Below, piece after piece: positions 1 to 64,000 of a stretch of 64,000 bases of DNA. The stretch lies in IMG/VR virus record IMGVR_UViG_3300042332_000818, positions 1-64,000 of that record, one strand, 5' to 3'. The position numbers and the translations under genes were made by a program. Under the pieces are notes generated by a model. The model saw nothing but the letters and a program-made list of their open reading frames with translations. It did not search any database and was not told the DNA's origin. This stretch comes from a virus. How positions within the stretch are numbered: the first letter of the stretch is position 1; each line of letters begins with the position of its first letter.

Positions 1-2
1 TC

Positions 3-629
3 CAGCTTAATGGTACAGATCTCCTCCTTAGAGATCTTAATGTATTCTGCACTACTAAAGCTAATCATAGACAAGTTCTTGAGCAGCTTAAGCAGATGGC
101 AATGACCAATAATACTACTGGTGCAAGTATCTACGATCTTGGTAATATCCTTAAATCAGATAACATTGCAGAGGTTACTCGCATTCTTAAAGAAGCTGAA
201 GCTAAGCAACAAGGTCAGAAAGAAGCTGAGATGCAGCAAATGCAGCAGATGAAAGAGCAAGAGATTCAGGCTCGTCAGCAAGAAGCTATGATGAAGATGC
301 AGTTTGAGCAAGAAGAAGCTGACAAGAATCGTCAGAAAGATATTACGGTTGCTGAGATTAGAGCTGCTGGATATGGTTCTATGCAAGACATTAATAAGAA
401 TGAGGTTTCTGATTTCCAAGATGCTCTTAAAGACATCAGAGAGTCAGATCGCTATAGAGAGCAGATGAATCTGAAGAGAGAATCTGAGGTTAATAAGGGT
501 GCAATGCATCAAGATAAGATGAGTATTGAGCGTGAAAAGCTGCAAACACAGCGTGAAATAGCTGATAAGCAATTGCAGATTGCTCGTGAGAATAAAAATA
601 AATATGATGTTAAAGGAAGTAAAAAGTAA
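3..629 (+). CDS. Portal protein, C-terminal fragment (5'-truncated)
   Basis: Frame is open from base 3 (QLNGTDLLLRDLNVFCTT...) through the ATG at 96 to TAA at 629. Q/E/K-rich coiled-coil tail. Position before scaffold and MCP matches crAss-like gene order. Confidence 0.7.
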   Translation, partial: QLNGTDLLLRDLNVFCTTKANHRQVLEQLKQMAMTNNTTGASIYDLGNILKSDNIAEVTRILKEAEAKQQGQKEAEMQQMQQMKEQEIQARQQEAMMKMQFEQEEADKNRQKDITVAEIRAAGYGSMQDINKNEVSDFQDALKDIRESDRYREQMNLKRESEVNKGAMHQDKMSIEREKLQTQREIADKQLQIARENKNKYDVKGSKK

Positions 630-679
630 CTATAGCCTTATTACTGCAAATTTTTTATAGAGAACCGCTAAACGGGTAC

Positions 680-723
680 AAATCTTATAAGTTTATCTGA
701 TTTGCAATCCGTATATTATTAAT
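680..723 (+). promoter_or_regulatory. Putative promoter of the capsid operon (GTATATT box at 711) with an upstream imperfect palindrome
   Basis: Intergenic GTATATT box shared with several other intergenic regions. AAATCTTATAAGTTTA at 680-695 resembles 45321-45337. Confidence 0.45.
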
Positions 724-747
724 GAGATAAACCAAAACATTGACATA

Positions 748-2013
748 ATGGCTGACGATAAAACCAACGTTACGGACCTGACAACTGTAAACCAAGTAGA
801 CATTGATCTTGATGATCTGTTTGGTGGGGCTCCAGGTTCTGACAGTATCGTTCTTCCTAATTCAGATCAGAAGAAACCTAATATGTTTTCAACTGGTGCA
901 GTAGACCTCTCCTTCATTGATGAAGAGGATGATACTGATACTGATGACGGAAAAGCAACTGCCGATAATAACTCGGATGTTGCTAATGACACTAAAGCAG
1001 ATGCTACAACAGATACTTTAGATGACATTTTAAACGATACTGATGATCAGAATGATGAACCCTCAAAAGCTGGACGTAAGAAATTAGATAAATCAGGACT
1101 TGTAGAAGTCATGTCTAAACTGGTAGAAGAAGAACTTCTTATTCCGTTTGATGATGACAAGTCCTTTGAAGAGTATACAACGGCAGATTGGAAGGAGCTT
1201 TTAGAAGCAAACTTCCAAGAAAGAGAAAACAAAGTGAGGCAGGAAACTCCTCAACAGTTCTTTGAATCACTACCTGAAGAGCTTCAATATGCTGCTAAGT
1301 ATGTTGCTGACGGTGGACAAGATCTAAAAGGTTTGTTTAGAGCCTTGGCAGAAGCAGAAGAGACACGCGAGTTGTCTATTGAATCTGAAAATGGTCAAGA
1401 AGAAATTATTAGACAATACCTTTTGAATACAGGTTTCGGTACTTCAGAAGAGATTGCTGAAGAAATTGAAACTTGGAAAGATCTTGGTAAACTTGAACAA
1501 CAGGCTAAGAAGTTTAAACCGAAGTTGGATGCAATGCAAGAAGAGATCCTTATGGATAGACTTGCTGAGCAAGAGCAAATGAAAAAGCAACAAGAAGCTG
1601 CTGCTCGTCAATACATGCAAAATGTATATGAAGCTCTTAAACCCGGTGAGGTAAACGGTATTAAGCTTGATAAGAAAACTCAAGCTTCTCTGTATCAGGG
1701 TCTGGTACAACCAAATTACCCCTCTTATATGTCAGGTAAAAAGACTAACCTCTTAGGTCACCTTCTGGAGAAATACCAGTTTGTGGAGCCTAATTACGGT
1801 TTGATTGCGGAAGCTGCATGGTTGCTTTCTGATCCGGAAGGATATAGAAACAAAGTGCAGGAGATTGGTAAAAACAAAGCAGTTGAAAAAACTGTACGCC
1901 AACTTAAAACTGAGCAATCAAATAGAGCAAGTTCAACTGCTGCTAACATCAATGATGGTGAGCCAAGCAGAAGAACTATCACTCGTCCCGGAAACATTTT
2001 TAAACGAAACTAA
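748..2013 (+). CDS. Putative scaffolding / head assembly protein
   Basis: 421 aa with a very acidic disordered N-terminus and helical C-terminus; lies between portal and MCP. Confidence 0.65.
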   Translation: MADDKTNVTDLTTVNQVDIDLDDLFGGAPGSDSIVLPNSDQKKPNMFSTGAVDLSFIDEEDDTDTDDGKATADNNSDVANDTKADATTDTLDDILNDTDDQNDEPSKAGRKKLDKSGLVEVMSKLVEEELLIPFDDDKSFEEYTTADWKELLEANFQERENKVRQETPQQFFESLPEELQYAAKYVADGGQDLKGLFRALAEAEETRELSIESENGQEEIIRQYLLNTGFGTSEEIAEEIETWKDLGKLEQQAKKFKPKLDAMQEEILMDRLAEQEQMKKQQEAAARQYMQNVYEALKPGEVNGIKLDKKTQASLYQGLVQPNYPSYMSGKKTNLLGHLLEKYQFVEPNYGLIAEAAWLLSDPEGYRNKVQEIGKNKAVEKTVRQLKTEQSNRASSTAANINDGEPSRRTITRPGNIFKRN

Positions 2014-2059
2014 CTTTTTTCAATTAATTTTTTTTCATTAACCAAATCTATATTTCAAA

Positions 2060-3697
2060 ATGGCAACACCTGTTTTAAATAATGGTATCTTTTTGAGAGA
2101 TACTCAGTATCAGGCATCCAGCCATGTAGATTCTTACCACCTGGTAAACATGTTGAAGTCGGCTGAGCCGATGGACATGGGTCCAGTTGATTTGTGGGCT
2201 ATGGCACAAAAGGTAGAAATGCCTTTGTACCAAATGGCTTCTTTCGGCGGTAAGAACACTATCATGGTTGACAATGCTAAAGGAGAGTACAAGTGGCAAG
2301 TTCCTGTTACTCAAGACCTTCCTTACATCATTGAAGACATTGAGACTGGCAACACCTCTAAGGGTATTGACGGAACTACCTTCAAAATTAAAGTAAATAA
2401 GCGCTCTTTCGGTCATGGTGATATCATCACCTACGATAAGTACAATGGTGCTGAAATGTACATCACTGCAGAAGATATCCTTCCTGCTGGTGACGGTTTC
2501 ATCTACACTGTACAGCTTGTAAACAACGACAACGTTAAGTTCTTGGACAACAAGTACCTTGCTTCTGGTACTAAGGTATTCCGTAAAGGTTCTGCACGTG
2601 GTGAGTATGGTGAGCGTTTTTCTGACATCGGAGAGTTTGGTGCTGGATTCCGTGAGTTCTACAACTTCGTAGGAGGTGCAGAAGCTCACGTACACTACAG
2701 CATCTCTAGCCGTGCTGACATGATGATCAAAGGTGGTCTTAACCAAGATGGTTCTGTACCTGTAACTGAGATCTGGAGAAACTTTGACAAGAACATTGAT
2801 CCTTCTATCACTTCTTTGGAAATGATGGCTAGCCGTATGGGTAAAGACTACGTTAAAAAAGCTATGGCAAATGGCTCTTTGAACCGTACCTTCTTGACCA
2901 CTCTTGAGGCTGCTCACCTGACCAAAATCTCTACTGACATTGAAACTTACCTCATGTGGGGTCATGGTGGACGTGTACGTCAAGATGGTCCGGATGATGT
3001 TCGTCTGTCTGTAGGTTTGTGGAAGCAGCTTGACAACTCATTCAAGCGTGTTTACAACAAGTCTTCTTTCTCTCTTGATATGTTCAAGGCTGAATTGTAC
3101 AACTTCTACCAAGGTCGTGTAGAACTGCAAGGTCCGGACCCCAAGCGTCAGATCATTGTTCAAACTGGTCTGGGTGGTATGAAGCTTGTTAACGAAGCTA
3201 TCAAGAAAGAGGCATTCGGAACTGGTCTTACCGGTATGGTTGTTAATGGTGATAAGTCTGGTATCAGCGCTATCTCTGGTTCTAGTGCAATGGATTTGAA
3301 CTTCGGTTTTGCATTCACTAGCTACGTGATTCCGTTCTTGGCAAACGTTAAGTTTGTTCTGAACCCTGCGTTTGACAACTTGCACACTAATGACATTGAG
3401 AACCCGTTGATTGACGGTCACCCCTTGAGCTCTTACAGCTTTGTAGTATTTGACATCACCGAAACTGGTAATGACAACATCTACTTGTTGAAGCTTTCTT
3501 GGGATAACCAATTGAAGTGGTTCTACCAGAACGGTACTATGGACTACATGGGACGTACTCAAGGTTTCCAGTCTTCTGGTAACTTTAACGGATACCGTGT
3601 GTTCATGACTCAGAACATGCCTGCTCTGTGGGTTAAAGACGCTACTAAAGTGTTGAAGATCGTTATGAGAAACCCAATCACTGGTGGATCATTCTAA
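2060..3697 (+). CDS. Major capsid protein (crAss-like)
   Basis: 545 aa with strongly optimised codon usage (AAC, TTC, CGT, GGT), followed by a terminator. Size and synteny fit the crAss-like MCP. Confidence 0.85.
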   Translation: MATPVLNNGIFLRDTQYQASSHVDSYHLVNMLKSAEPMDMGPVDLWAMAQKVEMPLYQMASFGGKNTIMVDNAKGEYKWQVPVTQDLPYIIEDIETGNTSKGIDGTTFKIKVNKRSFGHGDIITYDKYNGAEMYITAEDILPAGDGFIYTVQLVNNDNVKFLDNKYLASGTKVFRKGSARGEYGERFSDIGEFGAGFREFYNFVGGAEAHVHYSISSRADMMIKGGLNQDGSVPVTEIWRNFDKNIDPSITSLEMMASRMGKDYVKKAMANGSLNRTFLTTLEAAHLTKISTDIETYLMWGHGGRVRQDGPDDVRLSVGLWKQLDNSFKRVYNKSSFSLDMFKAELYNFYQGRVELQGPDPKRQIIVQTGLGGMKLVNEAIKKEAFGTGLTGMVVNGDKSGISAISGSSAMDLNFGFAFTSYVIPFLANVKFVLNPAFDNLHTNDIENPLIDGHPLSSYSFVVFDITETGNDNIYLLKLSWDNQLKWFYQNGTMDYMGRTQGFQSSGNFNGYRVFMTQNMPALWVKDATKVLKIVMRNPITGGSF

Positions 3698-3705
3698 TAA
3701 CAAAT

Positions 3706-3741
3706 AGGGTAGAGGGGGTAGCAATGCCCCCTTATACCTTT
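3706..3741 (+). terminator. Intrinsic terminator / hairpin after MCP
   Basis: GGGGGTA-GCAA-TGCCCCC stem-loop with extended AGGGT/ACCTT flanks and a short T run. Confidence 0.65.
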
Positions 3742-3769
3742 ACCTTGTCGTGCATCATTTATGATGCTT

Positions 3770-3834
3770 CACCTGTGCATGCCAGCAGATTTGTTTCTAG
3801 AACAAGTTTAGAGGTCGGCAGCCTCTCCAGGTAC
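3770..3834 (+). ncRNA. Degenerate tRNA-like cloverleaf with CUA anticodon
   Basis: Acceptor-like stem ACCTG/CAGGT; small D-like hairpin TGC-ATGCCA-GCA; anticodon arm TTTGT-TTCTAGA-ACAAG; 3-nt variable region; T-like arm AGAGG-TCGGCAG-CCTCT. No TTC motif and no CCA. Confidence 0.4.
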
Positions 3835-3885
3835 TAATTAGTGATAAACCCCAAAACCAATAATTATTAACCAACAAAAATCACT

Positions 3886-4902
3886 ATGTCATCTGTAACA
3901 ATCGTTGAGAAGTATCAACAAACCAAGAGCAACAAGGTTGCTGTTAAACCGTTCTTTGAATCTACCGTGACCAATATGGGTCTTGAAAAATATGGGATGT
4001 CTCTCATGGATGGTGTTTATCACGAGGAGCAGCTTGCTTGCTTGGAAATGAATGGAATTAAGCGTTATATAACAGGGCTTAATGAGTTTGCTCCTGAAGT
4101 AAAGCTTCTTCCTGATGACCAAAGAGATGCAGTAGTTCAAGATATCCGTAAGACTGTAGCACAGCTTGAAAGAGAACTTGCTGCTAATATGCTTAATACG
4201 GATGATCCTGAGTTTTGGAACAAGGTAAAACTTCTCCGTCCAGACAATGATGAGTTCTGGGGAAAGATTACCATTCGTTGTGGTAATGAACCTTTGTTCT
4301 TAGATCCCTTAAAAGACCCATATGATCTGATTAAACTTCGTGCTATTGAAGCTGGTGGTTTTTCAATTGTAGCAAAGAGCTTGCAACATGCTAAGTCTAT
4401 GCCGGTTGCACCTAAGTTCTTCCTTGATAAAGTTGAAAATACAGCTTCTACTACCACAGAACTTAAGAAGTTGCGCAACAAAGCTCTTGCTGAATTGCAA
4501 AAACTTTACGATAAATCTCCTCAAAAACTTTTTCTTGTGGCAAAAGTTGTTGATATTAATAGTGCGCAGTATAAAAAGTCTACCCCTAATGATGTTATTT
4601 ATGACAACATGGATAGATTTATTAACGGTGAGTCTGTAGAAAAGAATAAGAAGAAAACTGCTGAGCAGTTTTTGGATGCTGCTAGACAAGATATGGAAAC
4701 AATTAAGATCAGAGCCGTTGTGAAGGATGCAACATATTACCGCTTCCTTGCAACAAAACCAGACGGCTTTATCTACCATATGGATTCTGGAACAGCTCTT
4801 GGAAAGACACCGTTGGCTGTCATTGAATATTTGAAGAACCCACTCAATCAAGAAGTTCTTATTGGACTGATGGAAAGAGTAGAAAAAATGTGGAACGAAT
4901 AA
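3886..4902 (+). CDS. Conserved crAss-like head-module protein downstream of MCP
   Basis: 338-aa ORF with an A-rich leader; syntenic position directly after MCP. Confidence 0.65.
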   Translation: MSSVTIVEKYQQTKSNKVAVKPFFESTVTNMGLEKYGMSLMDGVYHEEQLACLEMNGIKRYITGLNEFAPEVKLLPDDQRDAVVQDIRKTVAQLERELAANMLNTDDPEFWNKVKLLRPDNDEFWGKITIRCGNEPLFLDPLKDPYDLIKLRAIEAGGFSIVAKSLQHAKSMPVAPKFFLDKVENTASTTTELKKLRNKALAELQKLYDKSPQKLFLVAKVVDINSAQYKKSTPNDVIYDNMDRFINGESVEKNKKKTAEQFLDAARQDMETIKIRAVVKDATYYRFLATKPDGFIYHMDSGTALGKTPLAVIEYLKNPLNQEVLIGLMERVEKMWNE

Positions 4903-5012
4903 TGGCTGAAGATAAAGATCCATTTGCAGATTGGTTAGGGGAGCTTGAAAAAGCTCCTCAACCCACCTGTAATATTGACAATCCTGAAGATTGTGAAGCT
5001 TGCGGTAGTTAA
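4902..5012 (+). CDS. 36-aa acidic protein ending CNIDNPEDCEACGS (not in ORF track)
   Basis: ATG overlaps the upstream stop (TAATG). Translates MAEDKDPFADWLGELEKAPQPTCNIDNPEDCEACGS*. Confidence 0.7.
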   Translation: MAEDKDPFADWLGELEKAPQPTCNIDNPEDCEACGS

Positions 5013-5027
5013 TGAAGTGTTTAATCC

Positions 5028-5162
5028 ATGAATAAGAAAAAATTATCACCAGAAAAAGGTCCAAGAAAAATGAAGCTTTATGATGAAAGCTTGGATAAAA
5101 AGAAGTACGGTGGTGCATCAACTAACAAGTCTGTTAAAAAAGGCTTTAAAAGAATGAAGTAA
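5028..5162 (+). CDS. 44-aa basic protein with KKYGG motif (not in ORF track)
   Basis: MNKKKLSPEKGPRKMKLYDESLDKKKYGGASTNKSVKKGFKRMK*. Its stop overlaps the next ATG (TAATG). Confidence 0.6.
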   Translation: MNKKKLSPEKGPRKMKLYDESLDKKKYGGASTNKSVKKGFKRMK

Positions 5163-5863
5163 TGACTAATGCAGCTCTACAGCTTAAGATTAAGCAGCGT
5201 CTTAACAAGCTGGCCAGCAATGACTATGATAACATAGAGTGTTGGCAGATAGTAGAGGCTTTTAATAAAGCTCAAGTTGAATGGGTGCGCCGTCAATTGC
5301 ACGGTAATAACCTATTTAAAGAGGGTGATGAAGGCTCTAAGAGACGTGTAGATGATCTGCAGATTCTTCTTACTCAGAGTAAACTGTACGGTAATAATAG
5401 AAAGAAGTACTTTGAATCAAAAGAACTTCCTTCTAATTACCTGCAGTATAAGCGTGTAGATGCTTATGCTAAATCTGAATGCTGCCCTGAAAGAGGGATT
5501 ACAGTATATCTAGCAGAGGAGGCAAACGCTGAACAATTGCTTAGAGACATGTATCGTCAACCAAGTTTTGAATGGGGTGAGACTTTTTGTACGTTGATTG
5601 GTAATAGAATAAGAGTGTATACTGATAACAAGTTTGATTTGTCAGATTGCAGTTTTACTTATTACAGACAACCAAGAAGAATTGAAATTCTGAACTGTGT
5701 TGATCCTTATACTGGAGTTGCTTCTACTCAAGATATTATCTGTGAATTTAAAGATGATATTGTAGAACTACTTATTGATGAAACAGCAAGCATTCTTGCT
5801 GGTGATATTGAATCTACTAATCAGTTCCAAAGAGGAACACAATCAGCTGAACGCAGTAACTAA
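5162..5863 (+). CDS. Putative ring / head-tail adaptor protein
   Basis: 233 aa. Helical N-terminus (FNKAQ..W), beta-rich middle with YYRQP, helical end; resembles crAss ring-protein architecture. Confidence 0.55.
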   Translation: MTNAALQLKIKQRLNKLASNDYDNIECWQIVEAFNKAQVEWVRRQLHGNNLFKEGDEGSKRRVDDLQILLTQSKLYGNNRKKYFESKELPSNYLQYKRVDAYAKSECCPERGITVYLAEEANAEQLLRDMYRQPSFEWGETFCTLIGNRIRVYTDNKFDLSDCSFTYYRQPRRIEILNCVDPYTGVASTQDIICEFKDDIVELLIDETASILAGDIESTNQFQRGTQSAERSN

Positions 5864-6267
5864 TGGCACTACAAAGACTCAAAACGTCTGAAGATAAAGC
5901 ATTTGCAACTTTGGTTGGCAATTTGTTTGCATCTACTACGGCAGCTCATATGCTGCATTTAAAGGTAACCGGTGAAGGTTCTTACGCTCAGCATAAAGCT
6001 CTTGGTAAGTACTATGAGTCTCTTCCTGGATTTCTTGATTCAATTGTTGAAGGATATCAAGGTCATCATCTTAAGCTTCTTGAACCTACAGTTGTGACTC
6101 CTCCGAGCTTAAAGACTGTAAAAGAGTTTGTTGATCATCTAAATTCTTTGTATATTATTATTGACGAAGCACAGCAAGCAACTATGTGTAGTTCTTTAAA
6201 GAACGTACTAGATGAAGCTAAAAGCTTAGTCAACACTACAAAATACAAGCTCTATTTCTTGAGCTAG
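5863..6267 (+). CDS. Ferritin-like (Dps/DUF5856-type) protein
   Basis: AHMLHL...SYAQHKALGKYYE...DSIVEGYQG...KYKLYFL four-helix-bundle signature. Confidence 0.7.
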   Translation: MALQRLKTSEDKAFATLVGNLFASTTAAHMLHLKVTGEGSYAQHKALGKYYESLPGFLDSIVEGYQGHHLKLLEPTVVTPPSLKTVKEFVDHLNSLYIIIDEAQQATMCSSLKNVLDEAKSLVNTTKYKLYFLS

Positions 6268-6301
6268 TTGTTTTTTCTTTTAACCTAAATTCTTTTCAAT
6301 C

Positions 6302-7432
6302 ATGGCATATTTTCCCCATGCGTACAAGAAAGTCTTTGTTGCTGCTTCTGTAGAGGCTGCTGCTGGACAAAAGTCGCACCAACTGTCTGCTGGTGAGCTG
6401 GCACTGTTGGACAAAACATTTACTTCGGTTGCTGCTGGAGGTGCTGTTGCAGGTGGTCTTTACTACTTGGCACAAGGTAGCTACCACACTGTAGACAAGC
6501 TTGGACCCCATCACGGTGGTTACAAGGAGTCTGTAAAATCTAAGGGTATCAACCCTAAGTTCATTAGCAAAATCTGGACTGTAGACGCTGAAACCGCTAC
6601 TGCTGCTACTGCTACCATTGAAACTACTTCTGGTGAAGTATTTGCAAAGGGTGAGGCTGTATACTTGCGTGTAGACGTTAAAGGTTCACCTGCTCTCCGT
6701 TTCTTGGGCCGTAACAGCTACTTTGTTGCTGACTACACTGTAGAGTGTCAAGCTGGTAACACTGTTGAGCCTGCTGCTGTTCTTCTTGAAATTGCTGCAC
6801 AAATCACTTCTGACAATCTGGTTGGTCCGTTTGTAGCTGCTACCGTACAACATTACGATCCTGCTGCTAACTCTGGTGCTGGTGCTTGGGTTACTGTAAC
6901 TGCTGCTGCTGGTTCAGCTTCTGGTTCTCACAAGAAAGCTCGTTTGATCTTGACTGGTGCATATGTAGATACCACTTTTGGTGACTGCTCTTTTGCTCCG
7001 ACCGATTTCTACGAGAAAGAGCCCGTACAAATTCTGTTGGGTGAGCTTGATGAGACTGGTAACGCTTGTGGTACTGGTAACTTTACTGCTCCTGTTGTTG
7101 TTGCTGGAAAGCAAGGTAACGGATTTGGTGAGACTGTTCTTCGTGAGTTCATTCTGTCTAACAGATACGCTCAAGAAGATTTCCAGACTGACCCCAGAAT
7201 GCGTGAAATCTTGAATGACATTGCTTTGACCGGTGTATCTCGCACTGCTACTTACAAAGCATTCAACATTCTTCACAACATCCCACGTTCATACAATCCT
7301 TCTGGTATGCACAACAGTGACCAGTACTTGCTGACTGTTTACGCTGTAGACGGTTCTGCTGCTGCAACTGCTGTAGGTGCTATCTTGACTGACTTGGCTG
7401 ATGCCGCTGGTGTGACTGTAGAGACTTACTAA
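6302..7432 (+). CDS. Abundant structural protein (auxiliary capsid protein candidate)
   Basis: 376 aa, Ala/Gly/Thr-rich, codon usage as optimised as MCP, followed by a terminator. Confidence 0.6.
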   Translation: MAYFPHAYKKVFVAASVEAAAGQKSHQLSAGELALLDKTFTSVAAGGAVAGGLYYLAQGSYHTVDKLGPHHGGYKESVKSKGINPKFISKIWTVDAETATAATATIETTSGEVFAKGEAVYLRVDVKGSPALRFLGRNSYFVADYTVECQAGNTVEPAAVLLEIAAQITSDNLVGPFVAATVQHYDPAANSGAGAWVTVTAAAGSASGSHKKARLILTGAYVDTTFGDCSFAPTDFYEKEPVQILLGELDETGNACGTGNFTAPVVVAGKQGNGFGETVLREFILSNRYAQEDFQTDPRMREILNDIALTGVSRTATYKAFNILHNIPRSYNPSGMHNSDQYLLTVYAVDGSAAATAVGAILTDLADAAGVTVETY

Positions 7433-7452
7433 GAGTTCTTAGTAAAGAAATT

Positions 7453-7496
7453 AGGGGGAGTGAGAGTTTTTATAACTCTTCTCCCCTTTTTTCTTT
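7453..7496 (+). terminator. Intrinsic terminator
   Basis: AGGGGGAG..AGAGTT-loop-AACTCT.CTCCCCT hairpin followed by a T tract. Confidence 0.8.
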
Positions 7497-7526
7497 GATA
7501 TATAGATCATTTTTAGTAAATTAATT
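7494..7526 (+). promoter_or_regulatory. Bacteroidetes-like promoter
   Basis: TTTG (7494-7497), 19-nt spacer, TAAATTA. Confidence 0.5.
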
Positions 7527-7560
7527 ATGAGCACAACTCTGTGCGTAATTCTTGTCTGTT

Positions 7561-8097
7561 ATGGGAGCGAAACATCATTTAAGTTTAGAAATTCCGGAAA
7601 CTGCCAACACTAAACTTTTTAGAGTTAGTGATACTAGTTTCTATGCTAACGACTTAGCAGTAGAGTGCCCCACTCTCCAAATTCTTTCACCTGGTTTTAA
7701 TGTTCCTAAAGATGTAGAAGCAATTCCAGGGTTTAATTATGTACTCAATGCTTGCACACTTGGTACTCAAGTATCTGGTTGTGGAGATGTAAATGCTGAT
7801 CTTGCTGATGGTATTTACGTTATTCGTTATAGTGTGTCTCCAAACACACAAGTATTTGTTGAGTATAACTACTTGAGAGTTACTGCGGCACTTAACCTTT
7901 ATTACTCAAAGCTTGGTCAATTGGACGTAAAAGCTTGTGAGCCTGATCAAGAAGTTAAAAAGAATCTTGCTGAAATGCGTTTGATCAAATCAATGATTGA
8001 TGCAGCAAAAGCAAAAGTTGAATATTGCCACAACCCTAAAGAGGGTTATGAACTCTTCGTATATGCTCTAAGACGTTTAGAGAAAGTTTGTGTCTAA
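7561..8097 (+). CDS. Structural protein (tail hub candidate)
   Basis: ATG at 7561 preferred over TTG at 7552; contains LADGIY.IRY; first gene of the fibre block. Confidence 0.55.
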   Translation: MGAKHHLSLEIPETANTKLFRVSDTSFYANDLAVECPTLQILSPGFNVPKDVEAIPGFNYVLNACTLGTQVSGCGDVNADLADGIYVIRYSVSPNTQVFVEYNYLRVTAALNLYYSKLGQLDVKACEPDQEVKKNLAEMRLIKSMIDAAKAKVEYCHNPKEGYELFVYALRRLEKVCV

Positions 8098-8118
8098 TCT
8101 TTAAAAAACCAAAAACCA

Positions 8119-8250
8119 ATGGCTCTTTGTCCCAACTGCAGATCTGTTCTCTCTTGTGGCTGTCAACAACGTACAGCTTCTAATGGTGCTTCTATTTGTC
8201 AGAATTGCCAAACTGAATACGAGAAACAGTTACAGCAACAAAAGAAATAA
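8119..8250 (+). CDS. 43-aa Cys-rich (zinc-ribbon-like) protein (not in ORF track)
   Basis: MALCPNCRSVLSCGCQQRTASNGASICQNCQTEYEKQLQQQKK*. Fills the intergenic gap and has an AAAACCAA leader. Confidence 0.7.
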   Translation: MALCPNCRSVLSCGCQQRTASNGASICQNCQTEYEKQLQQQKK

Positions 8251-8252
8251 TT

Positions 8253-8855
8253 ATGACTAACGAAGATAAGGCAGGTATTTACGGTAAGTTCTCTGATTCT
8301 GTATATAAGAAGTTCAGAGAGCTTAGATACGGTATTACCTCTTGCTGTGATCATAAGTCCTTAGAGGAATATGAGATGAGCAAAGATCTTTGTGATTGGA
8401 AGCAGATTAAAGGTTCTCAAGACCTTTCTGATACTCAGATCAGATACTTTGCTAATATGCCTATCTTCGTTGATGGTCAGAGTGGAGAAATCAGCAGTGA
8501 TTCACACTACCGTTATGCCGGTTCTGCTTCTAACAGATCCGCTACTGTCACTTATGAATATGCTAGTGATGGTAATGTAAACATTATTGAAGTAAACTCT
8601 GGAGGAGCTGTTACACGTATTAACCTTAATCCGGTTATTAATATTGACAGACGTGCTCCATCAGAGTTCACCTTTGAGCAACTTACTCCTCTTGCTACTT
8701 GGGTTATTACTCACAACCTTGGATTTATTCCGGGTAATGAGCTTACTACAGATCTTAATGGTAATGAGATTGACGGTATTACTCGTCCTATTAATGAGAA
8801 TACAATTGAGATTTGCTTTAGTGAACCTGTTGCCGGATACGCATATTTGAGCTAA
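8253..8855 (+). CDS. Tail-associated structural protein
   Basis: 200 aa; C-terminal TWVITHNLG...GYAYLS domain shared with the next two genes. Confidence 0.6.
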   Translation: MTNEDKAGIYGKFSDSVYKKFRELRYGITSCCDHKSLEEYEMSKDLCDWKQIKGSQDLSDTQIRYFANMPIFVDGQSGEISSDSHYRYAGSASNRSATVTYEYASDGNVNIIEVNSGGAVTRINLNPVINIDRRAPSEFTFEQLTPLATWVITHNLGFIPGNELTTDLNGNEIDGITRPINENTIEICFSEPVAGYAYLS

Positions 8856-8856
8856 C

Positions 8857-9384
8857 ATGAGTACTTGTAAAAAGAAGATATTCTACAGTGATGTCAGCTT
8901 TGCTAAGAATGAGCTGCTAGACGCCCGTATTGAGAATAAAACAACTACGGAGAGGCTTGCTATGTCTCTTGGTACACCTCATACGGGTCTTGCTGTATGG
9001 GATACGGATCTTGAAGGACTTTATGTTTGGCAGACTGATCATTGGATTAGAGTTGGTGCAACTGTACAACAGATTAATAACTGGAATCAGGCTTACAATG
9101 ATTCGGTTATCAACTTTACTCTAACACAAGGTACGGATAGTGTCATCACTATTCAACGAAGAAATAGTCCAGATTTATCAATTACATATCGTAGTGGATA
9201 TATCTATAATCAGGGAGTACCCTCAGATACTTGGGTTATTAATCATAACCTAAATAAAAATCCATCAGTTACAATAGTAAGTTCTGCTGGTGAAGAGGTA
9301 GAGGGTGCAGTAGTGATTAACTCATTAAATCAAATAACAATAACGTTTTGTGCTGCGTTTTCAGGTAAAGCGTATCTCAACTAA
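8857..9384 (+). CDS. Short tail fibre-related protein
   Basis: 175 aa; N-terminus similar to the 9397 protein; C-terminal TWVINHNLN...GKAYLN domain. Confidence 0.6.
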   Translation: MSTCKKKIFYSDVSFAKNELLDARIENKTTTERLAMSLGTPHTGLAVWDTDLEGLYVWQTDHWIRVGATVQQINNWNQAYNDSVINFTLTQGTDSVITIQRRNSPDLSITYRSGYIYNQGVPSDTWVINHNLNKNPSVTIVSSAGEEVEGAVVINSLNQITITFCAAFSGKAYLN

Positions 9385-9396
9385 TTCTTTTTTATC

Positions 9397-11373
9397 ATGG
9401 CAAAGAAATTTCTTACATCCATTGATCTTAGCAAGTGCGAGTTAATCAATGCTAGGATTCATAATTTACCAGATTCACCAGGGTCACCTGTATCTGGTCA
9501 AATCTATTTCAATACTGCTGATGGTCAGATGTACTTCTACGACGGTAGTGTTTGGCAATCAATGCGTGGTGATATTACCAGTGTTACACTTACCGGTGGA
9601 GCTGGTGCAAGTGTTACTCAAAACAATAGCAATGGTGGTGCTTATACAGCAACTATTGATGTAAATGTAGATAATACCACAATTGGTATTAATGGTTCTG
9701 ATAATCTTTATGTTATTAAAGATGCTGCATACCTAGAAAATATCTACACCACCGATAGTTCATTTACTAGTAACCGTACTGCTACTCTTGGTGCTAGCAA
9801 TCTAACCTTTAATGCTACCTCTACTGGTAAGTACACTATTCAAAATAGTCTTTACCTTGGTCAGCAGTCTGCGGGTAATGGTGGTCAACTTTATATTTAC
9901 GCTCCTGCTGATGGTCTTTCTACAGGTATTACCTGGGATGATGGTAGTGCTCCTACTGGTAAGATTAAGTTTCAGCACAATGTAGGAGACTTTGTATTTG
10001 AAATTGGTGGTACAGAACTTCTTCAGTTAGATGGTACTGCTGGAAGTACTGGTCTTAAGATTAATAAAGGTGTTGTATCTAGCGTATACGCTCTTGACGT
10101 AACATCTAATGCTGGTTCAGACGTTGCTCGTCTTGAAGGTATGCTTGAGTCTACTACTGAGACTAAGTTTGTTACTATTTCTACCGGTGGTGTTCTTAAG
10201 TATCGTACTGTTACTGGTATTAACGGTAGCGGTCAAGTTGAGAACTTGGGTAATACTAACCTTTCTGTTACTACTGGTGAATCAAGAACGTTTACCATTA
10301 ATGATGCTAGAACTGATGCGTTTAAGATTGCTGACGTTGATGGGGCTCTTCTTAACTTCAACACTGTTGGTGCTAGTATTACCGATAAGGTAGCGACTTT
10401 TGGTACTTCAGTTGTAATTGATGGTAATCTTACTGTATCTGGTACAACTACTACAATTAGTACTGAGACTGTAACGATTGCTGATAATATTATTGTTCTT
10501 AACTCTAATGCCGCTGGTGCTGCTACTGAGTCTGCAGGTTTTGAAATTGAGCGTGGTACAGATACTAACGTACAGTTCCTTTGGAATGAAACAAATGATT
10601 ACTGGTCTGCCGTAGGTACTAAACTTCATATTGGTAATATTCCTACCGGTACTTCTGATAGCATTCTTATTGAAAACTCTGGAGTAATTGAAAAGAGATC
10701 TCTTACGGGTCTTGTTGATGAGCTTCAGTTTTTTGATGCTATTTCTGGTTACGCAACTCCTACTGGTGGTGTAATTACGTTTGTAGGATCAACTGGTGTT
10801 AGTGTTGTTGCTGCTGGTAACATTGTAGCGGTATCTGGTGTAGATGCTACTACAACCACTAAGGGTGTTGCAAGCTTTGCTGCTGCTGACTTTGATGTAG
10901 CTTCTGGTGCTGTTAGTCTTGAAGATACTGTTGTTAAGACAGTAACTACTGACTCAGGTGCTCTTACTCCAGCGTCTCATGGATTCTCAATTCTTGGTGG
11001 AGAAGGTATTGATGTTACTCACACTAGTACAACTATTACTGTTGCTGGAGAAGATGCTACAACTACTAATAAAGGTATTGTAGAGCTTGCTACTGGTCCT
11101 GAAACAAAAGGTCTTACTGATACTGCACGTGCTGTAACTCCTTCTGGTCTTGCATCACTTCGTTATGCTGCTGCGGGTAGTGGAACTGCTTCTACTTGGG
11201 CTGTAACACACAGTTTGAATACTAGAGATGTAATTGTACAACTTTACCAGATTAGCACTGGAGATACTGTAGAATGTGATGTAACTAGAACAAGTGTAGA
11301 TGTTGTTACTCTTGGCTTCTGCGCAGCACAAGATCTCACAGATTTGCGTGTGCTTATTATCAAGATTGCTTAA
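9397..11373 (+). CDS. Tail fibre protein
   Basis: 658 aa, G/T/S-rich, with fibre motifs GNLTVSGTTTTI, DNIIVLN, W.E..D.W and DATTT.KG repeats. Confidence 0.75.
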   Translation: MAKKFLTSIDLSKCELINARIHNLPDSPGSPVSGQIYFNTADGQMYFYDGSVWQSMRGDITSVTLTGGAGASVTQNNSNGGAYTATIDVNVDNTTIGINGSDNLYVIKDAAYLENIYTTDSSFTSNRTATLGASNLTFNATSTGKYTIQNSLYLGQQSAGNGGQLYIYAPADGLSTGITWDDGSAPTGKIKFQHNVGDFVFEIGGTELLQLDGTAGSTGLKINKGVVSSVYALDVTSNAGSDVARLEGMLESTTETKFVTISTGGVLKYRTVTGINGSGQVENLGNTNLSVTTGESRTFTINDARTDAFKIADVDGALLNFNTVGASITDKVATFGTSVVIDGNLTVSGTTTTISTETVTIADNIIVLNSNAAGAATESAGFEIERGTDTNVQFLWNETNDYWSAVGTKLHIGNIPTGTSDSILIENSGVIEKRSLTGLVDELQFFDAISGYATPTGGVITFVGSTGVSVVAAGNIVAVSGVDATTTTKGVASFAAADFDVASGAVSLEDTVVKTVTTDSGALTPASHGFSILGGEGIDVTHTSTTITVAGEDATTTNKGIVELATGPETKGLTDTARAVTPSGLASLRYAAAGSGTASTWAVTHSLNTRDVIVQLYQISTGDTVECDVTRTSVDVVTLGFCAAQDLTDLRVLIIKIA

Positions 11374-11415
11374 TTAAACTTACTATCTTTATAGTAAGAA
11401 TAAATGCTGCATTAA

Positions 11416-14400
11416 ATGAAGTTTTTAAATCATAATCTTTTTACAGGTGATATTACGGTAAACGGTACTACTACTCTTAGTACCGCTACCGGTATCACTC
11501 GTGCAACTGGTGATAATTCAACTCACCTTGCAACAACTGAGTTTGTAAAAGCACAAGGTTATGCTACTACAGCAGCATTATCCGGGTATGTACCTATTAC
11601 TCGTACTATTACAATTAATGGAACAACCCTTGACTTATCAGCAGATAGAACTTGGACAATAGCAAGCGGTGACTATACCTCTAAAGTTCAGCACCAGGTA
11701 AAAGCTGGTGTTGCAATTAATAAAGGTCAAGCTGTTTATGTTACTACCTCTGATGGTACTAACATGATTGTTGGACTAGCGTCTAATGCTACTGAAGCTA
11801 CATCTTCTAAGACTATGGGTCTTTTAGATGCTACAGTTGCTCAAAATGGTTTTGCTAATGTTGTTACAGAAGGTCTATTAGCTGGATTAAATACGGTTGG
11901 TGCGACTGCAGGAGATCCTGTTTGGCTTGGAACCGGAGGTAATCTTATTTATGGTTTATTAAACAAACCGTATGCACCAGCACACCTTGTATTTATTGGT
12001 ATTGTTACTAGAGTAAATGCAAACAATGGTGAGATCTTTGTTAAGGTTCAAAATGGTTTTGAGCTTAATGAGATTCATGATGTAGACCTCAAGACTGTAG
12101 TTCCGGTAAATGGACATATTCTTGGTTTTGATGGTACTCTTTGGGTAAACAAAACAATTGCTACGTGGCTTGGATATACTCCTGCAAATGCAAGCGGTAC
12201 TACTAACTATCTTTCAAAGTTTACTGGAACTACCACTCTAGGCAATTCGCAAATCTTTGATAACGGAACTAACGTTGGTATTGGGAACACATCTCCAACG
12301 GCTAAACTTCAAGTTGGAGCTGAAGCTCACGGAAACGCTACTGGAATTGAAGTTGCAGCTGGTGCTGGAGGAGCAAACCTTCTTGCATTAACAAATAGCA
12401 CTAACCACAACTGGTTTCCATATACTGACGGTTCAAACTATTATTCAGCTGTATCTCATACGTTCAGGAATGAAACGCACGCTACGGATTGGATGACAAT
12501 AACCTCAGCTGGTAAAGTTGGTATTGGGACGACTACTATAACAAAAAAACTAGAGGTTGCTGGAGACTCAGCAAGCGGTACGTTTAGACTTAGACCTCAA
12601 GATGGCACTTACCAAGATTATAGATTAGACATTACAGCTCAAGCCGCAGATGACGGAGCTGTAACTATGGCTATTAAAGAAAATATATTTTTAAAAACAT
12701 ATGGGTACTATAACTTAACTGGATTATCTTTAGGAGTTGCGGGATATACAGATTTAATACATTTAAAAAATTCTAGCAACGTCGGCATTGGTACGACGAG
12801 TCCAAATGAAAAGCTTCACGTAGCTGGAAATGTTCACGCTTATGCGGCTGGAGGAATAAATGCTGGATTGTTTGCAAGTACATCAGCTGGCGCAACAACA
12901 ATTGCTATTCGCTCTAATGGTGTGACTCATTTCAACGGCGGCAACGTCGGCATTGGGACCACTAATCCATCTAACAAACTCCAAGTAGCAAATGGAGATA
13001 TGAGTATCACAACCGGGTACTCATTTATTCTTGCTGACACAGATACAAACTGGAGACTTGGTAGAAACATTATTGTAGAAAACGGAAACCAACTTACTGC
13101 TAATACTATGCAGTTTGTTGCTGCTAATGCAGCTAATGAAGGTTGGCAGTTTGTAGATGATGACGGTAATACCCGTTTTGAAATTGGTGCAAGTACAGGT
13201 AATGCTTGGTTACCTAGTGGTAATCTATATTTGAACAGTAACCTTGCTTGGCATGCTGGTAATGATGGAAGTGGTTCTGGTTTAGATGCTGATTTGTTGG
13301 ATGGCGTTCAACTTGATAATGTAGTTTGGGGAAATGCAAGAGGTACTAATCAGCAGTTAACTAACAACAACAATGATTTAGACAAAACCGGATATTACAC
13401 TAGTGATGGTTTTGTAACAAGACCAAGTGGAGTAGCTAACTGGATGTACATAGAGCACATCAAGTTATACAATGACAATACTCAGTATCAAAAACAAATA
13501 GGTTATGACACATACGATGATCGTATGTGGGTTAGAACAAAGAACGCTGGAACTTGGTCTTCTTGGAAGCAAATATGGACATCTGATAGCCTAACTAACC
13601 TTAACCAACTTACGAACGGTCCTGGGTATATCACCGGATATACTGAAATAGATACGCTGGCAACGGTAGCTGCAAGAGGTAATATTTCCAACAATCAGCT
13701 TCAGATCAGAACTGCTGGTAATACGGCTGGAGGTAATCTTCAGCTTGGACTTTACAGTGATGGAGCGTCCAAGTGGTCATATATTACTTCACAGCATTAT
13801 AATTCGTCTAGTGAACCTGAAGGATTTACTCTGATAGGTGGTCTTGCTCAAAATGGAACCAATGCTGTTGTTATTGGTGGAAACATTTATGAGTCCAACC
13901 CTTCAACAGAAATACAATTTTGGACGCACGACTCATTTACCCACAACTTGGGTGGCTCATTGCGTGCAAGAATTGACGGTGTTGGTAATTTTGGTATTGG
14001 TACCGCTAACCCATTGCACAGGCTATCTGTGGACAGTGTTAGTCAATCAACAATTGCTAAGTTTTATACTTCTGATAATAACTATAGCACTATTGAGGTA
14101 GGTGATACCGGAGACGTATATTCATCTGTATACCTTGCTAGTGATAGTGGCAATGGACAGCTATTCAAGTATGGTTCTGGCTGGGGTGCAGATAGCGGAA
14201 TGGTTGGACTGTACAGTTCTAATGGACCAATTGCTTTACAAGCTGGTGGATCAACTAAAGTATTTGTTACAGCACTTGGTAGTGTAGGTGTTGGTACTAT
14301 TAGCCCAGATTCAAAACTTCAAATAACGTCTAGTAGTTCTAATATATTTAGAATGGTTCGTAGTCAAAACAATTTTGGTTTTGAAGCTACGGCAACATCA

Positions 14401-16332
14401 AGTGGAGGATATGGATTATATGATTATCAAGCTAGTGCTTATGATATATATTTTAAAGCCGGTACTGTTGGTATTGGAACTACTAGTCCATCTACCAAGC
14501 TTGATGTTAACGGTGTAATTACTGCAACAGGTGGTAACTCTACACAATGGAATACAGCATTTGGCTGGGGTAATCACGCTAGTGCTGGCTATTTAACTTC
14601 GTATACTGAAACAGATACACTTGCTAGTGTTACTGGAAGGGGAGCAACTACCTCTTCTAAAGTATTCTTTACTCATAACGCAACCACAGACCCACTATCA
14701 GCTGTAGAAATAAATGGTGGAGGAACCCATACTGGTCTTTACATAAATCCAGCAGCATCAGCTCAGGCTCACGTAAGATTTGGAACAAATGGAGCACTCA
14801 AGTGGCAGATTAGAGCTCCGTTTCAAGATGGTGTTGATACTGCTCTTAAGTTTTACTCTTGGGTTTCTGGTGCTGATAAGTTCCAATTTGAACACAGTGG
14901 TAATGCAATATTTAATGGTGGAACAGTTTGGACTTCAGCAAACGATGGTTCTGGTTCTGGATTAGATGCGGATCTTTGGGATGGTTATCATGTAGGACAA
15001 GCAAGTAACTGGGCATCACGTAGCACTAATGATATTGTTAGTGGTATGATGAGCTGGAGAAATTATGGAAATGGTCACGTAATTTTTGACGCTTCTGCAA
15101 GCTTATCTCCTTCCGGTACTGCTGTTAATAATACAACACCGCAAAATCTTTGGACTGGTACATACCCAACTCTTATGGGTTGGAACGGTTCAAACACTTA
15201 TGGTGTTCGTGTAGATGCTGCAAGAGTTGCAGAAACCGCTAGCAATGCCGGATATGCAACTACAGCGGGTTCATTAACATCAATGAATATTTCCCAGTTT
15301 ACAAATAACTCAGGATATATTGCTGCTGGTTCAACTGTATCTGAAGCAGCGTCTCAGTCAAATGCTACTAGATTTAGATCAGCTGGTGATATTTCACAAG
15401 GAGGTGGAAATCATGCACTGCAAATTTTTGCAGATGCTAATAATGATGCTTTTATGGCGTTTCATATTAGCGGTGATTATGCTGTTCATTTTGGTCTGGA
15501 TGATTCAACAAATAGAATGTATGTTGGTGGTTGGTCCGATGGTACCGGTACTAAATATCAAATCTGGGATTCTAGAGATTTTTCATCTACCAATGTATCA
15601 AACTGGAACACAGCATATGGCTGGGGTAACCATGCATCTCAAGGATATGCTACTCAGACATATGTAAATACCGCAATTTCAAATCTTGTAGACGCAGCTC
15701 CGACTACTCTTGATACTCTTAATGAACTTGCTGCTGCACTTGGTGATGATCCAAACTTTGCTACTACTGTAGCTACAAGCATTGGAAATAAAGTAGCTAA
15801 GGCTGGTGATACCATGACTGGTAACCTTAACTGGGGTGCCACTAATCTTGGTCTTACCTGGGATATGAATACTGATGGTGCATACATCAAGTTCTTCAAT
15901 ACTGGAAACGGTGATACTGATTCAAGATTAGAGTATGCTACATACGATGATGGTAATGAATACCATCGTTGGGTAATCTCTAGTGTTGAGAGAATGAACT
16001 TGAAGGCTGCAGGTCTTACTGTTACCGGAAACGTTACATGTACAGGAACATTCACAGAAACATCTTCTCGTAGATTTAAAGAGAATATTGTAGATCTTGA
16101 ACCTACTGCAGAGAAAGTAGAAAAGCTTCGTCCGGTACGATACAATAAGATTGACAGTGAAGCAACTGAAATTGGTCTTATTGCAGAAGAAGTTGCAGAA
16201 CTCTTTCCGGAGGTTGTAACTTATAATGAGAATGGACAACCTTCTGGTGTGCAATATCAGAGACTATCAGTAATCCTGCTGAAAACAGTTCAAGAGTTAA
16301 CAGAAAGAATCAACAAGCTAGAAAACAAGTAA
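11416..16332 (+). CDS. Long tail fibre with C-terminal S74 intramolecular chaperone
   Basis: 1638 aa. Repeated GNVGIGT..P units, NDGSGSGLDAD x2, LDTLNELAAALGDDPNFATT, and C-terminal TSSRRFKENI...IGLIAEEV...coiled coil. Confidence 0.9.
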   Translation: MKFLNHNLFTGDITVNGTTTLSTATGITRATGDNSTHLATTEFVKAQGYATTAALSGYVPITRTITINGTTLDLSADRTWTIASGDYTSKVQHQVKAGVAINKGQAVYVTTSDGTNMIVGLASNATEATSSKTMGLLDATVAQNGFANVVTEGLLAGLNTVGATAGDPVWLGTGGNLIYGLLNKPYAPAHLVFIGIVTRVNANNGEIFVKVQNGFELNEIHDVDLKTVVPVNGHILGFDGTLWVNKTIATWLGYTPANASGTTNYLSKFTGTTTLGNSQIFDNGTNVGIGNTSPTAKLQVGAEAHGNATGIEVAAGAGGANLLALTNSTNHNWFPYTDGSNYYSAVSHTFRNETHATDWMTITSAGKVGIGTTTITKKLEVAGDSASGTFRLRPQDGTYQDYRLDITAQAADDGAVTMAIKENIFLKTYGYYNLTGLSLGVAGYTDLIHLKNSSNVGIGTTSPNEKLHVAGNVHAYAAGGINAGLFASTSAGATTIAIRSNGVTHFNGGNVGIGTTNPSNKLQVANGDMSITTGYSFILADTDTNWRLGRNIIVENGNQLTANTMQFVAANAANEGWQFVDDDGNTRFEIGASTGNAWLPSGNLYLNSNLAWHAGNDGSGSGLDADLLDGVQLDNVVWGNARGTNQQLTNNNNDLDKTGYYTSDGFVTRPSGVANWMYIEHIKLYNDNTQYQKQIGYDTYDDRMWVRTKNAGTWSSWKQIWTSDSLTNLNQLTNGPGYITGYTEIDTLATVAARGNISNNQLQIRTAGNTAGGNLQLGLYSDGASKWSYITSQHYNSSSEPEGFTLIGGLAQNGTNAVVIGGNIYESNPSTEIQFWTHDSFTHNLGGSLRARIDGVGNFGIGTANPLHRLSVDSVSQSTIAKFYTSDNNYSTIEVGDTGDVYSSVYLASDSGNGQLFKYGSGWGADSGMVGLYSSNGPIALQAGGSTKVFVTALGSVGVGTISPDSKLQITSSSSNIFRMVRSQNNFGFEATATSSGGYGLYDYQASAYDIYFKAGTVGIGTTSPSTKLDVNGVITATGGNSTQWNTAFGWGNHASAGYLTSYTETDTLASVTGRGATTSSKVFFTHNATTDPLSAVEINGGGTHTGLYINPAASAQAHVRFGTNGALKWQIRAPFQDGVDTALKFYSWVSGADKFQFEHSGNAIFNGGTVWTSANDGSGSGLDADLWDGYHVGQASNWASRSTNDIVSGMMSWRNYGNGHVIFDASASLSPSGTAVNNTTPQNLWTGTYPTLMGWNGSNTYGVRVDAARVAETASNAGYATTAGSLTSMNISQFTNNSGYIAAGSTVSEAASQSNATRFRSAGDISQGGGNHALQIFADANNDAFMAFHISGDYAVHFGLDDSTNRMYVGGWSDGTGTKYQIWDSRDFSSTNVSNWNTAYGWGNHASQGYATQTYVNTAISNLVDAAPTTLDTLNELAAALGDDPNFATTVATSIGNKVAKAGDTMTGNLNWGATNLGLTWDMNTDGAYIKFFNTGNGDTDSRLEYATYDDGNEYHRWVISSVERMNLKAAGLTVTGNVTCTGTFTETSSRRFKENIVDLEPTAEKVEKLRPVRYNKIDSEATEIGLIAEEVAELFPEVVTYNENGQPSGVQYQRLSVILLKTVQELTERINKLENK

Positions 16333-16333
16333 T

Positions 16334-19300
16334 ATGGCAAATCTTATTAGTACCAGCATATCTGGAACATTAAGTGTAAGTGGAAATGGAAGTTTCTTTG
16401 CAGGAGAAACTTCTCAGTTGAGTATTGAAAACCAGAGTACTTTTACTCGTTTTGCGTTTAATAAGCTTACTTTCTATGACTGGAATAATGGTTATGATGT
16501 ATTGATTATTGATGGTGGATATGTTGAATCTCCTACATCTTTTAGAGCACCAATATTCTATGATTCTCAGAATACTGGATATTACCTAGATCCTAATAGT
16601 ACATCTAACTTAAATACTGCATATGCGGCGGCATTTTATGGTAGCGACGTATATACAACTGGTGGTTGGTTTAGAAACCACACTAATAATAATGGTATAT
16701 ATTGGCAAGGAACAGGTTGGCATTTAATGCCTGAAAATAGTGCTGATTTTAGAATCCATTCTGGAAATAATAGTGAGTCTGCACTTAGAATGGAGACAAA
16801 TGGAACTACCAGAGGATATGTGTATGCTAATAGTAGCAATGAAATTGGTTTTTTAAATCAAGGTAGAAGCTGGAGATTAAGAGCATATTCTGGTGGTGCT
16901 GTTGAGTCATATGGTGATTTCCGTGCTCCAATTTTTTACGATTCTCAGGATACTACATATTACTTAGATCCTAACTCAACCACTGCTCTTAGAACTGTTG
17001 GTTCTTGGAGATCTGATTCTGCTGCTTGGGATGGTGAGTTTGCTGGTAAGATTCAATACCATTCTAATAACTGGTATTTTCAGGCATCAAGTAATTGGTT
17101 TTTTAGAAATTCTGGGGGATCAAACGTAGTTTCAATTGACTCTGGAGGTAACATTAGTGCTAATGGTTTTGTAGGTAATAATTCTGCACAAACTAGAGAT
17201 AAACTGAGAGTTTGGGATGGTAGTCCATACACCATTGGTATGAAGAGTGGTTATGATTATGGCCATCTTGGTAATGATGAGTATGCTATGTCATTCCAAA
17301 TGAATGATAGCAGTGGTCGTGGTTTTTGGTGGGGAGATGATGCTCATAATGATAATCAGGGTGCAGCATCTCTTACTACTGATGGTCGTATGACTATTGC
17401 TAGATCTCTTAGTGTTGGCGAAGGAGAAGCCGTTGTTTCTCCATCTAGTACTCCACTTTATGTAAAAGGATCTACATCTGGTGCTGATGTAGTTGGTGTA
17501 GATGGTGTTAATGGTAGACTGTTTACTGTTACTGATGATCTATCCGGTTCATTGTTTTCAGTAAATACTATTGCCGGTCTTCCGGTAATTGAAGCATTTG
17601 CTGATAATACAGTTACTATTGGTAAATACGGATACGCTACTACCTGGTCTACTACTGGATTTGTAACTGTACCTAATAGTGCAAATATCTATAGAGATCT
17701 TTTTATTAATGGTGGTAGAGGTGGAGACTTTGGTAACCGATTAATTATTGGTACTGATGCTGCTACTTATACTCTGCAGGATAGCAATCAGAGACCTACT
17801 GCATATTTACATGGTGCTTATCCAGTTCTTACACTTAATCATACTGTAACAAGTAATGGTTCACATGGGCCTACAATTCAGTTTACTCATAATACAGCTG
17901 ATAAGCAGTGGGTTATTGGCACAAATGGAACAGGTACTCGTCTTGATATTGGATACTCAACAAACACTAACCGCAACCCTCATAACGGTATTGATGATAA
18001 TAGCGGTTCTACTTTTCTTAGAGTAGATAATGGTGGAAATATTCAGCTTGGTAGAGGTAACGGTAGATCTACTTGGGTAAACGATATTCTGTATGTAGGT
18101 GCTAGTGACTCTGGTGATTCTCATATGTACTTTGGTGAGGATTCATCTGGTTGGTATGGTTTACACTGGTACTGGGATTCTGGACATACTGTATATCTAT
18201 ATGGACGTAATGCTGGTACTGATACAGAGATCATGCGTTACACTACAAACTCTAATAGTTATGTAGAGTGGCGTAGACATTTTAATATGAATAACTATGA
18301 GATTAACTATCTCAATCAGATTCACTTTAATGATAACGTATGGTTTACTGATGATGGCAATAACCGATATCTTATTTATAAATGGGGTAACAGTACTGAA
18401 GGTGGTATAAAATTCGTTGATGGTGATAATGCACTTCAGGGTTATGTTTATGGTTCTGGAACTGGTTCATTTGGTCTTCTTGATGGTGGTGGAAACTGGA
18501 AAGTACGTGTAGATACTAGTGACGTTGAAATGTATGGTACTCAGTATCTTACAAACGTATATGCATATATTCTTTATGATAGAAGTGATAGTAGTTATTA
18601 CTTAGATCCCGCTTCATACAGTAGAATTTGGAGAACATCTACACACTGGGCACCATCACCGGGAGTAGGTTCATCTAACTGGGTAAATGATTTTAACGCT
18701 ACCCCCGTTAGTAGTATGAGTTTTGGCGGTGATTTGTCAGCTGGTGGACCACAAGGATCTTGGTGGTTCCAGCAAAATATGCGTCATAGTAATACTAGTA
18801 ACTATTGGGGTACTCAGATTGCTTGGGGTTGGGAAGATAATGCTAATGAACTTTGGCAGCGTAATGTTCAAGGAGGTAGCTGGAGTAGCTGGGTACGTTA
18901 TATCAATACTAACAACTATGCTGGTATTCTTGATGCACGTTACTATACTGAGACTGAAGTAAACAACCTTCTTAGTTCTTATGCAACAACCGCATCACTT
19001 AGCGGATATGTATCAACTACTAATAACTCATCTCTTAATTCAGATTCAAGAAATACGAGAGGTGTCACTAGACTTTATCGTAGAGATGATAACTCTGATT
19101 TTTCTGTACAGACCTATTGGACTGGAACTTACTGGAAATTAGAAGGATATAATGGTGATAGCTATCATGCTGGTGTATCAGTTGCTCATGCTGGTTTAGC
19201 TGATTCGGCAACTAATGCTAACTATGCTAACAGTGCTGGCTCTGCATCTACAGTAACACATTATTCTGGAAGAACAGACACTGATTGGTATAATGCTGTT

Positions 19301-20515
19301 TGGGGTGCAGGGAATCCATCACACATGTATTCTTGTGATTCTGTAAGAATACGTTCCAGTGAGGGTGCTTTAAGAGCCAATATATATTATGATAATAACG
19401 ATACTGGATTTTATTTAGACCCGAACGGAACTTCAAACCTAAATAAGTTTAGTGATAGAACTATGGGATTCAACGGTATGAATCCTATGTCTGCAAATTC
19501 TCCATACGCTGCTAGATATAATGCAAGTGTTAACTATCGCACTGGAAGTATGGGGAATGGCACTGTTGACCTTGGTTCTATTGGGTCAAATTGGGGTTCT
19601 GGATTTATTGATTCGTGGAGTTCGCCTGGTCAACAACCAAACAGCTCCACTTCTCACTGGGTTGGATTGCAGAGTATACACTATGGGCACCAGGATGGCA
19701 CGAATTTTTACGGATTTCAGATGGTGTCTGGCGCAGACACAAATAGATTTTATCTAAGAGCGGCCTGGCCAACTCCGCTATCTTGGAGAGAAATTATCAC
19801 GTCCGGAAACATCGCATCACAATCAGTAAACTATGCCACTTCTGCTGGTAGTGCAACTAGCTCTACAAGTGCTTCTTATGCATCTGGACTTAGCCGTTAT
19901 GGTATTATTTACGGTAATGACTGGAATACTTACAATGTAAACGGCCAGTTTATTGTAATGTCTGCTCATGGTCACAGTGGCTCTAATAGACCTTCCGGTG
20001 CATATACCTACGGTTCTGGCATGAGCTACTACAATGCTGGATCGGATCACTATCAGTTTTATATTCCTGAAAACTCTGGAAACAGTAATGGTAATAGCCA
20101 AAAAATACACTATCGTTCTGGTTGGAATAATAGCTGGAGTGGTTGGAGAACATTAATTGATCTTTACAATAGTGTTTGTTATGTTGATGGTGCCATTACT
20201 GCAAGTGGAGATATTACAGCATTTTCTGATGCAAGAGTAAAAGAAAATGTAGAAACTTTAGAGGGAGCTCTTGATAAGACACTGAAGCTTCGTGGTGTAT
20301 CTTATACTCGTACAGATATTGAGGATAAGTCTACTAAGATTGGTGTTATTGCACAAGAGATTCTTGAGGTAGTTCCAGAAGTTGTTAGTCAAGATGAGAA
20401 TGGAATGTATGCTGTTTCATATGGAAACATTACAGCTCTTCTTATTGAGGCTATCAAAGAACAGCAAAAGCAGATTGATGAACTTAAAGAGATAATCAAT
20501 GGCCTTACAAAGTAG
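16334..20515 (+). CDS. Tail fibre with C-terminal S74 intramolecular chaperone
   Basis: 1393 aa. Repeated (F/Y/L)YD....YYLDP units and C-terminal FSDARVKENV...IGVIAQE...LLIEAIKEQQ. Confidence 0.9.
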   Translation: MANLISTSISGTLSVSGNGSFFAGETSQLSIENQSTFTRFAFNKLTFYDWNNGYDVLIIDGGYVESPTSFRAPIFYDSQNTGYYLDPNSTSNLNTAYAAAFYGSDVYTTGGWFRNHTNNNGIYWQGTGWHLMPENSADFRIHSGNNSESALRMETNGTTRGYVYANSSNEIGFLNQGRSWRLRAYSGGAVESYGDFRAPIFYDSQDTTYYLDPNSTTALRTVGSWRSDSAAWDGEFAGKIQYHSNNWYFQASSNWFFRNSGGSNVVSIDSGGNISANGFVGNNSAQTRDKLRVWDGSPYTIGMKSGYDYGHLGNDEYAMSFQMNDSSGRGFWWGDDAHNDNQGAASLTTDGRMTIARSLSVGEGEAVVSPSSTPLYVKGSTSGADVVGVDGVNGRLFTVTDDLSGSLFSVNTIAGLPVIEAFADNTVTIGKYGYATTWSTTGFVTVPNSANIYRDLFINGGRGGDFGNRLIIGTDAATYTLQDSNQRPTAYLHGAYPVLTLNHTVTSNGSHGPTIQFTHNTADKQWVIGTNGTGTRLDIGYSTNTNRNPHNGIDDNSGSTFLRVDNGGNIQLGRGNGRSTWVNDILYVGASDSGDSHMYFGEDSSGWYGLHWYWDSGHTVYLYGRNAGTDTEIMRYTTNSNSYVEWRRHFNMNNYEINYLNQIHFNDNVWFTDDGNNRYLIYKWGNSTEGGIKFVDGDNALQGYVYGSGTGSFGLLDGGGNWKVRVDTSDVEMYGTQYLTNVYAYILYDRSDSSYYLDPASYSRIWRTSTHWAPSPGVGSSNWVNDFNATPVSSMSFGGDLSAGGPQGSWWFQQNMRHSNTSNYWGTQIAWGWEDNANELWQRNVQGGSWSSWVRYINTNNYAGILDARYYTETEVNNLLSSYATTASLSGYVSTTNNSSLNSDSRNTRGVTRLYRRDDNSDFSVQTYWTGTYWKLEGYNGDSYHAGVSVAHAGLADSATNANYANSAGSASTVTHYSGRTDTDWYNAVWGAGNPSHMYSCDSVRIRSSEGALRANIYYDNNDTGFYLDPNGTSNLNKFSDRTMGFNGMNPMSANSPYAARYNASVNYRTGSMGNGTVDLGSIGSNWGSGFIDSWSSPGQQPNSSTSHWVGLQSIHYGHQDGTNFYGFQMVSGADTNRFYLRAAWPTPLSWREIITSGNIASQSVNYATSAGSATSSTSASYASGLSRYGIIYGNDWNTYNVNGQFIVMSAHGHSGSNRPSGAYTYGSGMSYYNAGSDHYQFYIPENSGNSNGNSQKIHYRSGWNNSWSGWRTLIDLYNSVCYVDGAITASGDITAFSDARVKENVETLEGALDKTLKLRGVSYTRTDIEDKSTKIGVIAQEILEVVPEVVSQDENGMYAVSYGNITALLIEAIKEQQKQIDELKEIINGLTK

Positions 20516-21566
20516 TGGACAGCTTATTAGAATGAGTCAGATTAATACAGAGTTGGGGCGGTCTAGTACTGCCACTATCTCTTTGGATACTGCTGAAAAT
20601 GGTGGATATGGTACAATTAATACTTGTGCATCTCCTTATCCATTAGCAGCAAACTCAGCATCTATGTCTGAGTGGTATGGATATAATCACTCTGCATCTT
20701 GTGGTAATTCTAGTTATGCTATGTCTGATGGAGGAACAGCTACTTCTCAGGGTATGCTTTATTCGGATAGTATATCATATAGTGGTACTGTAAGTACTTC
20801 AAGACCAAGTCCTGTCAGTGAATTCACTATTAGTTTTTGGCTTAAAAGAGCAACTGGTGATTCTTCCGTAGGATATCTTTTTGGGCTTGATGGTGGAACT
20901 ACTAATGATAGTTTAATTATGTATTGGGATAGTACTGAAGATCCTAATGATCCAGGAGTATATGCTAATAGAATAGTCCTCTCTTTTAATGATGATGGTG
21001 GAGGCTCTATGCAATCAATAGTTAATTTAAGTGATACAAATAATTCTGCATCAACAGGTGTAAGTCCAACTTTTTGGGATAATAATAATCAAGGTAATGT
21101 TGAGCCACATGGGTATTCTTTAATTACAGTTGTTATTTATTATCCGGCTTGGGCTACTAATGATTATATTAAATGGTATTGGAATGATGTCCAGCTTGAC
21201 GTTCCTTGGAATGCTGGAGCTGTTGGTTTTCAAGACTCGTACACTGTTGGAGATAGTATAACAACTCCAGACTGGACTAATTCAGTATTATATATTGGTG
21301 GAAGTGTACCAACAGAGCTTTCTTCTGGTTGTCAGTTGGATAGTTATGCGGTATATCCCGCTACTAGACTTTTGGATTCTGATGTCTCTACTCTTTACAA
21401 TGGTGGATCTGTTGCTACCCTTACGGATTATCAGACTATTGGAGCTTTGCTATACTATAATTTTGAAAGTGCTTCACCAAGTATTGGTGAGGATACTGGA
21501 GCTAGTTATGGTATGTTCTTAGATGAATTTAGTAGTCCGACACGTATTGCTGATCCAGCTGTATAA
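20499..21566 (+). CDS. Fibre-tip adhesin-like protein with LamG/ConA-like domain
   Basis: MALQSSG..I.MSQINTELG...MSEWYG N-terminus typical of fibre-capping proteins. FTISFWLK, LYIGG and V..LYN.G LamG motifs. Confidence 0.7.
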   Translation: MALQSSGQLIRMSQINTELGRSSTATISLDTAENGGYGTINTCASPYPLAANSASMSEWYGYNHSASCGNSSYAMSDGGTATSQGMLYSDSISYSGTVSTSRPSPVSEFTISFWLKRATGDSSVGYLFGLDGGTTNDSLIMYWDSTEDPNDPGVYANRIVLSFNDDGGGSMQSIVNLSDTNNSASTGVSPTFWDNNNQGNVEPHGYSLITVVIYYPAWATNDYIKWYWNDVQLDVPWNAGAVGFQDSYTVGDSITTPDWTNSVLYIGGSVPTELSSGCQLDSYAVYPATRLLDSDVSTLYNGGSVATLTDYQTIGALLYYNFESASPSIGEDTGASYGMFLDEFSSPTRIADPAV

Positions 21567-21578
21567 TAACTAAACGCT

Positions 21579-21791
21579 ATGAAAATAGAAGAATCAACAA
21601 TTGATGGTATAACAATCTATACTAAGATTTACGAAGAATCTGATTTTGCTACAGAGCAACAAAAAGAAACTTGGAAGTCTGTGTGTAATACCTGTGAGTT
21701 TAAGAATAACGATTCTTGCAGAAATTGTGGTTGTTTGTTTGAGTCATTAATGAATTTAGCAGAAGCTAAATGCCCAATTGATAAGTGGTAA
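21579..21791 (+). CDS. Small Cys-rich protein (DUF6171-like)
   Basis: CxxC...CxxCGC...CPxxKW pattern. Confidence 0.6.
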   Translation: MKIEESTIDGITIYTKIYEESDFATEQQKETWKSVCNTCEFKNNDSCRNCGCLFESLMNLAEAKCPIDKW

Positions 21792-21794
21792 GTT

Positions 21795-22340
21795 ATGGGA
21801 CTTGTATACGGAGCTATAACAAATAAGATCACGTCTGCTGATATTAATAGTATTACACTTACTAGTGCTACTATTGATACAGCAAATACTGGAAATATTG
21901 GTCCTAGTGGTGAATGGCAGATTAAAGTAAATCATACCAACTGTGGTTGTGATCTTACTCAAGTAGATATTCAGTTAAAGGATAATATTAACTGGACCTA
22001 TATAACTTTTGAGATGGATACTACCGGTGGAGCAGCTTGTTGGGGATGGAATAATGGATCTTATAGTTCTTCAGGAAACCTTTATAGTTATAATGAAGGT
22101 CAAGGAGATAGAATCTTTGAAAGCATAAATAGTTGGGAACTTCCTCAGTTTCAATCACATGATCGAACAGTAGCTTGTGATAATGATTCAAATAACTTTA
22201 TGCGTTATAATGAGAACGGTCCTAGAGTGTTTGCAATGAAAAGAAGAAGAAATGTTAATGGTTCATTAGCAGCTATTAGTTTTGGTAGAGCTTGTAACTG
22301 TAACGGTACAACAATAGTTAGAAATATTAGAATCTGGTAA
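21795..22340 (+). CDS. Hypothetical beta-rich virion-associated protein
   Basis: 181-aa ORF tightly packed in the receptor-binding block. Confidence 0.6.
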   Translation: MGLVYGAITNKITSADINSITLTSATIDTANTGNIGPSGEWQIKVNHTNCGCDLTQVDIQLKDNINWTYITFEMDTTGGAACWGWNNGSYSSSGNLYSYNEGQGDRIFESINSWELPQFQSHDRTVACDNDSNNFMRYNENGPRVFAMKRRRNVNGSLAAISFGRACNCNGTTIVRNIRIW

Positions 22341-22341
22341 T

Positions 22342-23934
22342 ATGCCCACATACGTAGGACCTAATGGTAGTGATCTTGGACTGGTCTTTGGTTTTGATAC
22401 CGGAGATACCAGAAACTCTTATTTGGGTGAACCCACAACCAATCTTCTTCCAAACCCTCCTATAAATGCACTGCCTACTTTTGGAAACGGTTGGGCAACT
22501 TACAATACTAATCAGTATTGTGGAAATAATGGATGTGCGGTATACTGGACTATTCCAGCAATTGCCTCTGTATCTAATAATATAGTTACCACCGTAAGTG
22601 CTCATCAGATTAGATCGTTTGATGTTATTAATCCGCAAACAACTGGTGGAGGTGTAACTGCGGGTACAAACTATGTAGCTAAGAAGATTTCAGATACTCA
22701 GTTTTCTCTTCATGCTTATAACAGTTCACAGGATGGTAGTCAGGGGTATATTAATCCAGCAACTAATGGCTTTAAAGTACATGATAGTTACTGGCTTGAT
22801 GAAAGAGTTTCAATTAATGCAAGTGGATTTCCTACTAATTGGTGGGGATCTCCACACTTACCAAACTCTGCTATTGTAAAAGAAATTATTCCTGATGGAT
22901 TTGATGTAAATAGAGCACAGCCTACAGACTGTATTAGACTTCACTGGTTTAGATCAGATGCTACAGACGGAATGGCTTATGGTGCAGACGCTCCTGTAAC
23001 TATTGGACAACCCGTTACAACTTCGTTTTATGTAAGGGCAGCTTCCGCTAGTGCTGTTGGACAATATATTGCGTTTCAGCATTACAATTATCAAGGTCCT
23101 GCAGGAGCTAGTGGATTTTATATGAATGCGTATACGGGTGCACTTGGAGAATGGGTAAGACGCAGCTTTACTTTTACACCAACTCACAACTATCTTATTT
23201 CATACTGGTTTCCTTCTTCTGCAAACATGAAAATAGATGTGGCAAATATTCAAATAGAGCATAAACCACATGCTACATCGTTTACTACAAGTTCAAGATC
23301 TGCTACAAACTCACTTAAAGATCTTACTGGTAACCAAACTATAGATCTTAATACTGTATCATTTAATAGTTCTGGTGCATTAGTATTTGATGGTACTGAT
23401 GATAGAATAGATCTTGGAAGTCTTAGTAATTACTTTGTTCCTGGAGTTGCTGCTATAACTGTAGAGTCTGTATTTAAAATTCCGGTTGGTGCTAGTAGTA
23501 GTCCCGGACCTCTTTTTGAAAATTATAGGTTCAATCTTTGGTATCAATATTCAAATGATAAAATATATTTTGCTGTAAGAACTGGAGCACCTGAGACAGC
23601 AGGATATCAGATGGCAGTAGAAATGGAATCTACTATTGCTTGTAGTGCAAAAGGTAATTTTAATTATGTAGTTGCTGTGTATGAAACCACAGGACCTGCT
23701 CAGGGTAGATTAAAACTTTACATTAATGGACAGTTTGCCGGACAAGCAGATGGTCTTAAAATTGGATCATATCCTTTATTTGGTACTTGGATTGGTCAAA
23801 GCAATCATGGTGGTTATGGTGTATATAAACTTATTGGTGAAGTTGCTTTAACTAAAATGTATACAAGAGCTCTACAGCAATCTGAAGTAGAAAATAATTA
23901 TAGAAATTTAAAAGGAAGATTTAACTTAGCATAA
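22342..23934 (+). CDS. LamG/ConA-like lectin domain protein
   Basis: GLVFGFD...SY, DLTGN, FDGTDD, LKLYING and YTRAL...EV..NY motifs. Confidence 0.8.
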   Translation: MPTYVGPNGSDLGLVFGFDTGDTRNSYLGEPTTNLLPNPPINALPTFGNGWATYNTNQYCGNNGCAVYWTIPAIASVSNNIVTTVSAHQIRSFDVINPQTTGGGVTAGTNYVAKKISDTQFSLHAYNSSQDGSQGYINPATNGFKVHDSYWLDERVSINASGFPTNWWGSPHLPNSAIVKEIIPDGFDVNRAQPTDCIRLHWFRSDATDGMAYGADAPVTIGQPVTTSFYVRAASASAVGQYIAFQHYNYQGPAGASGFYMNAYTGALGEWVRRSFTFTPTHNYLISYWFPSSANMKIDVANIQIEHKPHATSFTTSSRSATNSLKDLTGNQTIDLNTVSFNSSGALVFDGTDDRIDLGSLSNYFVPGVAAITVESVFKIPVGASSSPGPLFENYRFNLWYQYSNDKIYFAVRTGAPETAGYQMAVEMESTIACSAKGNFNYVVAVYETTGPAQGRLKLYINGQFAGQADGLKIGSYPLFGTWIGQSNHGGYGVYKLIGEVALTKMYTRALQQSEVENNYRNLKGRFNLA

Positions 23935-23935
23935 T

Positions 23936-25210
23936 ATGGGAGTAGCACAAGGATATGGTAAGATTGTCACCTCTGGGTTAGTATTTGCATACGATGCTGG
24001 TGATTATAGGAATTCCTATTTAGGTGCTCCTGGTCAGAACTATGCGGGTGGTCCATATAAAAATTATACGGGTCTTAATATTACTAACTTTGAAAATGGT
24101 AAAGTATTAAGAGCAAATGGGTATAGTGAGCAAGCGTTTATCCCAACACTAGGCATTAGAACCGTAGAGTCAATTGAGTTTTATAATGAGTATGATGGTT
24201 ATGGTACAAATGGTAACTATAACTGTTGTCCTAATATTTACTCTTATACAACTGGAGGCTGGGGAGCTTTTCCTTGGCTACCTGCTACAACATATACATA
24301 CCAGATAATTTATAAAAGTGAAACAGGGTATACTCACCCTAATTATATGTATCACTATCAGTATAGAGCTAATGGAAGTTATATAACTGAATATGGATTA
24401 CATAGTGATGGTCAAAGAACACATCTTGGTGATGGTTGGTACCATGCTTGGAATACATTTACAACCAGCGCAGAAGCAAGTTATGGATATTGTGGAATGT
24501 GGCACTATGAGTACTATGGAAAAAATAAAGTGTCTGTTGCCGCAGTAAGCATTGTACCTGGAACTATTATTAGACCACCTCTTCAATTTATTAATGAAGA
24601 TACAACAAGATCTTCAACACAAGCATTAATGGATCTTACGGGTAATGCAACACTAGATGTTTCTAGTGTATCTTTTGATTCTGGTGGTGTAATAACTTTT
24701 GATGGTACAGATGACTATATTGATGTACCTGCTGCAAGCTGGAATATACTTACAACACATACCTTAGAGGCAGTTTTTAAACCAACCGGTACTCCATCTG
24801 GTGGATTTCATGTGCTTTTTCAAAAAGAGGGTGGATATAGTGGAGGAGCTGTTTATGGTTTGCGAGCAAATGACTTAGGACAGCTTTTTGCAATGATTTG
24901 CTATGATAATCAAGCAGCAAGTCAAAATACACTAGGTTCTGCAATTAGTATAACAAACGGGACTTGGTATCATGTAGTTGCTACATTTGATAGCTCTTAT
25001 AGTTGGAAACTTTATGTAAACGGAGAGCTACACAATAGCACCACTTTAACAGGTAATCCTTATCAAAATTCATCAGCAATAACGATAGGTCAAGGTGATG
25101 GTCGCAAAACAAACGGTCAGCTGCCTGTAATGAAAATTTATAACAGAGCCCTTACTTCTACGGAAGTATCACAAAATTTCAATCATTATAAATCTAGATA
25201 TAACTTATGA
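23936..25210 (+). CDS. LamG/ConA-like lectin domain protein (paralog of the previous gene)
   Basis: IVTSGLVFAYDAG, FDGTDDYI, WYHVVATFD, LYVNG and IYNRALT..EV.QNF motifs. Confidence 0.85.
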   Translation: MGVAQGYGKIVTSGLVFAYDAGDYRNSYLGAPGQNYAGGPYKNYTGLNITNFENGKVLRANGYSEQAFIPTLGIRTVESIEFYNEYDGYGTNGNYNCCPNIYSYTTGGWGAFPWLPATTYTYQIIYKSETGYTHPNYMYHYQYRANGSYITEYGLHSDGQRTHLGDGWYHAWNTFTTSAEASYGYCGMWHYEYYGKNKVSVAAVSIVPGTIIRPPLQFINEDTTRSSTQALMDLTGNATLDVSSVSFDSGGVITFDGTDDYIDVPAASWNILTTHTLEAVFKPTGTPSGGFHVLFQKEGGYSGGAVYGLRANDLGQLFAMICYDNQAASQNTLGSAISITNGTWYHVVATFDSSYSWKLYVNGELHNSTTLTGNPYQNSSAITIGQGDGRKTNGQLPVMKIYNRALTSTEVSQNFNHYKSRYNL

Positions 25211-25545
25211 GCAACTTTCCTAATAGACGCTGGTTGGTAATACCTGCATCACAAGTAGAAAATGTAGACTTTAGTCAAGTACTAGAAGGCTCTGCAGAAT
25301 CTCTTAGATATAGTATTGATAATTCTAAAACGTTTATCAAGTATGAAATCTATGAACTACTAGAAGATGACACAAAGGTTATTGTAAATCCCGAAACAGG
25401 AGAAACAGAAACTATTACAATTCCAGCAGGAGTATATGGTAGACCTAGTATTTACCAAGAAGGCATGATAGAATATAATCATGCTGAGATTTTAGAACTA
25501 CTTGCAACTGAAGAGTGGACTAACCCTATAAAAGAGAACTTGTAA
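25207..25545 (+). CDS. Hypothetical protein (possible fibre-associated chaperone)
   Basis: 112 aa with VDFSQVLE.S.ESLRYS.D..KTFIKY and EIL..L.TEEWT motifs; overlaps the upstream stop (ATGA). Confidence 0.6.
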   Translation: MSNFPNRRWLVIPASQVENVDFSQVLEGSAESLRYSIDNSKTFIKYEIYELLEDDTKVIVNPETGETETITIPAGVYGRPSIYQEGMIEYNHAEILELLATEEWTNPIKENL

Positions 25546-25572
25546 GAAATTCTAATATTTTGTATATTAGTA
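25539..25572 (+). promoter_or_regulatory. Bacteroidetes-like promoter
   Basis: CTTG, 20-nt spacer, TATATTA. Confidence 0.45.
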
Positions 25573-25606
25573 CTGTAATTACAATAACATTTAAAACGTT
25601 TTAATA

Positions 25607-25987
25607 ATGGCTGTTACTGCAACCGTAGATAAATTCGGAATGACCTTTTCCGGTGCTTATCACAAAATTACTCGTCTTACTTACGAGTCTACCGATCAAA
25701 AAAGTTTAGTTTATGCTCCTATTGGAGAGCCAACTACTGATGAAGATGGTAATATTGTACCACCAGTGCTGGTTCCACCTACAGAGACTTGGTTAAAGAA
25801 AAACTTCTGCAACTTTGAAGTAGCTACTTACGCTTCTGAAGAGACTCGTGAGAATCATGCAGAGCCTATCTACCGTACTCATTTTCATTTTGAAGCTACC
25901 CTTGATGCAGAAGCTGCTGACATTATTGTACAAGCATACTCTCATCTTAAGGCACAAGCTGGATACGAAGATGCAGTTGACTGCTAA
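25607..25987 (+). CDS. Tail fibre assembly-like protein
   Basis: 126 aa with AYHKI...QAY.HLK....YEDAVDC pattern common next to fibre genes. Confidence 0.6.
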   Translation: MAVTATVDKFGMTFSGAYHKITRLTYESTDQKSLVYAPIGEPTTDEDGNIVPPVLVPPTETWLKKNFCNFEVATYASEETRENHAEPIYRTHFHFEATLDAEAADIIVQAYSHLKAQAGYEDAVDC

Positions 25988-26010
25988 ATAAAACATTAAA
26001 ACCAAATATC

Positions 26011-26271
26011 ATGTTAAAGAAATTCTGGAATTGGATCCTGGGTAAAACAACTATTGACGATAAGATTATTGAAGCCGTAAAGGTTGTTGAAGAACGTGTA
26101 GAAAGAGTAAAAGAAGAAACTGCAGATCTTGTTCAAGCTGTTAAAGAAGTGAAAGAACAAGCTGTAGATGTTGCAGAGGCTGCTTCTGGTGCTGCTCGTC
26201 GTGGTAGAAAACCAGCTGCTAAGAAACCCGCTGCAAAGACTGCTACTCCTAAAGCAAAAGTTTCAAAATAA
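26011..26271 (+). CDS. Small protein with amphipathic N-terminus and K/A/P-rich basic tail
   Basis: MLKKFWNWILG..., coiled coil, RRGRKPAAKKPAAK tail. Confidence 0.65.
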   Translation: MLKKFWNWILGKTTIDDKIIEAVKVVEERVERVKEETADLVQAVKEVKEQAVDVAEAASGAARRGRKPAAKKPAAKTATPKAKVSK

Positions 26272-26309
26272 TCACTATATTTGTCTAAGTTAACTAATCT
26301 TTTTACCAT

Positions 26310-26609
26310 ATGGCTAATCAACTAGAACAAACAGAACTTGAGAAAGTACAAGGTCTGGTAACCACTGTGCGTAACGCAGAGGGTGAATTCTTCCGTGCAT
26401 CTGTACAGAAGCAAGAAATGGAGCAAGTTTGCTCTGATCTTCTTCAGACAATGCGTGATGCAAATGCTAATCTTCAAGCTGCTATGAATGAGCTTAAAGA
26501 GAAGTACGGTGACATCGTAGTAAACCTGCAAGACGGTACTTACGAAGATGCTCCTGCTAAAGAAGAGGCAGCTGCACAGCCTGAGATGACAGTAGTACGT
26601 CCGGAATAA
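26310..26609 (+). CDS. Small coiled-coil protein
   Basis: 99 aa with L.EKYG...VNL.DG motif; preceded by a canonical Bacteroidetes -7 box TATATTTG at 26276-26283. Confidence 0.65.
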   Translation: MANQLEQTELEKVQGLVTTVRNAEGEFFRASVQKQEMEQVCSDLLQTMRDANANLQAAMNELKEKYGDIVVNLQDGTYEDAPAKEEAAAQPEMTVVRPE

Positions 26610-26632
26610 TACGGATTTACTTTAAATATGAA

Positions 26633-26661
26633 TAAGCCCCAGAGATGGGGCTTTTTCTTTT
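26633..26661 (+). terminator. Intrinsic terminator
   Basis: AAGCCCCA-GAGA-TGGGGCTT hairpin followed by TTTCTTTT. Confidence 0.85.
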
Positions 26662-26711
26662 GTCTGAAATTTAGTATATTATAATGTACACCACTATAAT
26701 CTTGTTTCAGA

Positions 26712-27281
26712 ATGGCAACTATCATCCTTACATGGACCCCCACTAATAATGCTACGAGCACCGGACAACAAGTTCAGAGAAAAGTTGCCGGAACTACGAC
26801 ATGGATAACTCTTGCTACAGTTGGACCAGCAATCGCTACTTATACAGATACTACTGCTGTAGATAATATTCTGTATGATTACAGAATTCTTAATGTCTGT
26901 TCCGTTGGTGGTCCAACAGGATCTGGTGTAGTACAACAAAATTCAATTGTTTGTCCGACTATTACTGTCACAAACCCGCAGACGGGTGCAGCAAATACCT
27001 TAGTTGTAAGTTATCCCACTCTTACAGGTGCAATTTCTTATGACTCTATTGAGCTGTTTGCATCTAATGGTACAACTAGTGTACAAGGACCTTTTGATAT
27101 TTCTGCATCAGGTCAGGGTGCTGGTACCTATACCTTTACTTCTCTTGCTTATACAACTTCTTATGTTGTAAAGATTGGTGTGACTGATGGTGTATTTACA
27201 AAATTCTGTCCTGTTAATGCTTCTGTTGGATCTGCTCCTGATTGTGGTGCTCCGTTGAACCTTGTAGCAACACTTGGATAA
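26712..27281 (+). CDS. Fibronectin type III-like virion protein
   Basis: ILTWTP...YTDTT...YDYRI plus a second FN3-like unit (YTFTSLAYTTSYVVKI). Confidence 0.7.
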   Translation: MATIILTWTPTNNATSTGQQVQRKVAGTTTWITLATVGPAIATYTDTTAVDNILYDYRILNVCSVGGPTGSGVVQQNSIVCPTITVTNPQTGAANTLVVSYPTLTGAISYDSIELFASNGTTSVQGPFDISASGQGAGTYTFTSLAYTTSYVVKIGVTDGVFTKFCPVNASVGSAPDCGAPLNLVATLG

Positions 27282-27287
27282 TAAGTT

Positions 27288-27599
27288 ATGGCAACTATAA
27301 ACCTTAGCTGGACACCTGCTACTGGTGCTAATATAATTGAGCAAAGAATTTACAGAGGTATTACCTCTGGTTCTTTGTCATTACTTGCATCTGGTTTGTT
27401 GCCCACTACAAATACTTATTCTGATACTACCGTATTGGATAATACTACGTACTATTATAGAATAGATTCTATTTGTACTATTGGAGGACCAACTCCTAGT
27501 AATGTTGCAACTGTTACAACTCCAGCTCCTTGTGCACCTGCTTCTGGAGTATCTGCAACAAGTTTGTTTACAGTTGACTTTAATTATACTCTAACATAA
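27288..27599 (+). CDS. Fibronectin type III-like virion protein
   Basis: INLSWTP...YSDTTV....TYYYRI...SNVATVTT. Confidence 0.75.
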   Translation: MATINLSWTPATGANIIEQRIYRGITSGSLSLLASGLLPTTNTYSDTTVLDNTTYYYRIDSICTIGGPTPSNVATVTTPAPCAPASGVSATSLFTVDFNYTLT

Positions 27600-27608
27600 T
27601 AAATTAAT

Positions 27609-28616
27609 ATGTCCATATCATCTAAAATAACTATTCAATGGACACCAAGTCCTAATGCTTTGACTCAATCAGTTGAAAGAGCGTTAGTTTCAACAGGACC
27701 TTGGACAACTTTAGTTTCAGGTTTAGGGCCAACAGTAAATTCATATGATGATACTACAGTTGTTGATAATCCGCCAACATTATATTATTATAGAGTATTA
27801 ACATATTGTGATGCCGAAAGTGCTCCAACGCCCAGTGCAATAAAATTTGCGTATAGTAATAATTGTGCAACACCTACTAACCCTTATCCAGATGAAACTG
27901 TTTTCGGGTTATGGAGTACAAATGCTGGGCTTATAACAAGTTTTAACTATTATGATCATTATGCTGATATACGCGGTTTAACTGCACTTAAAACTGTAAC
28001 ATCACCTGCTGGAAAGATTAGGGTAGTTTGTCATAAGTGTGGTCAAACGGTCCAACCTGTTGGTGTTTTTGCTCAATATGGTGATGTTTCTTATTTAAGT
28101 AACCAAGGTAATATTGCTCAATATTTACCAGCAAGTCCTTCTGGGCTTGGTGGTATACAGTATAATAATAGAGGTAATGTAACTAGAAAAATTAGATTTG
28201 GTAATTCAATAATAGATAATATTGCTGCACATTTTGGTAATGGTTCAGGTAATATATTTAACCAAGTCGTTCTTAGTTCTGGAACTTATACTCTTAAAAA
28301 TCATACTCAGCTTAGATTAGGAAAATATATTTTTGGTACTACTACTGATCAGACTGCAGATTTAAATGCACTAAACTCAACAAATCTTTATGTTGCAGTT
28401 TCAATGTCTGATTATAAGTGTCATATATATATCTATCAAGCACAAAGGAATAGTAATCTTGATATTACTGCAGGTGGGCAGACAATGCTTGGATTTAATT
28501 TAAGCTATGTTTCCTTTGTTATTAATAATAATTATGCTGTATATAGTATTATTGATTCTCAAATACTTAATTTTAATGATCAGCCTAATGCAAATTTTAA
28601 ATTCTTTAATCTCTGA
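27609..28616 (+). CDS. FN3-like domain fused to an unknown AT-rich-coded domain
   Basis: ITIQWTP...SYDDTTV...YYYRV N-terminus; the remainder is not recognised. Confidence 0.65.
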   Translation: MSISSKITIQWTPSPNALTQSVERALVSTGPWTTLVSGLGPTVNSYDDTTVVDNPPTLYYYRVLTYCDAESAPTPSAIKFAYSNNCATPTNPYPDETVFGLWSTNAGLITSFNYYDHYADIRGLTALKTVTSPAGKIRVVCHKCGQTVQPVGVFAQYGDVSYLSNQGNIAQYLPASPSGLGGIQYNNRGNVTRKIRFGNSIIDNIAAHFGNGSGNIFNQVVLSSGTYTLKNHTQLRLGKYIFGTTTDQTADLNALNSTNLYVAVSMSDYKCHIYIYQAQRNSNLDITAGGQTMLGFNLSYVSFVINNNYAVYSIIDSQILNFNDQPNANFKFFNL

Positions 28617-28624
28617 GACTAACA

Positions 28625-28660
28625 TTTGAAATACTGGAAAGTATTTCGTATATTTTATTG
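28625..28660 (+). promoter_or_regulatory. Bacteroidetes-like promoter
   Basis: TTTG (28625-28628), 20-nt spacer, TATATTTT. Confidence 0.55.
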
Positions 28661-28709
28661 TAGAGTATAATACTCTGCTGGAGCCACTCATAACTTATTT
28701 TCTTGTCAA

Positions 28710-29933
28710 ATGATTCCAGTATCGTCAAATACAATTACCAACGGCTGTAATCCGATCTCTTCAAACTGTGTGGTTTGGCAAGGTCCGGATATTCCCTGCA
28801 TAAATATTTGCACTGGGGATACTGTATCCGATGTGGTAGCTAAACTTGCCACTGAACTATGCACAGTTCTTGATCAGACAAGTCTTACTAATCTTGATCT
28901 GTCTTGCTTGAATCTTAATTCTCAAGACGTTCCTGCTGATTTTTCTGAATTGCAGCAACTCATTATTGATGAGATCTGCTCTTTAGGTGGTAGGTGTACT
29001 GCTCTTGAGGGTGGTGGTGGATCTGGAGGATCTTCATCTACTGTTACAGCAACTCTTCCGGTTTGCTTACAGTACACCAACCAGCAGAATGATTTGGTTA
29101 CCGTACTTCCTATTGACGATTACGCTGAACTTGTAGCAGCTAGAGTTTGTACACTTCTATCAAACATTACTACTATCAACTCAACGTTGGTTAGTCATAA
29201 TACTAGAATTACTGCTCTTGAGAATGCTACTTCTACTGGATCTACAATCCCTCAAGTAACACCTAACTGTGTTCTTCCTTCTGTACTTACCGACATTGAT
29301 GATGTTGTAGAAGCTTTGGAAGAGCAGTTTTGTAACTTGAGAACAGTAACAGGAACCTCAACTCAGCTTCTTGCTTCTACTACTTACCAGTGTCCCGGTC
29401 TAAACGTAGACAACAGATTGTCTGGATCTGGTACAATGTCTACTCTTGAAGGTTGGAACTCTAACCCTACTACTCTTTCACAGTCACTTACAAACATGTG
29501 GTTGACTATTTGTGATATTAGAGCCGCCGTTAAGACAATTCAAACTACTTGCTGCAATACTACTTGTGACGATATTCTCTTCACCTTTGCAGGAACTCTT
29601 AGCGTAAGCACTCTTACTCTAAACTTTAATGGAAGCTCTGCTCCTGTTGGATTTGATGAGTGTAATGTTAATGGTGCACTTGTAACTATTACAGATGGTA
29701 TGGGTGGTACTTACAGCACAAGAGTTCAAGTTCTTGATGCTCTTGCTGGTACTGGTACTGCACAGATTAACCTTGCTTCTTCTGGCTTGAACATTTACGT
29801 GGACTACACTGTAACAGTTACTTTCTGTGTAACAGATGGTAACATCACTTGTGATAAGTCTAAAACTATTACTGTAGAAAATCCTGCTAGTGCATGTGCT
29901 CTACCAACAGGTGTAACTGCAACAATATCTTAA
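28710..29933 (+). CDS. Cys-rich fibre-like structural protein
   Basis: 407 aa with SSNCV.WQGPDIPCI..C.GD N-terminus, coiled-coil segments (RITALE) and many Cys. Confidence 0.65.
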   Translation: MIPVSSNTITNGCNPISSNCVVWQGPDIPCINICTGDTVSDVVAKLATELCTVLDQTSLTNLDLSCLNLNSQDVPADFSELQQLIIDEICSLGGRCTALEGGGGSGGSSSTVTATLPVCLQYTNQQNDLVTVLPIDDYAELVAARVCTLLSNITTINSTLVSHNTRITALENATSTGSTIPQVTPNCVLPSVLTDIDDVVEALEEQFCNLRTVTGTSTQLLASTTYQCPGLNVDNRLSGSGTMSTLEGWNSNPTTLSQSLTNMWLTICDIRAAVKTIQTTCCNTTCDDILFTFAGTLSVSTLTLNFNGSSAPVGFDECNVNGALVTITDGMGGTYSTRVQVLDALAGTGTAQINLASSGLNIYVDYTVTVTFCVTDGNITCDKSKTITVENPASACALPTGVTATIS

Positions 29934-29936
29934 GAT

Positions 29937-30605
29937 ATGGCAACACTAAGTATAGCCTTTAATACCTCGGTAAATGCTGTAAAGTATAGAGTTAAGTATC
30001 GTGTAACCGGAACAAGCGCTTACACTACTGTTTATACTACAACATCTCCGGTAAACCTTACTGTAAACTGCGGTACTGCTTATGAAGGTACTGTAGAAGC
30101 AATTTGTGTTGAGGGTATTCCTTGCAATGGTTACGAGATTAATAATACTGGAGATGAAATTGGTACTCTAGAATATACTGATTGTGCTACTGGAAATACT
30201 TCTCATGTAGATATTAGTGAATACTCTACATTCTTTGTTTGTTCTAGAACAGAACCTGTTCCAACAGGAAGTGCGGCACCTCAAACAGGTGTTACTCAAG
30301 TTGCTTTAGATGCATGTATCTCTCCTGTTCAAGAAGAAGGAAGCGGGTTGGCTTATTGGACTGCTCCGGCATCAGCATGTGCTTACTACTACACTGTTAG
30401 TGTTTGTCCATCTAGTCTTAATAGTACTCTTCCTCCGAACAATGAAGTTAAGTCTAACACTTCTATTCCTATTGGAACTGTAGTTCAGCTTACTGGTGTT
30501 CCTTATGTAGATGGTTGCTACACTATTACCGCTGTTTCAGTATTGCAAACATCAGCTGTTAACGTAGCTCAGACTTTCTCTAACTGTAATGCTTGTATAG
30601 CTTAA
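29937..30605 (+). CDS. Cys-rich FN3-like protein
   Basis: YRVKYRV.G...Y...YEGTVEAIC and C-terminal F.NC.AC. Confidence 0.65.
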   Translation: MATLSIAFNTSVNAVKYRVKYRVTGTSAYTTVYTTTSPVNLTVNCGTAYEGTVEAICVEGIPCNGYEINNTGDEIGTLEYTDCATGNTSHVDISEYSTFFVCSRTEPVPTGSAAPQTGVTQVALDACISPVQEEGSGLAYWTAPASACAYYYTVSVCPSSLNSTLPPNNEVKSNTSIPIGTVVQLTGVPYVDGCYTITAVSVLQTSAVNVAQTFSNCNACIA

Positions 30606-30619
30606 TAAATTAAAAACTC

Positions 30620-31141
30620 ATGGCTTGTAAAGGATGTAATGATTGTAATGACCCAGCACTGAATTTGCCGGGTGCTTACAATGACTGTATTGGAGGAGAA
30701 CCTTGTGATGAGGTTCTTTCTATGGATTGCTCTAAGTATAAAGGCTTAGAGATTGTAGATATTCCGGTTAAAGCAGGTGAGCGTCTTAGCACTATTGTTA
30801 GACGCATGCTTCTTAATGAGCTTTATCCTACATGTGTTCAACCGACAAACCCTGTAATGTCAGTTATTGATGTTGCGGTTTTGACTATAAAGGATACAGA
30901 GATTGAATTTGAGTGGGTTAATCCTGGTAATACAGGTAACAAGTATACTCCTCAAATTAAGGTTGCCTCATCACCAACATGGACTCAACCTAATGGTGTT
31001 GATCTTACTGTAGTTAAGACTAAGTTTATCAACTTAGTTCCAAATACTGCATATCATTTTAGAGTTCTTAATGAAGATGTTTCAGGTGCTACTACTTGTA
31101 ATTCCTTGATTTTCAAGGTTACAACTCCTGCAACAGTATAA
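30620..31141 (+). CDS. Cys-rich protein with C-terminal FN3 domain
   Basis: MAC.GC..C N-terminus and FEW.NP...NLVPNTAYHFRV. Confidence 0.7.
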   Translation: MACKGCNDCNDPALNLPGAYNDCIGGEPCDEVLSMDCSKYKGLEIVDIPVKAGERLSTIVRRMLLNELYPTCVQPTNPVMSVIDVAVLTIKDTEIEFEWVNPGNTGNKYTPQIKVASSPTWTQPNGVDLTVVKTKFINLVPNTAYHFRVLNEDVSGATTCNSLIFKVTTPATV

Positions 31142-31146
31142 TATAT

Positions 31147-31180
31147 TGTCGCGCGGTTTGTTGGTTTTACGTTGCTGACA
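31147..31180 (+). ncRNA. Hairpin with a U/G-rich loop directly upstream of a terminator (candidate sRNA seed)
   Basis: Bulged stem TGTCGCGCG / CGTTGCTGACA around the loop GTTTGTTGGTTTTA. Confidence 0.35.
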
Positions 31181-31185
31181 TGAAG

Positions 31186-31214
31186 GAGAACCCCGGGGAA
31201 ACCTGGGGTTTTCT
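31186..31214 (+). terminator. Intrinsic terminator
   Basis: AGAACCCCGGG-GAAA-CCTGGGGTTTT hairpin with GNRA loop and T tract. Confidence 0.85.
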
Positions 31215-31281
31215 GTTATAACCCGTTGACGTTCAAGTAATATGTTTTTGTTTATATTTACAAAACCCAAATTAACTACCT

Positions 31282-32481
31282 ATGAGTTCACTTATTGATC
31301 TAGTACGACAGTCCCTCAAGTGGAAACAAAGTGCAAAGAATTGTGCTGAGAGAATCGGAATAGATGTTGAAGACTATCTGGTATTAAAGAATCAACTTAT
31401 GGAAGGATATGCTGACCCGTTTGTGGAAGGTATTATTTCAGTAAGAGAGAATCTTGACGCCAACACAAAGCAGCTAGAAGCAATTGCTACTACTGAACCA
31501 AAAACTCCAGAGGAGATTATCGCTTTACTGAATATTGATACCACCAAGTGGAAGCTCTCTCAGTATTGGAACAAACAAAAGAAAGATCACTGGATTGTTT
31601 CTGCTCTTGTTACAGCAATAAAGCAAACAGAACAAGATGTTCTTGCAGAGGTTTTGAAGAGCTTCTCACCTAAAAAAGTAGAAGTTCACATTGCAGACTT
31701 TCCAAATAATCCGGTTGCTACAAGTAACTACTGTGGAGTATTTAATGTACAGGATATTCACTTTGGTAAAGAAGGAAATGAGCTAGTTGTTTTAGATTTT
31801 AAGAATGCAGTTATTGACGTGACTACTCGTGTTGGTAAGATGCATATGCTTGATAAACTGATCTACGTCATTGGTGGTGATTTGCTTAACGCTGATACGT
31901 TTTCTGGTACAACGACTAGTGGTACACCGGTAGATAATGGTATGACCCCTGTAAAGGCATATAGTGAAGCTTTTGAGGCATTGTTCTGGGCAATCTATCA
32001 GCTGTCAACGATTACTAGTGATCTTGAGGTTGTCTATGTTCCGGGTAATCACGATAGACTAAGTTCTTATCATCTGGCACATGCTCTTTCTAAAGCTATT
32101 GATTTGCCTACTGTTACCTTTAATGTTGAGTATTCTGAAAGAAAAGTAATCACTTGGGGTAACAACTTCTTTGCTTTTGAGCATGGAGATGTAAATACTA
32201 AGGATGCCCCTATGGTTTATGCGTTTGAGTTTCCACAAGACTGGGGAGCTACAAAGTATAGAACACTGTACACAGGTCACTATCACATGAAGAAGACAAC
32301 CTCGTTTGTTTCAGAGAATGAGATTCATGGATTTGCTGTAAAGATCATGCCGAGTCTTTCTAGAACTGACTACTGGCACTACCATAATAAGTTTGTTGGT
32401 AGTAAGAGATCAGCAATCATGGACATTCACGAAAAGTACGATGGTAAAGCTGGAGAAATCTGCCACATTAGTAAAGATTAA
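31282..32481 (+). CDS. Calcineurin-like metallophosphoesterase
   Basis: All five motifs present: DIH, GGDL, GNHD, EHGD, GHYH. Confidence 0.85.
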   Translation: MSSLIDLVRQSLKWKQSAKNCAERIGIDVEDYLVLKNQLMEGYADPFVEGIISVRENLDANTKQLEAIATTEPKTPEEIIALLNIDTTKWKLSQYWNKQKKDHWIVSALVTAIKQTEQDVLAEVLKSFSPKKVEVHIADFPNNPVATSNYCGVFNVQDIHFGKEGNELVVLDFKNAVIDVTTRVGKMHMLDKLIYVIGGDLLNADTFSGTTTSGTPVDNGMTPVKAYSEAFEALFWAIYQLSTITSDLEVVYVPGNHDRLSSYHLAHALSKAIDLPTVTFNVEYSERKVITWGNNFFAFEHGDVNTKDAPMVYAFEFPQDWGATKYRTLYTGHYHMKKTTSFVSENEIHGFAVKIMPSLSRTDYWHYHNKFVGSKRSAIMDIHEKYDGKAGEICHISKD

Positions 32482-32483
32482 TG

Positions 32484-32518
32484 GTTGGTTCTTCCAGCTT
32501 TTTTATGTAAATTATAGT
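32484..32518 (+). promoter_or_regulatory. Bacteroidetes-like promoter
   Basis: GTTG, 20-nt spacer, TAAATTA. Confidence 0.45.
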
Positions 32519-32526
32519 GTACCTAT

Positions 32527-33108
32527 ATGAGGAAGTATAGAAAACCGGATTTAAAAGCACCACGTTATAGAAAGACAACACATAATATTTTAAATGCCAG
32601 CTTCTTAGAAGACTTTAAAACAAAATACCCACGGTATTCTGAAATAGACAATAAGAAACTTAAGAATATTATTGAGACTTATAACGGTGTTCTTTGGCAG
32701 ATGGTTATTGATGAGAGGGAAGGTGTTGAACTTCCTGAAGGTTTAGGGTTTTTGTTCATTGGAACAGCCACTTCAAAAAGTGAAAACCCTGATCCGACCA
32801 AATCAGCAGAAATGGGAGTAGCAGTTACTCACATGAACTGGGCCACCAATAACAGAATCTGTAAGATCTTCTACACCAACTATCCTTCCAAGTATAGGTT
32901 TGCTAATAGAGAGGTATGGACTTTTGGTGCTGTAAGGCAATTTAAACGTTCAGTTTCTAAAGCATATGTGGATAACTGGGAAAGATATATCGTCATTGAT
33001 AATCTCCGCAAGATTTCACACTTGTATAGGAAAATGAACCATAAGTTTTATGACGAAAAGAAATTACCCGAACTATTAGAGATGTACGATGAGTTTCAGA
33101 TAGATTAA
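32527..33108 (+). CDS. IHF/HU-like protein of the crAss tail module
   Basis: Basic 193-aa protein with GVELP.GLG.L.I and F...R.FKR motifs; syntenic with ring and muzzle genes. Confidence 0.55.
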   Translation: MRKYRKPDLKAPRYRKTTHNILNASFLEDFKTKYPRYSEIDNKKLKNIIETYNGVLWQMVIDEREGVELPEGLGFLFIGTATSKSENPDPTKSAEMGVAVTHMNWATNNRICKIFYTNYPSKYRFANREVWTFGAVRQFKRSVSKAYVDNWERYIVIDNLRKISHLYRKMNHKFYDEKKLPELLEMYDEFQID

Positions 33109-33118
33109 ACCAAGTCTT

Positions 33119-33790
33119 ATGACTACAATTAAGGAAGTTGTTTCTAGAGTTAGAAACCTGATGAAGGGATCCAAACAGGATCCTTTTCTGACTGATAGAT
33201 ATATCTACAGTCTTATTTTGAAATACGCTGCTGTATACATGCGTCGTCAGGACTCTACAAACAAACTGATGAAATTCAACAGTGTGTTTCAGACTCTGCC
33301 ATTTGTAGAGCTAATTGAAGTAGATAAGGTAGAAGCTCACTGCTCTGGTGTAAAGAGTGGTATCACAATTAAACGTACTAAGGAGAGGCTTCCTAGTTTT
33401 ATGCAGGGTTACTGGGGTCCCATTATTAGAACCGTAAGTTCTATTGATGGCTCTATTGAATTGCAACCTACTATGCCGGGAACTTTTACGTCTATGACTA
33501 AAACAAGTTCTTTCAAGTACAATACAACTAAGTACTACTGGTTTCTTAATGGTTACCTGTACATGCCCAATATTGATTGGGATGCTATTTTGATTGAGGG
33601 TGTATTTGAAGGAGATATCACTAAGTGGAATTGTGACCCTAAAGATGATTGTGATCCAAGACATCATCAACCTCTTAATGTTCCGGATTTTCTGTTTGCT
33701 GAGATTGAAGCAATGGTGCTGAAGGATCTTGCAGCTCAAGCAAGTGTTCCTGCCGATATGAGTGATGACAAATTAAACGTTCTTAGATAA
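33119..33790 (+). CDS. Tail ring / tubular protein
   Basis: 223 aa with YYWFLNGYLY and EGVFE motifs; upstream of the muzzle gene. Confidence 0.6.
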   Translation: MTTIKEVVSRVRNLMKGSKQDPFLTDRYIYSLILKYAAVYMRRQDSTNKLMKFNSVFQTLPFVELIEVDKVEAHCSGVKSGITIKRTKERLPSFMQGYWGPIIRTVSSIDGSIELQPTMPGTFTSMTKTSSFKYNTTKYYWFLNGYLYMPNIDWDAILIEGVFEGDITKWNCDPKDDCDPRHHQPLNVPDFLFAEIEAMVLKDLAAQASVPADMSDDKLNVLR

Positions 33791-34659
33791 TGGCACAGTA
33801 CACAGTTAAATACCGTTCGTTTGATCAACTGCTTGAGGATGTGACAGTTGACTTTAGCTCATATGCTCTTGAGGGTATGATTGAGCCTCAGCAACTTATT
33901 AAGGTTGCTTTGAGAGTTAACTATGACCTTGGTCTCAGAATTCATCAGCAGAAAGAAGTTGTTATTGATGTTGAGCATGGTAAGGCAAAACTGCCATCAG
34001 ATTTCTACACTTTGAACTTTGCTTTGCTTGCTGGTAATATGACTTGGCAGGAGCCTGTTCTTTCTGGTACACACATTGAAGATGTTGTTCTTGACCGTGG
34101 ACTTGTAGAGCTTGATGCTAATGACTGTCCGGTTGATACATCTGTTTGCCAATCTGATTGTGGTAACTACTACCAGCTTATTCAGAAGTTTAAAACAAAG
34201 ACCGTTACCTATGAGTCTTTGCAGACTATTAGAATTAAACCTTCAAGTGCTGTAAGTGGTGATTGTCCTAATACACGTTGGAGTTCTTCATATCAAGCAG
34301 ACATCCGTGGAGGATTCATCTATACTAGTTTCCAAACCGGTAAGCTTTATGTAAACTACCAAGGAGCTCTTGAAGATGAGAATGGTGAGCTTCAGGTTAT
34401 GGATCACCCTATGATTAATGAATACTATGAATATGCAATTAAGCAGCGTATTCTTGAGAACATGTACATTAATGGTGAAGATGTAGTTCAGAAGCTTACG
34501 CTTGTAGAACAACGTCTTAGAGGTGCTAGAAACAACGCTTTGTCTATTGTTAATACTCCGGACTTTGCAGAGATGAAGAAGCTTTGGGAAGTTAACCGTA
34601 AAGCGCAATACCACAAGTATGTAGATATGTTTAAGTCTTACCCGACTGTACAGTACTAA
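33790..34659 (+). CDS. Tail ring / tubular protein
   Basis: 289 aa with A.LP.DF, I.TSF.TG...V.Y...DE.G...V.D motifs; directly before the muzzle gene. Confidence 0.65.
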   Translation: MAQYTVKYRSFDQLLEDVTVDFSSYALEGMIEPQQLIKVALRVNYDLGLRIHQQKEVVIDVEHGKAKLPSDFYTLNFALLAGNMTWQEPVLSGTHIEDVVLDRGLVELDANDCPVDTSVCQSDCGNYYQLIQKFKTKTVTYESLQTIRIKPSSAVSGDCPNTRWSSSYQADIRGGFIYTSFQTGKLYVNYQGALEDENGELQVMDHPMINEYYEYAIKQRILENMYINGEDVVQKLTLVEQRLRGARNNALSIVNTPDFAEMKKLWEVNRKAQYHKYVDMFKSYPTVQY

Positions 34660-34670
34660 AGAAATAAGAA

Positions 34671-37600
34671 ATGGCTAAACAGAATCAAGAAGGAACGTCA
34701 CCCATTGCCTTTAACAAGGGGATGGTAAAAGATAATGCTGATCTGTTTCACCCTGATGGTTCTTGGTCACATGCACGTAATGCTGTGAACTCTTCATTTC
34801 AGGGTGACGTAGGTGTATTATCTAATGAACCTTCTAACAAGTTCTGTGCACAAGCCCCATATACGGTTATCGGTACAATCCACATCACTGATGATGAGTG
34901 GGTAATATTTTCTACAGATAATAACAATAGTGAGATTGGCTACTTTAAAGAAGCCACTTGCACTTACACTAAAATTGTCAATGCCCCGTGCTTAGCATTT
35001 GATAAGAATCATCTTATTACAGGAGCCTCTAGAGAGAACTTTGACTGCAGTAGGCAGATCTATTGGGATGATGGAAAAAACCCATCACGTACACTAAATA
35101 TTAATAACCCTCCGTACATAACTACAAGAACTGTAGTTAATGACTGTGTGGTAAATACCCCAACAGATGAACTCAATTGTGAAGCCCTACGTTTGGCTCC
35201 TCTCTTTAAAGTACCATGTATTTCAATGGGAAGAGGAGACAATGCTGGCACTTTATATAATGGCTCATATCAAGCAGCAATCGCCTACTCAATCAACGGA
35301 CAACGAGTAACAGATTACATTGCTCTTTCTAATGTTGTATCATTGTTTGATCACGATAATGCAAATGGTTCTCTTGAAATTAAGATTACCGGTTTAGAGA
35401 CAGAAGCTTTTGAAGAGTATGAACTTGTAATTATTAGTAATACTAAGACCTTACAAGCTGATGCTAAGATTTTGGGTTACTACAGTACTAATCAGAATAT
35501 TATTAGTATTGACAATGTTGCAATCTCTCTTGTAACAGTTGAGCTATCTAGAATTCCTATTCTTAATTCTGTATATGAGAAGTCTGATGCAATGTTTCCA
35601 ACTGGAGACTACCTTATCAGAACAGGAGTATACGAGCGTTTTAATTTTAACTACCAGCCACAAGCAAACAAGATTAAGAGCAGATGGGTTGCTGTAGAGT
35701 ATCCAGCAGATTACTATCTAAATGGTAGTAATCGTGGTTACATGCGCGATGAGCAGTATGCTTTCTTTATTCGTTGGGTTTATAACACAGGTGAAAGATC
35801 ACTTGCATACCATATTCCTGGAAGAGCGGCATTATCCTCTGATTTAGAGAATGTTGTTGGTAATGACGTAATTTATTCTAATAAGAGTAAGCGTTGGCAG
35901 AACTACAATACTGCTACAATTACTTCTGCACAGACAGAATTACTTTCTGATGGAGGTAAGATTATTGGAAGAGGTGAAATGGGTTACTGGGAATCTACAG
36001 AAAGATATCCTGATAACAAGCCGGAACGTTGGGCTGAATTGTGTGGTAAACCTATTAGACACCACAAGTTTCCGGATGATGGATTGATTCCTAGACATAA
36101 TGTTGATGGAACTAAGATTGTAGTTCTTGGCGTTGACTTTACCAATATTACCGTTCCTGTAGATAATGACGGTAACCGAATTGATTCTATTGTAGGTTAT
36201 GAGATTCTTAGAGGATCAAGACTTGGTAATAAAACTATTCTTGCTAAGGGTCTTATTAACAACATGGGTACTTACCAGTTGCCTGGTGAGAGAGAAGCAG
36301 ATGATCAAACTATCCTCTTTACAAACTATCCGTTTAATGACCTAAGAAAGGATCCCTTTCTTTCTACCAACTTTGTAAAGGGTGGAACTGCACTTAATAA
36401 TCTACAGGTTGCAGAGCTAGATACCTATAAGGATAATAAAAGATACTTTTCTTTTCACTCACCTGAGTTTGGTTTTAACAAGACTTTTTTATCTGCTACC
36501 GAGCTTAAGGTTTATGGTGAAGCATACGGTAAAACAAAAGGTAAGTTTATTGAACCCAGTGAACATCCCAAGCATGTAATTATTAGAAACCTTACAGCTT
36601 TGGTTTCTTTGCTTTTGGGTCTTGGTAAGTTGGATAAACACTTAAGAGGTCAAAGAACATTTACATTACCAAATGTTCCAAGTATAATAAGAGGTGGACT
36701 TCTTCCTCCCTCTGCAGGAACTCTTGATAGATGGGCTACCACACTTGGCACTTTGCTTGATCCTTCAGGTGCTGCTCAATGGGCATCACTTGGTTTTTTA
36801 ACACAAGATATTGAAAGTTCTGATCTTAATGATTTACCCCAACCTTTAAGAGCTGCGGCAGCTATTCCTGCCATTATTAGGGGACTGACCGAGGGTACAA
36901 ATGACTACCTTGATAAGTTTTATGATTTTCTTCAGTACAGACAGCATGCCTTACAACATGTTGCTTATGGATTTTATAATCAGTTTAAGAAAGCACCGGT
37001 AGGTAATACTCGTAGATTGATTTCAGAATCTGCTTATGTGTATCCTCAACTTCAACAGTTTGAAAACAGAATCTCTGTAAATAATCTTTATAGAAGTAGA
37101 ACTGTAGTATTTAAAACTGGTAGTGATCTACAGCATCCTACTATTGTAGATGATTCTCGTTATACTGTAGGTCAGTCTCGTTCTTGGAAGAATCCGTTTG
37201 ATGAAAAGGTTCGTAATATTTCTTCGCACTATGGTGCAATGAAGATTGATTACGAGAATCAATATGGTCAGATTGATAGTACTATTATTCTTCCAACTGG
37301 TTGCAGATTTGTAATTCCTGGATTTGTACAAAATGGACAGAAGTTTACTTCTCCATTAGTATTTGGTGGTGATATCTACATCAATCGTTATACAGAGAAG
37401 AATACAATGTTCTTCTTTAATAACTGGATGACAGATCAGCCAGATGGAACTGTATTTGACTATACAAAATACATTAACGTTCCGTTCCCAACATATTGGA
37501 TGAATACAGAAAGATGGGAGCTTGAAGAGTTCTTCACTGGAATTGGTGACAATATATCTAACTGGGTTTCAGGATTGTTTAGCAGTAGCATTGCACAACA

Positions 37601-39374
37601 GAATAGAGAAACTATTCCTGATGCCGCAACTCTTCCTTCCAATCTTCATAACCTAGACATGAATAGAAGTCTGGTTAATAGTATAGGTTTTGGGATTAGA
37701 TATGGTTACATCTATTTGTTTAGCTCTGGTGTTAAAGACTTTTTTGTAGAGTCTGAGTTTAATACTGCACATAGAGATCATGATGATAGACCTGAAACTC
37801 GTCACTATGATCATAAAGAATACACAAGACTAGAAGATTTATTTGATATTAAGATTATTACTACTGGTAACTACTACAAGTACGATCTTACTCTTAATAT
37901 CTCTAACTTTCCAACTCAAAAGTATACTCACTCTATTCTTCAAGCTCGTTACTACAATCCGGTAACCGCAGAAGATTGTGAGATCTACTATCCCACAAGA
38001 GCTATTTACTCTTTACCCTCTACAAGTAGTACGCAGATTAAAGATCCTTGGAAGGTTTTCTTAACTAATAACGTTTATGATTTTAATAGCCGTGTTGCTA
38101 ATATTAAGATTAACGTTGATGGAACGTTTTTAATTCTGCAGGAGAACCATCCTCCTTTGAGATTCTTAGCTCAGGATACTCTTCAGTTGGATCTTGGTAC
38201 TAAGATCTCTGTGGGTGATGCTGAAGTATTTGAGAGAGCACCACAGGCTTTGCTTGCTGCTGATTCAGGATATGAATATGGTACATGTCAGAGCACGTTT
38301 GGATCAACGTCTACACCTTACGGTGTATTCTGGATGTCATCTAAGCAAGGTAAGATTTTCCAGTATTCTGAAGGATTAAAAGAAATTTCAAGAACCGGTA
38401 TGAAGTGGTGGTTGTCACGTTACATGCCCTTTATGATTCTTGAAGACTTTCCGGATTTTCCGCTTACTGATAATTCTGTAAATGGTGTTGGAACATCGGT
38501 AATCTTTGATAGCACCGAAGAGCTTGTATACTTCAGTAAGAAGGACTACATGCTTCGTCCAGAGTTTAAAGGACAACTTGTGCATGTTAGAGATAATCAA
38601 TTTGCTCTTGCTAATAACCGCCTTGTAACAATTACTCTGCAGGATCCAAATTATTTTGCTGAAGCTTCTTGGACTTTGAGTTATGACTTGAAGACCAACT
38701 CTTGGGTATCTCTACATGACTGGCATCCGAATCTTATGATTCCTTCACAGTCACACTTCTTCTCAATTAAGGATGACAAACTGTGGTTGCATAATGATAC
38801 TTGTCAAAGCTTCTGTAACTACTACGGAGCGGATTACCCATTTGAAGTAGAGATTCTATCTAATACAGGGGTAACGGTAACCACACTTCGTAGTGTAGAA
38901 TACCAAGTAGAAGCTTATCAATACAGAGAGAACTGTTCTGACGCACACCATGTGTTAGACTTCAATTTCGATAGAGCTGTTGTGCATAACTCTGAACAGG
39001 TTTCTGGTATGCTAAAACTGAATCTTACTCCTAAGAATAACTCTGCTGCAATTCTTACTTACCCTAGAATAAACGTTTCTGATATTGATATTCTTTACAG
39101 TAAGGAAGAGAATAAGTATAGATTCAATCAGTTCTGGGATATTACCCGTGACCGTGGTGAGTTTAGCACTGTACGTAGAACTATTTGGAATACTGAACCC
39201 AATGGTTATATCAGAAATCTTAATACTGTAAACCTAGACTATACTAAGGATCCGCATCAGCGTAAGAAGTTTAGACACTATCATAACCACATTATGTTTA
39301 GAAAGAACTTTAGTGGTAACAATCATATTCTTTTGAACCTAGCTACTGTTAAAGTACAATACTCACCACGATGA
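34671..39374 (+). CDS. Muzzle / tail stabilisation protein
   Basis: 1567 aa, beta-propeller-like, with F.KGM.KD start, GYMRDEQYAF and WTLSYD....WVSLHDW.P motifs typical of the crAss-like stabilisation protein. Confidence 0.8.
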   Translation: MAKQNQEGTSPIAFNKGMVKDNADLFHPDGSWSHARNAVNSSFQGDVGVLSNEPSNKFCAQAPYTVIGTIHITDDEWVIFSTDNNNSEIGYFKEATCTYTKIVNAPCLAFDKNHLITGASRENFDCSRQIYWDDGKNPSRTLNINNPPYITTRTVVNDCVVNTPTDELNCEALRLAPLFKVPCISMGRGDNAGTLYNGSYQAAIAYSINGQRVTDYIALSNVVSLFDHDNANGSLEIKITGLETEAFEEYELVIISNTKTLQADAKILGYYSTNQNIISIDNVAISLVTVELSRIPILNSVYEKSDAMFPTGDYLIRTGVYERFNFNYQPQANKIKSRWVAVEYPADYYLNGSNRGYMRDEQYAFFIRWVYNTGERSLAYHIPGRAALSSDLENVVGNDVIYSNKSKRWQNYNTATITSAQTELLSDGGKIIGRGEMGYWESTERYPDNKPERWAELCGKPIRHHKFPDDGLIPRHNVDGTKIVVLGVDFTNITVPVDNDGNRIDSIVGYEILRGSRLGNKTILAKGLINNMGTYQLPGEREADDQTILFTNYPFNDLRKDPFLSTNFVKGGTALNNLQVAELDTYKDNKRYFSFHSPEFGFNKTFLSATELKVYGEAYGKTKGKFIEPSEHPKHVIIRNLTALVSLLLGLGKLDKHLRGQRTFTLPNVPSIIRGGLLPPSAGTLDRWATTLGTLLDPSGAAQWASLGFLTQDIESSDLNDLPQPLRAAAAIPAIIRGLTEGTNDYLDKFYDFLQYRQHALQHVAYGFYNQFKKAPVGNTRRLISESAYVYPQLQQFENRISVNNLYRSRTVVFKTGSDLQHPTIVDDSRYTVGQSRSWKNPFDEKVRNISSHYGAMKIDYENQYGQIDSTIILPTGCRFVIPGFVQNGQKFTSPLVFGGDIYINRYTEKNTMFFFNNWMTDQPDGTVFDYTKYINVPFPTYWMNTERWELEEFFTGIGDNISNWVSGLFSSSIAQQNRETIPDAATLPSNLHNLDMNRSLVNSIGFGIRYGYIYLFSSGVKDFFVESEFNTAHRDHDDRPETRHYDHKEYTRLEDLFDIKIITTGNYYKYDLTLNISNFPTQKYTHSILQARYYNPVTAEDCEIYYPTRAIYSLPSTSSTQIKDPWKVFLTNNVYDFNSRVANIKINVDGTFLILQENHPPLRFLAQDTLQLDLGTKISVGDAEVFERAPQALLAADSGYEYGTCQSTFGSTSTPYGVFWMSSKQGKIFQYSEGLKEISRTGMKWWLSRYMPFMILEDFPDFPLTDNSVNGVGTSVIFDSTEELVYFSKKDYMLRPEFKGQLVHVRDNQFALANNRLVTITLQDPNYFAEASWTLSYDLKTNSWVSLHDWHPNLMIPSQSHFFSIKDDKLWLHNDTCQSFCNYYGADYPFEVEILSNTGVTVTTLRSVEYQVEAYQYRENCSDAHHVLDFNFDRAVVHNSEQVSGMLKLNLTPKNNSAAILTYPRINVSDIDILYSKEENKYRFNQFWDITRDRGEFSTVRRTIWNTEPNGYIRNLNTVNLDYTKDPHQRKKFRHYHNHIMFRKNFSGNNHILLNLATVKVQYSPR

Positions 39375-41113
39375 AGAAGTCAAAGCTTGGATATAAGAGA
39401 TATTCTCCGGATGTAAAGAAGCCGTATAATGTCATTCCTTCTGGTAGAATTACTATGAAGGATGTAGACTTTCCGGTATATGGAGTAGATAATATTGGCT
39501 ATGCTCAGGTAATGTATCCTGGAGGAGAATATCAATTTCCTGGTAATCAGGTATTTGAAGTACCTATGGCTCAAGTTGGTGCCCAAGTACCGCAACCTTT
39601 TATTCGTCCTGACTTTTTTACACCTGCACAAATACGCCAAGCAAAGATTGATCTAGCTCAAAATAAAAAACCTTTAACTACTGAAGGTAGAATTAATGAG
39701 ATGTTAGGTGATCCAAAAAGTAGAGCTGCTGATCTTTCACAAAAAGTTGCACCTAAAGGTGAAGGCCCGGTAGACAATATTAGACATACTGTTGCTGGTA
39801 TGTATACTGCTGATGCTATTGCTAATAAGTTAGCACCGTATCCAATGGGTCCTACAACAATTCCAGCAAAAGCATTAGGTTTTGTAGGTTCAAATCTTGC
39901 AGGACTTGCACATGAAGTAAAAGCATTTGTGCCAAGTTTGGAAGGTGACTATAGAAATATTCCTGCTGTTGCTAGGATGAGTGCTGAAGACATGATTAAC
40001 AACTTTGTTGGATCAGCACTTTCTCTTAATCCGTTTATGACTGAAAAAGAAAAAGAAGATTTTATTGTAAAGATGTCTTATGAAAATTATCTTCCAGATG
40101 GTTATGTACAAATAGATCCTAAGCATTCTAAAGATTTATATTTTAAAAAACAATATGGTGGTGATTTAGAGGAGTTTGGATCTGGTGGTTTAAAGCAATG
40201 GTTTGCTGAGAAGTGGGTTGATGTAAAGACCGGCAAAGAATGCGGACGTTCTGGTAAAGACAAAGACGGTAGACCGTATCCTGCATGCAGACCAAGTAGA
40301 AGAGTAAACTCTACTACACCTAAGACTACTTCTGAAATGTCATCTGCTGAGAAAGCTAAGTTTAAAAGTGTAAAGACTTCAGGACAAAGAATTAATTATA
40401 ATCATAAGAGAGCTCAACAAGGGGGACAACTATCTGCATCTGCTAGATATCAAACGGGTGGTTTTATGATACCAGAAGGATTATCACCAGCATTCTTTAC
40501 TGGTATGAAAGATGCAGTAGTGGATGCTTTTAAATCTTTTATGGCTTCTCCGGATGAACCAGTGGCTAAACCTAAACCTACAGACTGGAGAAAACTTTCT
40601 AGACCTGAGCAGATTGATTATGGTATCAATCAGATCGTTGCCCTAGAAGATCCTAAGAATAGAAAAGCTGTTGAGAATCTATTACAGGCTACTGCTTATA
40701 TGGAGAATACATATGGTACAAATCCAAAAGCTTACGGTAGAAACTATACATCTTCATTCATGTCTATTGATCCTATTGCCTTAACTGATATGTTTACAGG
40801 TAGAGGTAATCAGGGTGCTTATAATGCTGCACAGCAAAGACAGTTTGAAAACTTTAAGAGATTGAATCTTCCCACAGATAAGAACAAGTTTAATCAACTT
40901 CTTAGAGAAGATAATCCTGTTGCTGCAATGGCTGCAGCTAGATATAGATATGCTTTGTCACCACAAGCATTACCGGATCCAAATAACTCACGTCAGTTAT
41001 TTGACTATTGGTTGAAGAACTATAATGGTAATGGGGTATTGAAGTACAAATCAAGAGAAGAAGCATTCAAAGATTTTCAAAAGGCTTACCAAAAAGCTAT
41101 TAGTAACGATTAA
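39371..41113 (+). CDS. Mosaic cargo protein with GG-delimited modules and a C-terminal lysozyme-like domain
   Basis: 580 aa; modules are separated by KQYGG, FGSGG, AQQGG and YQTGG. Confidence 0.65.
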   Translation: MKKSKLGYKRYSPDVKKPYNVIPSGRITMKDVDFPVYGVDNIGYAQVMYPGGEYQFPGNQVFEVPMAQVGAQVPQPFIRPDFFTPAQIRQAKIDLAQNKKPLTTEGRINEMLGDPKSRAADLSQKVAPKGEGPVDNIRHTVAGMYTADAIANKLAPYPMGPTTIPAKALGFVGSNLAGLAHEVKAFVPSLEGDYRNIPAVARMSAEDMINNFVGSALSLNPFMTEKEKEDFIVKMSYENYLPDGYVQIDPKHSKDLYFKKQYGGDLEEFGSGGLKQWFAEKWVDVKTGKECGRSGKDKDGRPYPACRPSRRVNSTTPKTTSEMSSAEKAKFKSVKTSGQRINYNHKRAQQGGQLSASARYQTGGFMIPEGLSPAFFTGMKDAVVDAFKSFMASPDEPVAKPKPTDWRKLSRPEQIDYGINQIVALEDPKNRKAVENLLQATAYMENTYGTNPKAYGRNYTSSFMSIDPIALTDMFTGRGNQGAYNAAQQRQFENFKRLNLPTDKNKFNQLLREDNPVAAMAAARYRYALSPQALPDPNNSRQLFDYWLKNYNGNGVLKYKSREEAFKDFQKAYQKAISND

Positions 41114-41115
41114 CA

Positions 41116-41152
41116 TTTGGAAATCTCCCATAAAATAACGAAATTATATAGA
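41116..41152 (+). promoter_or_regulatory. Possible promoter (variant box)
   Basis: TAACATTTG also precedes the 28625 promoter; followed about 20 nt later by CGAAATTATA. Confidence 0.35.
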
Positions 41153-41171
41153 GGACTTATTGTATTTTATC

Positions 41172-43067
41172 ATGGCTAATAAACCTACTAACCCCGCACT
41201 CTACTCTAGAGTTAAAGCAGAAGCAAAAAGAAAATTTGACCGTTGGCCTAGTGCTTACGGTTCAGCTTGGCTTGTAAAAGAATACAAGCGTAGGGGTGGT
41301 GGCTACCGTAAAGCAGAAGACGGTATGGAAGTACAAGACTCAGTTAACCAAATGATGGCAGACTTGAGCATGATGGCTAATGGTGGTATCATGTATGGTG
41401 ACTATAAGTTTCCAATGATGGATGAAGGTGGTGAAATGGCATTAGGTCAGATTGCTGCTGTTACTGATAAGATGTCTAAGCTTCAACAGTTTCTTAATCC
41501 AAACTCAGATGTTGAACCGTGGGTAGCGTCTAAGCTTGCTGTAATGGATGATAGTGCTGGTGCTATTTATGATTACATGATGTATAATCCTGAAGCTCAA
41601 GAGTCAGAAGAAGAAATGGAAGAAATGCGTAATGGTGGTATACCACAACGCTACAAGAATCAAGGTTTTACTAGAGTTGGTGCTAAGAGACAGTCTACTC
41701 GTCCTGGTAAGAAATGGATGGTGCTTGCTAAGAAAGGTGATAAGTACAAAGTAGTACACGGTGGCTACAAGGGTATGAGTGATTACACCCAACACAGAAA
41801 TAAGAACAGACAAAAGAGATTCTGGGATAGAATGGGTGGACGTAACTCAGCAAAGGCTACTGATCCGTTTAGTCCTCTTTACTGGCACAAGCGCTTTGGT
41901 ACTTGGGCAGAAGGTGGTGAACCACAGAATGAAGGATTCCAAGCATTACCGAAAGAAGTACAAGCTAAGATCATGGCTAACATGATGTATGGTGGTGATA
42001 TGTATGCTACTGGTGGTATGCCTTGCTATGAGTGTGGTGGTGCTACAATGAAAAAAGGTGGTACGCCATTTATTGCAATGGCTTACTTTAAGGATGGCGG
42101 TATTGAACTAGATCCTGCTAAGAAGGGCACTTTTAAAGCACAGGCTACACGTATGGGTCTTAGTGTACAGGAAGCTGCCAAAAAGATTTTGGATGCACCA
42201 GAGGGCAAGTATTCACCTGAGATGAGACGTAAAGCAAACTTTGCTAGAAACTTTGCTAAAGCTTACGGTGGTATGATGGAATACCAAATGGGTGGTTCTG
42301 GGATGGGTAACATGTATTTAGATGAAATGGCCTTTGATTCTGGAATGGCTGGGTTATCTGATGCACCACTTAGTCCAGATATTGCTGGAATGAGAGAATA
42401 CTCTCTTGATCAGCAAGCAGCTCCTGCTGGATTTGTTTCAGATATTCCTGCACCAGCTAGAAGAGGTGCTGGATCAGGTATGGGTCAAATGGCCTTAGAT
42501 GAGTTTGCTTTTAATCAAGCTATGACATCTATGGAAGACGCATCTCAGCAAGAACCAGAATTGGATTTTTCTGCATTTGAAAACATGGAACCTCAAATGG
42601 AGATTTCAAGTGATGAAAAGGTTGAGTTCATTCCCGGTAGAAGTAAGAACATGTATGCCACTAAAAACTTTGTAGCAGGACTTAAAGGACCTAAAGGAGA
42701 ATCTAATCCTTTTATTGCTGGTAATATTGGCAATAAGTCATTCATGGTACAAGCAAGTGACTTTGCTAAACCCGCAGCAATTGCTAGTGGTATACTTGAT
42801 GCTGGTGCATGGCTTGGTAGAAATAGAAAAGAGCGTCAGGCTGCAAGAGAGATTCAACGCCAATCATTTACAGATAATCTTTATCAAGCTGCTCCCATGG
42901 GAATAACAGGTGAAAGAGGTAATTATGATGTTTTTGGTAACTTTAGACCAGACGAAACAATATCTTCAAGAACTTACTACACTCAAATGGGTGGTGAGAT
43001 TGAAATGACTGAAGACCAAATTAGACAACTTGTAGCTCTTGGAGCTGAAATTGAAATCCTTGACTAA
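41172..43067 (+). CDS. Mosaic polyprotein of small modules separated by about 12 xxxGG motifs
   Basis: ATG at 41172 preferred over TTG at 41160. Motifs MANGG, MDEGG, MRNGG, WAEGG, MMYGG, YATGG, YECGG, MKKGG, FKDGG, KAYGG, YQMGG, TQMGG. Confidence 0.7.
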   Translation: MANKPTNPALYSRVKAEAKRKFDRWPSAYGSAWLVKEYKRRGGGYRKAEDGMEVQDSVNQMMADLSMMANGGIMYGDYKFPMMDEGGEMALGQIAAVTDKMSKLQQFLNPNSDVEPWVASKLAVMDDSAGAIYDYMMYNPEAQESEEEMEEMRNGGIPQRYKNQGFTRVGAKRQSTRPGKKWMVLAKKGDKYKVVHGGYKGMSDYTQHRNKNRQKRFWDRMGGRNSAKATDPFSPLYWHKRFGTWAEGGEPQNEGFQALPKEVQAKIMANMMYGGDMYATGGMPCYECGGATMKKGGTPFIAMAYFKDGGIELDPAKKGTFKAQATRMGLSVQEAAKKILDAPEGKYSPEMRRKANFARNFAKAYGGMMEYQMGGSGMGNMYLDEMAFDSGMAGLSDAPLSPDIAGMREYSLDQQAAPAGFVSDIPAPARRGAGSGMGQMALDEFAFNQAMTSMEDASQQEPELDFSAFENMEPQMEISSDEKVEFIPGRSKNMYATKNFVAGLKGPKGESNPFIAGNIGNKSFMVQASDFAKPAAIASGILDAGAWLGRNRKERQAAREIQRQSFTDNLYQAAPMGITGERGNYDVFGNFRPDETISSRTYYTQMGGEIEMTEDQIRQLVALGAEIEILD

Positions 43068-45310
43068 TGAAAAGAAAAGTAAGAATCAAGAGCTTGCCGA
43101 AAGGGTATCACATGATGCCTGATGGTACTGTTATGAAAGACAGTGCTCACATGGCAGAAGGTGGATCAGTTAATAAAAGTCTTTCACCTGTTTCTAGAGG
43201 TATGGCAAATCTTGAAGCTGAAAAGGGTGAGATTGCTATGACTGATCTTGGCAGCACCGGTCAGATGGGTTTATATGAGATTGGTGGTCAGCGTCATTCT
43301 AATGGTGGCACACCTCTTAATCTTGATCCAGGATCTTTTATCTATTCTGATACAAGAAAGATGAAGATTAAGGATCCAGATTTTCTTGCCAAGTATGGAA
43401 AAAGTAATCCTACTACACCTGCCAAGCTTGTAAAGCCTTTTCTTAAGTTAAACGATTTTACTGATTCTTTATACGATCAAAATGCAGATCCTATTCAAAA
43501 GAGAACTGCACAAGCTATGATTGATAAGTATAAGGGTAAAGCCGGTGAGATTGCATTCTATCAAGAAGCAATGAAAGGATTTCCACAAGGTATCCCTGCA
43601 GTAGCTGCTGATTATGCTGAAGGTATTATGGGTGCTCCTATGGCTGCTTATGGTGGTTATATCCCTAAAGCACAAGATGGCAAAGAGTCAAGAAGTGATA
43701 AATTTTCTGCCATTAACCCTACTGTATTAAAAGTAATGCAGCAGCGTGGACTAAAACCTCTAGCTGGTGAGGCAGATTATTCAGATCCTAATAGAATTGA
43801 TTATTCTAGAGTTCAAGATTTTGTTCCCGGATATTCAGGTGTATATGAAGATGCTGAAAAGAATTTTCCTTCTTGGGTAAAACGTATGGAGGGTCTTGGT
43901 TATAATTTTTCTGACTGGAAAGATGCTCAAGGTAATTTTGATTTGAAGTCTTTAAAAAGTAAAGATCCAAGAGTTAAAGCTTACCAAGAATGGTGGAACC
44001 CCAGAGTTGAGCAGTTTATTCAAGAGGATGAGCAAAAAAGAAGTAATGCTGGATATGAGCCTCTTACTGAGCAAGAAAAGAATGATCTGAGAACTTTGAA
44101 ATTTTCAGAGGAGAATGCTGCTAATGCACAACCAGGAAGCAGAATAGATAGTAGACTGGGAACGTATACAACTAATAGATTCCTACCTGAAGGTGAATAT
44201 GAAGTACAACGTGGTACTGTTTACTTTTGTGTAGATGGTCAGGTAATGGGTCAAAGTGTTAGACCTGGTACACAAGCTGAAGCACCAAGTGGAAACGATG
44301 TAAAAGGTCCATTTACTTCTCAAGAAGAAGCTAATCAGGTTTGTTCTAGTAAGTCGGAGACTTCTGATTCTTCTGAATCTCCAACACCTGAACAGGAAAG
44401 AGTACTCAGACCGTTTAAGGCTGATGTTAGAAACCTAGAAGCTCTTAGACGTAATAGAGCTTCTGAAAGAAGGAGATACCCCTGGGCTCCTCAGTTGCCT
44501 TTAGATTTAATGGATGCTGTATATCCTGATGATACCCGTCAGCAACAGCAGATTGCTGGACGTGCTAAAGGTTCAATGGACGCATTAGGTGCATTTGCTG
44601 GACCTTCTAGACAGTTGTCTTCGGCTTCATTAATTTCTGGACAAGCTGCTGAGCAAGCAGCCAATGTTGCATCTACAATGGGTAACCAAATTATAGGTAT
44701 TGGTAATCAAGCTGCACAAGTAAATCAAAGAGTAAAGGCTGATAATGATAGAGCCAATTCACTACTTCGTAAAAGTGTTTATGATGACACTATAAAGACT
44801 GAAGAAGTATTTGATGAAAAGATGAGAAGATATAGAGTAAATGATGCTCTTCTTGCTAATCGTCTAGAAGATAATATGTATCGTGCTGATACATATAACA
44901 AGATGAATCCCTTGTATCAGATTACACCTGCTAAAGGTGAGTACTATAATACCGGAAACATTCAGTTTATGCCGGGTGTGTCTGCTGCAATGTTTGACTA
45001 TGAGAATTATACTCCGCAAAATCAGGGTGCAGAGAATGCTCGTAAAGCTAATTATGAAACTTTCATAAAAGATCCAAATCTTACACCTGAAGATAGAAGT
45101 GAGCTTACTAAACAATATTACTCTAGTTTACTTGGAGGAGGCTCTGGAAGTAGTCAGAGTACTGGAACCCGTTCAAGAAAAAGAAGAGATGATGAATTGG
45201 CTGCTCTTGATCAGTTAAGACAAAGACAACAACTTGCGGAAATGTACGGAGTAGATCCCCGAATTGTAAGCCCTGGTGGATATTATGATCCAAACTCTTT
45301 TGGTATTTAA
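43067..45310 (+). CDS. Cargo (internal virion) protein
   Basis: 747 aa with ANLEAEKGE, G.RHSNGG..L and FIYSD motifs typical of crAss cargo proteins; Q/A/N-rich helical C-terminal part. Confidence 0.65.
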   Translation: MKRKVRIKSLPKGYHMMPDGTVMKDSAHMAEGGSVNKSLSPVSRGMANLEAEKGEIAMTDLGSTGQMGLYEIGGQRHSNGGTPLNLDPGSFIYSDTRKMKIKDPDFLAKYGKSNPTTPAKLVKPFLKLNDFTDSLYDQNADPIQKRTAQAMIDKYKGKAGEIAFYQEAMKGFPQGIPAVAADYAEGIMGAPMAAYGGYIPKAQDGKESRSDKFSAINPTVLKVMQQRGLKPLAGEADYSDPNRIDYSRVQDFVPGYSGVYEDAEKNFPSWVKRMEGLGYNFSDWKDAQGNFDLKSLKSKDPRVKAYQEWWNPRVEQFIQEDEQKRSNAGYEPLTEQEKNDLRTLKFSEENAANAQPGSRIDSRLGTYTTNRFLPEGEYEVQRGTVYFCVDGQVMGQSVRPGTQAEAPSGNDVKGPFTSQEEANQVCSSKSETSDSSESPTPEQERVLRPFKADVRNLEALRRNRASERRRYPWAPQLPLDLMDAVYPDDTRQQQQIAGRAKGSMDALGAFAGPSRQLSSASLISGQAAEQAANVASTMGNQIIGIGNQAAQVNQRVKADNDRANSLLRKSVYDDTIKTEEVFDEKMRRYRVNDALLANRLEDNMYRADTYNKMNPLYQITPAKGEYYNTGNIQFMPGVSAAMFDYENYTPQNQGAENARKANYETFIKDPNLTPEDRSELTKQYYSSLLGGGSGSSQSTGTRSRKRRDDELAALDQLRQRQQLAEMYGVDPRIVSPGGYYDPNSFGI

Positions 45311-45320
45311 AAGTAAGATA

Positions 45321-45370
45321 TAAACCTTTAAGGTTTAAAAACTTACAAGATTTTTCCGTATCTTTTACTG
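45321..45370 (+). promoter_or_regulatory. Putative promoter with palindrome upstream of the large cargo/RNAP genes
   Basis: TAAACCTT-T-AAGGTTTA palindrome (45321-45337), then CCGTATCTTT. Confidence 0.5.
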
Positions 45371-45386
45371 TAGATCTACATCAAAT

Positions 45387-48182
45387 ATGGCATCATATAT
45401 AGACAATATTGCACAGAACTCTCAGATTGCGGCAGTACTTCCGTACACGCCGGATTGGGATTTTTTGTCCAGTAGCCAAAAGACTTTAGCGCAAATGCAG
45501 ACTAATGCGTTTGAAAGCTTTTACGATAAGTATTCAACGCTTTTGAAATCTGATTTGTTAAACTCAGAGAATCAGCAGTTTAGAGATAAGTTTATGACAG
45601 AAGCTGACAACAAACTTAAAATTGTTGGCAGCACTGATCTTACTGATCCAAGAAGTCTTAGTAATGCTAATTCAATTTTTGATAGTTTGGTAAACAATCC
45701 TAGATATGTAAAGGATATTATGTTTACTAAAGCAGTTAAAAAGGATTTAGATTATGCAGACAATCTTAGATCTTCATTAGATGAAAATGTAAGATCTCTC
45801 TATAACCCCTACTCTGTACAGGATATAATGTTTAGCGTAGAGGACTTTAAAAATGCTAAGGGTGATGCAATTTTAGGTATCGGCAATCCTCGTTATGTAC
45901 AGAATATAGATCTTTGGTCTCAAGCTGAAAAGTATTTTGAGGATAAAGATTGGAAAAGAACATATGATCAAAGATCTGGAGGATATATTTATACCAGTAA
46001 GAACGGTAAGCTTATAGAGGATGATGTTTATCAGTACCTCTACAATAGATTTTCTGAGGACCCTCTTGTTAAAGACTACCTTAATGTGCAGTCTAGAGTT
46101 GAAAGAAGAAGCTTTATAGAAAACAATCTTGATGCTTTTGGTGGAGATAAGACTAGAGCAGAGATGGCTTATCTTAAAACAAAGTGGAATACTATTTCTG
46201 AACCAATCAGAAAGCAGGTTGTCAAGTATGATGAAGAACTAGCAAAACTTGAATATGGTAATGCTGAAGTTCAAAGAGCTAGACAAAATCAACCCGCAAC
46301 GGGTAATCTTCGTAGACAAAGCGATCAACAGAGTGTTGTAGAATTGTTTAATGAGCTAATGACAAAGAAGGAATCAATGCCTTCTTTGGATCCTGCCATT
46401 AGTGAAGCTCTATCTAGTAACGATTTCTCTAACATTGCTGGTATTATATCAAAAATTGATGATATCAGTTTCAAAGCTAGCATTACTAAAATTGCCGAAG
46501 TATTTTCTAGAAGAGGAGAAGAGCAAAGTATGAAAGCTGATGAGTATGCATTAGCTCAGCACAGAGCAGGTCTTGATGATTGGAAAAATCAGCAACAGGT
46601 TGCAAGACAATTTGATGCTGATTTCCGAATGGCACAGCTTAAAGGTGAGATAGTAATTCCTGGTATGGGTGTATCTCAAACCGGTACTCCAATCTCTTCC
46701 GGTACAGATCCTGTAATGAGTGATAAAAATCCTGAAGATTATCCTAATTATAATTATAAGGAACTTGCTGAGAGAACTACCGATGCTCGTAATGCTGGCT
46801 ATGAGGCAATTAAACAATGGTCTCAACTTACAGGAACACCCGTTAGAAATTCTGCTGGTAAAGTTATTCCTCTTGATGGATTAGATAAACTAACAGAAAA
46901 AGAGTTTCAGTCTTATATATCCAAGGCTGAAGTTGTAAGCAAAAGAGGTACAAGAGATATTGAAGATTCTGATGGTGCAATTAATTTGCGTCAGAAAATT
47001 AGAATTTACAATGAAAAAACTGGTATTGAAAAGGGTCTTCTTAAAATAGAGCAAGAAAATTTGCTAAAGTCAATAGACAAGGCTTCTAATTCTGTTATTA
47101 ATGATGAAGAAGGTAAGCAAGCTTTTGCTTTAATGCGTGAGATTGTAAAGTCAGGAATTGTTAACCCTCAAACTATAAAAGAGAAGTTTGAAGAAAAGTG
47201 GGATGCTGAAAGAGATGCTAAAATAGCTGCTGCCCCACTTATTGGGCCTTGGTTAAGCAGTCCTAAATTCGGAGTATGGGCTGTTACTGAGAGTGGTAGC
47301 GATGCTTGGAATACTTGGTTTGGTGGTACATCTATACTAGATCCAGGTACTTGGGCAGGAAAAGAATATGAAGTTTCTACCTACTATTCTAAAGAGGCAA
47401 AGAGTTTAGCATCTGCTGTGCAAGGTCGTGATACAAGAGTAGGTGGAGAAGAAAGAAAGGGTACCAACTTTGGTATGGCTTCTTCAAAAGGTTCTGCGGT
47501 TAATATTGTTGTTAATCAAGCTAGTCAATCTTTATCTCAAAATCTTGGCTCTGTTGGTTTTGGTACATTGGAGAGTGCTATTGATGGCAGTCTTCCAAAT
47601 CAAGATGCTGCTGAAACAGCTTTTAATACTATTGTTAATGTTTTAAATACAAAAACAACAGGTAACACAAATCCGAGAAACATGCAGGTTGAAGGATTTC
47701 AAGATAATGATGGTAATCAGTTTATTAGAATTATTCCTGATTCTAAAACTGCTGATGAGTTAATGGGGTCCAAAGAAAACCCCGGGCCTTTAAAAGATAG
47801 AGTTACTTCAGATCTGCTTGCTCAAGGTGTTGTTGTTAAACTAGCTCCGGCTGGTGCGCTACCTAAAAGCACTTTTGATTTTAGAACTACTCCAATTGAA
47901 GCGGCTATTAATGTTAACGGTGGAGAGTTAACTATAGGCGGAGGTTATTATGATGGAGGAAAAGTTACTATTACTAGAAATGGTAATGGTTCTTATCAAT
48001 ACTATGGAGAGAAGTATATTTACGATCCAAATGAAGGTGGTTATAGAGAAGTTAATATTTCTAAAGAGATAAATAAATATATTAACGAAAATAATTTTTC
48101 TATTCAACAAGCTAAAGACTGGATAGATACATACTTAAACGCAAATGCTGCAAAAAATATAACATTGGAAAAACAAGACTAA
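45387..48182 (+). CDS. Large cargo / ejection protein
   Basis: 931 aa, helical, N-terminal PY.PD..F motif; directly upstream of the virion RNAP. Confidence 0.6.
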   Translation: MASYIDNIAQNSQIAAVLPYTPDWDFLSSSQKTLAQMQTNAFESFYDKYSTLLKSDLLNSENQQFRDKFMTEADNKLKIVGSTDLTDPRSLSNANSIFDSLVNNPRYVKDIMFTKAVKKDLDYADNLRSSLDENVRSLYNPYSVQDIMFSVEDFKNAKGDAILGIGNPRYVQNIDLWSQAEKYFEDKDWKRTYDQRSGGYIYTSKNGKLIEDDVYQYLYNRFSEDPLVKDYLNVQSRVERRSFIENNLDAFGGDKTRAEMAYLKTKWNTISEPIRKQVVKYDEELAKLEYGNAEVQRARQNQPATGNLRRQSDQQSVVELFNELMTKKESMPSLDPAISEALSSNDFSNIAGIISKIDDISFKASITKIAEVFSRRGEEQSMKADEYALAQHRAGLDDWKNQQQVARQFDADFRMAQLKGEIVIPGMGVSQTGTPISSGTDPVMSDKNPEDYPNYNYKELAERTTDARNAGYEAIKQWSQLTGTPVRNSAGKVIPLDGLDKLTEKEFQSYISKAEVVSKRGTRDIEDSDGAINLRQKIRIYNEKTGIEKGLLKIEQENLLKSIDKASNSVINDEEGKQAFALMREIVKSGIVNPQTIKEKFEEKWDAERDAKIAAAPLIGPWLSSPKFGVWAVTESGSDAWNTWFGGTSILDPGTWAGKEYEVSTYYSKEAKSLASAVQGRDTRVGGEERKGTNFGMASSKGSAVNIVVNQASQSLSQNLGSVGFGTLESAIDGSLPNQDAAETAFNTIVNVLNTKTTGNTNPRNMQVEGFQDNDGNQFIRIIPDSKTADELMGSKENPGPLKDRVTSDLLAQGVVVKLAPAGALPKSTFDFRTTPIEAAINVNGGELTIGGGYYDGGKVTITRNGNGSYQYYGEKYIYDPNEGGYREVNISKEINKYINENNFSIQQAKDWIDTYLNANAAKNITLEKQD

Positions 48183-51100
48183 TGGACTTTAATGCAAATC
48201 CCCTGTTTCCAAATACTTCAAATCCAAAAGTTTCAGGAATTAGCCCTGAACTTTTAGCTGATTTTAATAGTGCTTTAGCACAAGCAGCACCTGAGTTTAG
48301 ACCTGAGCCAAATCCGTTGTTTACAAGGTTTCCAAATGAAAACTTTGGATTGTATGAAACGAACTATGAGCGCTATGCTCGTCGTTCAAACTTTGATGAA
48401 TTAGGCTTCTCTCCTTATAGAGACAATGATGCAATCTATAATGCTGAAGCAAACTTTGCAGGAGAGCTTTGGAGAGGTCTTCAGGGTGCTGCAATGTTAA
48501 CCGGCAGCACTGCTTTTGATATGCTGAAAGGTACTGGAGATATTTTAACTCTTGACTTTAAAGGGTTAATGGCTCCAGATATGGGTGCTGCGGCTGAATT
48601 TGAAGATATTAATAGAATCTATGGTTCTACAAAAGGTGGTGCTACAGGATTTATTGCTAATGGTGCAACTCAGCTAGGTTTTATTGGTGGAATGGTTTTG
48701 GGTTCGTTGCCTGAAAGTGCAGCACTTGCCTTTGCTACTGCTGAAGCCGGTGGTGCTGCAGGATTTTTAAACATTGGTCGTAAAATTGGTCAGGGTTTAA
48801 GAATTATTGATAAAGCTGCTGATGCTACTGCTGCAGCAAAAGCAGCACAAGCTGCTAGCGCAACAAGCACTGTACTAAAGAATGCTGAAACGGTTAGAGG
48901 TGCTGGTGCTGTAGCTGATTGGTTGGCTACTACTTCACCACAAATTGCAAAGATTACAGGTAATCCTATTCTGAAGTTTTTTAATCCTTTAGAAAATACT
49001 GTAGGATATATTGATGATGTAGCTAAAGCTGCAAGTGCTGGCACGGCACTACCGTCTATTGGTAAGGGTGTTGGTGCTGTAATGCGTGATGGTCAAATTT
49101 TTAAAGCTGCCGCAGTAGAAGCTAGTCTTGAAGGAGGTTTTGTTGCAAAGAATCTTAGTGATAAAGCTCTAAATGAGTTTTATGAAACTAACGGAAGACT
49201 TCCAAATGAAGAAGAATTAGCTGAGATTAAAGAAAAAGTAACTGAAGCTGGAGCAAGAACAACCGCTTGGAACTTGCCTGTAATTCTTTTTACAGATAAG
49301 CTTCTTTTTGGACCTATGCTTAATAAGCTAGATAAAACAATTTCTAGAGGTATTGGTGCTGACTTACAAGGTCTTGTCAGAAATGCTGATGGTACAGTTG
49401 CAGCGAAACAAGTATTGGGTGCCAGTGCTAGAAAAAGTGTAACACTTGAAGGTAAAGAGTTTTTAAATTCTTTACTTCAGCCTGGAAAATACTTGACTAG
49501 AGGTAGTGCATTCTTAAAGAACGGACTTGGTGAAGGTGCTCAAGAAGTGTTTCAAGAGTATGCTTCTAAAACAATGGAAGATTACTATGGTGATATTCTA
49601 TCTAGTCCTATGGGTATTCCCAAAATGGATGTGATGGGATACCTTAAAGAGAACATTAGTAACACTGGAGCCGATGAAGGGCTAGCGTTTTTGTCAGGAG
49701 CTTTTGTTGGTGGTGTTGCCGGAGGTGCAATGAGTAAAGTTGCAAAAGCAGCTAAGATTAATGCAGGTATCAATACTTTTATAAACCAGACAAATGAATC
49801 TGGAGAGAAGATGTCTTTTAAAGAAAGATATCAGGCATATAAAGCTGAGCAGCAAAAAATAAATAATGAGCTTGCTGATACTATTAATTCTGCAATTCAA
49901 TCACCGGTTGATCTTTTTGAACGCTCTATTAGAACCAATGAGGATACTAAAAAGCTTCTACGTCAAATTCAAATTGGAAACCTTATCCAGGACGAGAAGC
50001 TTGTAAGAGATGCTGCAGAAGAGTTAAGATTTAATAAGATCTACACTGCTCTTGATACGGGAACATTTGATTTGCTTACAGGTAAACTTGCTACTCTTAA
50101 GCAGCTTGATGATGTTGGTATTGTAGAAGCAACCGGATCTGCTAATGCAGAAGAAGCTAGAGCTAGACTTGATAAGACTATACAGAGAGCAAACGAAATT
50201 AAAAACAGATACGATAGCGTTAAGTCTAAGTATCCTAATCCGTTTGATTACTCAATGTATGAATATGCAACTGATGCATACAACCAAGCATACTTGGCAA
50301 ACAAAGGTTATGAGGAAGCGCTTAGAGATTACATCTTTATGGGTGAGACCATTGACAAACTTAAAGAAAGAAATGCTTCTTTAAAGTCTGCATTTGGTTC
50401 TACTTCTATTGCTCCTAAGATTACAAGTCTTGATGTAGATGTAATTACAAACTTGAGCAATCTACGTAAAGAGATGTCTTTACTTTCTGATGAAGTGCTC
50501 GCGGAAGATGCAGCTGTCACACCAGATCAAAAGAAAATTATTGCTAATAAGAAAGCTAGACTAAAAGTTCTCACTGAATACAATGATGCTCTAAATGCTT
50601 TTCATGCTGCCGAGAAAGAAGGTAAGGGTACTAAGCGTAAAGAAGCTAAATTAAAGTCATCTTTTGCTAAAGTAGTTAGTCATCTTAATGAAGTATCTGA
50701 AGTAGAGTCACAATACTCTGAGGATTCTTTTAATGAGCTATTTGCACAGCTTAAAGACTACCAAAGAAACGATATTGATAGTCTTCAACTTGGTGCACGT
50801 GCAGCTACGTTGGGTAACTACAGCACACTTATAGACTATGCTAAAAGGCATAGTGCTGCAATGAATGATGTTTTTGTAAACAAAAGAAAATACATCAAGA
50901 GATCTGTAGATAACTTTATGTCTGCTGTTGCACAGAATCAAAACCTTCACAGTCTAAAAGAAGCGGGCTATGCTATTCCGGAGGAAGAGCTTATGCCATA
51001 CATTGAAGAAGGTAAGATTCCACAAAATCTTATTTCTTTAAAGAATGGTACAACTGTACCAACAACAGATCCTTCTATTGAAGGGGTTCTTGAAACAATA

Positions 51101-54100
51101 CTTAAGCCTTACGCTTTAACTAAAGAAGAAGATGTAAAAGAGCAAGAGATTGCTAAACAACGAGAAGAGGCAAAGGCTCAACCTAAAGCTGCTGATACAG
51201 AAGAAGCAAGAAAGACAGCTGAGGCTATTAAAATAGTTGCTCAAATTTCAGCTGCTGAGATGGATAATCCTCAAGCTTACAGAGCCTTGGTTGCTGAGAC
51301 ACCAGAAGTTGCAGAAGTTCTTGCAGACTTTATGGATGCTGTTGGTGATAATAGAGAAGCGTTTGAGTTTATTGTTACATCTGAAGGTACAGCATTTATG
51401 GCTTTTGTTAAAAAAGCTGTTGACGCTAAGAAGCTTTCTTCATTTGCTAATGATTCTTTGAAGAGATATCTTGGTAGCCAAGCAGCTTTGAATAGTCAAG
51501 TTCTTAATGATGCATTTGATAGTATCATTAAAGGTGAAAAGTATCAAGATCTAGGGGTATTCCTTTCAAAGTTTGTTAAGGTTGCTAAGGTTGAAGGTTT
51601 TGAGAATGAATTAGGTGAGGGTGTTAAACTACTTGCAAGCTATCCAGAACAAGATCTTTATTTAGTTTCGCTAGAAGATTATGAGAATGTTGCAGAGGGA
51701 TCAACTGCTCAGGTTCAATACTGGGTAATTAACTCTCAGCAGGTTCCTAATGAGGTAATTCACGCTAATGATAAGATTTATGTAGATCTTGACGCCGCTA
51801 AAAATGCCTTAGCTGATTTTCTTGAGACAGGATCTGTAAACACAAAGAAGAACAGATTTACTTTTGATGGTAATGTTCTTCGTCCTGGAACAGTAATACT
51901 TAATTCTAACGGTACAAGATATCAAGTTATTGGTGTTGCTAGTACAGATGAGACAGGTAGAGTAAATGCTATTCAAATTCAAAAGCAGAATAGTAAGAAT
52001 CGTCCTGAGACAATTAAAAACTTCAATGGCTACACTGTACAAACAGATATTAAAGTTTCAGAAGACGCATCTAAGCTTAGCCCTACTGCAGAATTTGGTT
52101 ACGTTAAGAGACCGCAATTTGTCACAGGAGAGCACAATGTAAAGCTTTCAGAATACTACAATTCTGTTAGTGAAACGGAGTTTCTTGAAAGTTTGGTGTT
52201 TGAAGTATCCGCACCTATGGGTGGTGAGCTTACTGAAACTAATCTTCAATACGGAGGAAGAGGTGAAAACCCAAGAATAAAGAAGCGTTCTACTGATAGA
52301 GGATCTGTTGCTGTATATGCTGTAGATCTTACAGGTGAACCTTTGCTTCTTGGATATCTTAATGATCCTAGAGAATACATATTCTACTCTGCTGATGGTA
52401 AGAGAATGGAAATCCTTACTAAAGAAATGGTTAACGCTGACCTTTTCTACGGTACACCTAATGCAGATAATGTAATCAGAGCATACAACAATAGTTTAAA
52501 TCTTTACGATTACTTAGTATCTGCACGAGGTTCTAACAACATGGCTAGAATACCGTACTCTGAAGTAAGTCAGTTTGCAACTTTGAGTCTTGCTTCTCCT
52601 GGATATTTATTTGCTGGAGAGGACAAAGTATCTTTTTCAGATCTTAAGTATAAGACTTACGACGGTTCTACTGTTGTAATTGATAGATATCAAGGAGATG
52701 CTCCTATTGTTCTTTCTGGTTCTTTGACATTTGATCAAGTTAAAGAAATTACAAGTGTAGTCAACAGCTCTAAAGCAGTATATGAGAATCTTGGGCGTTA
52801 CGTTCTTGTATCAAAGATTCCTAATGGTAGAGTAATCTTTACTGAACTTAGCGCTAAGCAAATGGAAGCAACCGAAGCTGAGGCTTTGGTTAAAGAGTTA
52901 GTTGCTGCAGCAAGTAATAAAAAGCTAAACAAGAAAGAATTTGGTGATCAGTTTAATAGTAAGTTGTTCTTTGCTTATACCGGAAAGGACACCTTTAATG
53001 ATAGCAATGTTAAGTATAAGGTTACTTTTAATATTGTAGGAACTGAGGATAAGCTTATTGAAGCTTCTTTCTTGCCTTTAAGTGGTTCTGTAAAAGCTGA
53101 ACAAAAGATTCGTTTTGCTCCTACTGCTAAATCACTGGAAGAGTTTATCAATCTCTTTAATATTGCGATTGAGGAAAACAATAAGCAACTTGATAAGAGT
53201 GCTAACCTTAAGTATGTAAAGCTTGATCCTGTAGGTGCTGATAACTTCTATCAGAATATTTCTAAGAATATTACACAAGACGATCTTGCTAATACTAAGA
53301 GTAATGTTACTCATCCGGAGATGATCTCTGTTAATGGTATCAAGATTGTTGATGTGGCAGGTGCTACACCTATGGGTGCAGTAGTTGAAGATATGACCAG
53401 TAAGCCGGCACCAGCTGTAGTACAAGAAGAGCTTCCCGCTATTACAGAACCCGTAACGGACATTTCTGATGTAGAGGCTAAGAAAGCTGATATAGAAAAT
53501 AATGATTTTGTAATTAAAATAAAAAAGATAGGACAGAGCTATGCAGGAGGAAAACAGTTTGTTAATACAAAACAAACAGGAAAAGAATTTTTAGAACAGG
53601 TTAATTATGAAATGTATGGTGAAAAAGTTCAAGCAGAACATTTATTATATTTTAAAGATAAATTTGATGGAGCATTATATGATTTAATTAATAGAGGATA
53701 TAAAGAGCTTACTGGTAAAACTTTTGAAGAGTATGATGCAGAACTAGCTGCTTTAAAACAACAACCTACATCTACTACTCAACCATCTACTAGTGTTAAA
53801 GAGGGAGTAGAAGAAGGTGCTCAGCCTTCCGCAGGTATAGAAACTTTTGTTGACACTCTTTCTGTTTTTAATAACGATATGCTCAAGCAGGACTTGCTTG
53901 TTGCAGAAGCTGAGCTTGAAAGCTACAAGGAAGGATTAGACATTGATCAAACTTTTGATAATCCTGAACTTGACAGATTAGAGAACAGGGTTAATGAGCT
54001 TAAGAAGCAATTAAATATTGCTTACAAGAATGTTGATTCTTACACTCCAGAGACTCAGCAAGAACTTGCAAACTTCCTGGATTGGGTTAAGAACTCTTTG

Positions 54101-57100
54101 CCTAGTTACATTGAGGTTGCTACAGTAGAGACTATTGCTGATCGAATGATCAGTGAAGGAATTACTGTTGGTAGATTCTCTACTATTGTAAAGAATGCAG
54201 GAGATAACATCAATGAGATCTCTGGTCTAATTGAGATTGTTAAAGACTCTCCGGCTAAGTATCACGAAGCTTTTCACTCAGTATTTAGACTAATCTTAAC
54301 TGATAAGGAAATACAGAGAGCTCTTGCCCAGGGTGAAAAAGAGCTTGTGCAAAAACTCAAGACTCAAGGTAGAAGTCTTGATTCTGTAATGAATGAGTAT
54401 AGAAAGCAACCTTTCTACTTTTCAATGACTACTCAAGAGCTTAAAGAAAGAGTTGTAGAAGAATATCTTGCTGATACGTTTGAAGAGTTTAAAAAGAATC
54501 CAAGAGCTACAAATACTGCTGTATCAAACAAGTCTACTTTTAGAAAGATTATTGACTTTTTGATTAATCTCTTTAAAGTTTACCGTCCTAGATTTGAATC
54601 TAACGATGATTTGTTTGAGGGAATTGCTGACGGAAGATTTAGAAAAGCCGGTATTGCTAATAACAAATACACCAGATCTGCAATAAACAATGGAGGTGAT
54701 GTAGCCTTTGCTGTAATGCTGAACAAAGGTTCGGTTAGTGTTTCTACCGGAAGCGGTATAGAGGTAATTCCTCAATATGTAAACTCACAAGATACTCAGT
54801 ACTTGATGTCTGCTTTGGTATCTAGAGTTTACACAACCTTGCAGGCTGATCCATCAATTCGTACAAGTGAAGCAATTAAGTTTGCTATTATAGATTTTGC
54901 TAGACTGTTTAATCCTGAAAGATATTCAAATGTTGAACTTAAAGAAAGAGCTTCTGCTCTTCTTTCAGCATTGAAGTCTCCGGTTAACCGTTCTGAAATT
55001 GAGCAGCACATTAGAGAATCTTTAAAGACGTTTAATAACGTTAGAAATCTTCTGAATGATGCTCAAGAAGAACTTGAAGAAGACTTTGGTGGTAATACTT
55101 CTAAGTCATTCTTTAAGAGTAAGGAAGAGCTTGATGGTGTAACATCGTTGCCGACAGTGGTAAAAGCTTTGATAAGCACCACTCCTGTTGTAGAGGCTGA
55201 TGCTTTTGGAAATGAGTTCTTTGTAGATAGAGAAGGCAATCTTACAGAAGAAAGAATTATTGTTCCTGCTTCAGTACAATTGGTTTATAATACTATCACA
55301 AGAATCACAGCGGATAGTGTTGATGAGATTGAAGCGCTAAATAGAATGCTTGCGTTTACTAGATTTAATTCAGATTCTAGTAAGAACTCTCACGGTGTTC
55401 AGTTTATCAATCACGCGTTTAAGGTGTTTAATATTGTTGCAGATGATTCAGGTGCTATAACAAAGCAAAGCTTGCTTAACGTTAGAAACGCTGCTACATA
55501 CCAAGCGTTTATAAAGGCGTTTGCTGAAAAGAGTAAGAGAGACTACACATTTACAGCGGTTGACTCTAGAAATAAGAAGAAGAAGTCTTATGACGCCAAC
55601 AGAAGATCTGAGGGAACTCTCCAATATGATTCTTGGAGATCTGCTTACAATGCAAAGGTTGATTCAATAACGGATGAGACTGCAAAAGAAGCTGCTGATA
55701 TACTTTCTAATCTTACCTCTATTGTAAATAACGTTGCTGTTTATGATCAGAGTGTTTCAACAGCAGTAAAAGACGGGCTTACTCGTTTTGGTGATATTAC
55801 TGGAATTGAAATAGCTCCAGCTTTCTACGAATACTCTTGGTACAAGTACAAGATCTCTGAGAATAAACTTGAAATGACTGAAGCTAACGCTGAAGTTCTT
55901 TCAACAGTTAGACTTTTGTCTTTACCTGTATTAACACCTGAGATCCTAAATCAAATTGGTAAATCTTTACTTGAGAATAAGGGAACGGGTCTTTTCCTTA
56001 GAGATGATTCAGAAAGTTCTAACGAAGAATTGTACACTGTTGGTGGTAGAGTAAAAGCTCTTGCTTCGGGTAATGTCTTCTTCAATGAGAACATTGATAC
56101 AACAAGCTTTACAAATGCTAACGGTAACAAGATTCAGACTTACCAGGTAAAGACTGTACTTACTAAGTTGGTTCAAGCTTTAAAGCAAGGACTTCCTACA
56201 GATGCATACAGAGCTGATAACTATTTGGCTAATAACAAAGAGTTCTTGGCAATACTTCCTGAGATTAATACTAAGTCAATTGACGGTCTTGCTGCTAGAA
56301 GTCTAGATAATGCGGGTGTAAGCTTTAACCAACAAGCCGGTACTGTATACGCTGACTACACTGACAGAGAGTTCTTGTTTAATATTCTTTCTCAGTACAC
56401 AGAGGTAGAGGTTATAAATGGTGTTGTTACAGTACCCCATTTTATCAGAGTACTAGAAGCTGCAAGTACCGGTATGACGGTAAATCTCCCTGTTACAAAA
56501 GCAGTAGACTTTAAGACTACCGGTTGGACAGTTAATTCAGAATACCTAGATGCGCTAGTTGCTGAGGTAGAAAGAGACGTTAGAAGAATTGCAGAAGTTC
56601 AGGATCAGATTGAAAAGGTTGAGAATCCTGCACTTGATGAATCTGAACTTGATTTTGACATTATTGAAAATTATCATAGAGGTGATAAGCTTGGTCTAAA
56701 GTTGTCTCACAACTTAAGATCTCTTCTGGGTGCAGAATTTTCTGAAAAGATTGAAAGCGGTTTAGCTACGGATGCAGAACTTAGAAAGAATCTGGAGTCC
56801 TCTCTTATTAAAAGTGTAGATCAGTTTGTTGATAAGCTCATTCAGAATAATCTTTTACAAAGAAGAAAAGGATTGCTTGAAATAGGAGACAGTCCTTTGG
56901 TGTCAGTTGTTGGTCGTTCTGGAATAGCTGCTTCTAAAGCTGCAAGATTTGTAGAAGACTTGAATCTTTTTCCTATGCAGGAGAAAGACGCACCGGGTGT
57001 TAGAAACATTAGACTCGAAGCTTCTATTGCTCAAATCTTCTTATCTAGTTTCTTGAACGTTTCTTCTTTCAACCAGCTTTTGATGGGTGATCATAACAAA

Positions 57101-60100
57101 CAGTTTAAAGATTCTAAAAACGTTGTTAAAAGAGCAAAAGGTCTTAATGCCTCTGGTATATCTACATCTCACAGCACTTTAGCACCAGAACTTGGTATTA
57201 ATAAAAAGTTTGACGCTAAAGGTGATCTTGTTCATATTACTTTTCCTAATGATCTTTCTCCAGAAAAAACTAAAAGAGATGATGGCCAGTTATATATGAC
57301 CGTTAATGGTCTTCGTTACATACTTTTTGGTATGGGTAGACTTAGAGAACCTGCTATTGCAAATTTCTTGGATAAAATACAAAATGGGTTGCCTGTTAGT
57401 GAAGAAGAAGTCTTTGGTTTAAATGGTACTATTCAGTACAATTCACAAACCAATTCTCTTAAACTTGTTTACTATGATGGTGAGACATATTTAAAAATGT
57501 CAGCTGTTGTTCTTACACCTGAGCTAACTACAAGATTTAGTTCTCCAGGAGCTTTTCTTGACAATCTCAGAAGAGTGTTAGAAAAAGCAGAAGAGACTGC
57601 AACGGTTGCTTTTGGTCACCCTGAAAGTGCTGAAAAGACTTTTGCTAAAAATGCTGTATCAAGTAGAACAGACATTACTCCTTATAATGAAGTCTTGTTT
57701 AAAAAGCATTTTAATGCTCTTGATCCTAACTTCTTATATCTGTCTACTGAAATTCCTTCAAATAAAACTAAGATTACAGATCCTACGCAAATGAAGAGTA
57801 TCCTTATTTCAGGATTTTCAAATGCTGATAAAGTATATGTTGACGGCCAAGAAGTTTCTGCAGTTGCAGCTATTAAAGAGTTGTTACAGCTTAGTGCTAA
57901 AAGAACAGAGAGTAAGTACTTTGAAAGAAGAAAGAAAACTTTTGAAATTGAGGATTTTCTTGATGAGTTTACAAAGTCTTTGGATCTTGGTAAGGTTACA
58001 CCTAAGCTAGATTCGTTTAGACTTGAAGCTGTTGATACTCTAAAGAGTATTGGAGCATCTCCACAGGAGATTGAAATATTTGAGCGTGGTGATATTAACC
58101 TTAATAACCCTGTAACATTATCAAGATTCTATACTTTATTTCTTAGCTACTTTAGTAAGGGTGTAGGTAAAGATATTATTCCTGGTTATAAGCTTACCTT
58201 GATTTCAGACTCTGGTATTGTAATTAGAAGAAGAGCAAACACTGCTATTTCTAATGGTACTAGCGTAGATACTGTTGTAACATCAGATGAATATCTGAGA
58301 ATGTCAGAAGCTGAAAGAAAAAATGTTTATGATGATCGTCTTAGACATGATGTAAAGGTTTACGATAAGGCTGGTAAAATCATAGATACTTATGCTGAAA
58401 TGCTAATGCCCTCTCACTTTAGAGGTAAATCACTTGATAGTGAAAGAACAATGCATTCAGTTCGTATTCCTTCTCAAGCAAGCCAATCTGCAACAAACAG
58501 TAAGGTTGTTGATTATATGCCTGCTTACTATGGTTCAAGTGCTATTCTCCCGCAAGAGTTGATTGATATTACTGGTTGGGACTTTGACGCTGACTCTATT
58601 TTTGTTCATCGTCCTTTTACTTATCGTTTTGAAAACAGAGAACTTGTTTACGGTGAAGAAAAAACTGTAGCTGAAAAGAAGGCTGCTTACTTTAACTCTC
58701 TTATAAATAATAATGAAGAGTATGCTTTGGAGCTTTCACGGTACGAAGATCCTACAGATGAAGTATTAAGAGAAGATATTACCCAGAAAATGGGTATTAA
58801 GTATACAGAAGAGAAGTATAGAGCCACTCCTGAATACATCAACAACAGAATTCTTAAACTAAAAACTGCATTGCAAGGCTCTGAGTCTCGTACTGTTGCA
58901 AAAGATAGTGGTATTCCTAAGTCTTATCAACCAATGAAGACCGTTTCTTATGACGCTTTTGAAAGAAAGGTAAAAGAAGAATCACCTGAGTTTGCTAACT
59001 TCATTGATGCTCAAGTGGGTATTCACGATTCTATTCTTGGTCAACTTGATTTTTTTGGTAACATTAGAGAAGGTGCTGAGAATATCGGTCCGGCTGTAAA
59101 TGGTGTACTTGCTTACTCTCTTTTAAACTTAGGAAGAGTTTCTGGTAATGAGGATGCTGGATTCACAGTAAATGGTAACCGATATAACACATTTGAAAAT
59201 GTTGTTGATACTGACGGTAACGACATTTCAGATAACATGTCTCAAACTGTGAGCATCATGGTTGATAACACTAGTAATCCTGTTGCAAGGATGTACGGTA
59301 TGAGCCTTGAGCAAACCGGTGTTGCTGCATACATGACTTCTCTTGGTGTTTCAGTAGAAGACGCTCTATTATTTATCAATCAGCCTATTGTTAGACACTT
59401 TTCAAATGCTCTTAAAAACTCTAGATCTTCAATCAAGGTTAAGAGTGCTGATAAAGGTGCAAGCAGTAAAGAGATAATGGATCAAATGATTCAACTCTTT
59501 AAAGCTAAACTTAAAACTGAAGCTGACGATGTTGAGTCTATAAGTCAATACAAAAATGCAGTAGATGCTTCTGCCGGATATGAAACTTTAAAGTACTCGG
59601 TATTGCCTATAGAAAAGGCTATTGAGGAAATGCCTATCTCAGAAGTTGAGAACCAGCTAAAGCTTTTGTTTCAATTTGATAAAGTAAAAACACAAGCTCA
59701 GATATTCAGTGACTTTGCTAAGCTAACCAAGCTTAACCAGGGTGTTGGTAAAGATTCAGATAGCTTTGATAGATATCTTGAATTAGCCGATATGTTTACT
59801 ACCGAAGAGGGTGTTAAGTCTATTTCAAATTCAGGCTTCCCTGTTGAAGGTATTACCACCGCTATATCAAACAACGATTATCTTACAACTCAAATTAAAG
59901 CGCTTAAAGAACTATCAAAACTGTTTAGAACGGTATTTATTGATAGATCTCCTGTGTTTGGATTTGTTCAGGAGTCTCTTGAAAATGTATTAAGTCCTAC
60001 GGATTACATTAAAAGAGGAGCTGTTGAAAATATTAGAAAGGATTTGATGTCTGTAATTACTGCTTCTGCTTATATGAATAAGCTAGAGGATGGTGATATG

Positions 60101-61660
60101 AGAAACAGTAATCTTTCAAATGCTTTGATCTATGAAGCTCTTAAGACTAGTCAACCTTCCGTTAAAGACATTACTCAAATTGTAGGTTCACTAAGAAGAT
60201 ACTACTCTGATAAAGGTGTTAGAAATAGATTTATTCAAGATTACCTTTTTTCTAATCCTGCTAAAAAGATTAACGGTCAGACAAATACTAAGAACCGTGA
60301 GCAGGTAAATAGAGTATCTCTTAACAGCTGGAGCAAGCTGTCACCTGAAATTGGCGATATGCTCTACAGAGATTTTGTAGATGGTATTAGTAATTCTGAT
60401 GTACTTGATAACGGTATTACTGTTAGATCAGCATTCTTGGATCTTGTACACTACTTGATGGTTAAAGACGGCTTAAACTTTAAGAGCGGAAGCTTCCTGT
60501 CTTATGTTGCACCTATTGCACTTAGAGACATATTTGCTTCTAATAATGAGGCGATTAACGTTCTTAAAGATGCTGAAGGAATGCTTACAAAGTCAAGCAA
60601 AGTATTTGGTGGACCGTTGGATGTGTTTATTGGAGACTTCCTTATAAACTGGCCAAAGCATGCGGTAAACCAAAACGCTATAAAGACTTTGTTTACACCT
60701 GACTATAAAGATGAAAGAAAAGAAATCTTTGATGCTTTATTTAAGCAGGTTACAGAGGATCGTTTAAACGTTAGCATCTTTGGATATCAATCAGCGTTTG
60801 AAGAAAATCTTAATGTTGATCAAGAGTCTGAAGGATATGCCGATTACTTTAAGAAGGTAGCTCCTGTATTTGGTGCTTCACAGTTTAACAGTGTGAAATT
60901 TGAATCAGGAACTAAGACAGAGTTTCCGTTATACATAATTAAGGATAAAAATCTTTACAAGCTTTACTATTACTATGGTGGGGTTACTGATTCTGAATTT
61001 TTTAATACTGCAGACGGAAAGGCTAGAAAGATTTCAATTGGTAATAACAATGTTGTAGCTGTATTGAATGCTTCTAAAAGAGAGTTGGGTAGAGTCGGGT
61101 TCTTCGGTTCATTTGCTCAGTACGAGAAAGTTAATGTAAAGGGTAACAGATCTCAAACTGGTGCAGGATACATCTTTGGTGATCTTCCAAACTATACTCT
61201 ACTAGAATCTCAAGCTACTACTCCTACTTTAAAGACTGAACCTGCTGCTACAAGAACAGTTACACCTGTAAATCCTAAGCTTGAACAGGAAGCAGTGGAA
61301 CAAAGATCTGCAATTATTAAAAATGCAGTATTGACAGCAACAACTACTGATAGTGAGTTTGCTGGAAATATTGACTTTGAAAATTCAAATCTTGGAGGAA
61401 GACGTATAACAAAAGTTCCAACTTCTTTCCTTGAAACTTTAAATACATATCAGCTTACCGAGCAAGATCGTAATAAGCTTCGTCAACTATATGAAAATAA
61501 AGCATTTACAACTTTAGAGACAGGTAATATAGATGTCTCAAGTTTTAGTAAATTTATGGATCTTATAGAAGAAACGATTCAAGTTAATAGAAGTGTGCAA
61601 AATCTTGACGATATTATTGATAGAATGCAAACTTGTTACGGTATAACAATCAACCTATAA
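48182..61660 (+). CDS. Virion RNA polymerase polyprotein (G/A-rich N-terminal region, zincin-like peptidase, two-barrel RNAP)
   Basis: 4492 aa. HEAFH at 54263-54277 with downstream EEYLAD; RIPSQ followed by the catalytic-type GWDFDADS at 58580-58594. Confidence 0.85.
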   Translation: MDFNANPLFPNTSNPKVSGISPELLADFNSALAQAAPEFRPEPNPLFTRFPNENFGLYETNYERYARRSNFDELGFSPYRDNDAIYNAEANFAGELWRGLQGAAMLTGSTAFDMLKGTGDILTLDFKGLMAPDMGAAAEFEDINRIYGSTKGGATGFIANGATQLGFIGGMVLGSLPESAALAFATAEAGGAAGFLNIGRKIGQGLRIIDKAADATAAAKAAQAASATSTVLKNAETVRGAGAVADWLATTSPQIAKITGNPILKFFNPLENTVGYIDDVAKAASAGTALPSIGKGVGAVMRDGQIFKAAAVEASLEGGFVAKNLSDKALNEFYETNGRLPNEEELAEIKEKVTEAGARTTAWNLPVILFTDKLLFGPMLNKLDKTISRGIGADLQGLVRNADGTVAAKQVLGASARKSVTLEGKEFLNSLLQPGKYLTRGSAFLKNGLGEGAQEVFQEYASKTMEDYYGDILSSPMGIPKMDVMGYLKENISNTGADEGLAFLSGAFVGGVAGGAMSKVAKAAKINAGINTFINQTNESGEKMSFKERYQAYKAEQQKINNELADTINSAIQSPVDLFERSIRTNEDTKKLLRQIQIGNLIQDEKLVRDAAEELRFNKIYTALDTGTFDLLTGKLATLKQLDDVGIVEATGSANAEEARARLDKTIQRANEIKNRYDSVKSKYPNPFDYSMYEYATDAYNQAYLANKGYEEALRDYIFMGETIDKLKERNASLKSAFGSTSIAPKITSLDVDVITNLSNLRKEMSLLSDEVLAEDAAVTPDQKKIIANKKARLKVLTEYNDALNAFHAAEKEGKGTKRKEAKLKSSFAKVVSHLNEVSEVESQYSEDSFNELFAQLKDYQRNDIDSLQLGARAATLGNYSTLIDYAKRHSAAMNDVFVNKRKYIKRSVDNFMSAVAQNQNLHSLKEAGYAIPEEELMPYIEEGKIPQNLISLKNGTTVPTTDPSIEGVLETILKPYALTKEEDVKEQEIAKQREEAKAQPKAADTEEARKTAEAIKIVAQISAAEMDNPQAYRALVAETPEVAEVLADFMDAVGDNREAFEFIVTSEGTAFMAFVKKAVDAKKLSSFANDSLKRYLGSQAALNSQVLNDAFDSIIKGEKYQDLGVFLSKFVKVAKVEGFENELGEGVKLLASYPEQDLYLVSLEDYENVAEGSTAQVQYWVINSQQVPNEVIHANDKIYVDLDAAKNALADFLETGSVNTKKNRFTFDGNVLRPGTVILNSNGTRYQVIGVASTDETGRVNAIQIQKQNSKNRPETIKNFNGYTVQTDIKVSEDASKLSPTAEFGYVKRPQFVTGEHNVKLSEYYNSVSETEFLESLVFEVSAPMGGELTETNLQYGGRGENPRIKKRSTDRGSVAVYAVDLTGEPLLLGYLNDPREYIFYSADGKRMEILTKEMVNADLFYGTPNADNVIRAYNNSLNLYDYLVSARGSNNMARIPYSEVSQFATLSLASPGYLFAGEDKVSFSDLKYKTYDGSTVVIDRYQGDAPIVLSGSLTFDQVKEITSVVNSSKAVYENLGRYVLVSKIPNGRVIFTELSAKQMEATEAEALVKELVAAASNKKLNKKEFGDQFNSKLFFAYTGKDTFNDSNVKYKVTFNIVGTEDKLIEASFLPLSGSVKAEQKIRFAPTAKSLEEFINLFNIAIEENNKQLDKSANLKYVKLDPVGADNFYQNISKNITQDDLANTKSNVTHPEMISVNGIKIVDVAGATPMGAVVEDMTSKPAPAVVQEELPAITEPVTDISDVEAKKADIENNDFVIKIKKIGQSYAGGKQFVNTKQTGKEFLEQVNYEMYGEKVQAEHLLYFKDKFDGALYDLINRGYKELTGKTFEEYDAELAALKQQPTSTTQPSTSVKEGVEEGAQPSAGIETFVDTLSVFNNDMLKQDLLVAEAELESYKEGLDIDQTFDNPELDRLENRVNELKKQLNIAYKNVDSYTPETQQELANFLDWVKNSLPSYIEVATVETIADRMISEGITVGRFSTIVKNAGDNINEISGLIEIVKDSPAKYHEAFHSVFRLILTDKEIQRALAQGEKELVQKLKTQGRSLDSVMNEYRKQPFYFSMTTQELKERVVEEYLADTFEEFKKNPRATNTAVSNKSTFRKIIDFLINLFKVYRPRFESNDDLFEGIADGRFRKAGIANNKYTRSAINNGGDVAFAVMLNKGSVSVSTGSGIEVIPQYVNSQDTQYLMSALVSRVYTTLQADPSIRTSEAIKFAIIDFARLFNPERYSNVELKERASALLSALKSPVNRSEIEQHIRESLKTFNNVRNLLNDAQEELEEDFGGNTSKSFFKSKEELDGVTSLPTVVKALISTTPVVEADAFGNEFFVDREGNLTEERIIVPASVQLVYNTITRITADSVDEIEALNRMLAFTRFNSDSSKNSHGVQFINHAFKVFNIVADDSGAITKQSLLNVRNAATYQAFIKAFAEKSKRDYTFTAVDSRNKKKKSYDANRRSEGTLQYDSWRSAYNAKVDSITDETAKEAADILSNLTSIVNNVAVYDQSVSTAVKDGLTRFGDITGIEIAPAFYEYSWYKYKISENKLEMTEANAEVLSTVRLLSLPVLTPEILNQIGKSLLENKGTGLFLRDDSESSNEELYTVGGRVKALASGNVFFNENIDTTSFTNANGNKIQTYQVKTVLTKLVQALKQGLPTDAYRADNYLANNKEFLAILPEINTKSIDGLAARSLDNAGVSFNQQAGTVYADYTDREFLFNILSQYTEVEVINGVVTVPHFIRVLEAASTGMTVNLPVTKAVDFKTTGWTVNSEYLDALVAEVERDVRRIAEVQDQIEKVENPALDESELDFDIIENYHRGDKLGLKLSHNLRSLLGAEFSEKIESGLATDAELRKNLESSLIKSVDQFVDKLIQNNLLQRRKGLLEIGDSPLVSVVGRSGIAASKAARFVEDLNLFPMQEKDAPGVRNIRLEASIAQIFLSSFLNVSSFNQLLMGDHNKQFKDSKNVVKRAKGLNASGISTSHSTLAPELGINKKFDAKGDLVHITFPNDLSPEKTKRDDGQLYMTVNGLRYILFGMGRLREPAIANFLDKIQNGLPVSEEEVFGLNGTIQYNSQTNSLKLVYYDGETYLKMSAVVLTPELTTRFSSPGAFLDNLRRVLEKAEETATVAFGHPESAEKTFAKNAVSSRTDITPYNEVLFKKHFNALDPNFLYLSTEIPSNKTKITDPTQMKSILISGFSNADKVYVDGQEVSAVAAIKELLQLSAKRTESKYFERRKKTFEIEDFLDEFTKSLDLGKVTPKLDSFRLEAVDTLKSIGASPQEIEIFERGDINLNNPVTLSRFYTLFLSYFSKGVGKDIIPGYKLTLISDSGIVIRRRANTAISNGTSVDTVVTSDEYLRMSEAERKNVYDDRLRHDVKVYDKAGKIIDTYAEMLMPSHFRGKSLDSERTMHSVRIPSQASQSATNSKVVDYMPAYYGSSAILPQELIDITGWDFDADSIFVHRPFTYRFENRELVYGEEKTVAEKKAAYFNSLINNNEEYALELSRYEDPTDEVLREDITQKMGIKYTEEKYRATPEYINNRILKLKTALQGSESRTVAKDSGIPKSYQPMKTVSYDAFERKVKEESPEFANFIDAQVGIHDSILGQLDFFGNIREGAENIGPAVNGVLAYSLLNLGRVSGNEDAGFTVNGNRYNTFENVVDTDGNDISDNMSQTVSIMVDNTSNPVARMYGMSLEQTGVAAYMTSLGVSVEDALLFINQPIVRHFSNALKNSRSSIKVKSADKGASSKEIMDQMIQLFKAKLKTEADDVESISQYKNAVDASAGYETLKYSVLPIEKAIEEMPISEVENQLKLLFQFDKVKTQAQIFSDFAKLTKLNQGVGKDSDSFDRYLELADMFTTEEGVKSISNSGFPVEGITTAISNNDYLTTQIKALKELSKLFRTVFIDRSPVFGFVQESLENVLSPTDYIKRGAVENIRKDLMSVITASAYMNKLEDGDMRNSNLSNALIYEALKTSQPSVKDITQIVGSLRRYYSDKGVRNRFIQDYLFSNPAKKINGQTNTKNREQVNRVSLNSWSKLSPEIGDMLYRDFVDGISNSDVLDNGITVRSAFLDLVHYLMVKDGLNFKSGSFLSYVAPIALRDIFASNNEAINVLKDAEGMLTKSSKVFGGPLDVFIGDFLINWPKHAVNQNAIKTLFTPDYKDERKEIFDALFKQVTEDRLNVSIFGYQSAFEENLNVDQESEGYADYFKKVAPVFGASQFNSVKFESGTKTEFPLYIIKDKNLYKLYYYYGGVTDSEFFNTADGKARKISIGNNNVVAVLNASKRELGRVGFFGSFAQYEKVNVKGNRSQTGAGYIFGDLPNYTLLESQATTPTLKTEPAATRTVTPVNPKLEQEAVEQRSAIIKNAVLTATTTDSEFAGNIDFENSNLGGRRITKVPTSFLETLNTYQLTEQDRNKLRQLYENKAFTTLETGNIDVSSFSKFMDLIEETIQVNRSVQNLDDIIDRMQTCYGITINL

Positions 61661-61664
61661 TTAA

Positions 61665-64000
61665 ATGGCAACGTCTTGTTTTAATGTTAATGATCCTGGA
61701 TATCAGGCTTTGTTAAGTGCTTATAACGGTAATAATATTCTAGTAGATAGTCTTATTACTTCTTACCAAAAGGCTGGTAATGGAGATGCTATACCTTCTC
61801 CTGAGCAGGTTTCAGAGATGCTGAAAAACATGTATGTTGAAAAAGCAATAGACCCTGTAAAGGTTTCTTACTATCAAACAGTTGCGGATCAGTCTACAAG
61901 CCAGGCTCAACGAGATGCTGTTATTAGTGTTCTTGAGTTTACTGAAAAAACTGACTTTGATCCTACGTCTCACACTTATGTAGATAGACAAACCGGTCAG
62001 ATTTTAAAGTCTACTACAACAGCTATCAAGGGCTCTTCTAAAATAGATAACTATTTACTTAATAGAGAAATAGGTAATCTTGCTGATAGAATGCTGGAGG
62101 GTATTATTACAGGTAAAAGATTAACCGATGTTTCTTTGGATTACTTTGATGAGCAGGGTAATAAAAAGACACTAGAGGTTTCTACTGAAACTCTAAATGA
62201 TATCTGGAGTGAGATGGAAGCTGTTGTAAGAACTCATCTTGAGATGGGCTCAGTGCTTATTCCTCAAGTGGTTGTTCAAAACTTAGAAGCTGGTATTGCC
62301 GGTTCTATAGACGTGCTTGTTGTAAAAAGAAATGGAAGCATGCAGGTTCTTGATCTTAAAACATCAAAGACTTCTGTAAAAGAGAAAAAAAATAACGGTA
62401 AGATTTCTTACTACCACACTGCATACGACCTTGAGAACGATTCAATTCTTGTAGAAAAAGGTCTGGCTTCAAAGCTTACAAAACATCAGCAGCATATTCT
62501 TCAGGTGAATATTTATACTAGAATGTTGGAGGCTGCTGGTTTTAAAGTTACAGAAGCATATACTCACAGATACAAAGTTGATATTAATGAGACTGAGACA
62601 GGTATCAATGGTATTGTAGATGAAGGTCGTTCAGAGAACATGTATTATGAAGAGTCTATGCTTGCTGACGCAATCATTGCAGAAAAAACTCATTACAGTG
62701 GTAATCCGGTAGGTCAAGCATTGTTTGAAGAAGCTGACACTGAGAAATCACTACCTCAGAAAAGAGCTCAACTCTTAATAGAGAACTCAATTATTAAGCC
62801 TTTGACTATGAGATTAAAGAATCTTTCCGATATCTATCGTGAAAGAGTGAATCTCAGAGATGATAACAATAGATTGTTTGTACCAAAGGCTGAAGATACC
62901 ATTAATAAGCTGCAAGATCTTTTGTTTGTAATAGAGAAAGAGGGTAAGTCTGGTAGAGCAATACTTGCTTACTCTAGATTTCTTCGTTATGCTACGGAGG
63001 ACATGCAAAAAATCATTGACTTTCTTTCAAATAAAGAAAACGTTGAGTCTGAGAGAGCTGCCGGTATCATTACTAATGCTTCAAATTTTCTAGAAACATA
63101 TAGTGATATTCAAAGAGCTTCAGGTGAACTACGACCAGAACTTCCATTAGAGCAACAAAAGCTCTATGATAAAATGGTATTAGCTTTAAACGAGGCATTA
63201 GCTGTTGTGCATGCTGCTAAAGAACAGCATGTAAAATATATAATTAAAACCGGTACTTCTCAAAAACTTACAGATGAGGAGATTGATCAAGCTTTAAAAG
63301 AAGCTGAGACTATTTCAGGAGTTGATGCTGCGATTGGTGATCTTGATACCAGTACAGATGTACTTCTTAGAATTATTGCTAAGAGATTTAAAAGACAGTT
63401 GTTGACTGCTCAAGATAATTCTCGTGCTTTCAATAAGAGAGCTGATGAAGCTGCTGCAGATTTGATTAGACTTTCTCCAGGAAGAGTTGTAGACTATGGT
63501 TTCATGTATGAGGTTGATGCTAAAGGAGACCTTGTAGTTGTTGATCCTTATTCTACTGCATATTATGAAATGGAGGATGATCTTAGAAAAGATCTTTATG
63601 ATTCTGACGGTAAATGGATAAACTACTACGAGATTAAAGATCCCCTTTCTGCTGATCCTAAGCACATTCAACATAACAAAGAACTCTTTGAAAAAAGAGA
63701 AGCTTATAATAGATTTAGAAGAGCTGAGATTATTGAGAATGGTACGTTTAAAGATGGTGAATATCATAAGTACAATGATGAATTTAAAGCGGCAAGATCT
63801 AGATTTGAATACTTTAATGGAAGATCTTGGGTAAAGAGACCACAGGTGAGTGATAGTCAATACCGAGTATTTAGAAACAAATACTACGAGGTTCATCATG
63901 ATGTAACTCTTCCTGTTAGAAGTGGTAAAGGTTATACCGGTGTAGCTACAACTAGAACTATTGAAGTTCCTAAACGTAAGTATGCTGAACCAAGATTAGA
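61665..64000 (+). CDS. Large virion protein with N-terminal PD-(D/E)xK nuclease domain (3'-truncated; not in ORF track)
   Basis: ATG at 61665; frame appears open to the window end. HTY...STTT.I, GIAGSIDVLV...VLDLKTSK and Q...Q.NIY..ML motifs. Confidence 0.75.
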   Translation, partial: MATSCFNVNDPGYQALLSAYNGNNILVDSLITSYQKAGNGDAIPSPEQVSEMLKNMYVEKAIDPVKVSYYQTVADQSTSQAQRDAVISVLEFTEKTDFDPTSHTYVDRQTGQILKSTTTAIKGSSKIDNYLLNREIGNLADRMLEGIITGKRLTDVSLDYFDEQGNKKTLEVSTETLNDIWSEMEAVVRTHLEMGSVLIPQVVVQNLEAGIAGSIDVLVVKRNGSMQVLDLKTSKTSVKEKKNNGKISYYHTAYDLENDSILVEKGLASKLTKHQQHILQVNIYTRMLEAAGFKVTEAYTHRYKVDINETETGINGIVDEGRSENMYYEESMLADAIIAEKTHYSGNPVGQALFEEADTEKSLPQKRAQLLIENSIIKPLTMRLKNLSDIYRERVNLRDDNNRLFVPKAEDTINKLQDLLFVIEKEGKSGRAILAYSRFLRYATEDMQKIIDFLSNKENVESERAAGIITNASNFLETYSDIQRASGELRPELPLEQQKLYDKMVLALNEALAVVHAAKEQHVKYIIKTGTSQKLTDEEIDQALKEAETISGVDAAIGDLDTSTDVLLRIIAKRFKRQLLTAQDNSRAFNKRADEAAADLIRLSPGRVVDYGFMYEVDAKGDLVVVDPYSTAYYEMEDDLRKDLYDSDGKWINYYEIKDPLSADPKHIQHNKELFEKREAYNRFRRAEIIENGTFKDGEYHKYNDEFKAARSRFEYFNGRSWVKRPQVSDSQYRVFRNKYYEVHHDVTLPVRSGKGYTGVATTRTIEVPKRKYAEPRL

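Follow-up and report, generated by a model that had tools for sequence, protein, structure and literature searches.

Small RNAs derived from the 3′ untranslated region (3′ UTR) of an mRNA share the terminator of that mRNA: CpxQ, SroC and DapZ are of this type, and in enterobacteria they depend on Hfq and RNase E. In Gram-positive bacteria, RNAIII and RsaE/RoxS present C-rich loops that pair with Shine-Dalgarno sequences. Two kinds of phage hairpin have other roles. The boxB hairpin of the λ nut site, with a short stem and a 5-nt loop, acts through a protein in N antitermination, and the promoters of N4-type virion RNA polymerases are hairpins with a 5-7 bp stem and a 3-nt loop, found in several copies upstream of early genes. 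To our knowledge, post-transcriptional control in phages whose hosts do not use Shine-Dalgarno sequences is largely unexplored. On the host side there is GibS of Bacteroides thetaiotaomicron, a host RNA that, in the available text of its description (PMC7366714), represses by pairing at initiation regions, without Shine-Dalgarno sequence, Hfq or ProQ; its 5′ seed is unstructured and long, at 30-50 nt.

The element described here belongs to a crAss-like phage and would be a regulator of a known kind, in a phage order and a host setting for which no prior example was found. As in GibS, described in the available text from what is presumed to be the same host phylum, a conserved seed, here predicted to be single-stranded, matches initiation regions; unlike GibS, the candidate is phage-encoded, its seed is 8-12 nt long and held in a hairpin loop, and its targets would lie in the phage capsid module. 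Like RNAs of the CpxQ, SroC and DapZ type, the element begins a few nucleotides past a stop codon and ends in the operon terminator with the seed just upstream, but one subfamily of the element has a putative promoter of its own. With RNAIII and RsaE/RoxS it has in common a short conserved loop motif that matches the ribosome-binding stretch of several mRNAs, whereas the seed is U/G-rich, the target is AACCAA rather than a Shine-Dalgarno sequence, and the source is a phage. It resembles λ boxB in being a small, conserved hairpin that a phage transcript carries near a terminator at a module border, but the loops of 10-19 nt exceed that of boxB and a complementary motif lies beside start codons. 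An N4-type hairpin promoter was considered and set aside, given the loop of 10-19 nt, the single copy and the terminator that follows on the same strand. Rfam release 15 holds no family that shares a likeness with the element: none reaches its gathering score on the window, and the weak matches all fall far short of their thresholds, the best over 31100-31300 scoring 19.6 bits against 54. For regulatory RNA in crAss-like phages (Crassvirales), no description was found in the literature, among the matches listed.

The phage and its presumed host

The virus record is 119,389 bp long and rated 100% complete. Its bases 1-64000 are the window, the whole 64,000-nt stretch of DNA that was analysed, in which all long ORFs are on the plus strand. 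Gene 2060-3697 matches a major head protein family and is the major capsid protein gene, gene 31282-32481 matches phrog_704 ('DNA repair exonuclease', E 1.9e-44), and gene 33119-33790, for tail ring protein 2, matches Pfam CrAss_Ring_2 (E 7e-18); by these matches the phage is a crAss-like phage (Crassvirales). Eighteen DNA sequencing runs hold the stretch, with labels of lake water, freshwater and wastewater metagenomes. Comparison of 29900-33200 with GenBank phages by blastn gave no match. A tblastn search of cultured phages with the metallophosphatase encoded by 31282-32481 gave distant matches only, below 32% identity, and one with the 3886-4902 protein, in which cultured relatives were sought, gave none.

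Only one of 39 window genes is preceded by a Shine-Dalgarno-like tetramer (GGAG, GAGG or AGGA at -20 to -4), and the leaders of relatives (n=756) are 45% A and 10% G. This composition fits the Shine-Dalgarno-free initiation that the available text of PMC7366714 describes for Bacteroidetes, the presumed host phylum.

A hairpin and a terminator behind a stop codon

The sequence-only reading of this DNA had placed a bulged hairpin between the stop of gene 30620-31141 and a strong terminator; the stop codon is indeed 31139-31141 and the coordinates are all correct. The features of the region are as follows.

31147-31180, plus strand: hairpin 1, a 9-pair bulged stem with a 14-nt loop; candidate seed-presenting stem-loop
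31157-31167, plus strand: loop core TTTGTTGGTTT, with an invariant TTGGT at 31161-31165; proposed seed
31185-31217, plus strand: intrinsic-terminator-like hairpin (hairpin 2), with a 13-bp stem at 31185-31214, a GAAA loop and a T-rich tail
31282-32481, plus strand: downstream gene, for an Mre11/SbcD-type metallophosphatase, syntenic with g075 of Cellulophaga phage phi14:2

The stem of hairpin 1 is formed by 31147-31155 and 31170-31180, with two bulges, and encloses the loop 31156-31169, which reads GTTTGTTGGTTTTA (also written GUUUGUUGGUUUUA). The hairpin starts 6 nt past 31141, where the stop codon ends, and is followed by the terminator; this is the layout of a 3′-UTR-derived small RNA. The core TTTGTTGGTTT is borne by a hairpin only once in the 119,389-bp genome; a second exact copy, at 113631 on the minus strand, falls within coding sequence and does not fold into a hairpin. 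A GC-rich, covarying stem followed by a T-run is found in hairpin 2 only. A simple scan of the window did not list it, probably because some of the T-run is taken up into the longest stem.

Seen in one genome, hairpin 1 is not a notable fold. On its own it reaches -7.1 kcal/mol (z +0.19), a value that 103 of 200 shuffles equal, and the z of -3.41 for the whole region is owed to the terminator only. The reality of hairpin 1 therefore rests on the comparison with relatives.

Conservation of the element in relatives

The metallophosphatase protein was used as a query against IMG/VR, giving 102 related stretches, of which 80 loci with 95% to 42% identity were kept. In 79 of the 80, the 400 nt upstream of this gene contain an element with TTGGT, and in the remaining locus (L006) the covariance model found it ~540 nt upstream, so that motif and model together account for 80/80. 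Removal of identical copies left 66 distinct sequences, window included, in alignment A1. Positions T20, T23, T24, G25, G26 and T27 are invariant there and T19, T21, G22, T28 and T29 are kept at 90% or more; the core TTTGTTGGTTT is present in at least 90% of the distinct sequences, with TTGGT and one further T invariant. Constrained folds enclose the core in a hairpin in 65 of the 66, with loops mostly of 10-19 nt, which leaves a conserved and accessible seed in the loop.

The stem arms fall into 26 sequence classes that are wholly different between subfamilies, for example GTCAGTGG/CCACCTGAC, GGAGG/CCTCC, AGAGGG/CCCTCT, GTAGAG/CTCTAC and GTTACG/CGTAAC. Native arms fold at -9.51 kcal/mol, compared with -5.63 for 3504 swaps between dissimilar arms. 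Across the whole structure, 81.7% of the cells of a model-based alignment are paired, against 65.7% in shuffles (0/500 reach the native value) and no more than 53.6% when, as a control, partners are shifted along the same alignment. In the terminator helix, helix 3 of the model, pairing reaches 91.4%, and both partners vary in 11 of the 12 pairs. Hairpin 1 is paired in only 65.5% of cells of this one-geometry model because no single geometry suits every subfamily. MAFFT, too, misaligned stems that differ in length, which is why RNAalifold on that alignment saw the terminator only, and why constrained folds, the arm-swap test and the covariance model were used. Conservation and covariation of the hairpin, the first check proposed with the sequence-only reading, are thus found in relatives: the loop is invariant in 80/80 loci and the stems carry compensatory changes.

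The order of stop codon, hairpin and terminator is the same in relatives. The upstream gene is more variable than the downstream one, with 27 distinct ORF starts that best match 30620-31141 against 68 for the metallophosphatase gene. There is one strong covariance-model match in the window genome and one in each of five near-complete relatives (5/5). Three secondary model matches in relatives were inspected; none has a TTGGTT loop, and two of the three hold clear terminators. By these comparisons hairpin 1 is a real, conserved, single-copy structured element.

A complementary motif before start codons

The reverse complement of the loop had been reported at a series of positions in the window, and all of them are correct: AACCAACAAA at 3869, AAAACCAA at 3853, 8105, 8112 and 25998, AAACCAA at 729 and 33107, and AACCAA at 2040. 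The sites are listed here with the assessment that the comparison of relatives, given below, suggests.

729-735, plus strand: AAACCAA in the 748-2013 leader, 12 nt upstream of the start codon; conserved candidate target site
2040-2045, plus strand: AACCAA in the leader of the major capsid gene; not conserved and probably no target
3853-3878, plus strand: AAAACCAA (3853) and AACCAACAAA (3869) in the leader of 3886-4902; conserved tandem candidate target
8105-8119, plus strand: two tandem copies of AAAACCAA before the 43-aa Cys-rich ORF 8119-8250; lineage-level site
25998-26005, plus strand: AAAACCAA, 5 nt before the ATG of 26011; lineage-level site
33107-33113, plus strand: AAACCAA upstream of the start of 33119, the tail ring protein 2 gene; not conserved

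On the plus strand of the window, AACCAACAAA occurs once, AAAACCAA occurs at one further position (760, inside gene 748-2013) and AAACCAA has 13 copies, including those at 729 and 33107. The shorter AACCAA has 37 copies on the plus strand and 33 on the minus strand. Seven of the 37 fall within the 1673 nt of intergenic DNA, where 0.54 would be expected, and 0/5000 shuffles reach seven. The sites were said to lie within about 35 nt upstream of starts. They are close to ATGs, but those at 8105 and 8112 sit 139-146 nt from the listed gene 8253; what they directly precede is ATG 8119 of an unlisted 43-codon Cys-rich ORF. With the AACCAA copies at 8107 and 8114 assigned to this ATG, all seven intergenic copies are near a start codon.

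A search with the major capsid protein gave more than 589 relatives, of which 80 loci with 79-98% identity were kept. Distinct 45-nt leaders were then counted by gene family; these sequences, although distinct, are related by descent. AACCAA is present as follows.

Family 748-2013 (gene before the major capsid protein): 62 of 68 leaders
Family 2060-3697 (major capsid protein): 0 of 67
Family 3886-4902 (gene after the major capsid protein): 44 of 48, with two or more copies in 32
Family 31282-32481: 7 of 68
Family 32527-33108: 1 of 47
Family 33119-33790: 2 of 63
Family 33790-34659: 0 of 63

The gap between the last AACCAA copy and the ATG is mostly 2-8 nt, whereas the distance to a promoter-like TATATT box varies, by eye, from ~7 to ~25 nt; the motif therefore tracks the start codon and not the promoter. 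It is also strand-specific, since TTGGTT occurs in 0/311 leaders of the capsid loci. Base composition does not account for it: AACCAA is found 12.78 times per kb of leader and its permutation AACACA 0.96 times, and composition-matched permutations in general are less frequent than AACCAA in these leaders, by factors of 3 to 50. When hexamers are ranked over 756 distinct 30-nt leaders, AACCAA comes first, in 137 leaders against 16.3 expected, followed by ACCAAC, AAACCA, CCAACA and AAAACC. These five tile AAAACCAACA, which is the reverse complement of the loop's UGUUGGUUUU. The complementarity first noticed in one genome thus holds for the phage family, in which the loop mirrors the most over-represented leader hexamer. 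T-arm-like GGTTCGATCC strings are visible by eye in some leaders, and tRNA genes were considered for this reason; ARAGORN found none in 10/10 loci or in the window.

The regulon is smaller than the 'many structural genes' originally envisaged, and narrows to two deeply conserved families, 748-2013 and 3886-4902. Conservation does not extend to the capsid-gene site at 2040, probably no target: the motif is found in none of the relatives' capsid-gene leaders (0/67), and a 98%-identical relative reads AACTTAA at this site. The site at 33107 is likewise not conserved, with two of 63 distinct leaders of homologs. Conservation of the 25998 site extends to relatives of 74-83% identity and ends at 65% and below (2/4 distinct leaders). 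For the 8105/8112 site, the comparison was limited to two 97%-identical relatives, both of which retain one copy.

The product of 748-2013 has no Pfam, PHROG or PDB sequence match. Its AlphaFold model (mean pLDDT 64.5) is almost all-helical, with a disordered N-terminal region of ~110 residues followed by long helices, and because of this model and the place of the gene directly before the capsid gene the protein is read as scaffold-like. The model of the 3886-4902 product (mean pLDDT 80.6) has no PDB fold match at E <= 0.001. Foldseek against BFVD matches it to uncharacterised proteins from crAss-like viruses, among them one of 294 aa encoded by Cellulophaga phage phi14:2 (E 1.7e-08), and the gene is one for a conserved uncharacterised Crassvirales protein.

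Comparison with phage phi14:2

Cellulophaga phage phi14:2 belongs to the Steigviridae in GenBank taxonomy, another family of Crassvirales, and has the same gene order: g092, the capsid gene g091 and g090, then g076 and the metallophosphatase gene g075, which is annotated as a calcineurin-like phosphoesterase. The g076-g075 spacer contains no hairpin and no terminator and the g092 and g090 leaders contain no AACCAA, so the two elements are absent together. The whole phi14:2 record is without TTGTTGGTT, and its best model match is 20.1 bits. The available text of a preprint on phi14:2 (10.1101/2020.03.07.982082) assigns a middle promoter to g075, reports no common motif upstream of early transcripts and makes no mention of such a hairpin.

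The same text states that crAss-like virion polymerases transcribe denatured DNA (bioRxiv 10.1101/2020.03.07.982082), which brings in an element that works as DNA, either as a single-strand hairpin for replication or packaging or as a promoter that the virion RNA polymerase would use. One copy per genome would suit such an element, and the G.U strand test does not favour plus-strand RNA for hairpin 1, the plus strand being better in 29 and worse in 36. However, a terminator always comes next on the same strand, and its G.U pairs and T-run mark plus-strand RNA. Further, no gene runs leftward from the element, early transcripts of phi14:2 have no common upstream motif in the available text of the preprint (10.1101/2020.03.07.982082), and the strand-specific complementary motif beside start codons would be left unexplained. 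A function as DNA is accordingly given very little credence.

Predicted pairing between loop and leaders

Predicted duplexes of the consensus loop with the leaders of the 748-2013 and 3886-4902 families have energies of -9.6 and -9.7 kcal/mol, and 77% and 73% of the leaders of the two families are at or below -8 kcal/mol. With the same loop, twelve other leader groups give -3.2 to -6.6 kcal/mol; shuffled loops on the leaders of the two families give -5.9 kcal/mol. Leader counts, hexamers and duplex energies all point to conserved complementarity between the loop and the initiation regions of these two genes. In the window, the loop forms predicted duplexes of -12.5 kcal/mol with the 3886 leader and -13.7 kcal/mol with the 8105-8119 site.

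A comparison of the loop with shuffled loops had also been proposed for all initiation regions. Of the 134 in this one genome, 41 reach -9 kcal/mol or lower, compared with 29.9 +/- 8.3 for shuffles, with shuffled-loop fractions of 0.08 (of 200) and 0.04; the loop is barely above its shuffles, because loose pairing with A-rich leaders of any kind comes easily to a loop rich in U and G. Together with the finding that hairpin 1 alone folds no better than shuffled sequence, this is what one would expect of an ordinary double terminator and leaders that are simply A-rich. Such an explanation is already contradicted by the comparative data and has next to no chance of being right: the 11-nt loop is kept down to 42% protein identity while the stems turn over, and the leaders are rich in AACCAA and not in its permutations.

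Covariation between loop and leader is a test of little power here, as the loop hardly varies; it covered some ten pairs of hairpin and target genes from one and the same genome. Two lineages have A in place of G before UUGGUU, and in these the matching U follows AACCAA in three of seven sites, against 14% overall; one of the sites is a perfect 13-nt complement, AAAACCAAUAAAA. In a lineage with C before UUGGUU, the matching G is found in 0/3 leader sites. A further lineage has a UUGGUA loop, and its leaders keep AACCAA and not UACCAA, although an 8-nt complement, ACCAACAA, is present in 3/3 sites; these were taken from three longer contigs with the loop variant of L077 and L080, as the contigs of L077 and L080 themselves have no homolog of 748 or 3886. 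The C that would pair with the G of the loop is present in only about half of all leader sites. The covariation is suggestive, and short of proof.

This incomplete covariation is compatible with a hairpin that is bound by a protein, with AACCAA as an unrelated translational enhancer. A phage or host factor on the transcript would then control read-through of the terminator into the metallophosphatase and virion-polymerase genes, or the processing or stability of the RNA. An invariant loop on a variable stem is the signature of an operator as well as of a seed, the element is always directly before a terminator at a module border, and it adjoins the homolog of the gene that has a middle promoter in phi14:2. 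On the other hand, the complementarity between the loop and the top leader hexamer would have to be a coincidence, when some six loop hexamers are possible partners out of 4096 and the match spans 10 nt. Moreover, the fold showed no alternative pairing of antiterminator type that joins hairpin 1 to the terminator, and no candidate binding protein was identified. A protein site is considered unlikely, though less so than the other alternatives.

Possible origin of the RNA

In relatives the hairpin mostly starts 5-25 nt past the upstream stop, which favours an origin in the 3′ UTR. In one subfamily (4/66 distinct elements) a late-type promoter-like motif, GTATATTATTAaTGTAgA, is located ~25 nt before the hairpin. 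The same consensus precedes homologs of 748-2013, where TATATT is present in 62/69 leaders. A position-weight promoter scan placed four of the 66 elements above the 99th percentile and the window element below it. A full late-type promoter in one subfamily is as expected for a separately expressed small RNA. The corresponding stretch of the window is less clear.

31137-31149, plus strand: TATAAT/TATATT boxes directly before the hairpin; possible promoter of its own (uncertain)

Here the sequence before the stem, GTATAATATATTGT, resembles GTATATTATTAaTGTAgA by eye and is listed as a 9/12 sigma-70-like site. In two metatranscriptome runs (small shares), 12 short contigs map to 26000-36000 and none to 30676-31677; contigs cannot show RNA ends.

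Proposed mechanism

With moderate confidence, the element is proposed to be a phage regulatory RNA whose loop pairs with the initiation regions of two capsid-module genes, probably repressing them. Region 31147-31217 would encode a two-hairpin RNA module, in which the first hairpin keeps the invariant loop UUUGUUGGUUU single-stranded and the second, an intrinsic terminator, forms the 3′ end. The RNA may be the 3′ end of a structural-gene transcript or, in some lineages, the product of its own late-type promoter. Its loop would pair with AAACCAAC(A)AA motifs 2-8 nt before the starts of the scaffold-like gene that precedes the major capsid gene and of the conserved gene that follows it; a few lineage-specific leaders are also candidates. 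Pairing would then block initiation, and less of both proteins would be made relative to the capsid protein. A block is expected because initiation in the host evidently proceeds without Shine-Dalgarno sequences and the motif fills the stretch that a ribosome has to cover. That the RNA accumulates, pairs in trans and represses is inferred from the conserved hairpin, the gene-specific leader motif and their complementarity. The trans-acting small RNA put forward in the sequence-only reading is thus supported in part, by a conserved loop, complementary leaders and few Shine-Dalgarno sequences, with a regulon limited to two families.

The sequence-only reading had allowed for activation as well as repression, and repression is the more likely of the two. 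To activate, the RNA would have to open an inhibitory leader fold or aid ribosome loading in the absence of a Shine-Dalgarno sequence. The 3886 leader of the window has a 7-bp stem (UAGUGAU/AUCACUA) that holds both AACCAA sites between its arms and extends over positions -6 to +1 of the gene, and AACCAA lies at the distance from the ATG expected of a ribosome-binding element. Yet, among the leaders shown, this stem is found by eye only in the closest relatives (L089, L090), and a conserved inhibitory structure is not seen for homologs of 748, which makes activation rather improbable. In a variant for which the chances are slimmer still, AACCAA would be a phage-specific ribosome-loading signal, with the UUGGUU loop as a trans adaptor or decoy for whatever reads it; if true, the phage would have a private translation-initiation channel for its capsid-module genes.

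Significance

The element is a compact single-copy marker of a group of environmental crAss-like phages. Under the favoured reading of a repressing phage RNA, the system offers a defined 11-nt seed, two conserved targets that flank the major capsid gene and dozens of natural variants. It would thereby make a testable question of how a phage sets the ratio of a scaffold-like and an accessory protein to its capsid protein.

Gene leaders

The leader motif complementary to the TTGGT hairpin loop, AACCAA, is never found in the 60-nt stretches that precede the major capsid gene in the capsid-gene loci L089-L168; a different common motif, TTAACCCTTAAAT, and its variants are carried there instead. At this place, upstream of its own major capsid gene (2060-3697), the window carries TTAACCAAAT, and TTAACCTAAAT precedes gene 6302. 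The homologues of gene 748-2013, in the same loci, share a further upstream element, with TATATT present in 62 of their 69 distinct leaders:

706-730, promoter-like motif GTATATTATTAaTGTAgA, conserved upstream of the 748-2013 homologues (L089-L168)

The same promoter-like motif also occurs 3' of other terminators in two relatives (L175, L176).

The spacer 3698-3885, which separates the capsid gene from gene 3886, has a strong predicted fold (-53.5 kcal/mol, z -3.05) and contains a terminator-like hairpin. A 7-bp stem in this spacer, UAGUGAU/AUCACUA, encloses both AACCAA sites and spans -6 to +1 of the start; judged by eye, it is limited to the closest relatives.

Loop-complementary leaders also lie beyond the window in the phage's own genome (positions 72572, 111873, 100195 on the minus strand, and 66445). 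The candidate sites, each from this one genome, are ACCAACAAtcAAAACCAACA upstream of an 87-aa ORF (-15.6 kcal/mol with the hairpin loop), ACCAACAAACC upstream of a 91-aa ORF (-17.6 kcal/mol) and AAAACCAACC upstream of a minus-strand 96-aa ORF.

Terminators and the hairpin-terminator module

The apical sequence GTTTCTAC or GTATCTAC is common to many terminators of the phage group (metallophosphatase-gene loci L001-L080 and relatives L174 and L175), and is not confined to the terminator adjoining the hairpin. In one relative (L006, 2381-2466), the module lies farther upstream of the metallophosphatase gene, at ∼540 nt rather than the usual 100-150 nt or so, which means that additional sequence is inserted between the two.

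Additional open reading frames

Further reading frames were noted:

8119-8250, unlisted 43-codon ORF, product MALCPNCRSVLSCGCQQRTASNGASICQNCQTEYEKQLQQQKK, with cysteines in pairs
3' of gene 3886-4902, short ORF, its ATG overlapping the stop codon, product (M)AEDKDPFADWLGELEKAPQPTCNIDNPEDCEACGS
48182-61660, single 4492-codon ORF, noted for its position and synteny

The product of the 43-codon ORF, present in two relatives at 97% identity (L177, L178), appears from its sequence to resemble a small zinc-ribbon protein. The 259-nt 'intergenic' stretch 3' of gene 3886-4902 (about 4902-5161) contains more short ORFs, with a second, lysine-rich one following that encoding (M)AEDKDPFADWLGELEKAPQPTCNIDNPEDCEACGS. 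The 4492-codon ORF occupies the position of the crAss-like virion RNA polymerase, its counterpart by synteny being g066 of phi14:2, a Cellulophaga phage of another Crassvirales family.

Follow-up and report, generated by a model that had tools for sequence, protein, structure and literature searches.

Three consecutive genes of a marine, Bacteroidota-infecting, crAss-like phage, gA, gB, and gC, encode strings of small modules joined by a short motif in which the final hydrophobic residue of the preceding module (Met, Tyr, Phe, or Trp, sometimes Leu) is followed by two variable residues and Gly-Gly. The motif is conserved at module borders, and in close relatives modules are added or lost motif to motif. 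From gene order and sequence, the three products are predicted to be internal cargo (ejection) proteins, counterparts of crAss001 gp45 that are enlarged and split over three ORFs. The cargo-junction system is a variant of the known polyvalent cargo proteins and is new as a variant.

Genome setting and modules of the cargo proteins

The window, which here denotes the whole 64,000-nucleotide stretch that was analyzed, belongs to a 119-kb crAss-like phage genome (119,389 bp), and in a megablast search the region matched none of 50,697 phage records. The cargo block is anchored upstream by the muzzle gene, with gA, gB, and gC directly after this gene (Table 1). Beyond the cargo genes, a 4,492-aa giant protein is encoded that has a DFDAD motif and matches both crAss001 gp50 (E = 2e-11) and crAss001 gp47; Pfam and PHROGs searches with this protein yielded nothing useful. 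The preliminary description had placed the three genes between those for the muzzle and the RNA polymerase, and these two flanking proteins bear that out. The order of muzzle, cargo, and virion RNA polymerase genes is the same in crAss001, where cargo protein C1 (gp45; PDB 7qog and others) is likewise encoded directly after the muzzle. The motif type is shared as well, with an aromatic residue in the three positions before Gly-Gly at 9 of the 20 gp45 sites. Unlike gp45, the window's counterpart is spread over three ORFs and carries added modules, namely Tlr6F and both halves of DUF5872. Clear sharing with gp45-like proteins is limited to one gB module; gA and gC have no significant match among them.

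Table 1. Features of the cargo block and of the neighboring giant protein (positions in the window)
Feature	Residues	Coordinates	Strand	Basis or remark
Muzzle protein gene	1,567 aa	34671..39374	+	Pfam PF25731 crAss_MUZ, E = 2.8e-22; PHROG virion structural proteins
gA, first cargo gene	580 aa	39371..41113	+	ORF; 5 GG sites; shuffle p = 0.01
Conserved N-terminal module	gA 4–65	39380..39565	+	tblastn, 35 loci
Degenerate junction PMAQVG	gA 65–70	39563..39580	+	Similarity to most relatives stops here
DUF5872 C-terminal half	gA 258–338	40142..40384	+	Pfam PF19197 profile positions 41–112, E = 4.5e-12
AQQGG-QLSASAR-YQTGG	gA 348–364	40412..40462	+	Alignment with L001, L002
Conserved C-terminal domain	gA 426–576	40646..41098	+	phrog_3108, E = 1.7e-11
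gB, second cargo gene	635 aa	41160..43067	+	ORF; 15 distinct GG sites
DUF5872 N-terminal half, ending KRRGGGY	gB 9–51	41184..41312	+	Pfam PF19197 profile positions 1–43
DUF5754/Tlr6F domain	gB 161–250	41640..41909	+	Pfam PF19058
Tandem array, five motif copies 7–13 aa apart	gB 275–314	41982..42101	+	Motif positions
Helical module	gB 315–369	42102..42266	+	Common to C1 cargo proteins of gut crassviruses
TQMGG and C-terminal mini-unit	gB 608–635	42981..43064	+	Also present in distant cargo polyproteins
gC, third cargo gene	747 aa	43067..45310	+	ORF; 6 distinct GG sites
Stretch with a pattern that may resemble gp45/Dulem virus 41		43199..43546	+	Putative likeness, judged by eye
HExxH...ExxxD domain	1919–2249 of the 4,492-aa virion protein	53936..54928	+	Candidate metallopeptidase
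HEAFH		54263–54277	+	HExxH of the candidate domain
EEYLAD		54458–54475	+	ExxxD of the candidate domain

The N-terminal module of gA appears elsewhere in ~17 fused forms (173–2,357 aa) that head cargo polyproteins and in 13 standalone forms, the latter being ORFs of 68–94 aa. Matches of the N-terminal tblastn query stop at residues 63–83 in 29 of the 35 loci, and the standalone modules stop where the fused forms begin the junction; junction variants in relatives include PLAQIG, PMAQGGG, and PMKKQGG. The DUF5872 C-terminal half is preceded in gA by KQYGG and FGSGG, and in the relative L022 it is fused straight to the N-terminal module via FGKGG. At AQQGG-QLSASAR-YQTGG, the relative L001 has ~410 extra aa, which comprise two modules, and the relative L002 lacks one unit. 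The gA C-terminal domain gave one chance match only against PDB sequences; its assignment as a lytic transglycosylase was dropped, for which PHROG and PDB searches returned no match of any sort.

The DUF5872 N-terminal half of gB, a confident island in the fold model, is found as a standalone protein of 56 aa in Roseobacter phage CRP-2 (gp70). The DUF5754 domain, for which we use the name Tlr6F from the accessible text of PMC12220804, is flanked by MRNGG (gB 156–160) and WAEGG (gB 249–253). Standalone Tlr6F proteins, which are 91–98 aa long, start with M(A)IPERYK, and end with GTW, span exactly the stretch between these two motifs, and some of them end in a W-E-x-G-G tail. In the tandem array, which is modeled with pLDDT <50, G286 and G313 are invariant and Y277, G278, G279, Y282, and G285 near-invariant in 56 sequences. 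It is the helical module that provides the link to the gut crassviruses: BLASTP with gB 309–375 gives 64% identity to the Dulem virus 41 C1 cargo protein (E = 5e-23), tblastn matches are found in cr10_1, cr108_1, cr128_1, cr50_1, and Dulem virus 41, with those of cr108_1 and cr128_1 lying in the proteins that follow the muzzle, and the match to crAss001 gp45 371–455 is marginal (BLASTP E = 0.057). This module, with pLDDT block means of 54–82, is missing motif to motif in four homologues. No PDB sequence matched gB. The gB length is counted from a TTG codon; the start used in the relative L001 corresponds to the ATG at 41172.

Residues 206–445 of gC are swapped out in L001, with the replacement beginning just after AAYGGYIPKAQDG. 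BLASTP of gC 81–154 to gp45 466–534 gives E = 2.5, and searches of gC against PDB sequences returned four chance matches only.

Enrichment of the motif and its position at module borders

All 18 pentapeptides previously listed are present in gA, gB, and gC, as are the degenerate forms AQVG (gA 67–70), AEDG (gB 52–55), and AQDG (gC 202–205); in total, 26 distinct GG sites occur in these three proteins. Counted over the whole phage proteome, the motif is enriched in gA–gC, as had been expected: [MYFW]xxGG occurs 15 times in their 1,962 aa and 25 times in the 35,235 aa that the genome's remaining 119 ORFs encode (~10.8-fold in density, Poisson p ~3e-11), and motif-bearing sites make up 15 of 28 GG counts in gA–gC versus 25 of 182 in the other ORFs (Fisher p = 9e-6; overlapping GGG runs are entered twice in these GG counts), with both p-values optimistic because the pattern was chosen after the sites had been viewed. 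Under a looser rule, with Met, Tyr, Phe, or Trp anywhere in the three residues before GG, the corresponding values are 20/26 and 61/161 (p = 2e-4). Against 2000 shuffles, gB stands out, with 10 copies observed, 1.41 expected, and the observed count reached in none; gA has 3 (0.46 expected, p = 0.01), and gC, with 2 (0.62 expected, p = 0.13), is not significant alone. The description of three motif-rich genes therefore holds for gB and gA but is somewhat overstated, because most of the signal sits in gB. The genes after gC, gD and that for the 4,492-aa protein, show no motif enrichment. Each of 120 gB homologues carries 6–15 motif copies (mean 10.6), and in a 56-sequence alignment of gB with a mean column identity of 19%, the GG pairs at 159–160, 252–253, and 611–612 are invariant and several others are at least 90% conserved.

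The proteins are modular, as had been proposed: they contain both halves of DUF5872, the DUF5754/Tlr6F domain, and a module of the gp45 type, and these same modules occur in other viruses as standalone small proteins. Several unrelated domains share one polypeptide in gA–gC, with three separate fold islands in gB. Relatives gain, lose, and reorder these modules, often precisely at the motif; in the relative L023, the module order is permuted with a motif at every joint, and the cargo polyproteins of relatives add lysozyme, GH19, DUF2272, LysM, and YkuD. In 15 of 42 distinct large indels (≥35 aa), both ends lie within 5 aa of GG, where ~3.4 would be expected; one end is near GG in a further 14 and neither end in 13. 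Short indels have no tie to the motif (7/82 observed versus 6.5 expected). The internal ends of BLASTP similarity blocks fall exactly on the second Gly in 495 of 3,405 cases, 5.2 times the density of GG, and this score is the highest among 10 frequent dipeptides (KK scores 0.3).

The AlphaFold model of gB is poor overall (mean pLDDT 41.9, with low confidence being no proof of flexibility) and contains three confident folded islands. Segments with pLDDT <50 hold 11 of the 15 gB GG sites, and 2 more are at island edges; the Tlr6F fold (pLDDT block means 57–79) has two GG sites inside it. The earlier placement of the motifs at module borders is accordingly upheld by the homologues and the fold model, except for the 13 large indels without GG and the two GG pairs within Tlr6F.

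Structural joint or processing site

We tentatively infer a structural role for the junction, as a joint that is left uncleaved in the virion. Each protein would be a string of small self-folding modules (the N-terminal module, the DUF5872 halves, Tlr6F/DUF5754, the helical gp45-type module, and others), in which Gly-Gly closes one module and the next could fold, unfold, and thread the portal and tail channel independently. The tandem copies may form an extended arm that packs on a partner, like the portal-bound part of gp45. Surviving insertions, deletions, and swaps would cluster at the motif because only joints there leave both neighbors intact, and this clustering would make the motif a plug-in site for accessory modules in the phage lineage. 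In the available text of PMC10172136, gp45 residues 425–552 are described as a single ordered portal-bound domain. This segment contains GG427, GG434, and GG447, and since it is ordered and continuous through three motif copies, those copies are uncut in the virion. The conserved tandem array of gB likewise suits a binding arm better than a set of redundant cut sites.

Several observations argue against an uncut joint. A plain flexible joint needs no such specific, strictly kept motif, and where other polyproteins have conserved motifs at their junctions, these often serve for processing. Short basic N-terminal leaders of cargo ORFs end in the motif (at residue 33 of gC, residue 21 of gp45, and residue 20 of a 75-aa cr10_1 protein), and the 13 large indels noted above touch no motif at all. 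A conserved HExxH...ExxxD domain accompanies the cargo in the neighboring giant virion protein, and HExxH is also present inside related cargo polyproteins and beside standalone modules.

It is possible, though less likely than an uncut joint, that the junctions are processing sites, where a co-packaged peptidase would release the individual small proteins from the strings; this is the polyprotein processing proposed earlier, with a different protease. Cleavage could occur in the head or after ejection and could free Tlr6F, the DUF5872 halves, and others as early effectors. Consistent with such processing, the specific motif borders modules that are separate proteins elsewhere and terminates the leaders. 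Separate fragments would, we argue, also place gp45 in both the tail barrel and the capsid without 12 chains threading the portal; gp45 pieces are located in the tail barrel and also at the portal's capsid side (PMC10172136, available text). Zincin-like peptidases are predicted to process virion-delivered polyvalent proteins, and a zincin-like metallopeptidase is embedded in ~36% of the latter, according to the accessible part of PMC5512222.

The candidates for such a peptidase are the HExxH...ExxxD domain of the gp47-like giant protein and the embedded HExxH modules of relatives. The former contains the sole HExxH in 122 ORFs of the genome (~37,000 aa), gA–gC being devoid of it, and has 191 library representatives at E ≤ 1e-3. 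Across up to 147 aligned rows drawn from 150 library representatives, the His, Glu, and His residues are invariant (147/147), Glu-Glu is kept in 145/145, and Asp in 142/145; crAss001 gp47 carries the same motif. Gluzincins such as thermolysin and neprilysin combine HExxH with a downstream Glu in ExxxD, and HEAFH and EEYLAD of the giant protein fit this signature. Neither this domain nor the HExxH regions of relatives matched a peptidase in Pfam or PDB searches, and the 29 weak PDB matches of the domain are to haemagglutinin coiled coils. In 33 related loci, 22 HExxH motifs were found in 127,987 aa, with the HExxH-bearing loci not independent of one another; zincin-like contexts lie inside the cargo polyproteins of L019/L020, L024, L028, and L032, and 109–116-aa ORFs with HExxH are near standalone modules in seven loci. 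A 432-aa "peptidase" of cr10_1 with the motif HEISH was also considered; it has no Pfam peptidase match and is unrelated to the window's 421-aa ORF between the portal and capsid genes.

The cysteine protease of the C5 or C48 type that had been proposed to cut after Gly-Gly did not materialize: in six frames of the whole 119,389-bp genome, PF00770 and PF02902 had no match at E ≤ 10, in profile searches that could miss distant members of these families. The same threshold gave no genome match for the C39 peptidase of double-glycine leader systems (PF03412) or for prohead and ClpP proteases (T4 gp21-type S77 PF03420, HK97-type S78 PF04586, and ClpP/S14 PF00574), and PHROGs annotated no protease among 20 ORFs of the structural region. 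The adenain-type rule [MIL]xGG fares no better, with ~2 of 26 sites fitting by eye (MMYGG and SLLGG); at most sites the hydrophobic residue lies three positions ahead of GG, one further away than in the adenain rule. Thermolysin-type enzymes select a hydrophobic residue after the cut, but the residue following GG varies among sites. Cutting the conserved tandem copies would yield useless peptides, some copies appear in the model to sit inside folded domains, and the gp45 arm is unbroken across its three copies. The more specific proposal that a gluzincin-like peptidase within the gp47-like giant protein is packaged in the particle and cuts the junctions, with cassette-swappable free effectors being injected, is doubtful; if true, it would explain gp45 pieces in both tail and head, and Tlr6F, which belongs to the core genes of polinton-like viruses, virophages, and giant viruses, would for the first time have a functional context.

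Cleavage at the motif would bear on the model, already published, in which a single gp45 chain spans tail and capsid. The gp45 description in the available text of PMC10172136 mentions neither the motif nor processing, with "proteoly", "cleav", and "protease" absent from it, and the virion mass spectrometry reported there is uninformative on the intact size of gp45 (90.8 kDa), as a band of the whole sample was digested with trypsin. The accessible part of PMC6235969 (Shkoporov 2018) lists crAss001 gel bands at 85 and 100 kDa and does not identify either as gp45. Our literature search found nothing on proteolysis of Crassvirales cargo proteins and, since 2023, no further crassvirus cryo-EM structure.

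An improbable alternative to the uncut joint is that the motif serves as a tag for docking or packaging, with every copy binding a site inside the particle, such as the portal wing, the tail-barrel rings, or the capsid wall, and thereby loading its module. The three copies in the ordered gp45 arm, which interdigitates with portal wing loops, and the ordered tail-barrel helix of gp45, residues 214–245 (both from the available text of PMC10172136), which starts 4 residues past GG209–210, are in line with a tag, as are the conserved gB array and the W-E-x-G-G tail of some standalone Tlr6F proteins, but most standalone modules lack the motif, and the copies per protein far exceed the plausible sites per chain. 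Copies in long low-confidence stretches are neutral on this point.

It is highly improbable that the motif is mainly a scar of illegitimate recombination driven by GGTGGT microhomology, with a functionless peptide: GGTGGT does encode 17 of the 28 GG counts in gA–gC, and AQQGG-QLSASAR-YQTGG does resemble what a deleted module would leave behind, given that it retains the first residues of module 2 of L001, but with GGT at 66% of the glycine codons ~12/28 would be expected anyway, the peptide pattern is kept while flanking codons vary, short indels are unlinked to the motif, and the motif is invariant across sequences of 40–60% identity and extends to gut crassviruses. DNA-homology recombination as the main cause was rejected on these codon counts.

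Relation to known systems

Polyvalent proteins likewise combine many unrelated domains per virion-delivered polypeptide and are associated with zincin-like HExxH domains predicted to process them (Iyer et al. 2017, accessible text of PMC5512222). Cell-wall enzymes (lysozyme, GH19, YkuD, and LysM) in the window's relatives add to this likeness. Unlike polyvalent proteins, gA–gC have very small modules (20–100 aa) without embedded HExxH, and one short junction motif marks their joints; the words "linker" and "glycine" are absent from the accessible text of PMC5512222.

Similarities extend to three further systems. In viral polyproteins cut after Gly-Gly by adenovirus protease, ASFV pS273R, or Ulp1-type enzymes, functional units of virion proteins are also bordered by a hydrophobic residue and a subsequent Gly-Gly, but the genome studied here gave no C5 or C48 match, and its motif spaces the hydrophobic residue from GG by one position more than the adenain rule. 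The junctions of polymorphic and multi-effector toxins (VENN in CdiA, DPxGL in Rhs, and Leu sites in MARTX) are short conserved motifs between a constant part and exchangeable cassettes and mark the swap point in the same way; they differ in being single, whereas there are many per protein here, and in belonging to a secretion system rather than a phage particle, and the sequences are unrelated. The internal proteins of T4 are small accessory proteins that enter the head and are later injected, and each begins with a short capsid-targeting leader that the prohead protease removes; no S77 (gp21-type) protease is present here, and the motif is internal and repeated rather than only N-terminal.

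The junction motif, common to marine and gut crassvirus cargo, allows these proteins, which otherwise defy annotation, to be divided into modules by a simple rule and suggests that accessory cargo follows a plug-in design. No viruses of the human gut are more abundant than crassviruses, which load and eject ~5 MDa of internal protein (PMC10172136, available text). Tlr6F/DUF5754 and DUF5872, small proteins of phages, polinton-like viruses, and giant viruses, are now placed within a virion cargo gene, so their delivery with the genome is predicted.

Genomic setting of the cargo genes

The virus record is 119,389 bp long with a completeness rating of 100%, and the window is its first 64 kb. As the preliminary description had it, three genes sit between the muzzle and the RNA polymerase: a crassvirus-type muzzle gene matching Pfam PF25731 lies upstream of gA, gB and gC, and downstream follows a giant protein with BLASTP similarity to crAss001 gp50 (E = 2e-11) and gp47 (E = 5e-4). 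Its gp47-like sequence falls around residues 1966–2156 and its gp50-like sequence at 3301–3776, with a DFDAD motif at 3467; gp47 and gp50 are separate proteins in crAss001, and neither Pfam nor PHROGs recognised anything in the giant protein. The order therefore equals that of the muzzle, cargo, and RNA-polymerase proteins in crAss001, as described in excerpts of PMC10172136. Short ORFs on the opposite strand of the region appear spurious. In the near relative L001, gB starts at an ATG four codons further in.

Coordinates of the muzzle, the cargo genes, and the giant protein with its HExxH signature (window positions)
Feature	Position	Strand	Size or evidence
Muzzle protein, crassvirus type	34671-39374	+	Pfam PF25731, E = 2.8e-22
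gA	39371-41113	+ (muzzle strand)	580 aa
gB	41160-43067	+ (muzzle strand)	635 aa
gC	43067-45310	+ (muzzle strand)	747 aa
gD	after gC	+ (muzzle strand)	931 aa
Giant protein	48182-61660	+ (muzzle strand)	one ORF, 4,492 aa
HEAFH...EEYLAD signature (giant protein residues 2028-2098)	54263-54475	+	invariant signature in library representatives

A T9SS sorting domain in an ORF downstream of the region points to a Bacteroidota host. The ORFs 3′ of the cargo block (66445-68373, 69503-70993, and 70990-72111 of the whole record; stretch L009) include a protein that starts like a signal peptide and carries cohesin and T9SS C-terminal sorting domains, a PA14-domain protein, and a very glycine-rich 496-aa protein whose 28 overlapping GG never form the motif; such secreted host-type proteins are unusual for a lytic-looking phage. 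No tRNA genes were found in the window; the record has tRNA-Thr(TGT) at 97031-97104 and tRNA-Arg(TCT) at 101796-101868, both in its replication half (L010, L011).

The Gly-Gly motif and the modules it borders

All 18 motifs listed in the preliminary description are present, as are its three degenerate ones. The pattern [MYFW]xxGG, picked after the sites had been seen, occurs 15 times in gA–gC (1,962 aa) versus 25 times in the remaining 119 ORFs (35,235 aa); under a looser rule, with M, Y, F, or W in any of the three residues preceding GG, the counts are 20 of 26 sites versus 61 of 161 elsewhere (p = 2e-4). In 2000 shuffles, p was 0.01 for gA and the observed count in gB was never reached (0/2000), and no enrichment was seen in gD, the giant protein, the muzzle, or two glycine-rich fibre-like proteins. 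The motif is real, with its weight in gB and gA; by the shuffles, the proposed enrichment holds for these two and is not significant for gC taken alone (p = 0.13).

A search with gB returned 1,121 proteins at E ≤ 1e-3 out of 8,000 scored candidates, and the 120 homologues listed of these carry 6–15 copies each (mean 10.6). In an alignment of 56 of the 120 (mean column identity 19%), the GG at gB 159-160, 252-253, and 611-612 are invariant, and GG 46-47, 278-279, and 285-286 together with G75, G90, G313, and G314 are fully or at least 90% conserved. crAss001 gp45 and the Dulem virus 41 homologue have sites of this kind too. Distant marine cargo polyproteins (1,493–2,590 aa; muzzle 36% identical) have four to six motif copies each and repeat a mini-unit opening with the motif, which also forms the gB C terminus. 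The link to gp45 runs through gB 309-375, which is 64% identical to part of the Dulem virus 41 post-muzzle protein (E = 5e-23) and matches four gut crassviruses by tblastn; a direct comparison with gp45 gives a marginal match at 371-455 (E = 0.057). This module sits in a post-muzzle protein in cr108_1 and cr128_1, and in cr10_1 it is a standalone 75-aa gene whose 20-residue leader ends in YKNGG.

By Pfam, gB 9-51 is the N-terminal half of DUF5872 and gA 258-338 its C-terminal half, and DUF5754 lies at gB 178-225. Shorter homologues number 794 at E ≤ 1e-3 among 2,012 candidates, including dozens of standalone DUF5754 proteins of 91–98 aa that start M(A)IPERYK, end GTW, and span exactly gB 161-250, flanked there by MRNGG and WAEGG. 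The gA N-terminal module (about the first 65 residues) stands at the head of some 17 cargo polyproteins, and in 13 loci it forms an ORF of 68–94 aa by itself; fused copies continue with P[ML]AQxG or xKxGG and then with unrelated sequence, such as the DUF5872 C-terminal half in L022 or the gB-315 module in L030. In L023, gA and gB modules share one 1,003-aa chain, in changed order and with the motif at each joint. That the cargo is modular and of a plug-in kind is well supported.

The near relatives L001 and L002, with muzzles 97% and 94% identical to that of the window, differ by cassettes: L001 gA is longer by about 410 residues, which make up two modules bordered by AQAG, YQQGG, and YQLGG; L002 gA lacks one 12-residue unit; and gC divergence starts directly after AAYGGYIPKAQDG. 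In L002 (4298-6126), the gB ORF ends at 478 aa, and the roughly 390 nt from there to gC hold no long ORF, which may reflect a frameshift, an assembly error, or true truncation. Internal BLASTP block ends (n = 3,405) fall within 2 aa of GG in 39.8% of cases versus 13.9% at random positions, with 495 exactly on the second G, and of the ten dipeptides that occur 600 times or more GG comes first, enriched 5.2-fold over its density. Distinct indels of at least 35 aa between gB and the 120 listed homologues number 42: both ends lie no more than 5 aa from GG in 15 (~3.4 expected), one end in 14, and neither in 13. For shorter indels, both ends are this close in 7 of 82 (6.5 expected). The GG-border rule therefore applies to events of module size and has exceptions: the expectation that modules come and go exactly at GG is borne out by the 15 motif-to-motif indels and the permuted L023 chain, but not by the 13 that touch no GG.

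An AlphaFold2 model of gB built with the 56 sequences (mean pLDDT 41.9, pTM 0.29) contains three confident islands, at about 8-50 (DUF5872-N), 151-250 (Tlr6F), and 324-364 (a helical module), the rest being below 50 pLDDT. Eleven of the 15 distinct gB GG sites fall in low-confidence segments, two at island edges, and two within the Tlr6F island. The model fits beads on a string, although low confidence does not prove disorder.

Cut or uncut junction

We lean, tentatively and short of calling it probable, towards an uncut structural junction or binding arm as the function of the motif. In crAss001, gp45 residues 425-552 have clear density as one compact portal-bound domain (PMC10172136, excerpts), and GG427, GG434, and GG447 all fall within it, which argues against cutting at these sites. 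The conservation of the tandem motif array of gB itself and the variable residue after GG argue the same way, as does the protease search: the C48/C5-type enzyme suggested earlier did not turn up, with no match in the genome to Peptidase_C5, C48, C39, S78, S77, or ClpP at E ≤ 10 and no protease named by PHROGs on 20 structural-region ORFs.

Cutting of the motif by a peptidase, the processing site of the preliminary description, is a serious but doubtful alternative. It would account for a specific motif that is strictly kept, for modules that occur as separate proteins elsewhere, and for short leaders at cargo ORF starts that end in the motif. The crAss001 mass spectrometry was a tryptic analysis of one excised band and therefore does not give intact sizes. 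Zincin-like peptidases were predicted by Iyer et al. 2017 to process virion-delivered polyvalent proteins (PMC5512222, excerpts), which also favours processing. No description of the motif was found in the main texts of the papers searched.

A candidate enzyme lies in the neighbouring giant protein, whose residue 2028 begins the only HExxH in 122 ORFs. HExxH with ExxxD forms the zinc site of thermolysin/neprilysin-type enzymes. Searching with residues 1850-2300 found 191 library representatives at E ≤ 1e-3, mostly of 4,000–5,700 aa; among the 150 listed, all 147 aligned rows keep H, E, and H, and in the downstream EExxAD both E are found in all 145 rows and D in 142 of them. In crAss001 gp47 the sequence is YHEAFH, then EENMAE. 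The domain matches no Pfam or PDB peptidase family and is, by its signature, a candidate virion-borne metallopeptidase outside the Pfam families. HExxH also occurs 22 times in the + strand ORFs of 33 related, non-independent loci (127,987 aa), in zincin-looking contexts within cargo polyproteins of L019/L020, L024, L028, and L032 and in ORFs of 109–116 aa near standalone modules in seven loci; these likewise favour processing, and Pfam confirmed no peptidase among them.

That the motif is a packaging or docking tag is unlikely, and that it is a recombination scar very improbable.

Tlr6F and the wider reach of the modules

The DUF5754 domain (window 41640-41909, gB residues 161-250) is Tlr6F, a core gene product of polinton-like viruses of unknown function, also present in giant viruses and phages (PMC12220804, excerpts). 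From its position within a crassvirus cargo gene, Tlr6F is predicted to be a packaged virion protein that is delivered together with the genome; PgVV particles yielded only a few Tlr6F peptides, below threshold (bioRxiv 10.1101/2022.07.28.501842, excerpts).

Related marine crassviruses (L019, L028, L032, L024, L003/L006, L004, L005) carry cell-wall modules in their cargo polyproteins, namely LysM x2-3, YkuD, phage lysozyme, GH19, DUF2272, and PG_binding; no cell-wall enzyme was recognised in gA–gC of the window. In smaller IMG/VR phages that are not crassvirus-like (L037, L040-L044, L046), the gA N-terminal module is a standalone 68–94-aa gene among clusters of small basic genes, with a 109–116-aa ORF bearing HEMVH/HEAVH and then DQ[MI]KRGD 1–1.8 kb upstream. 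Beside the small terminase gene of the T4-like cyanophage Synechococcus phage S-BM3 (L014), a 337-aa protein links DUF5872-type halves and further small modules that contain Cys through KKGG-type joints, and the beads-and-GG design may therefore extend beyond crassviruses.
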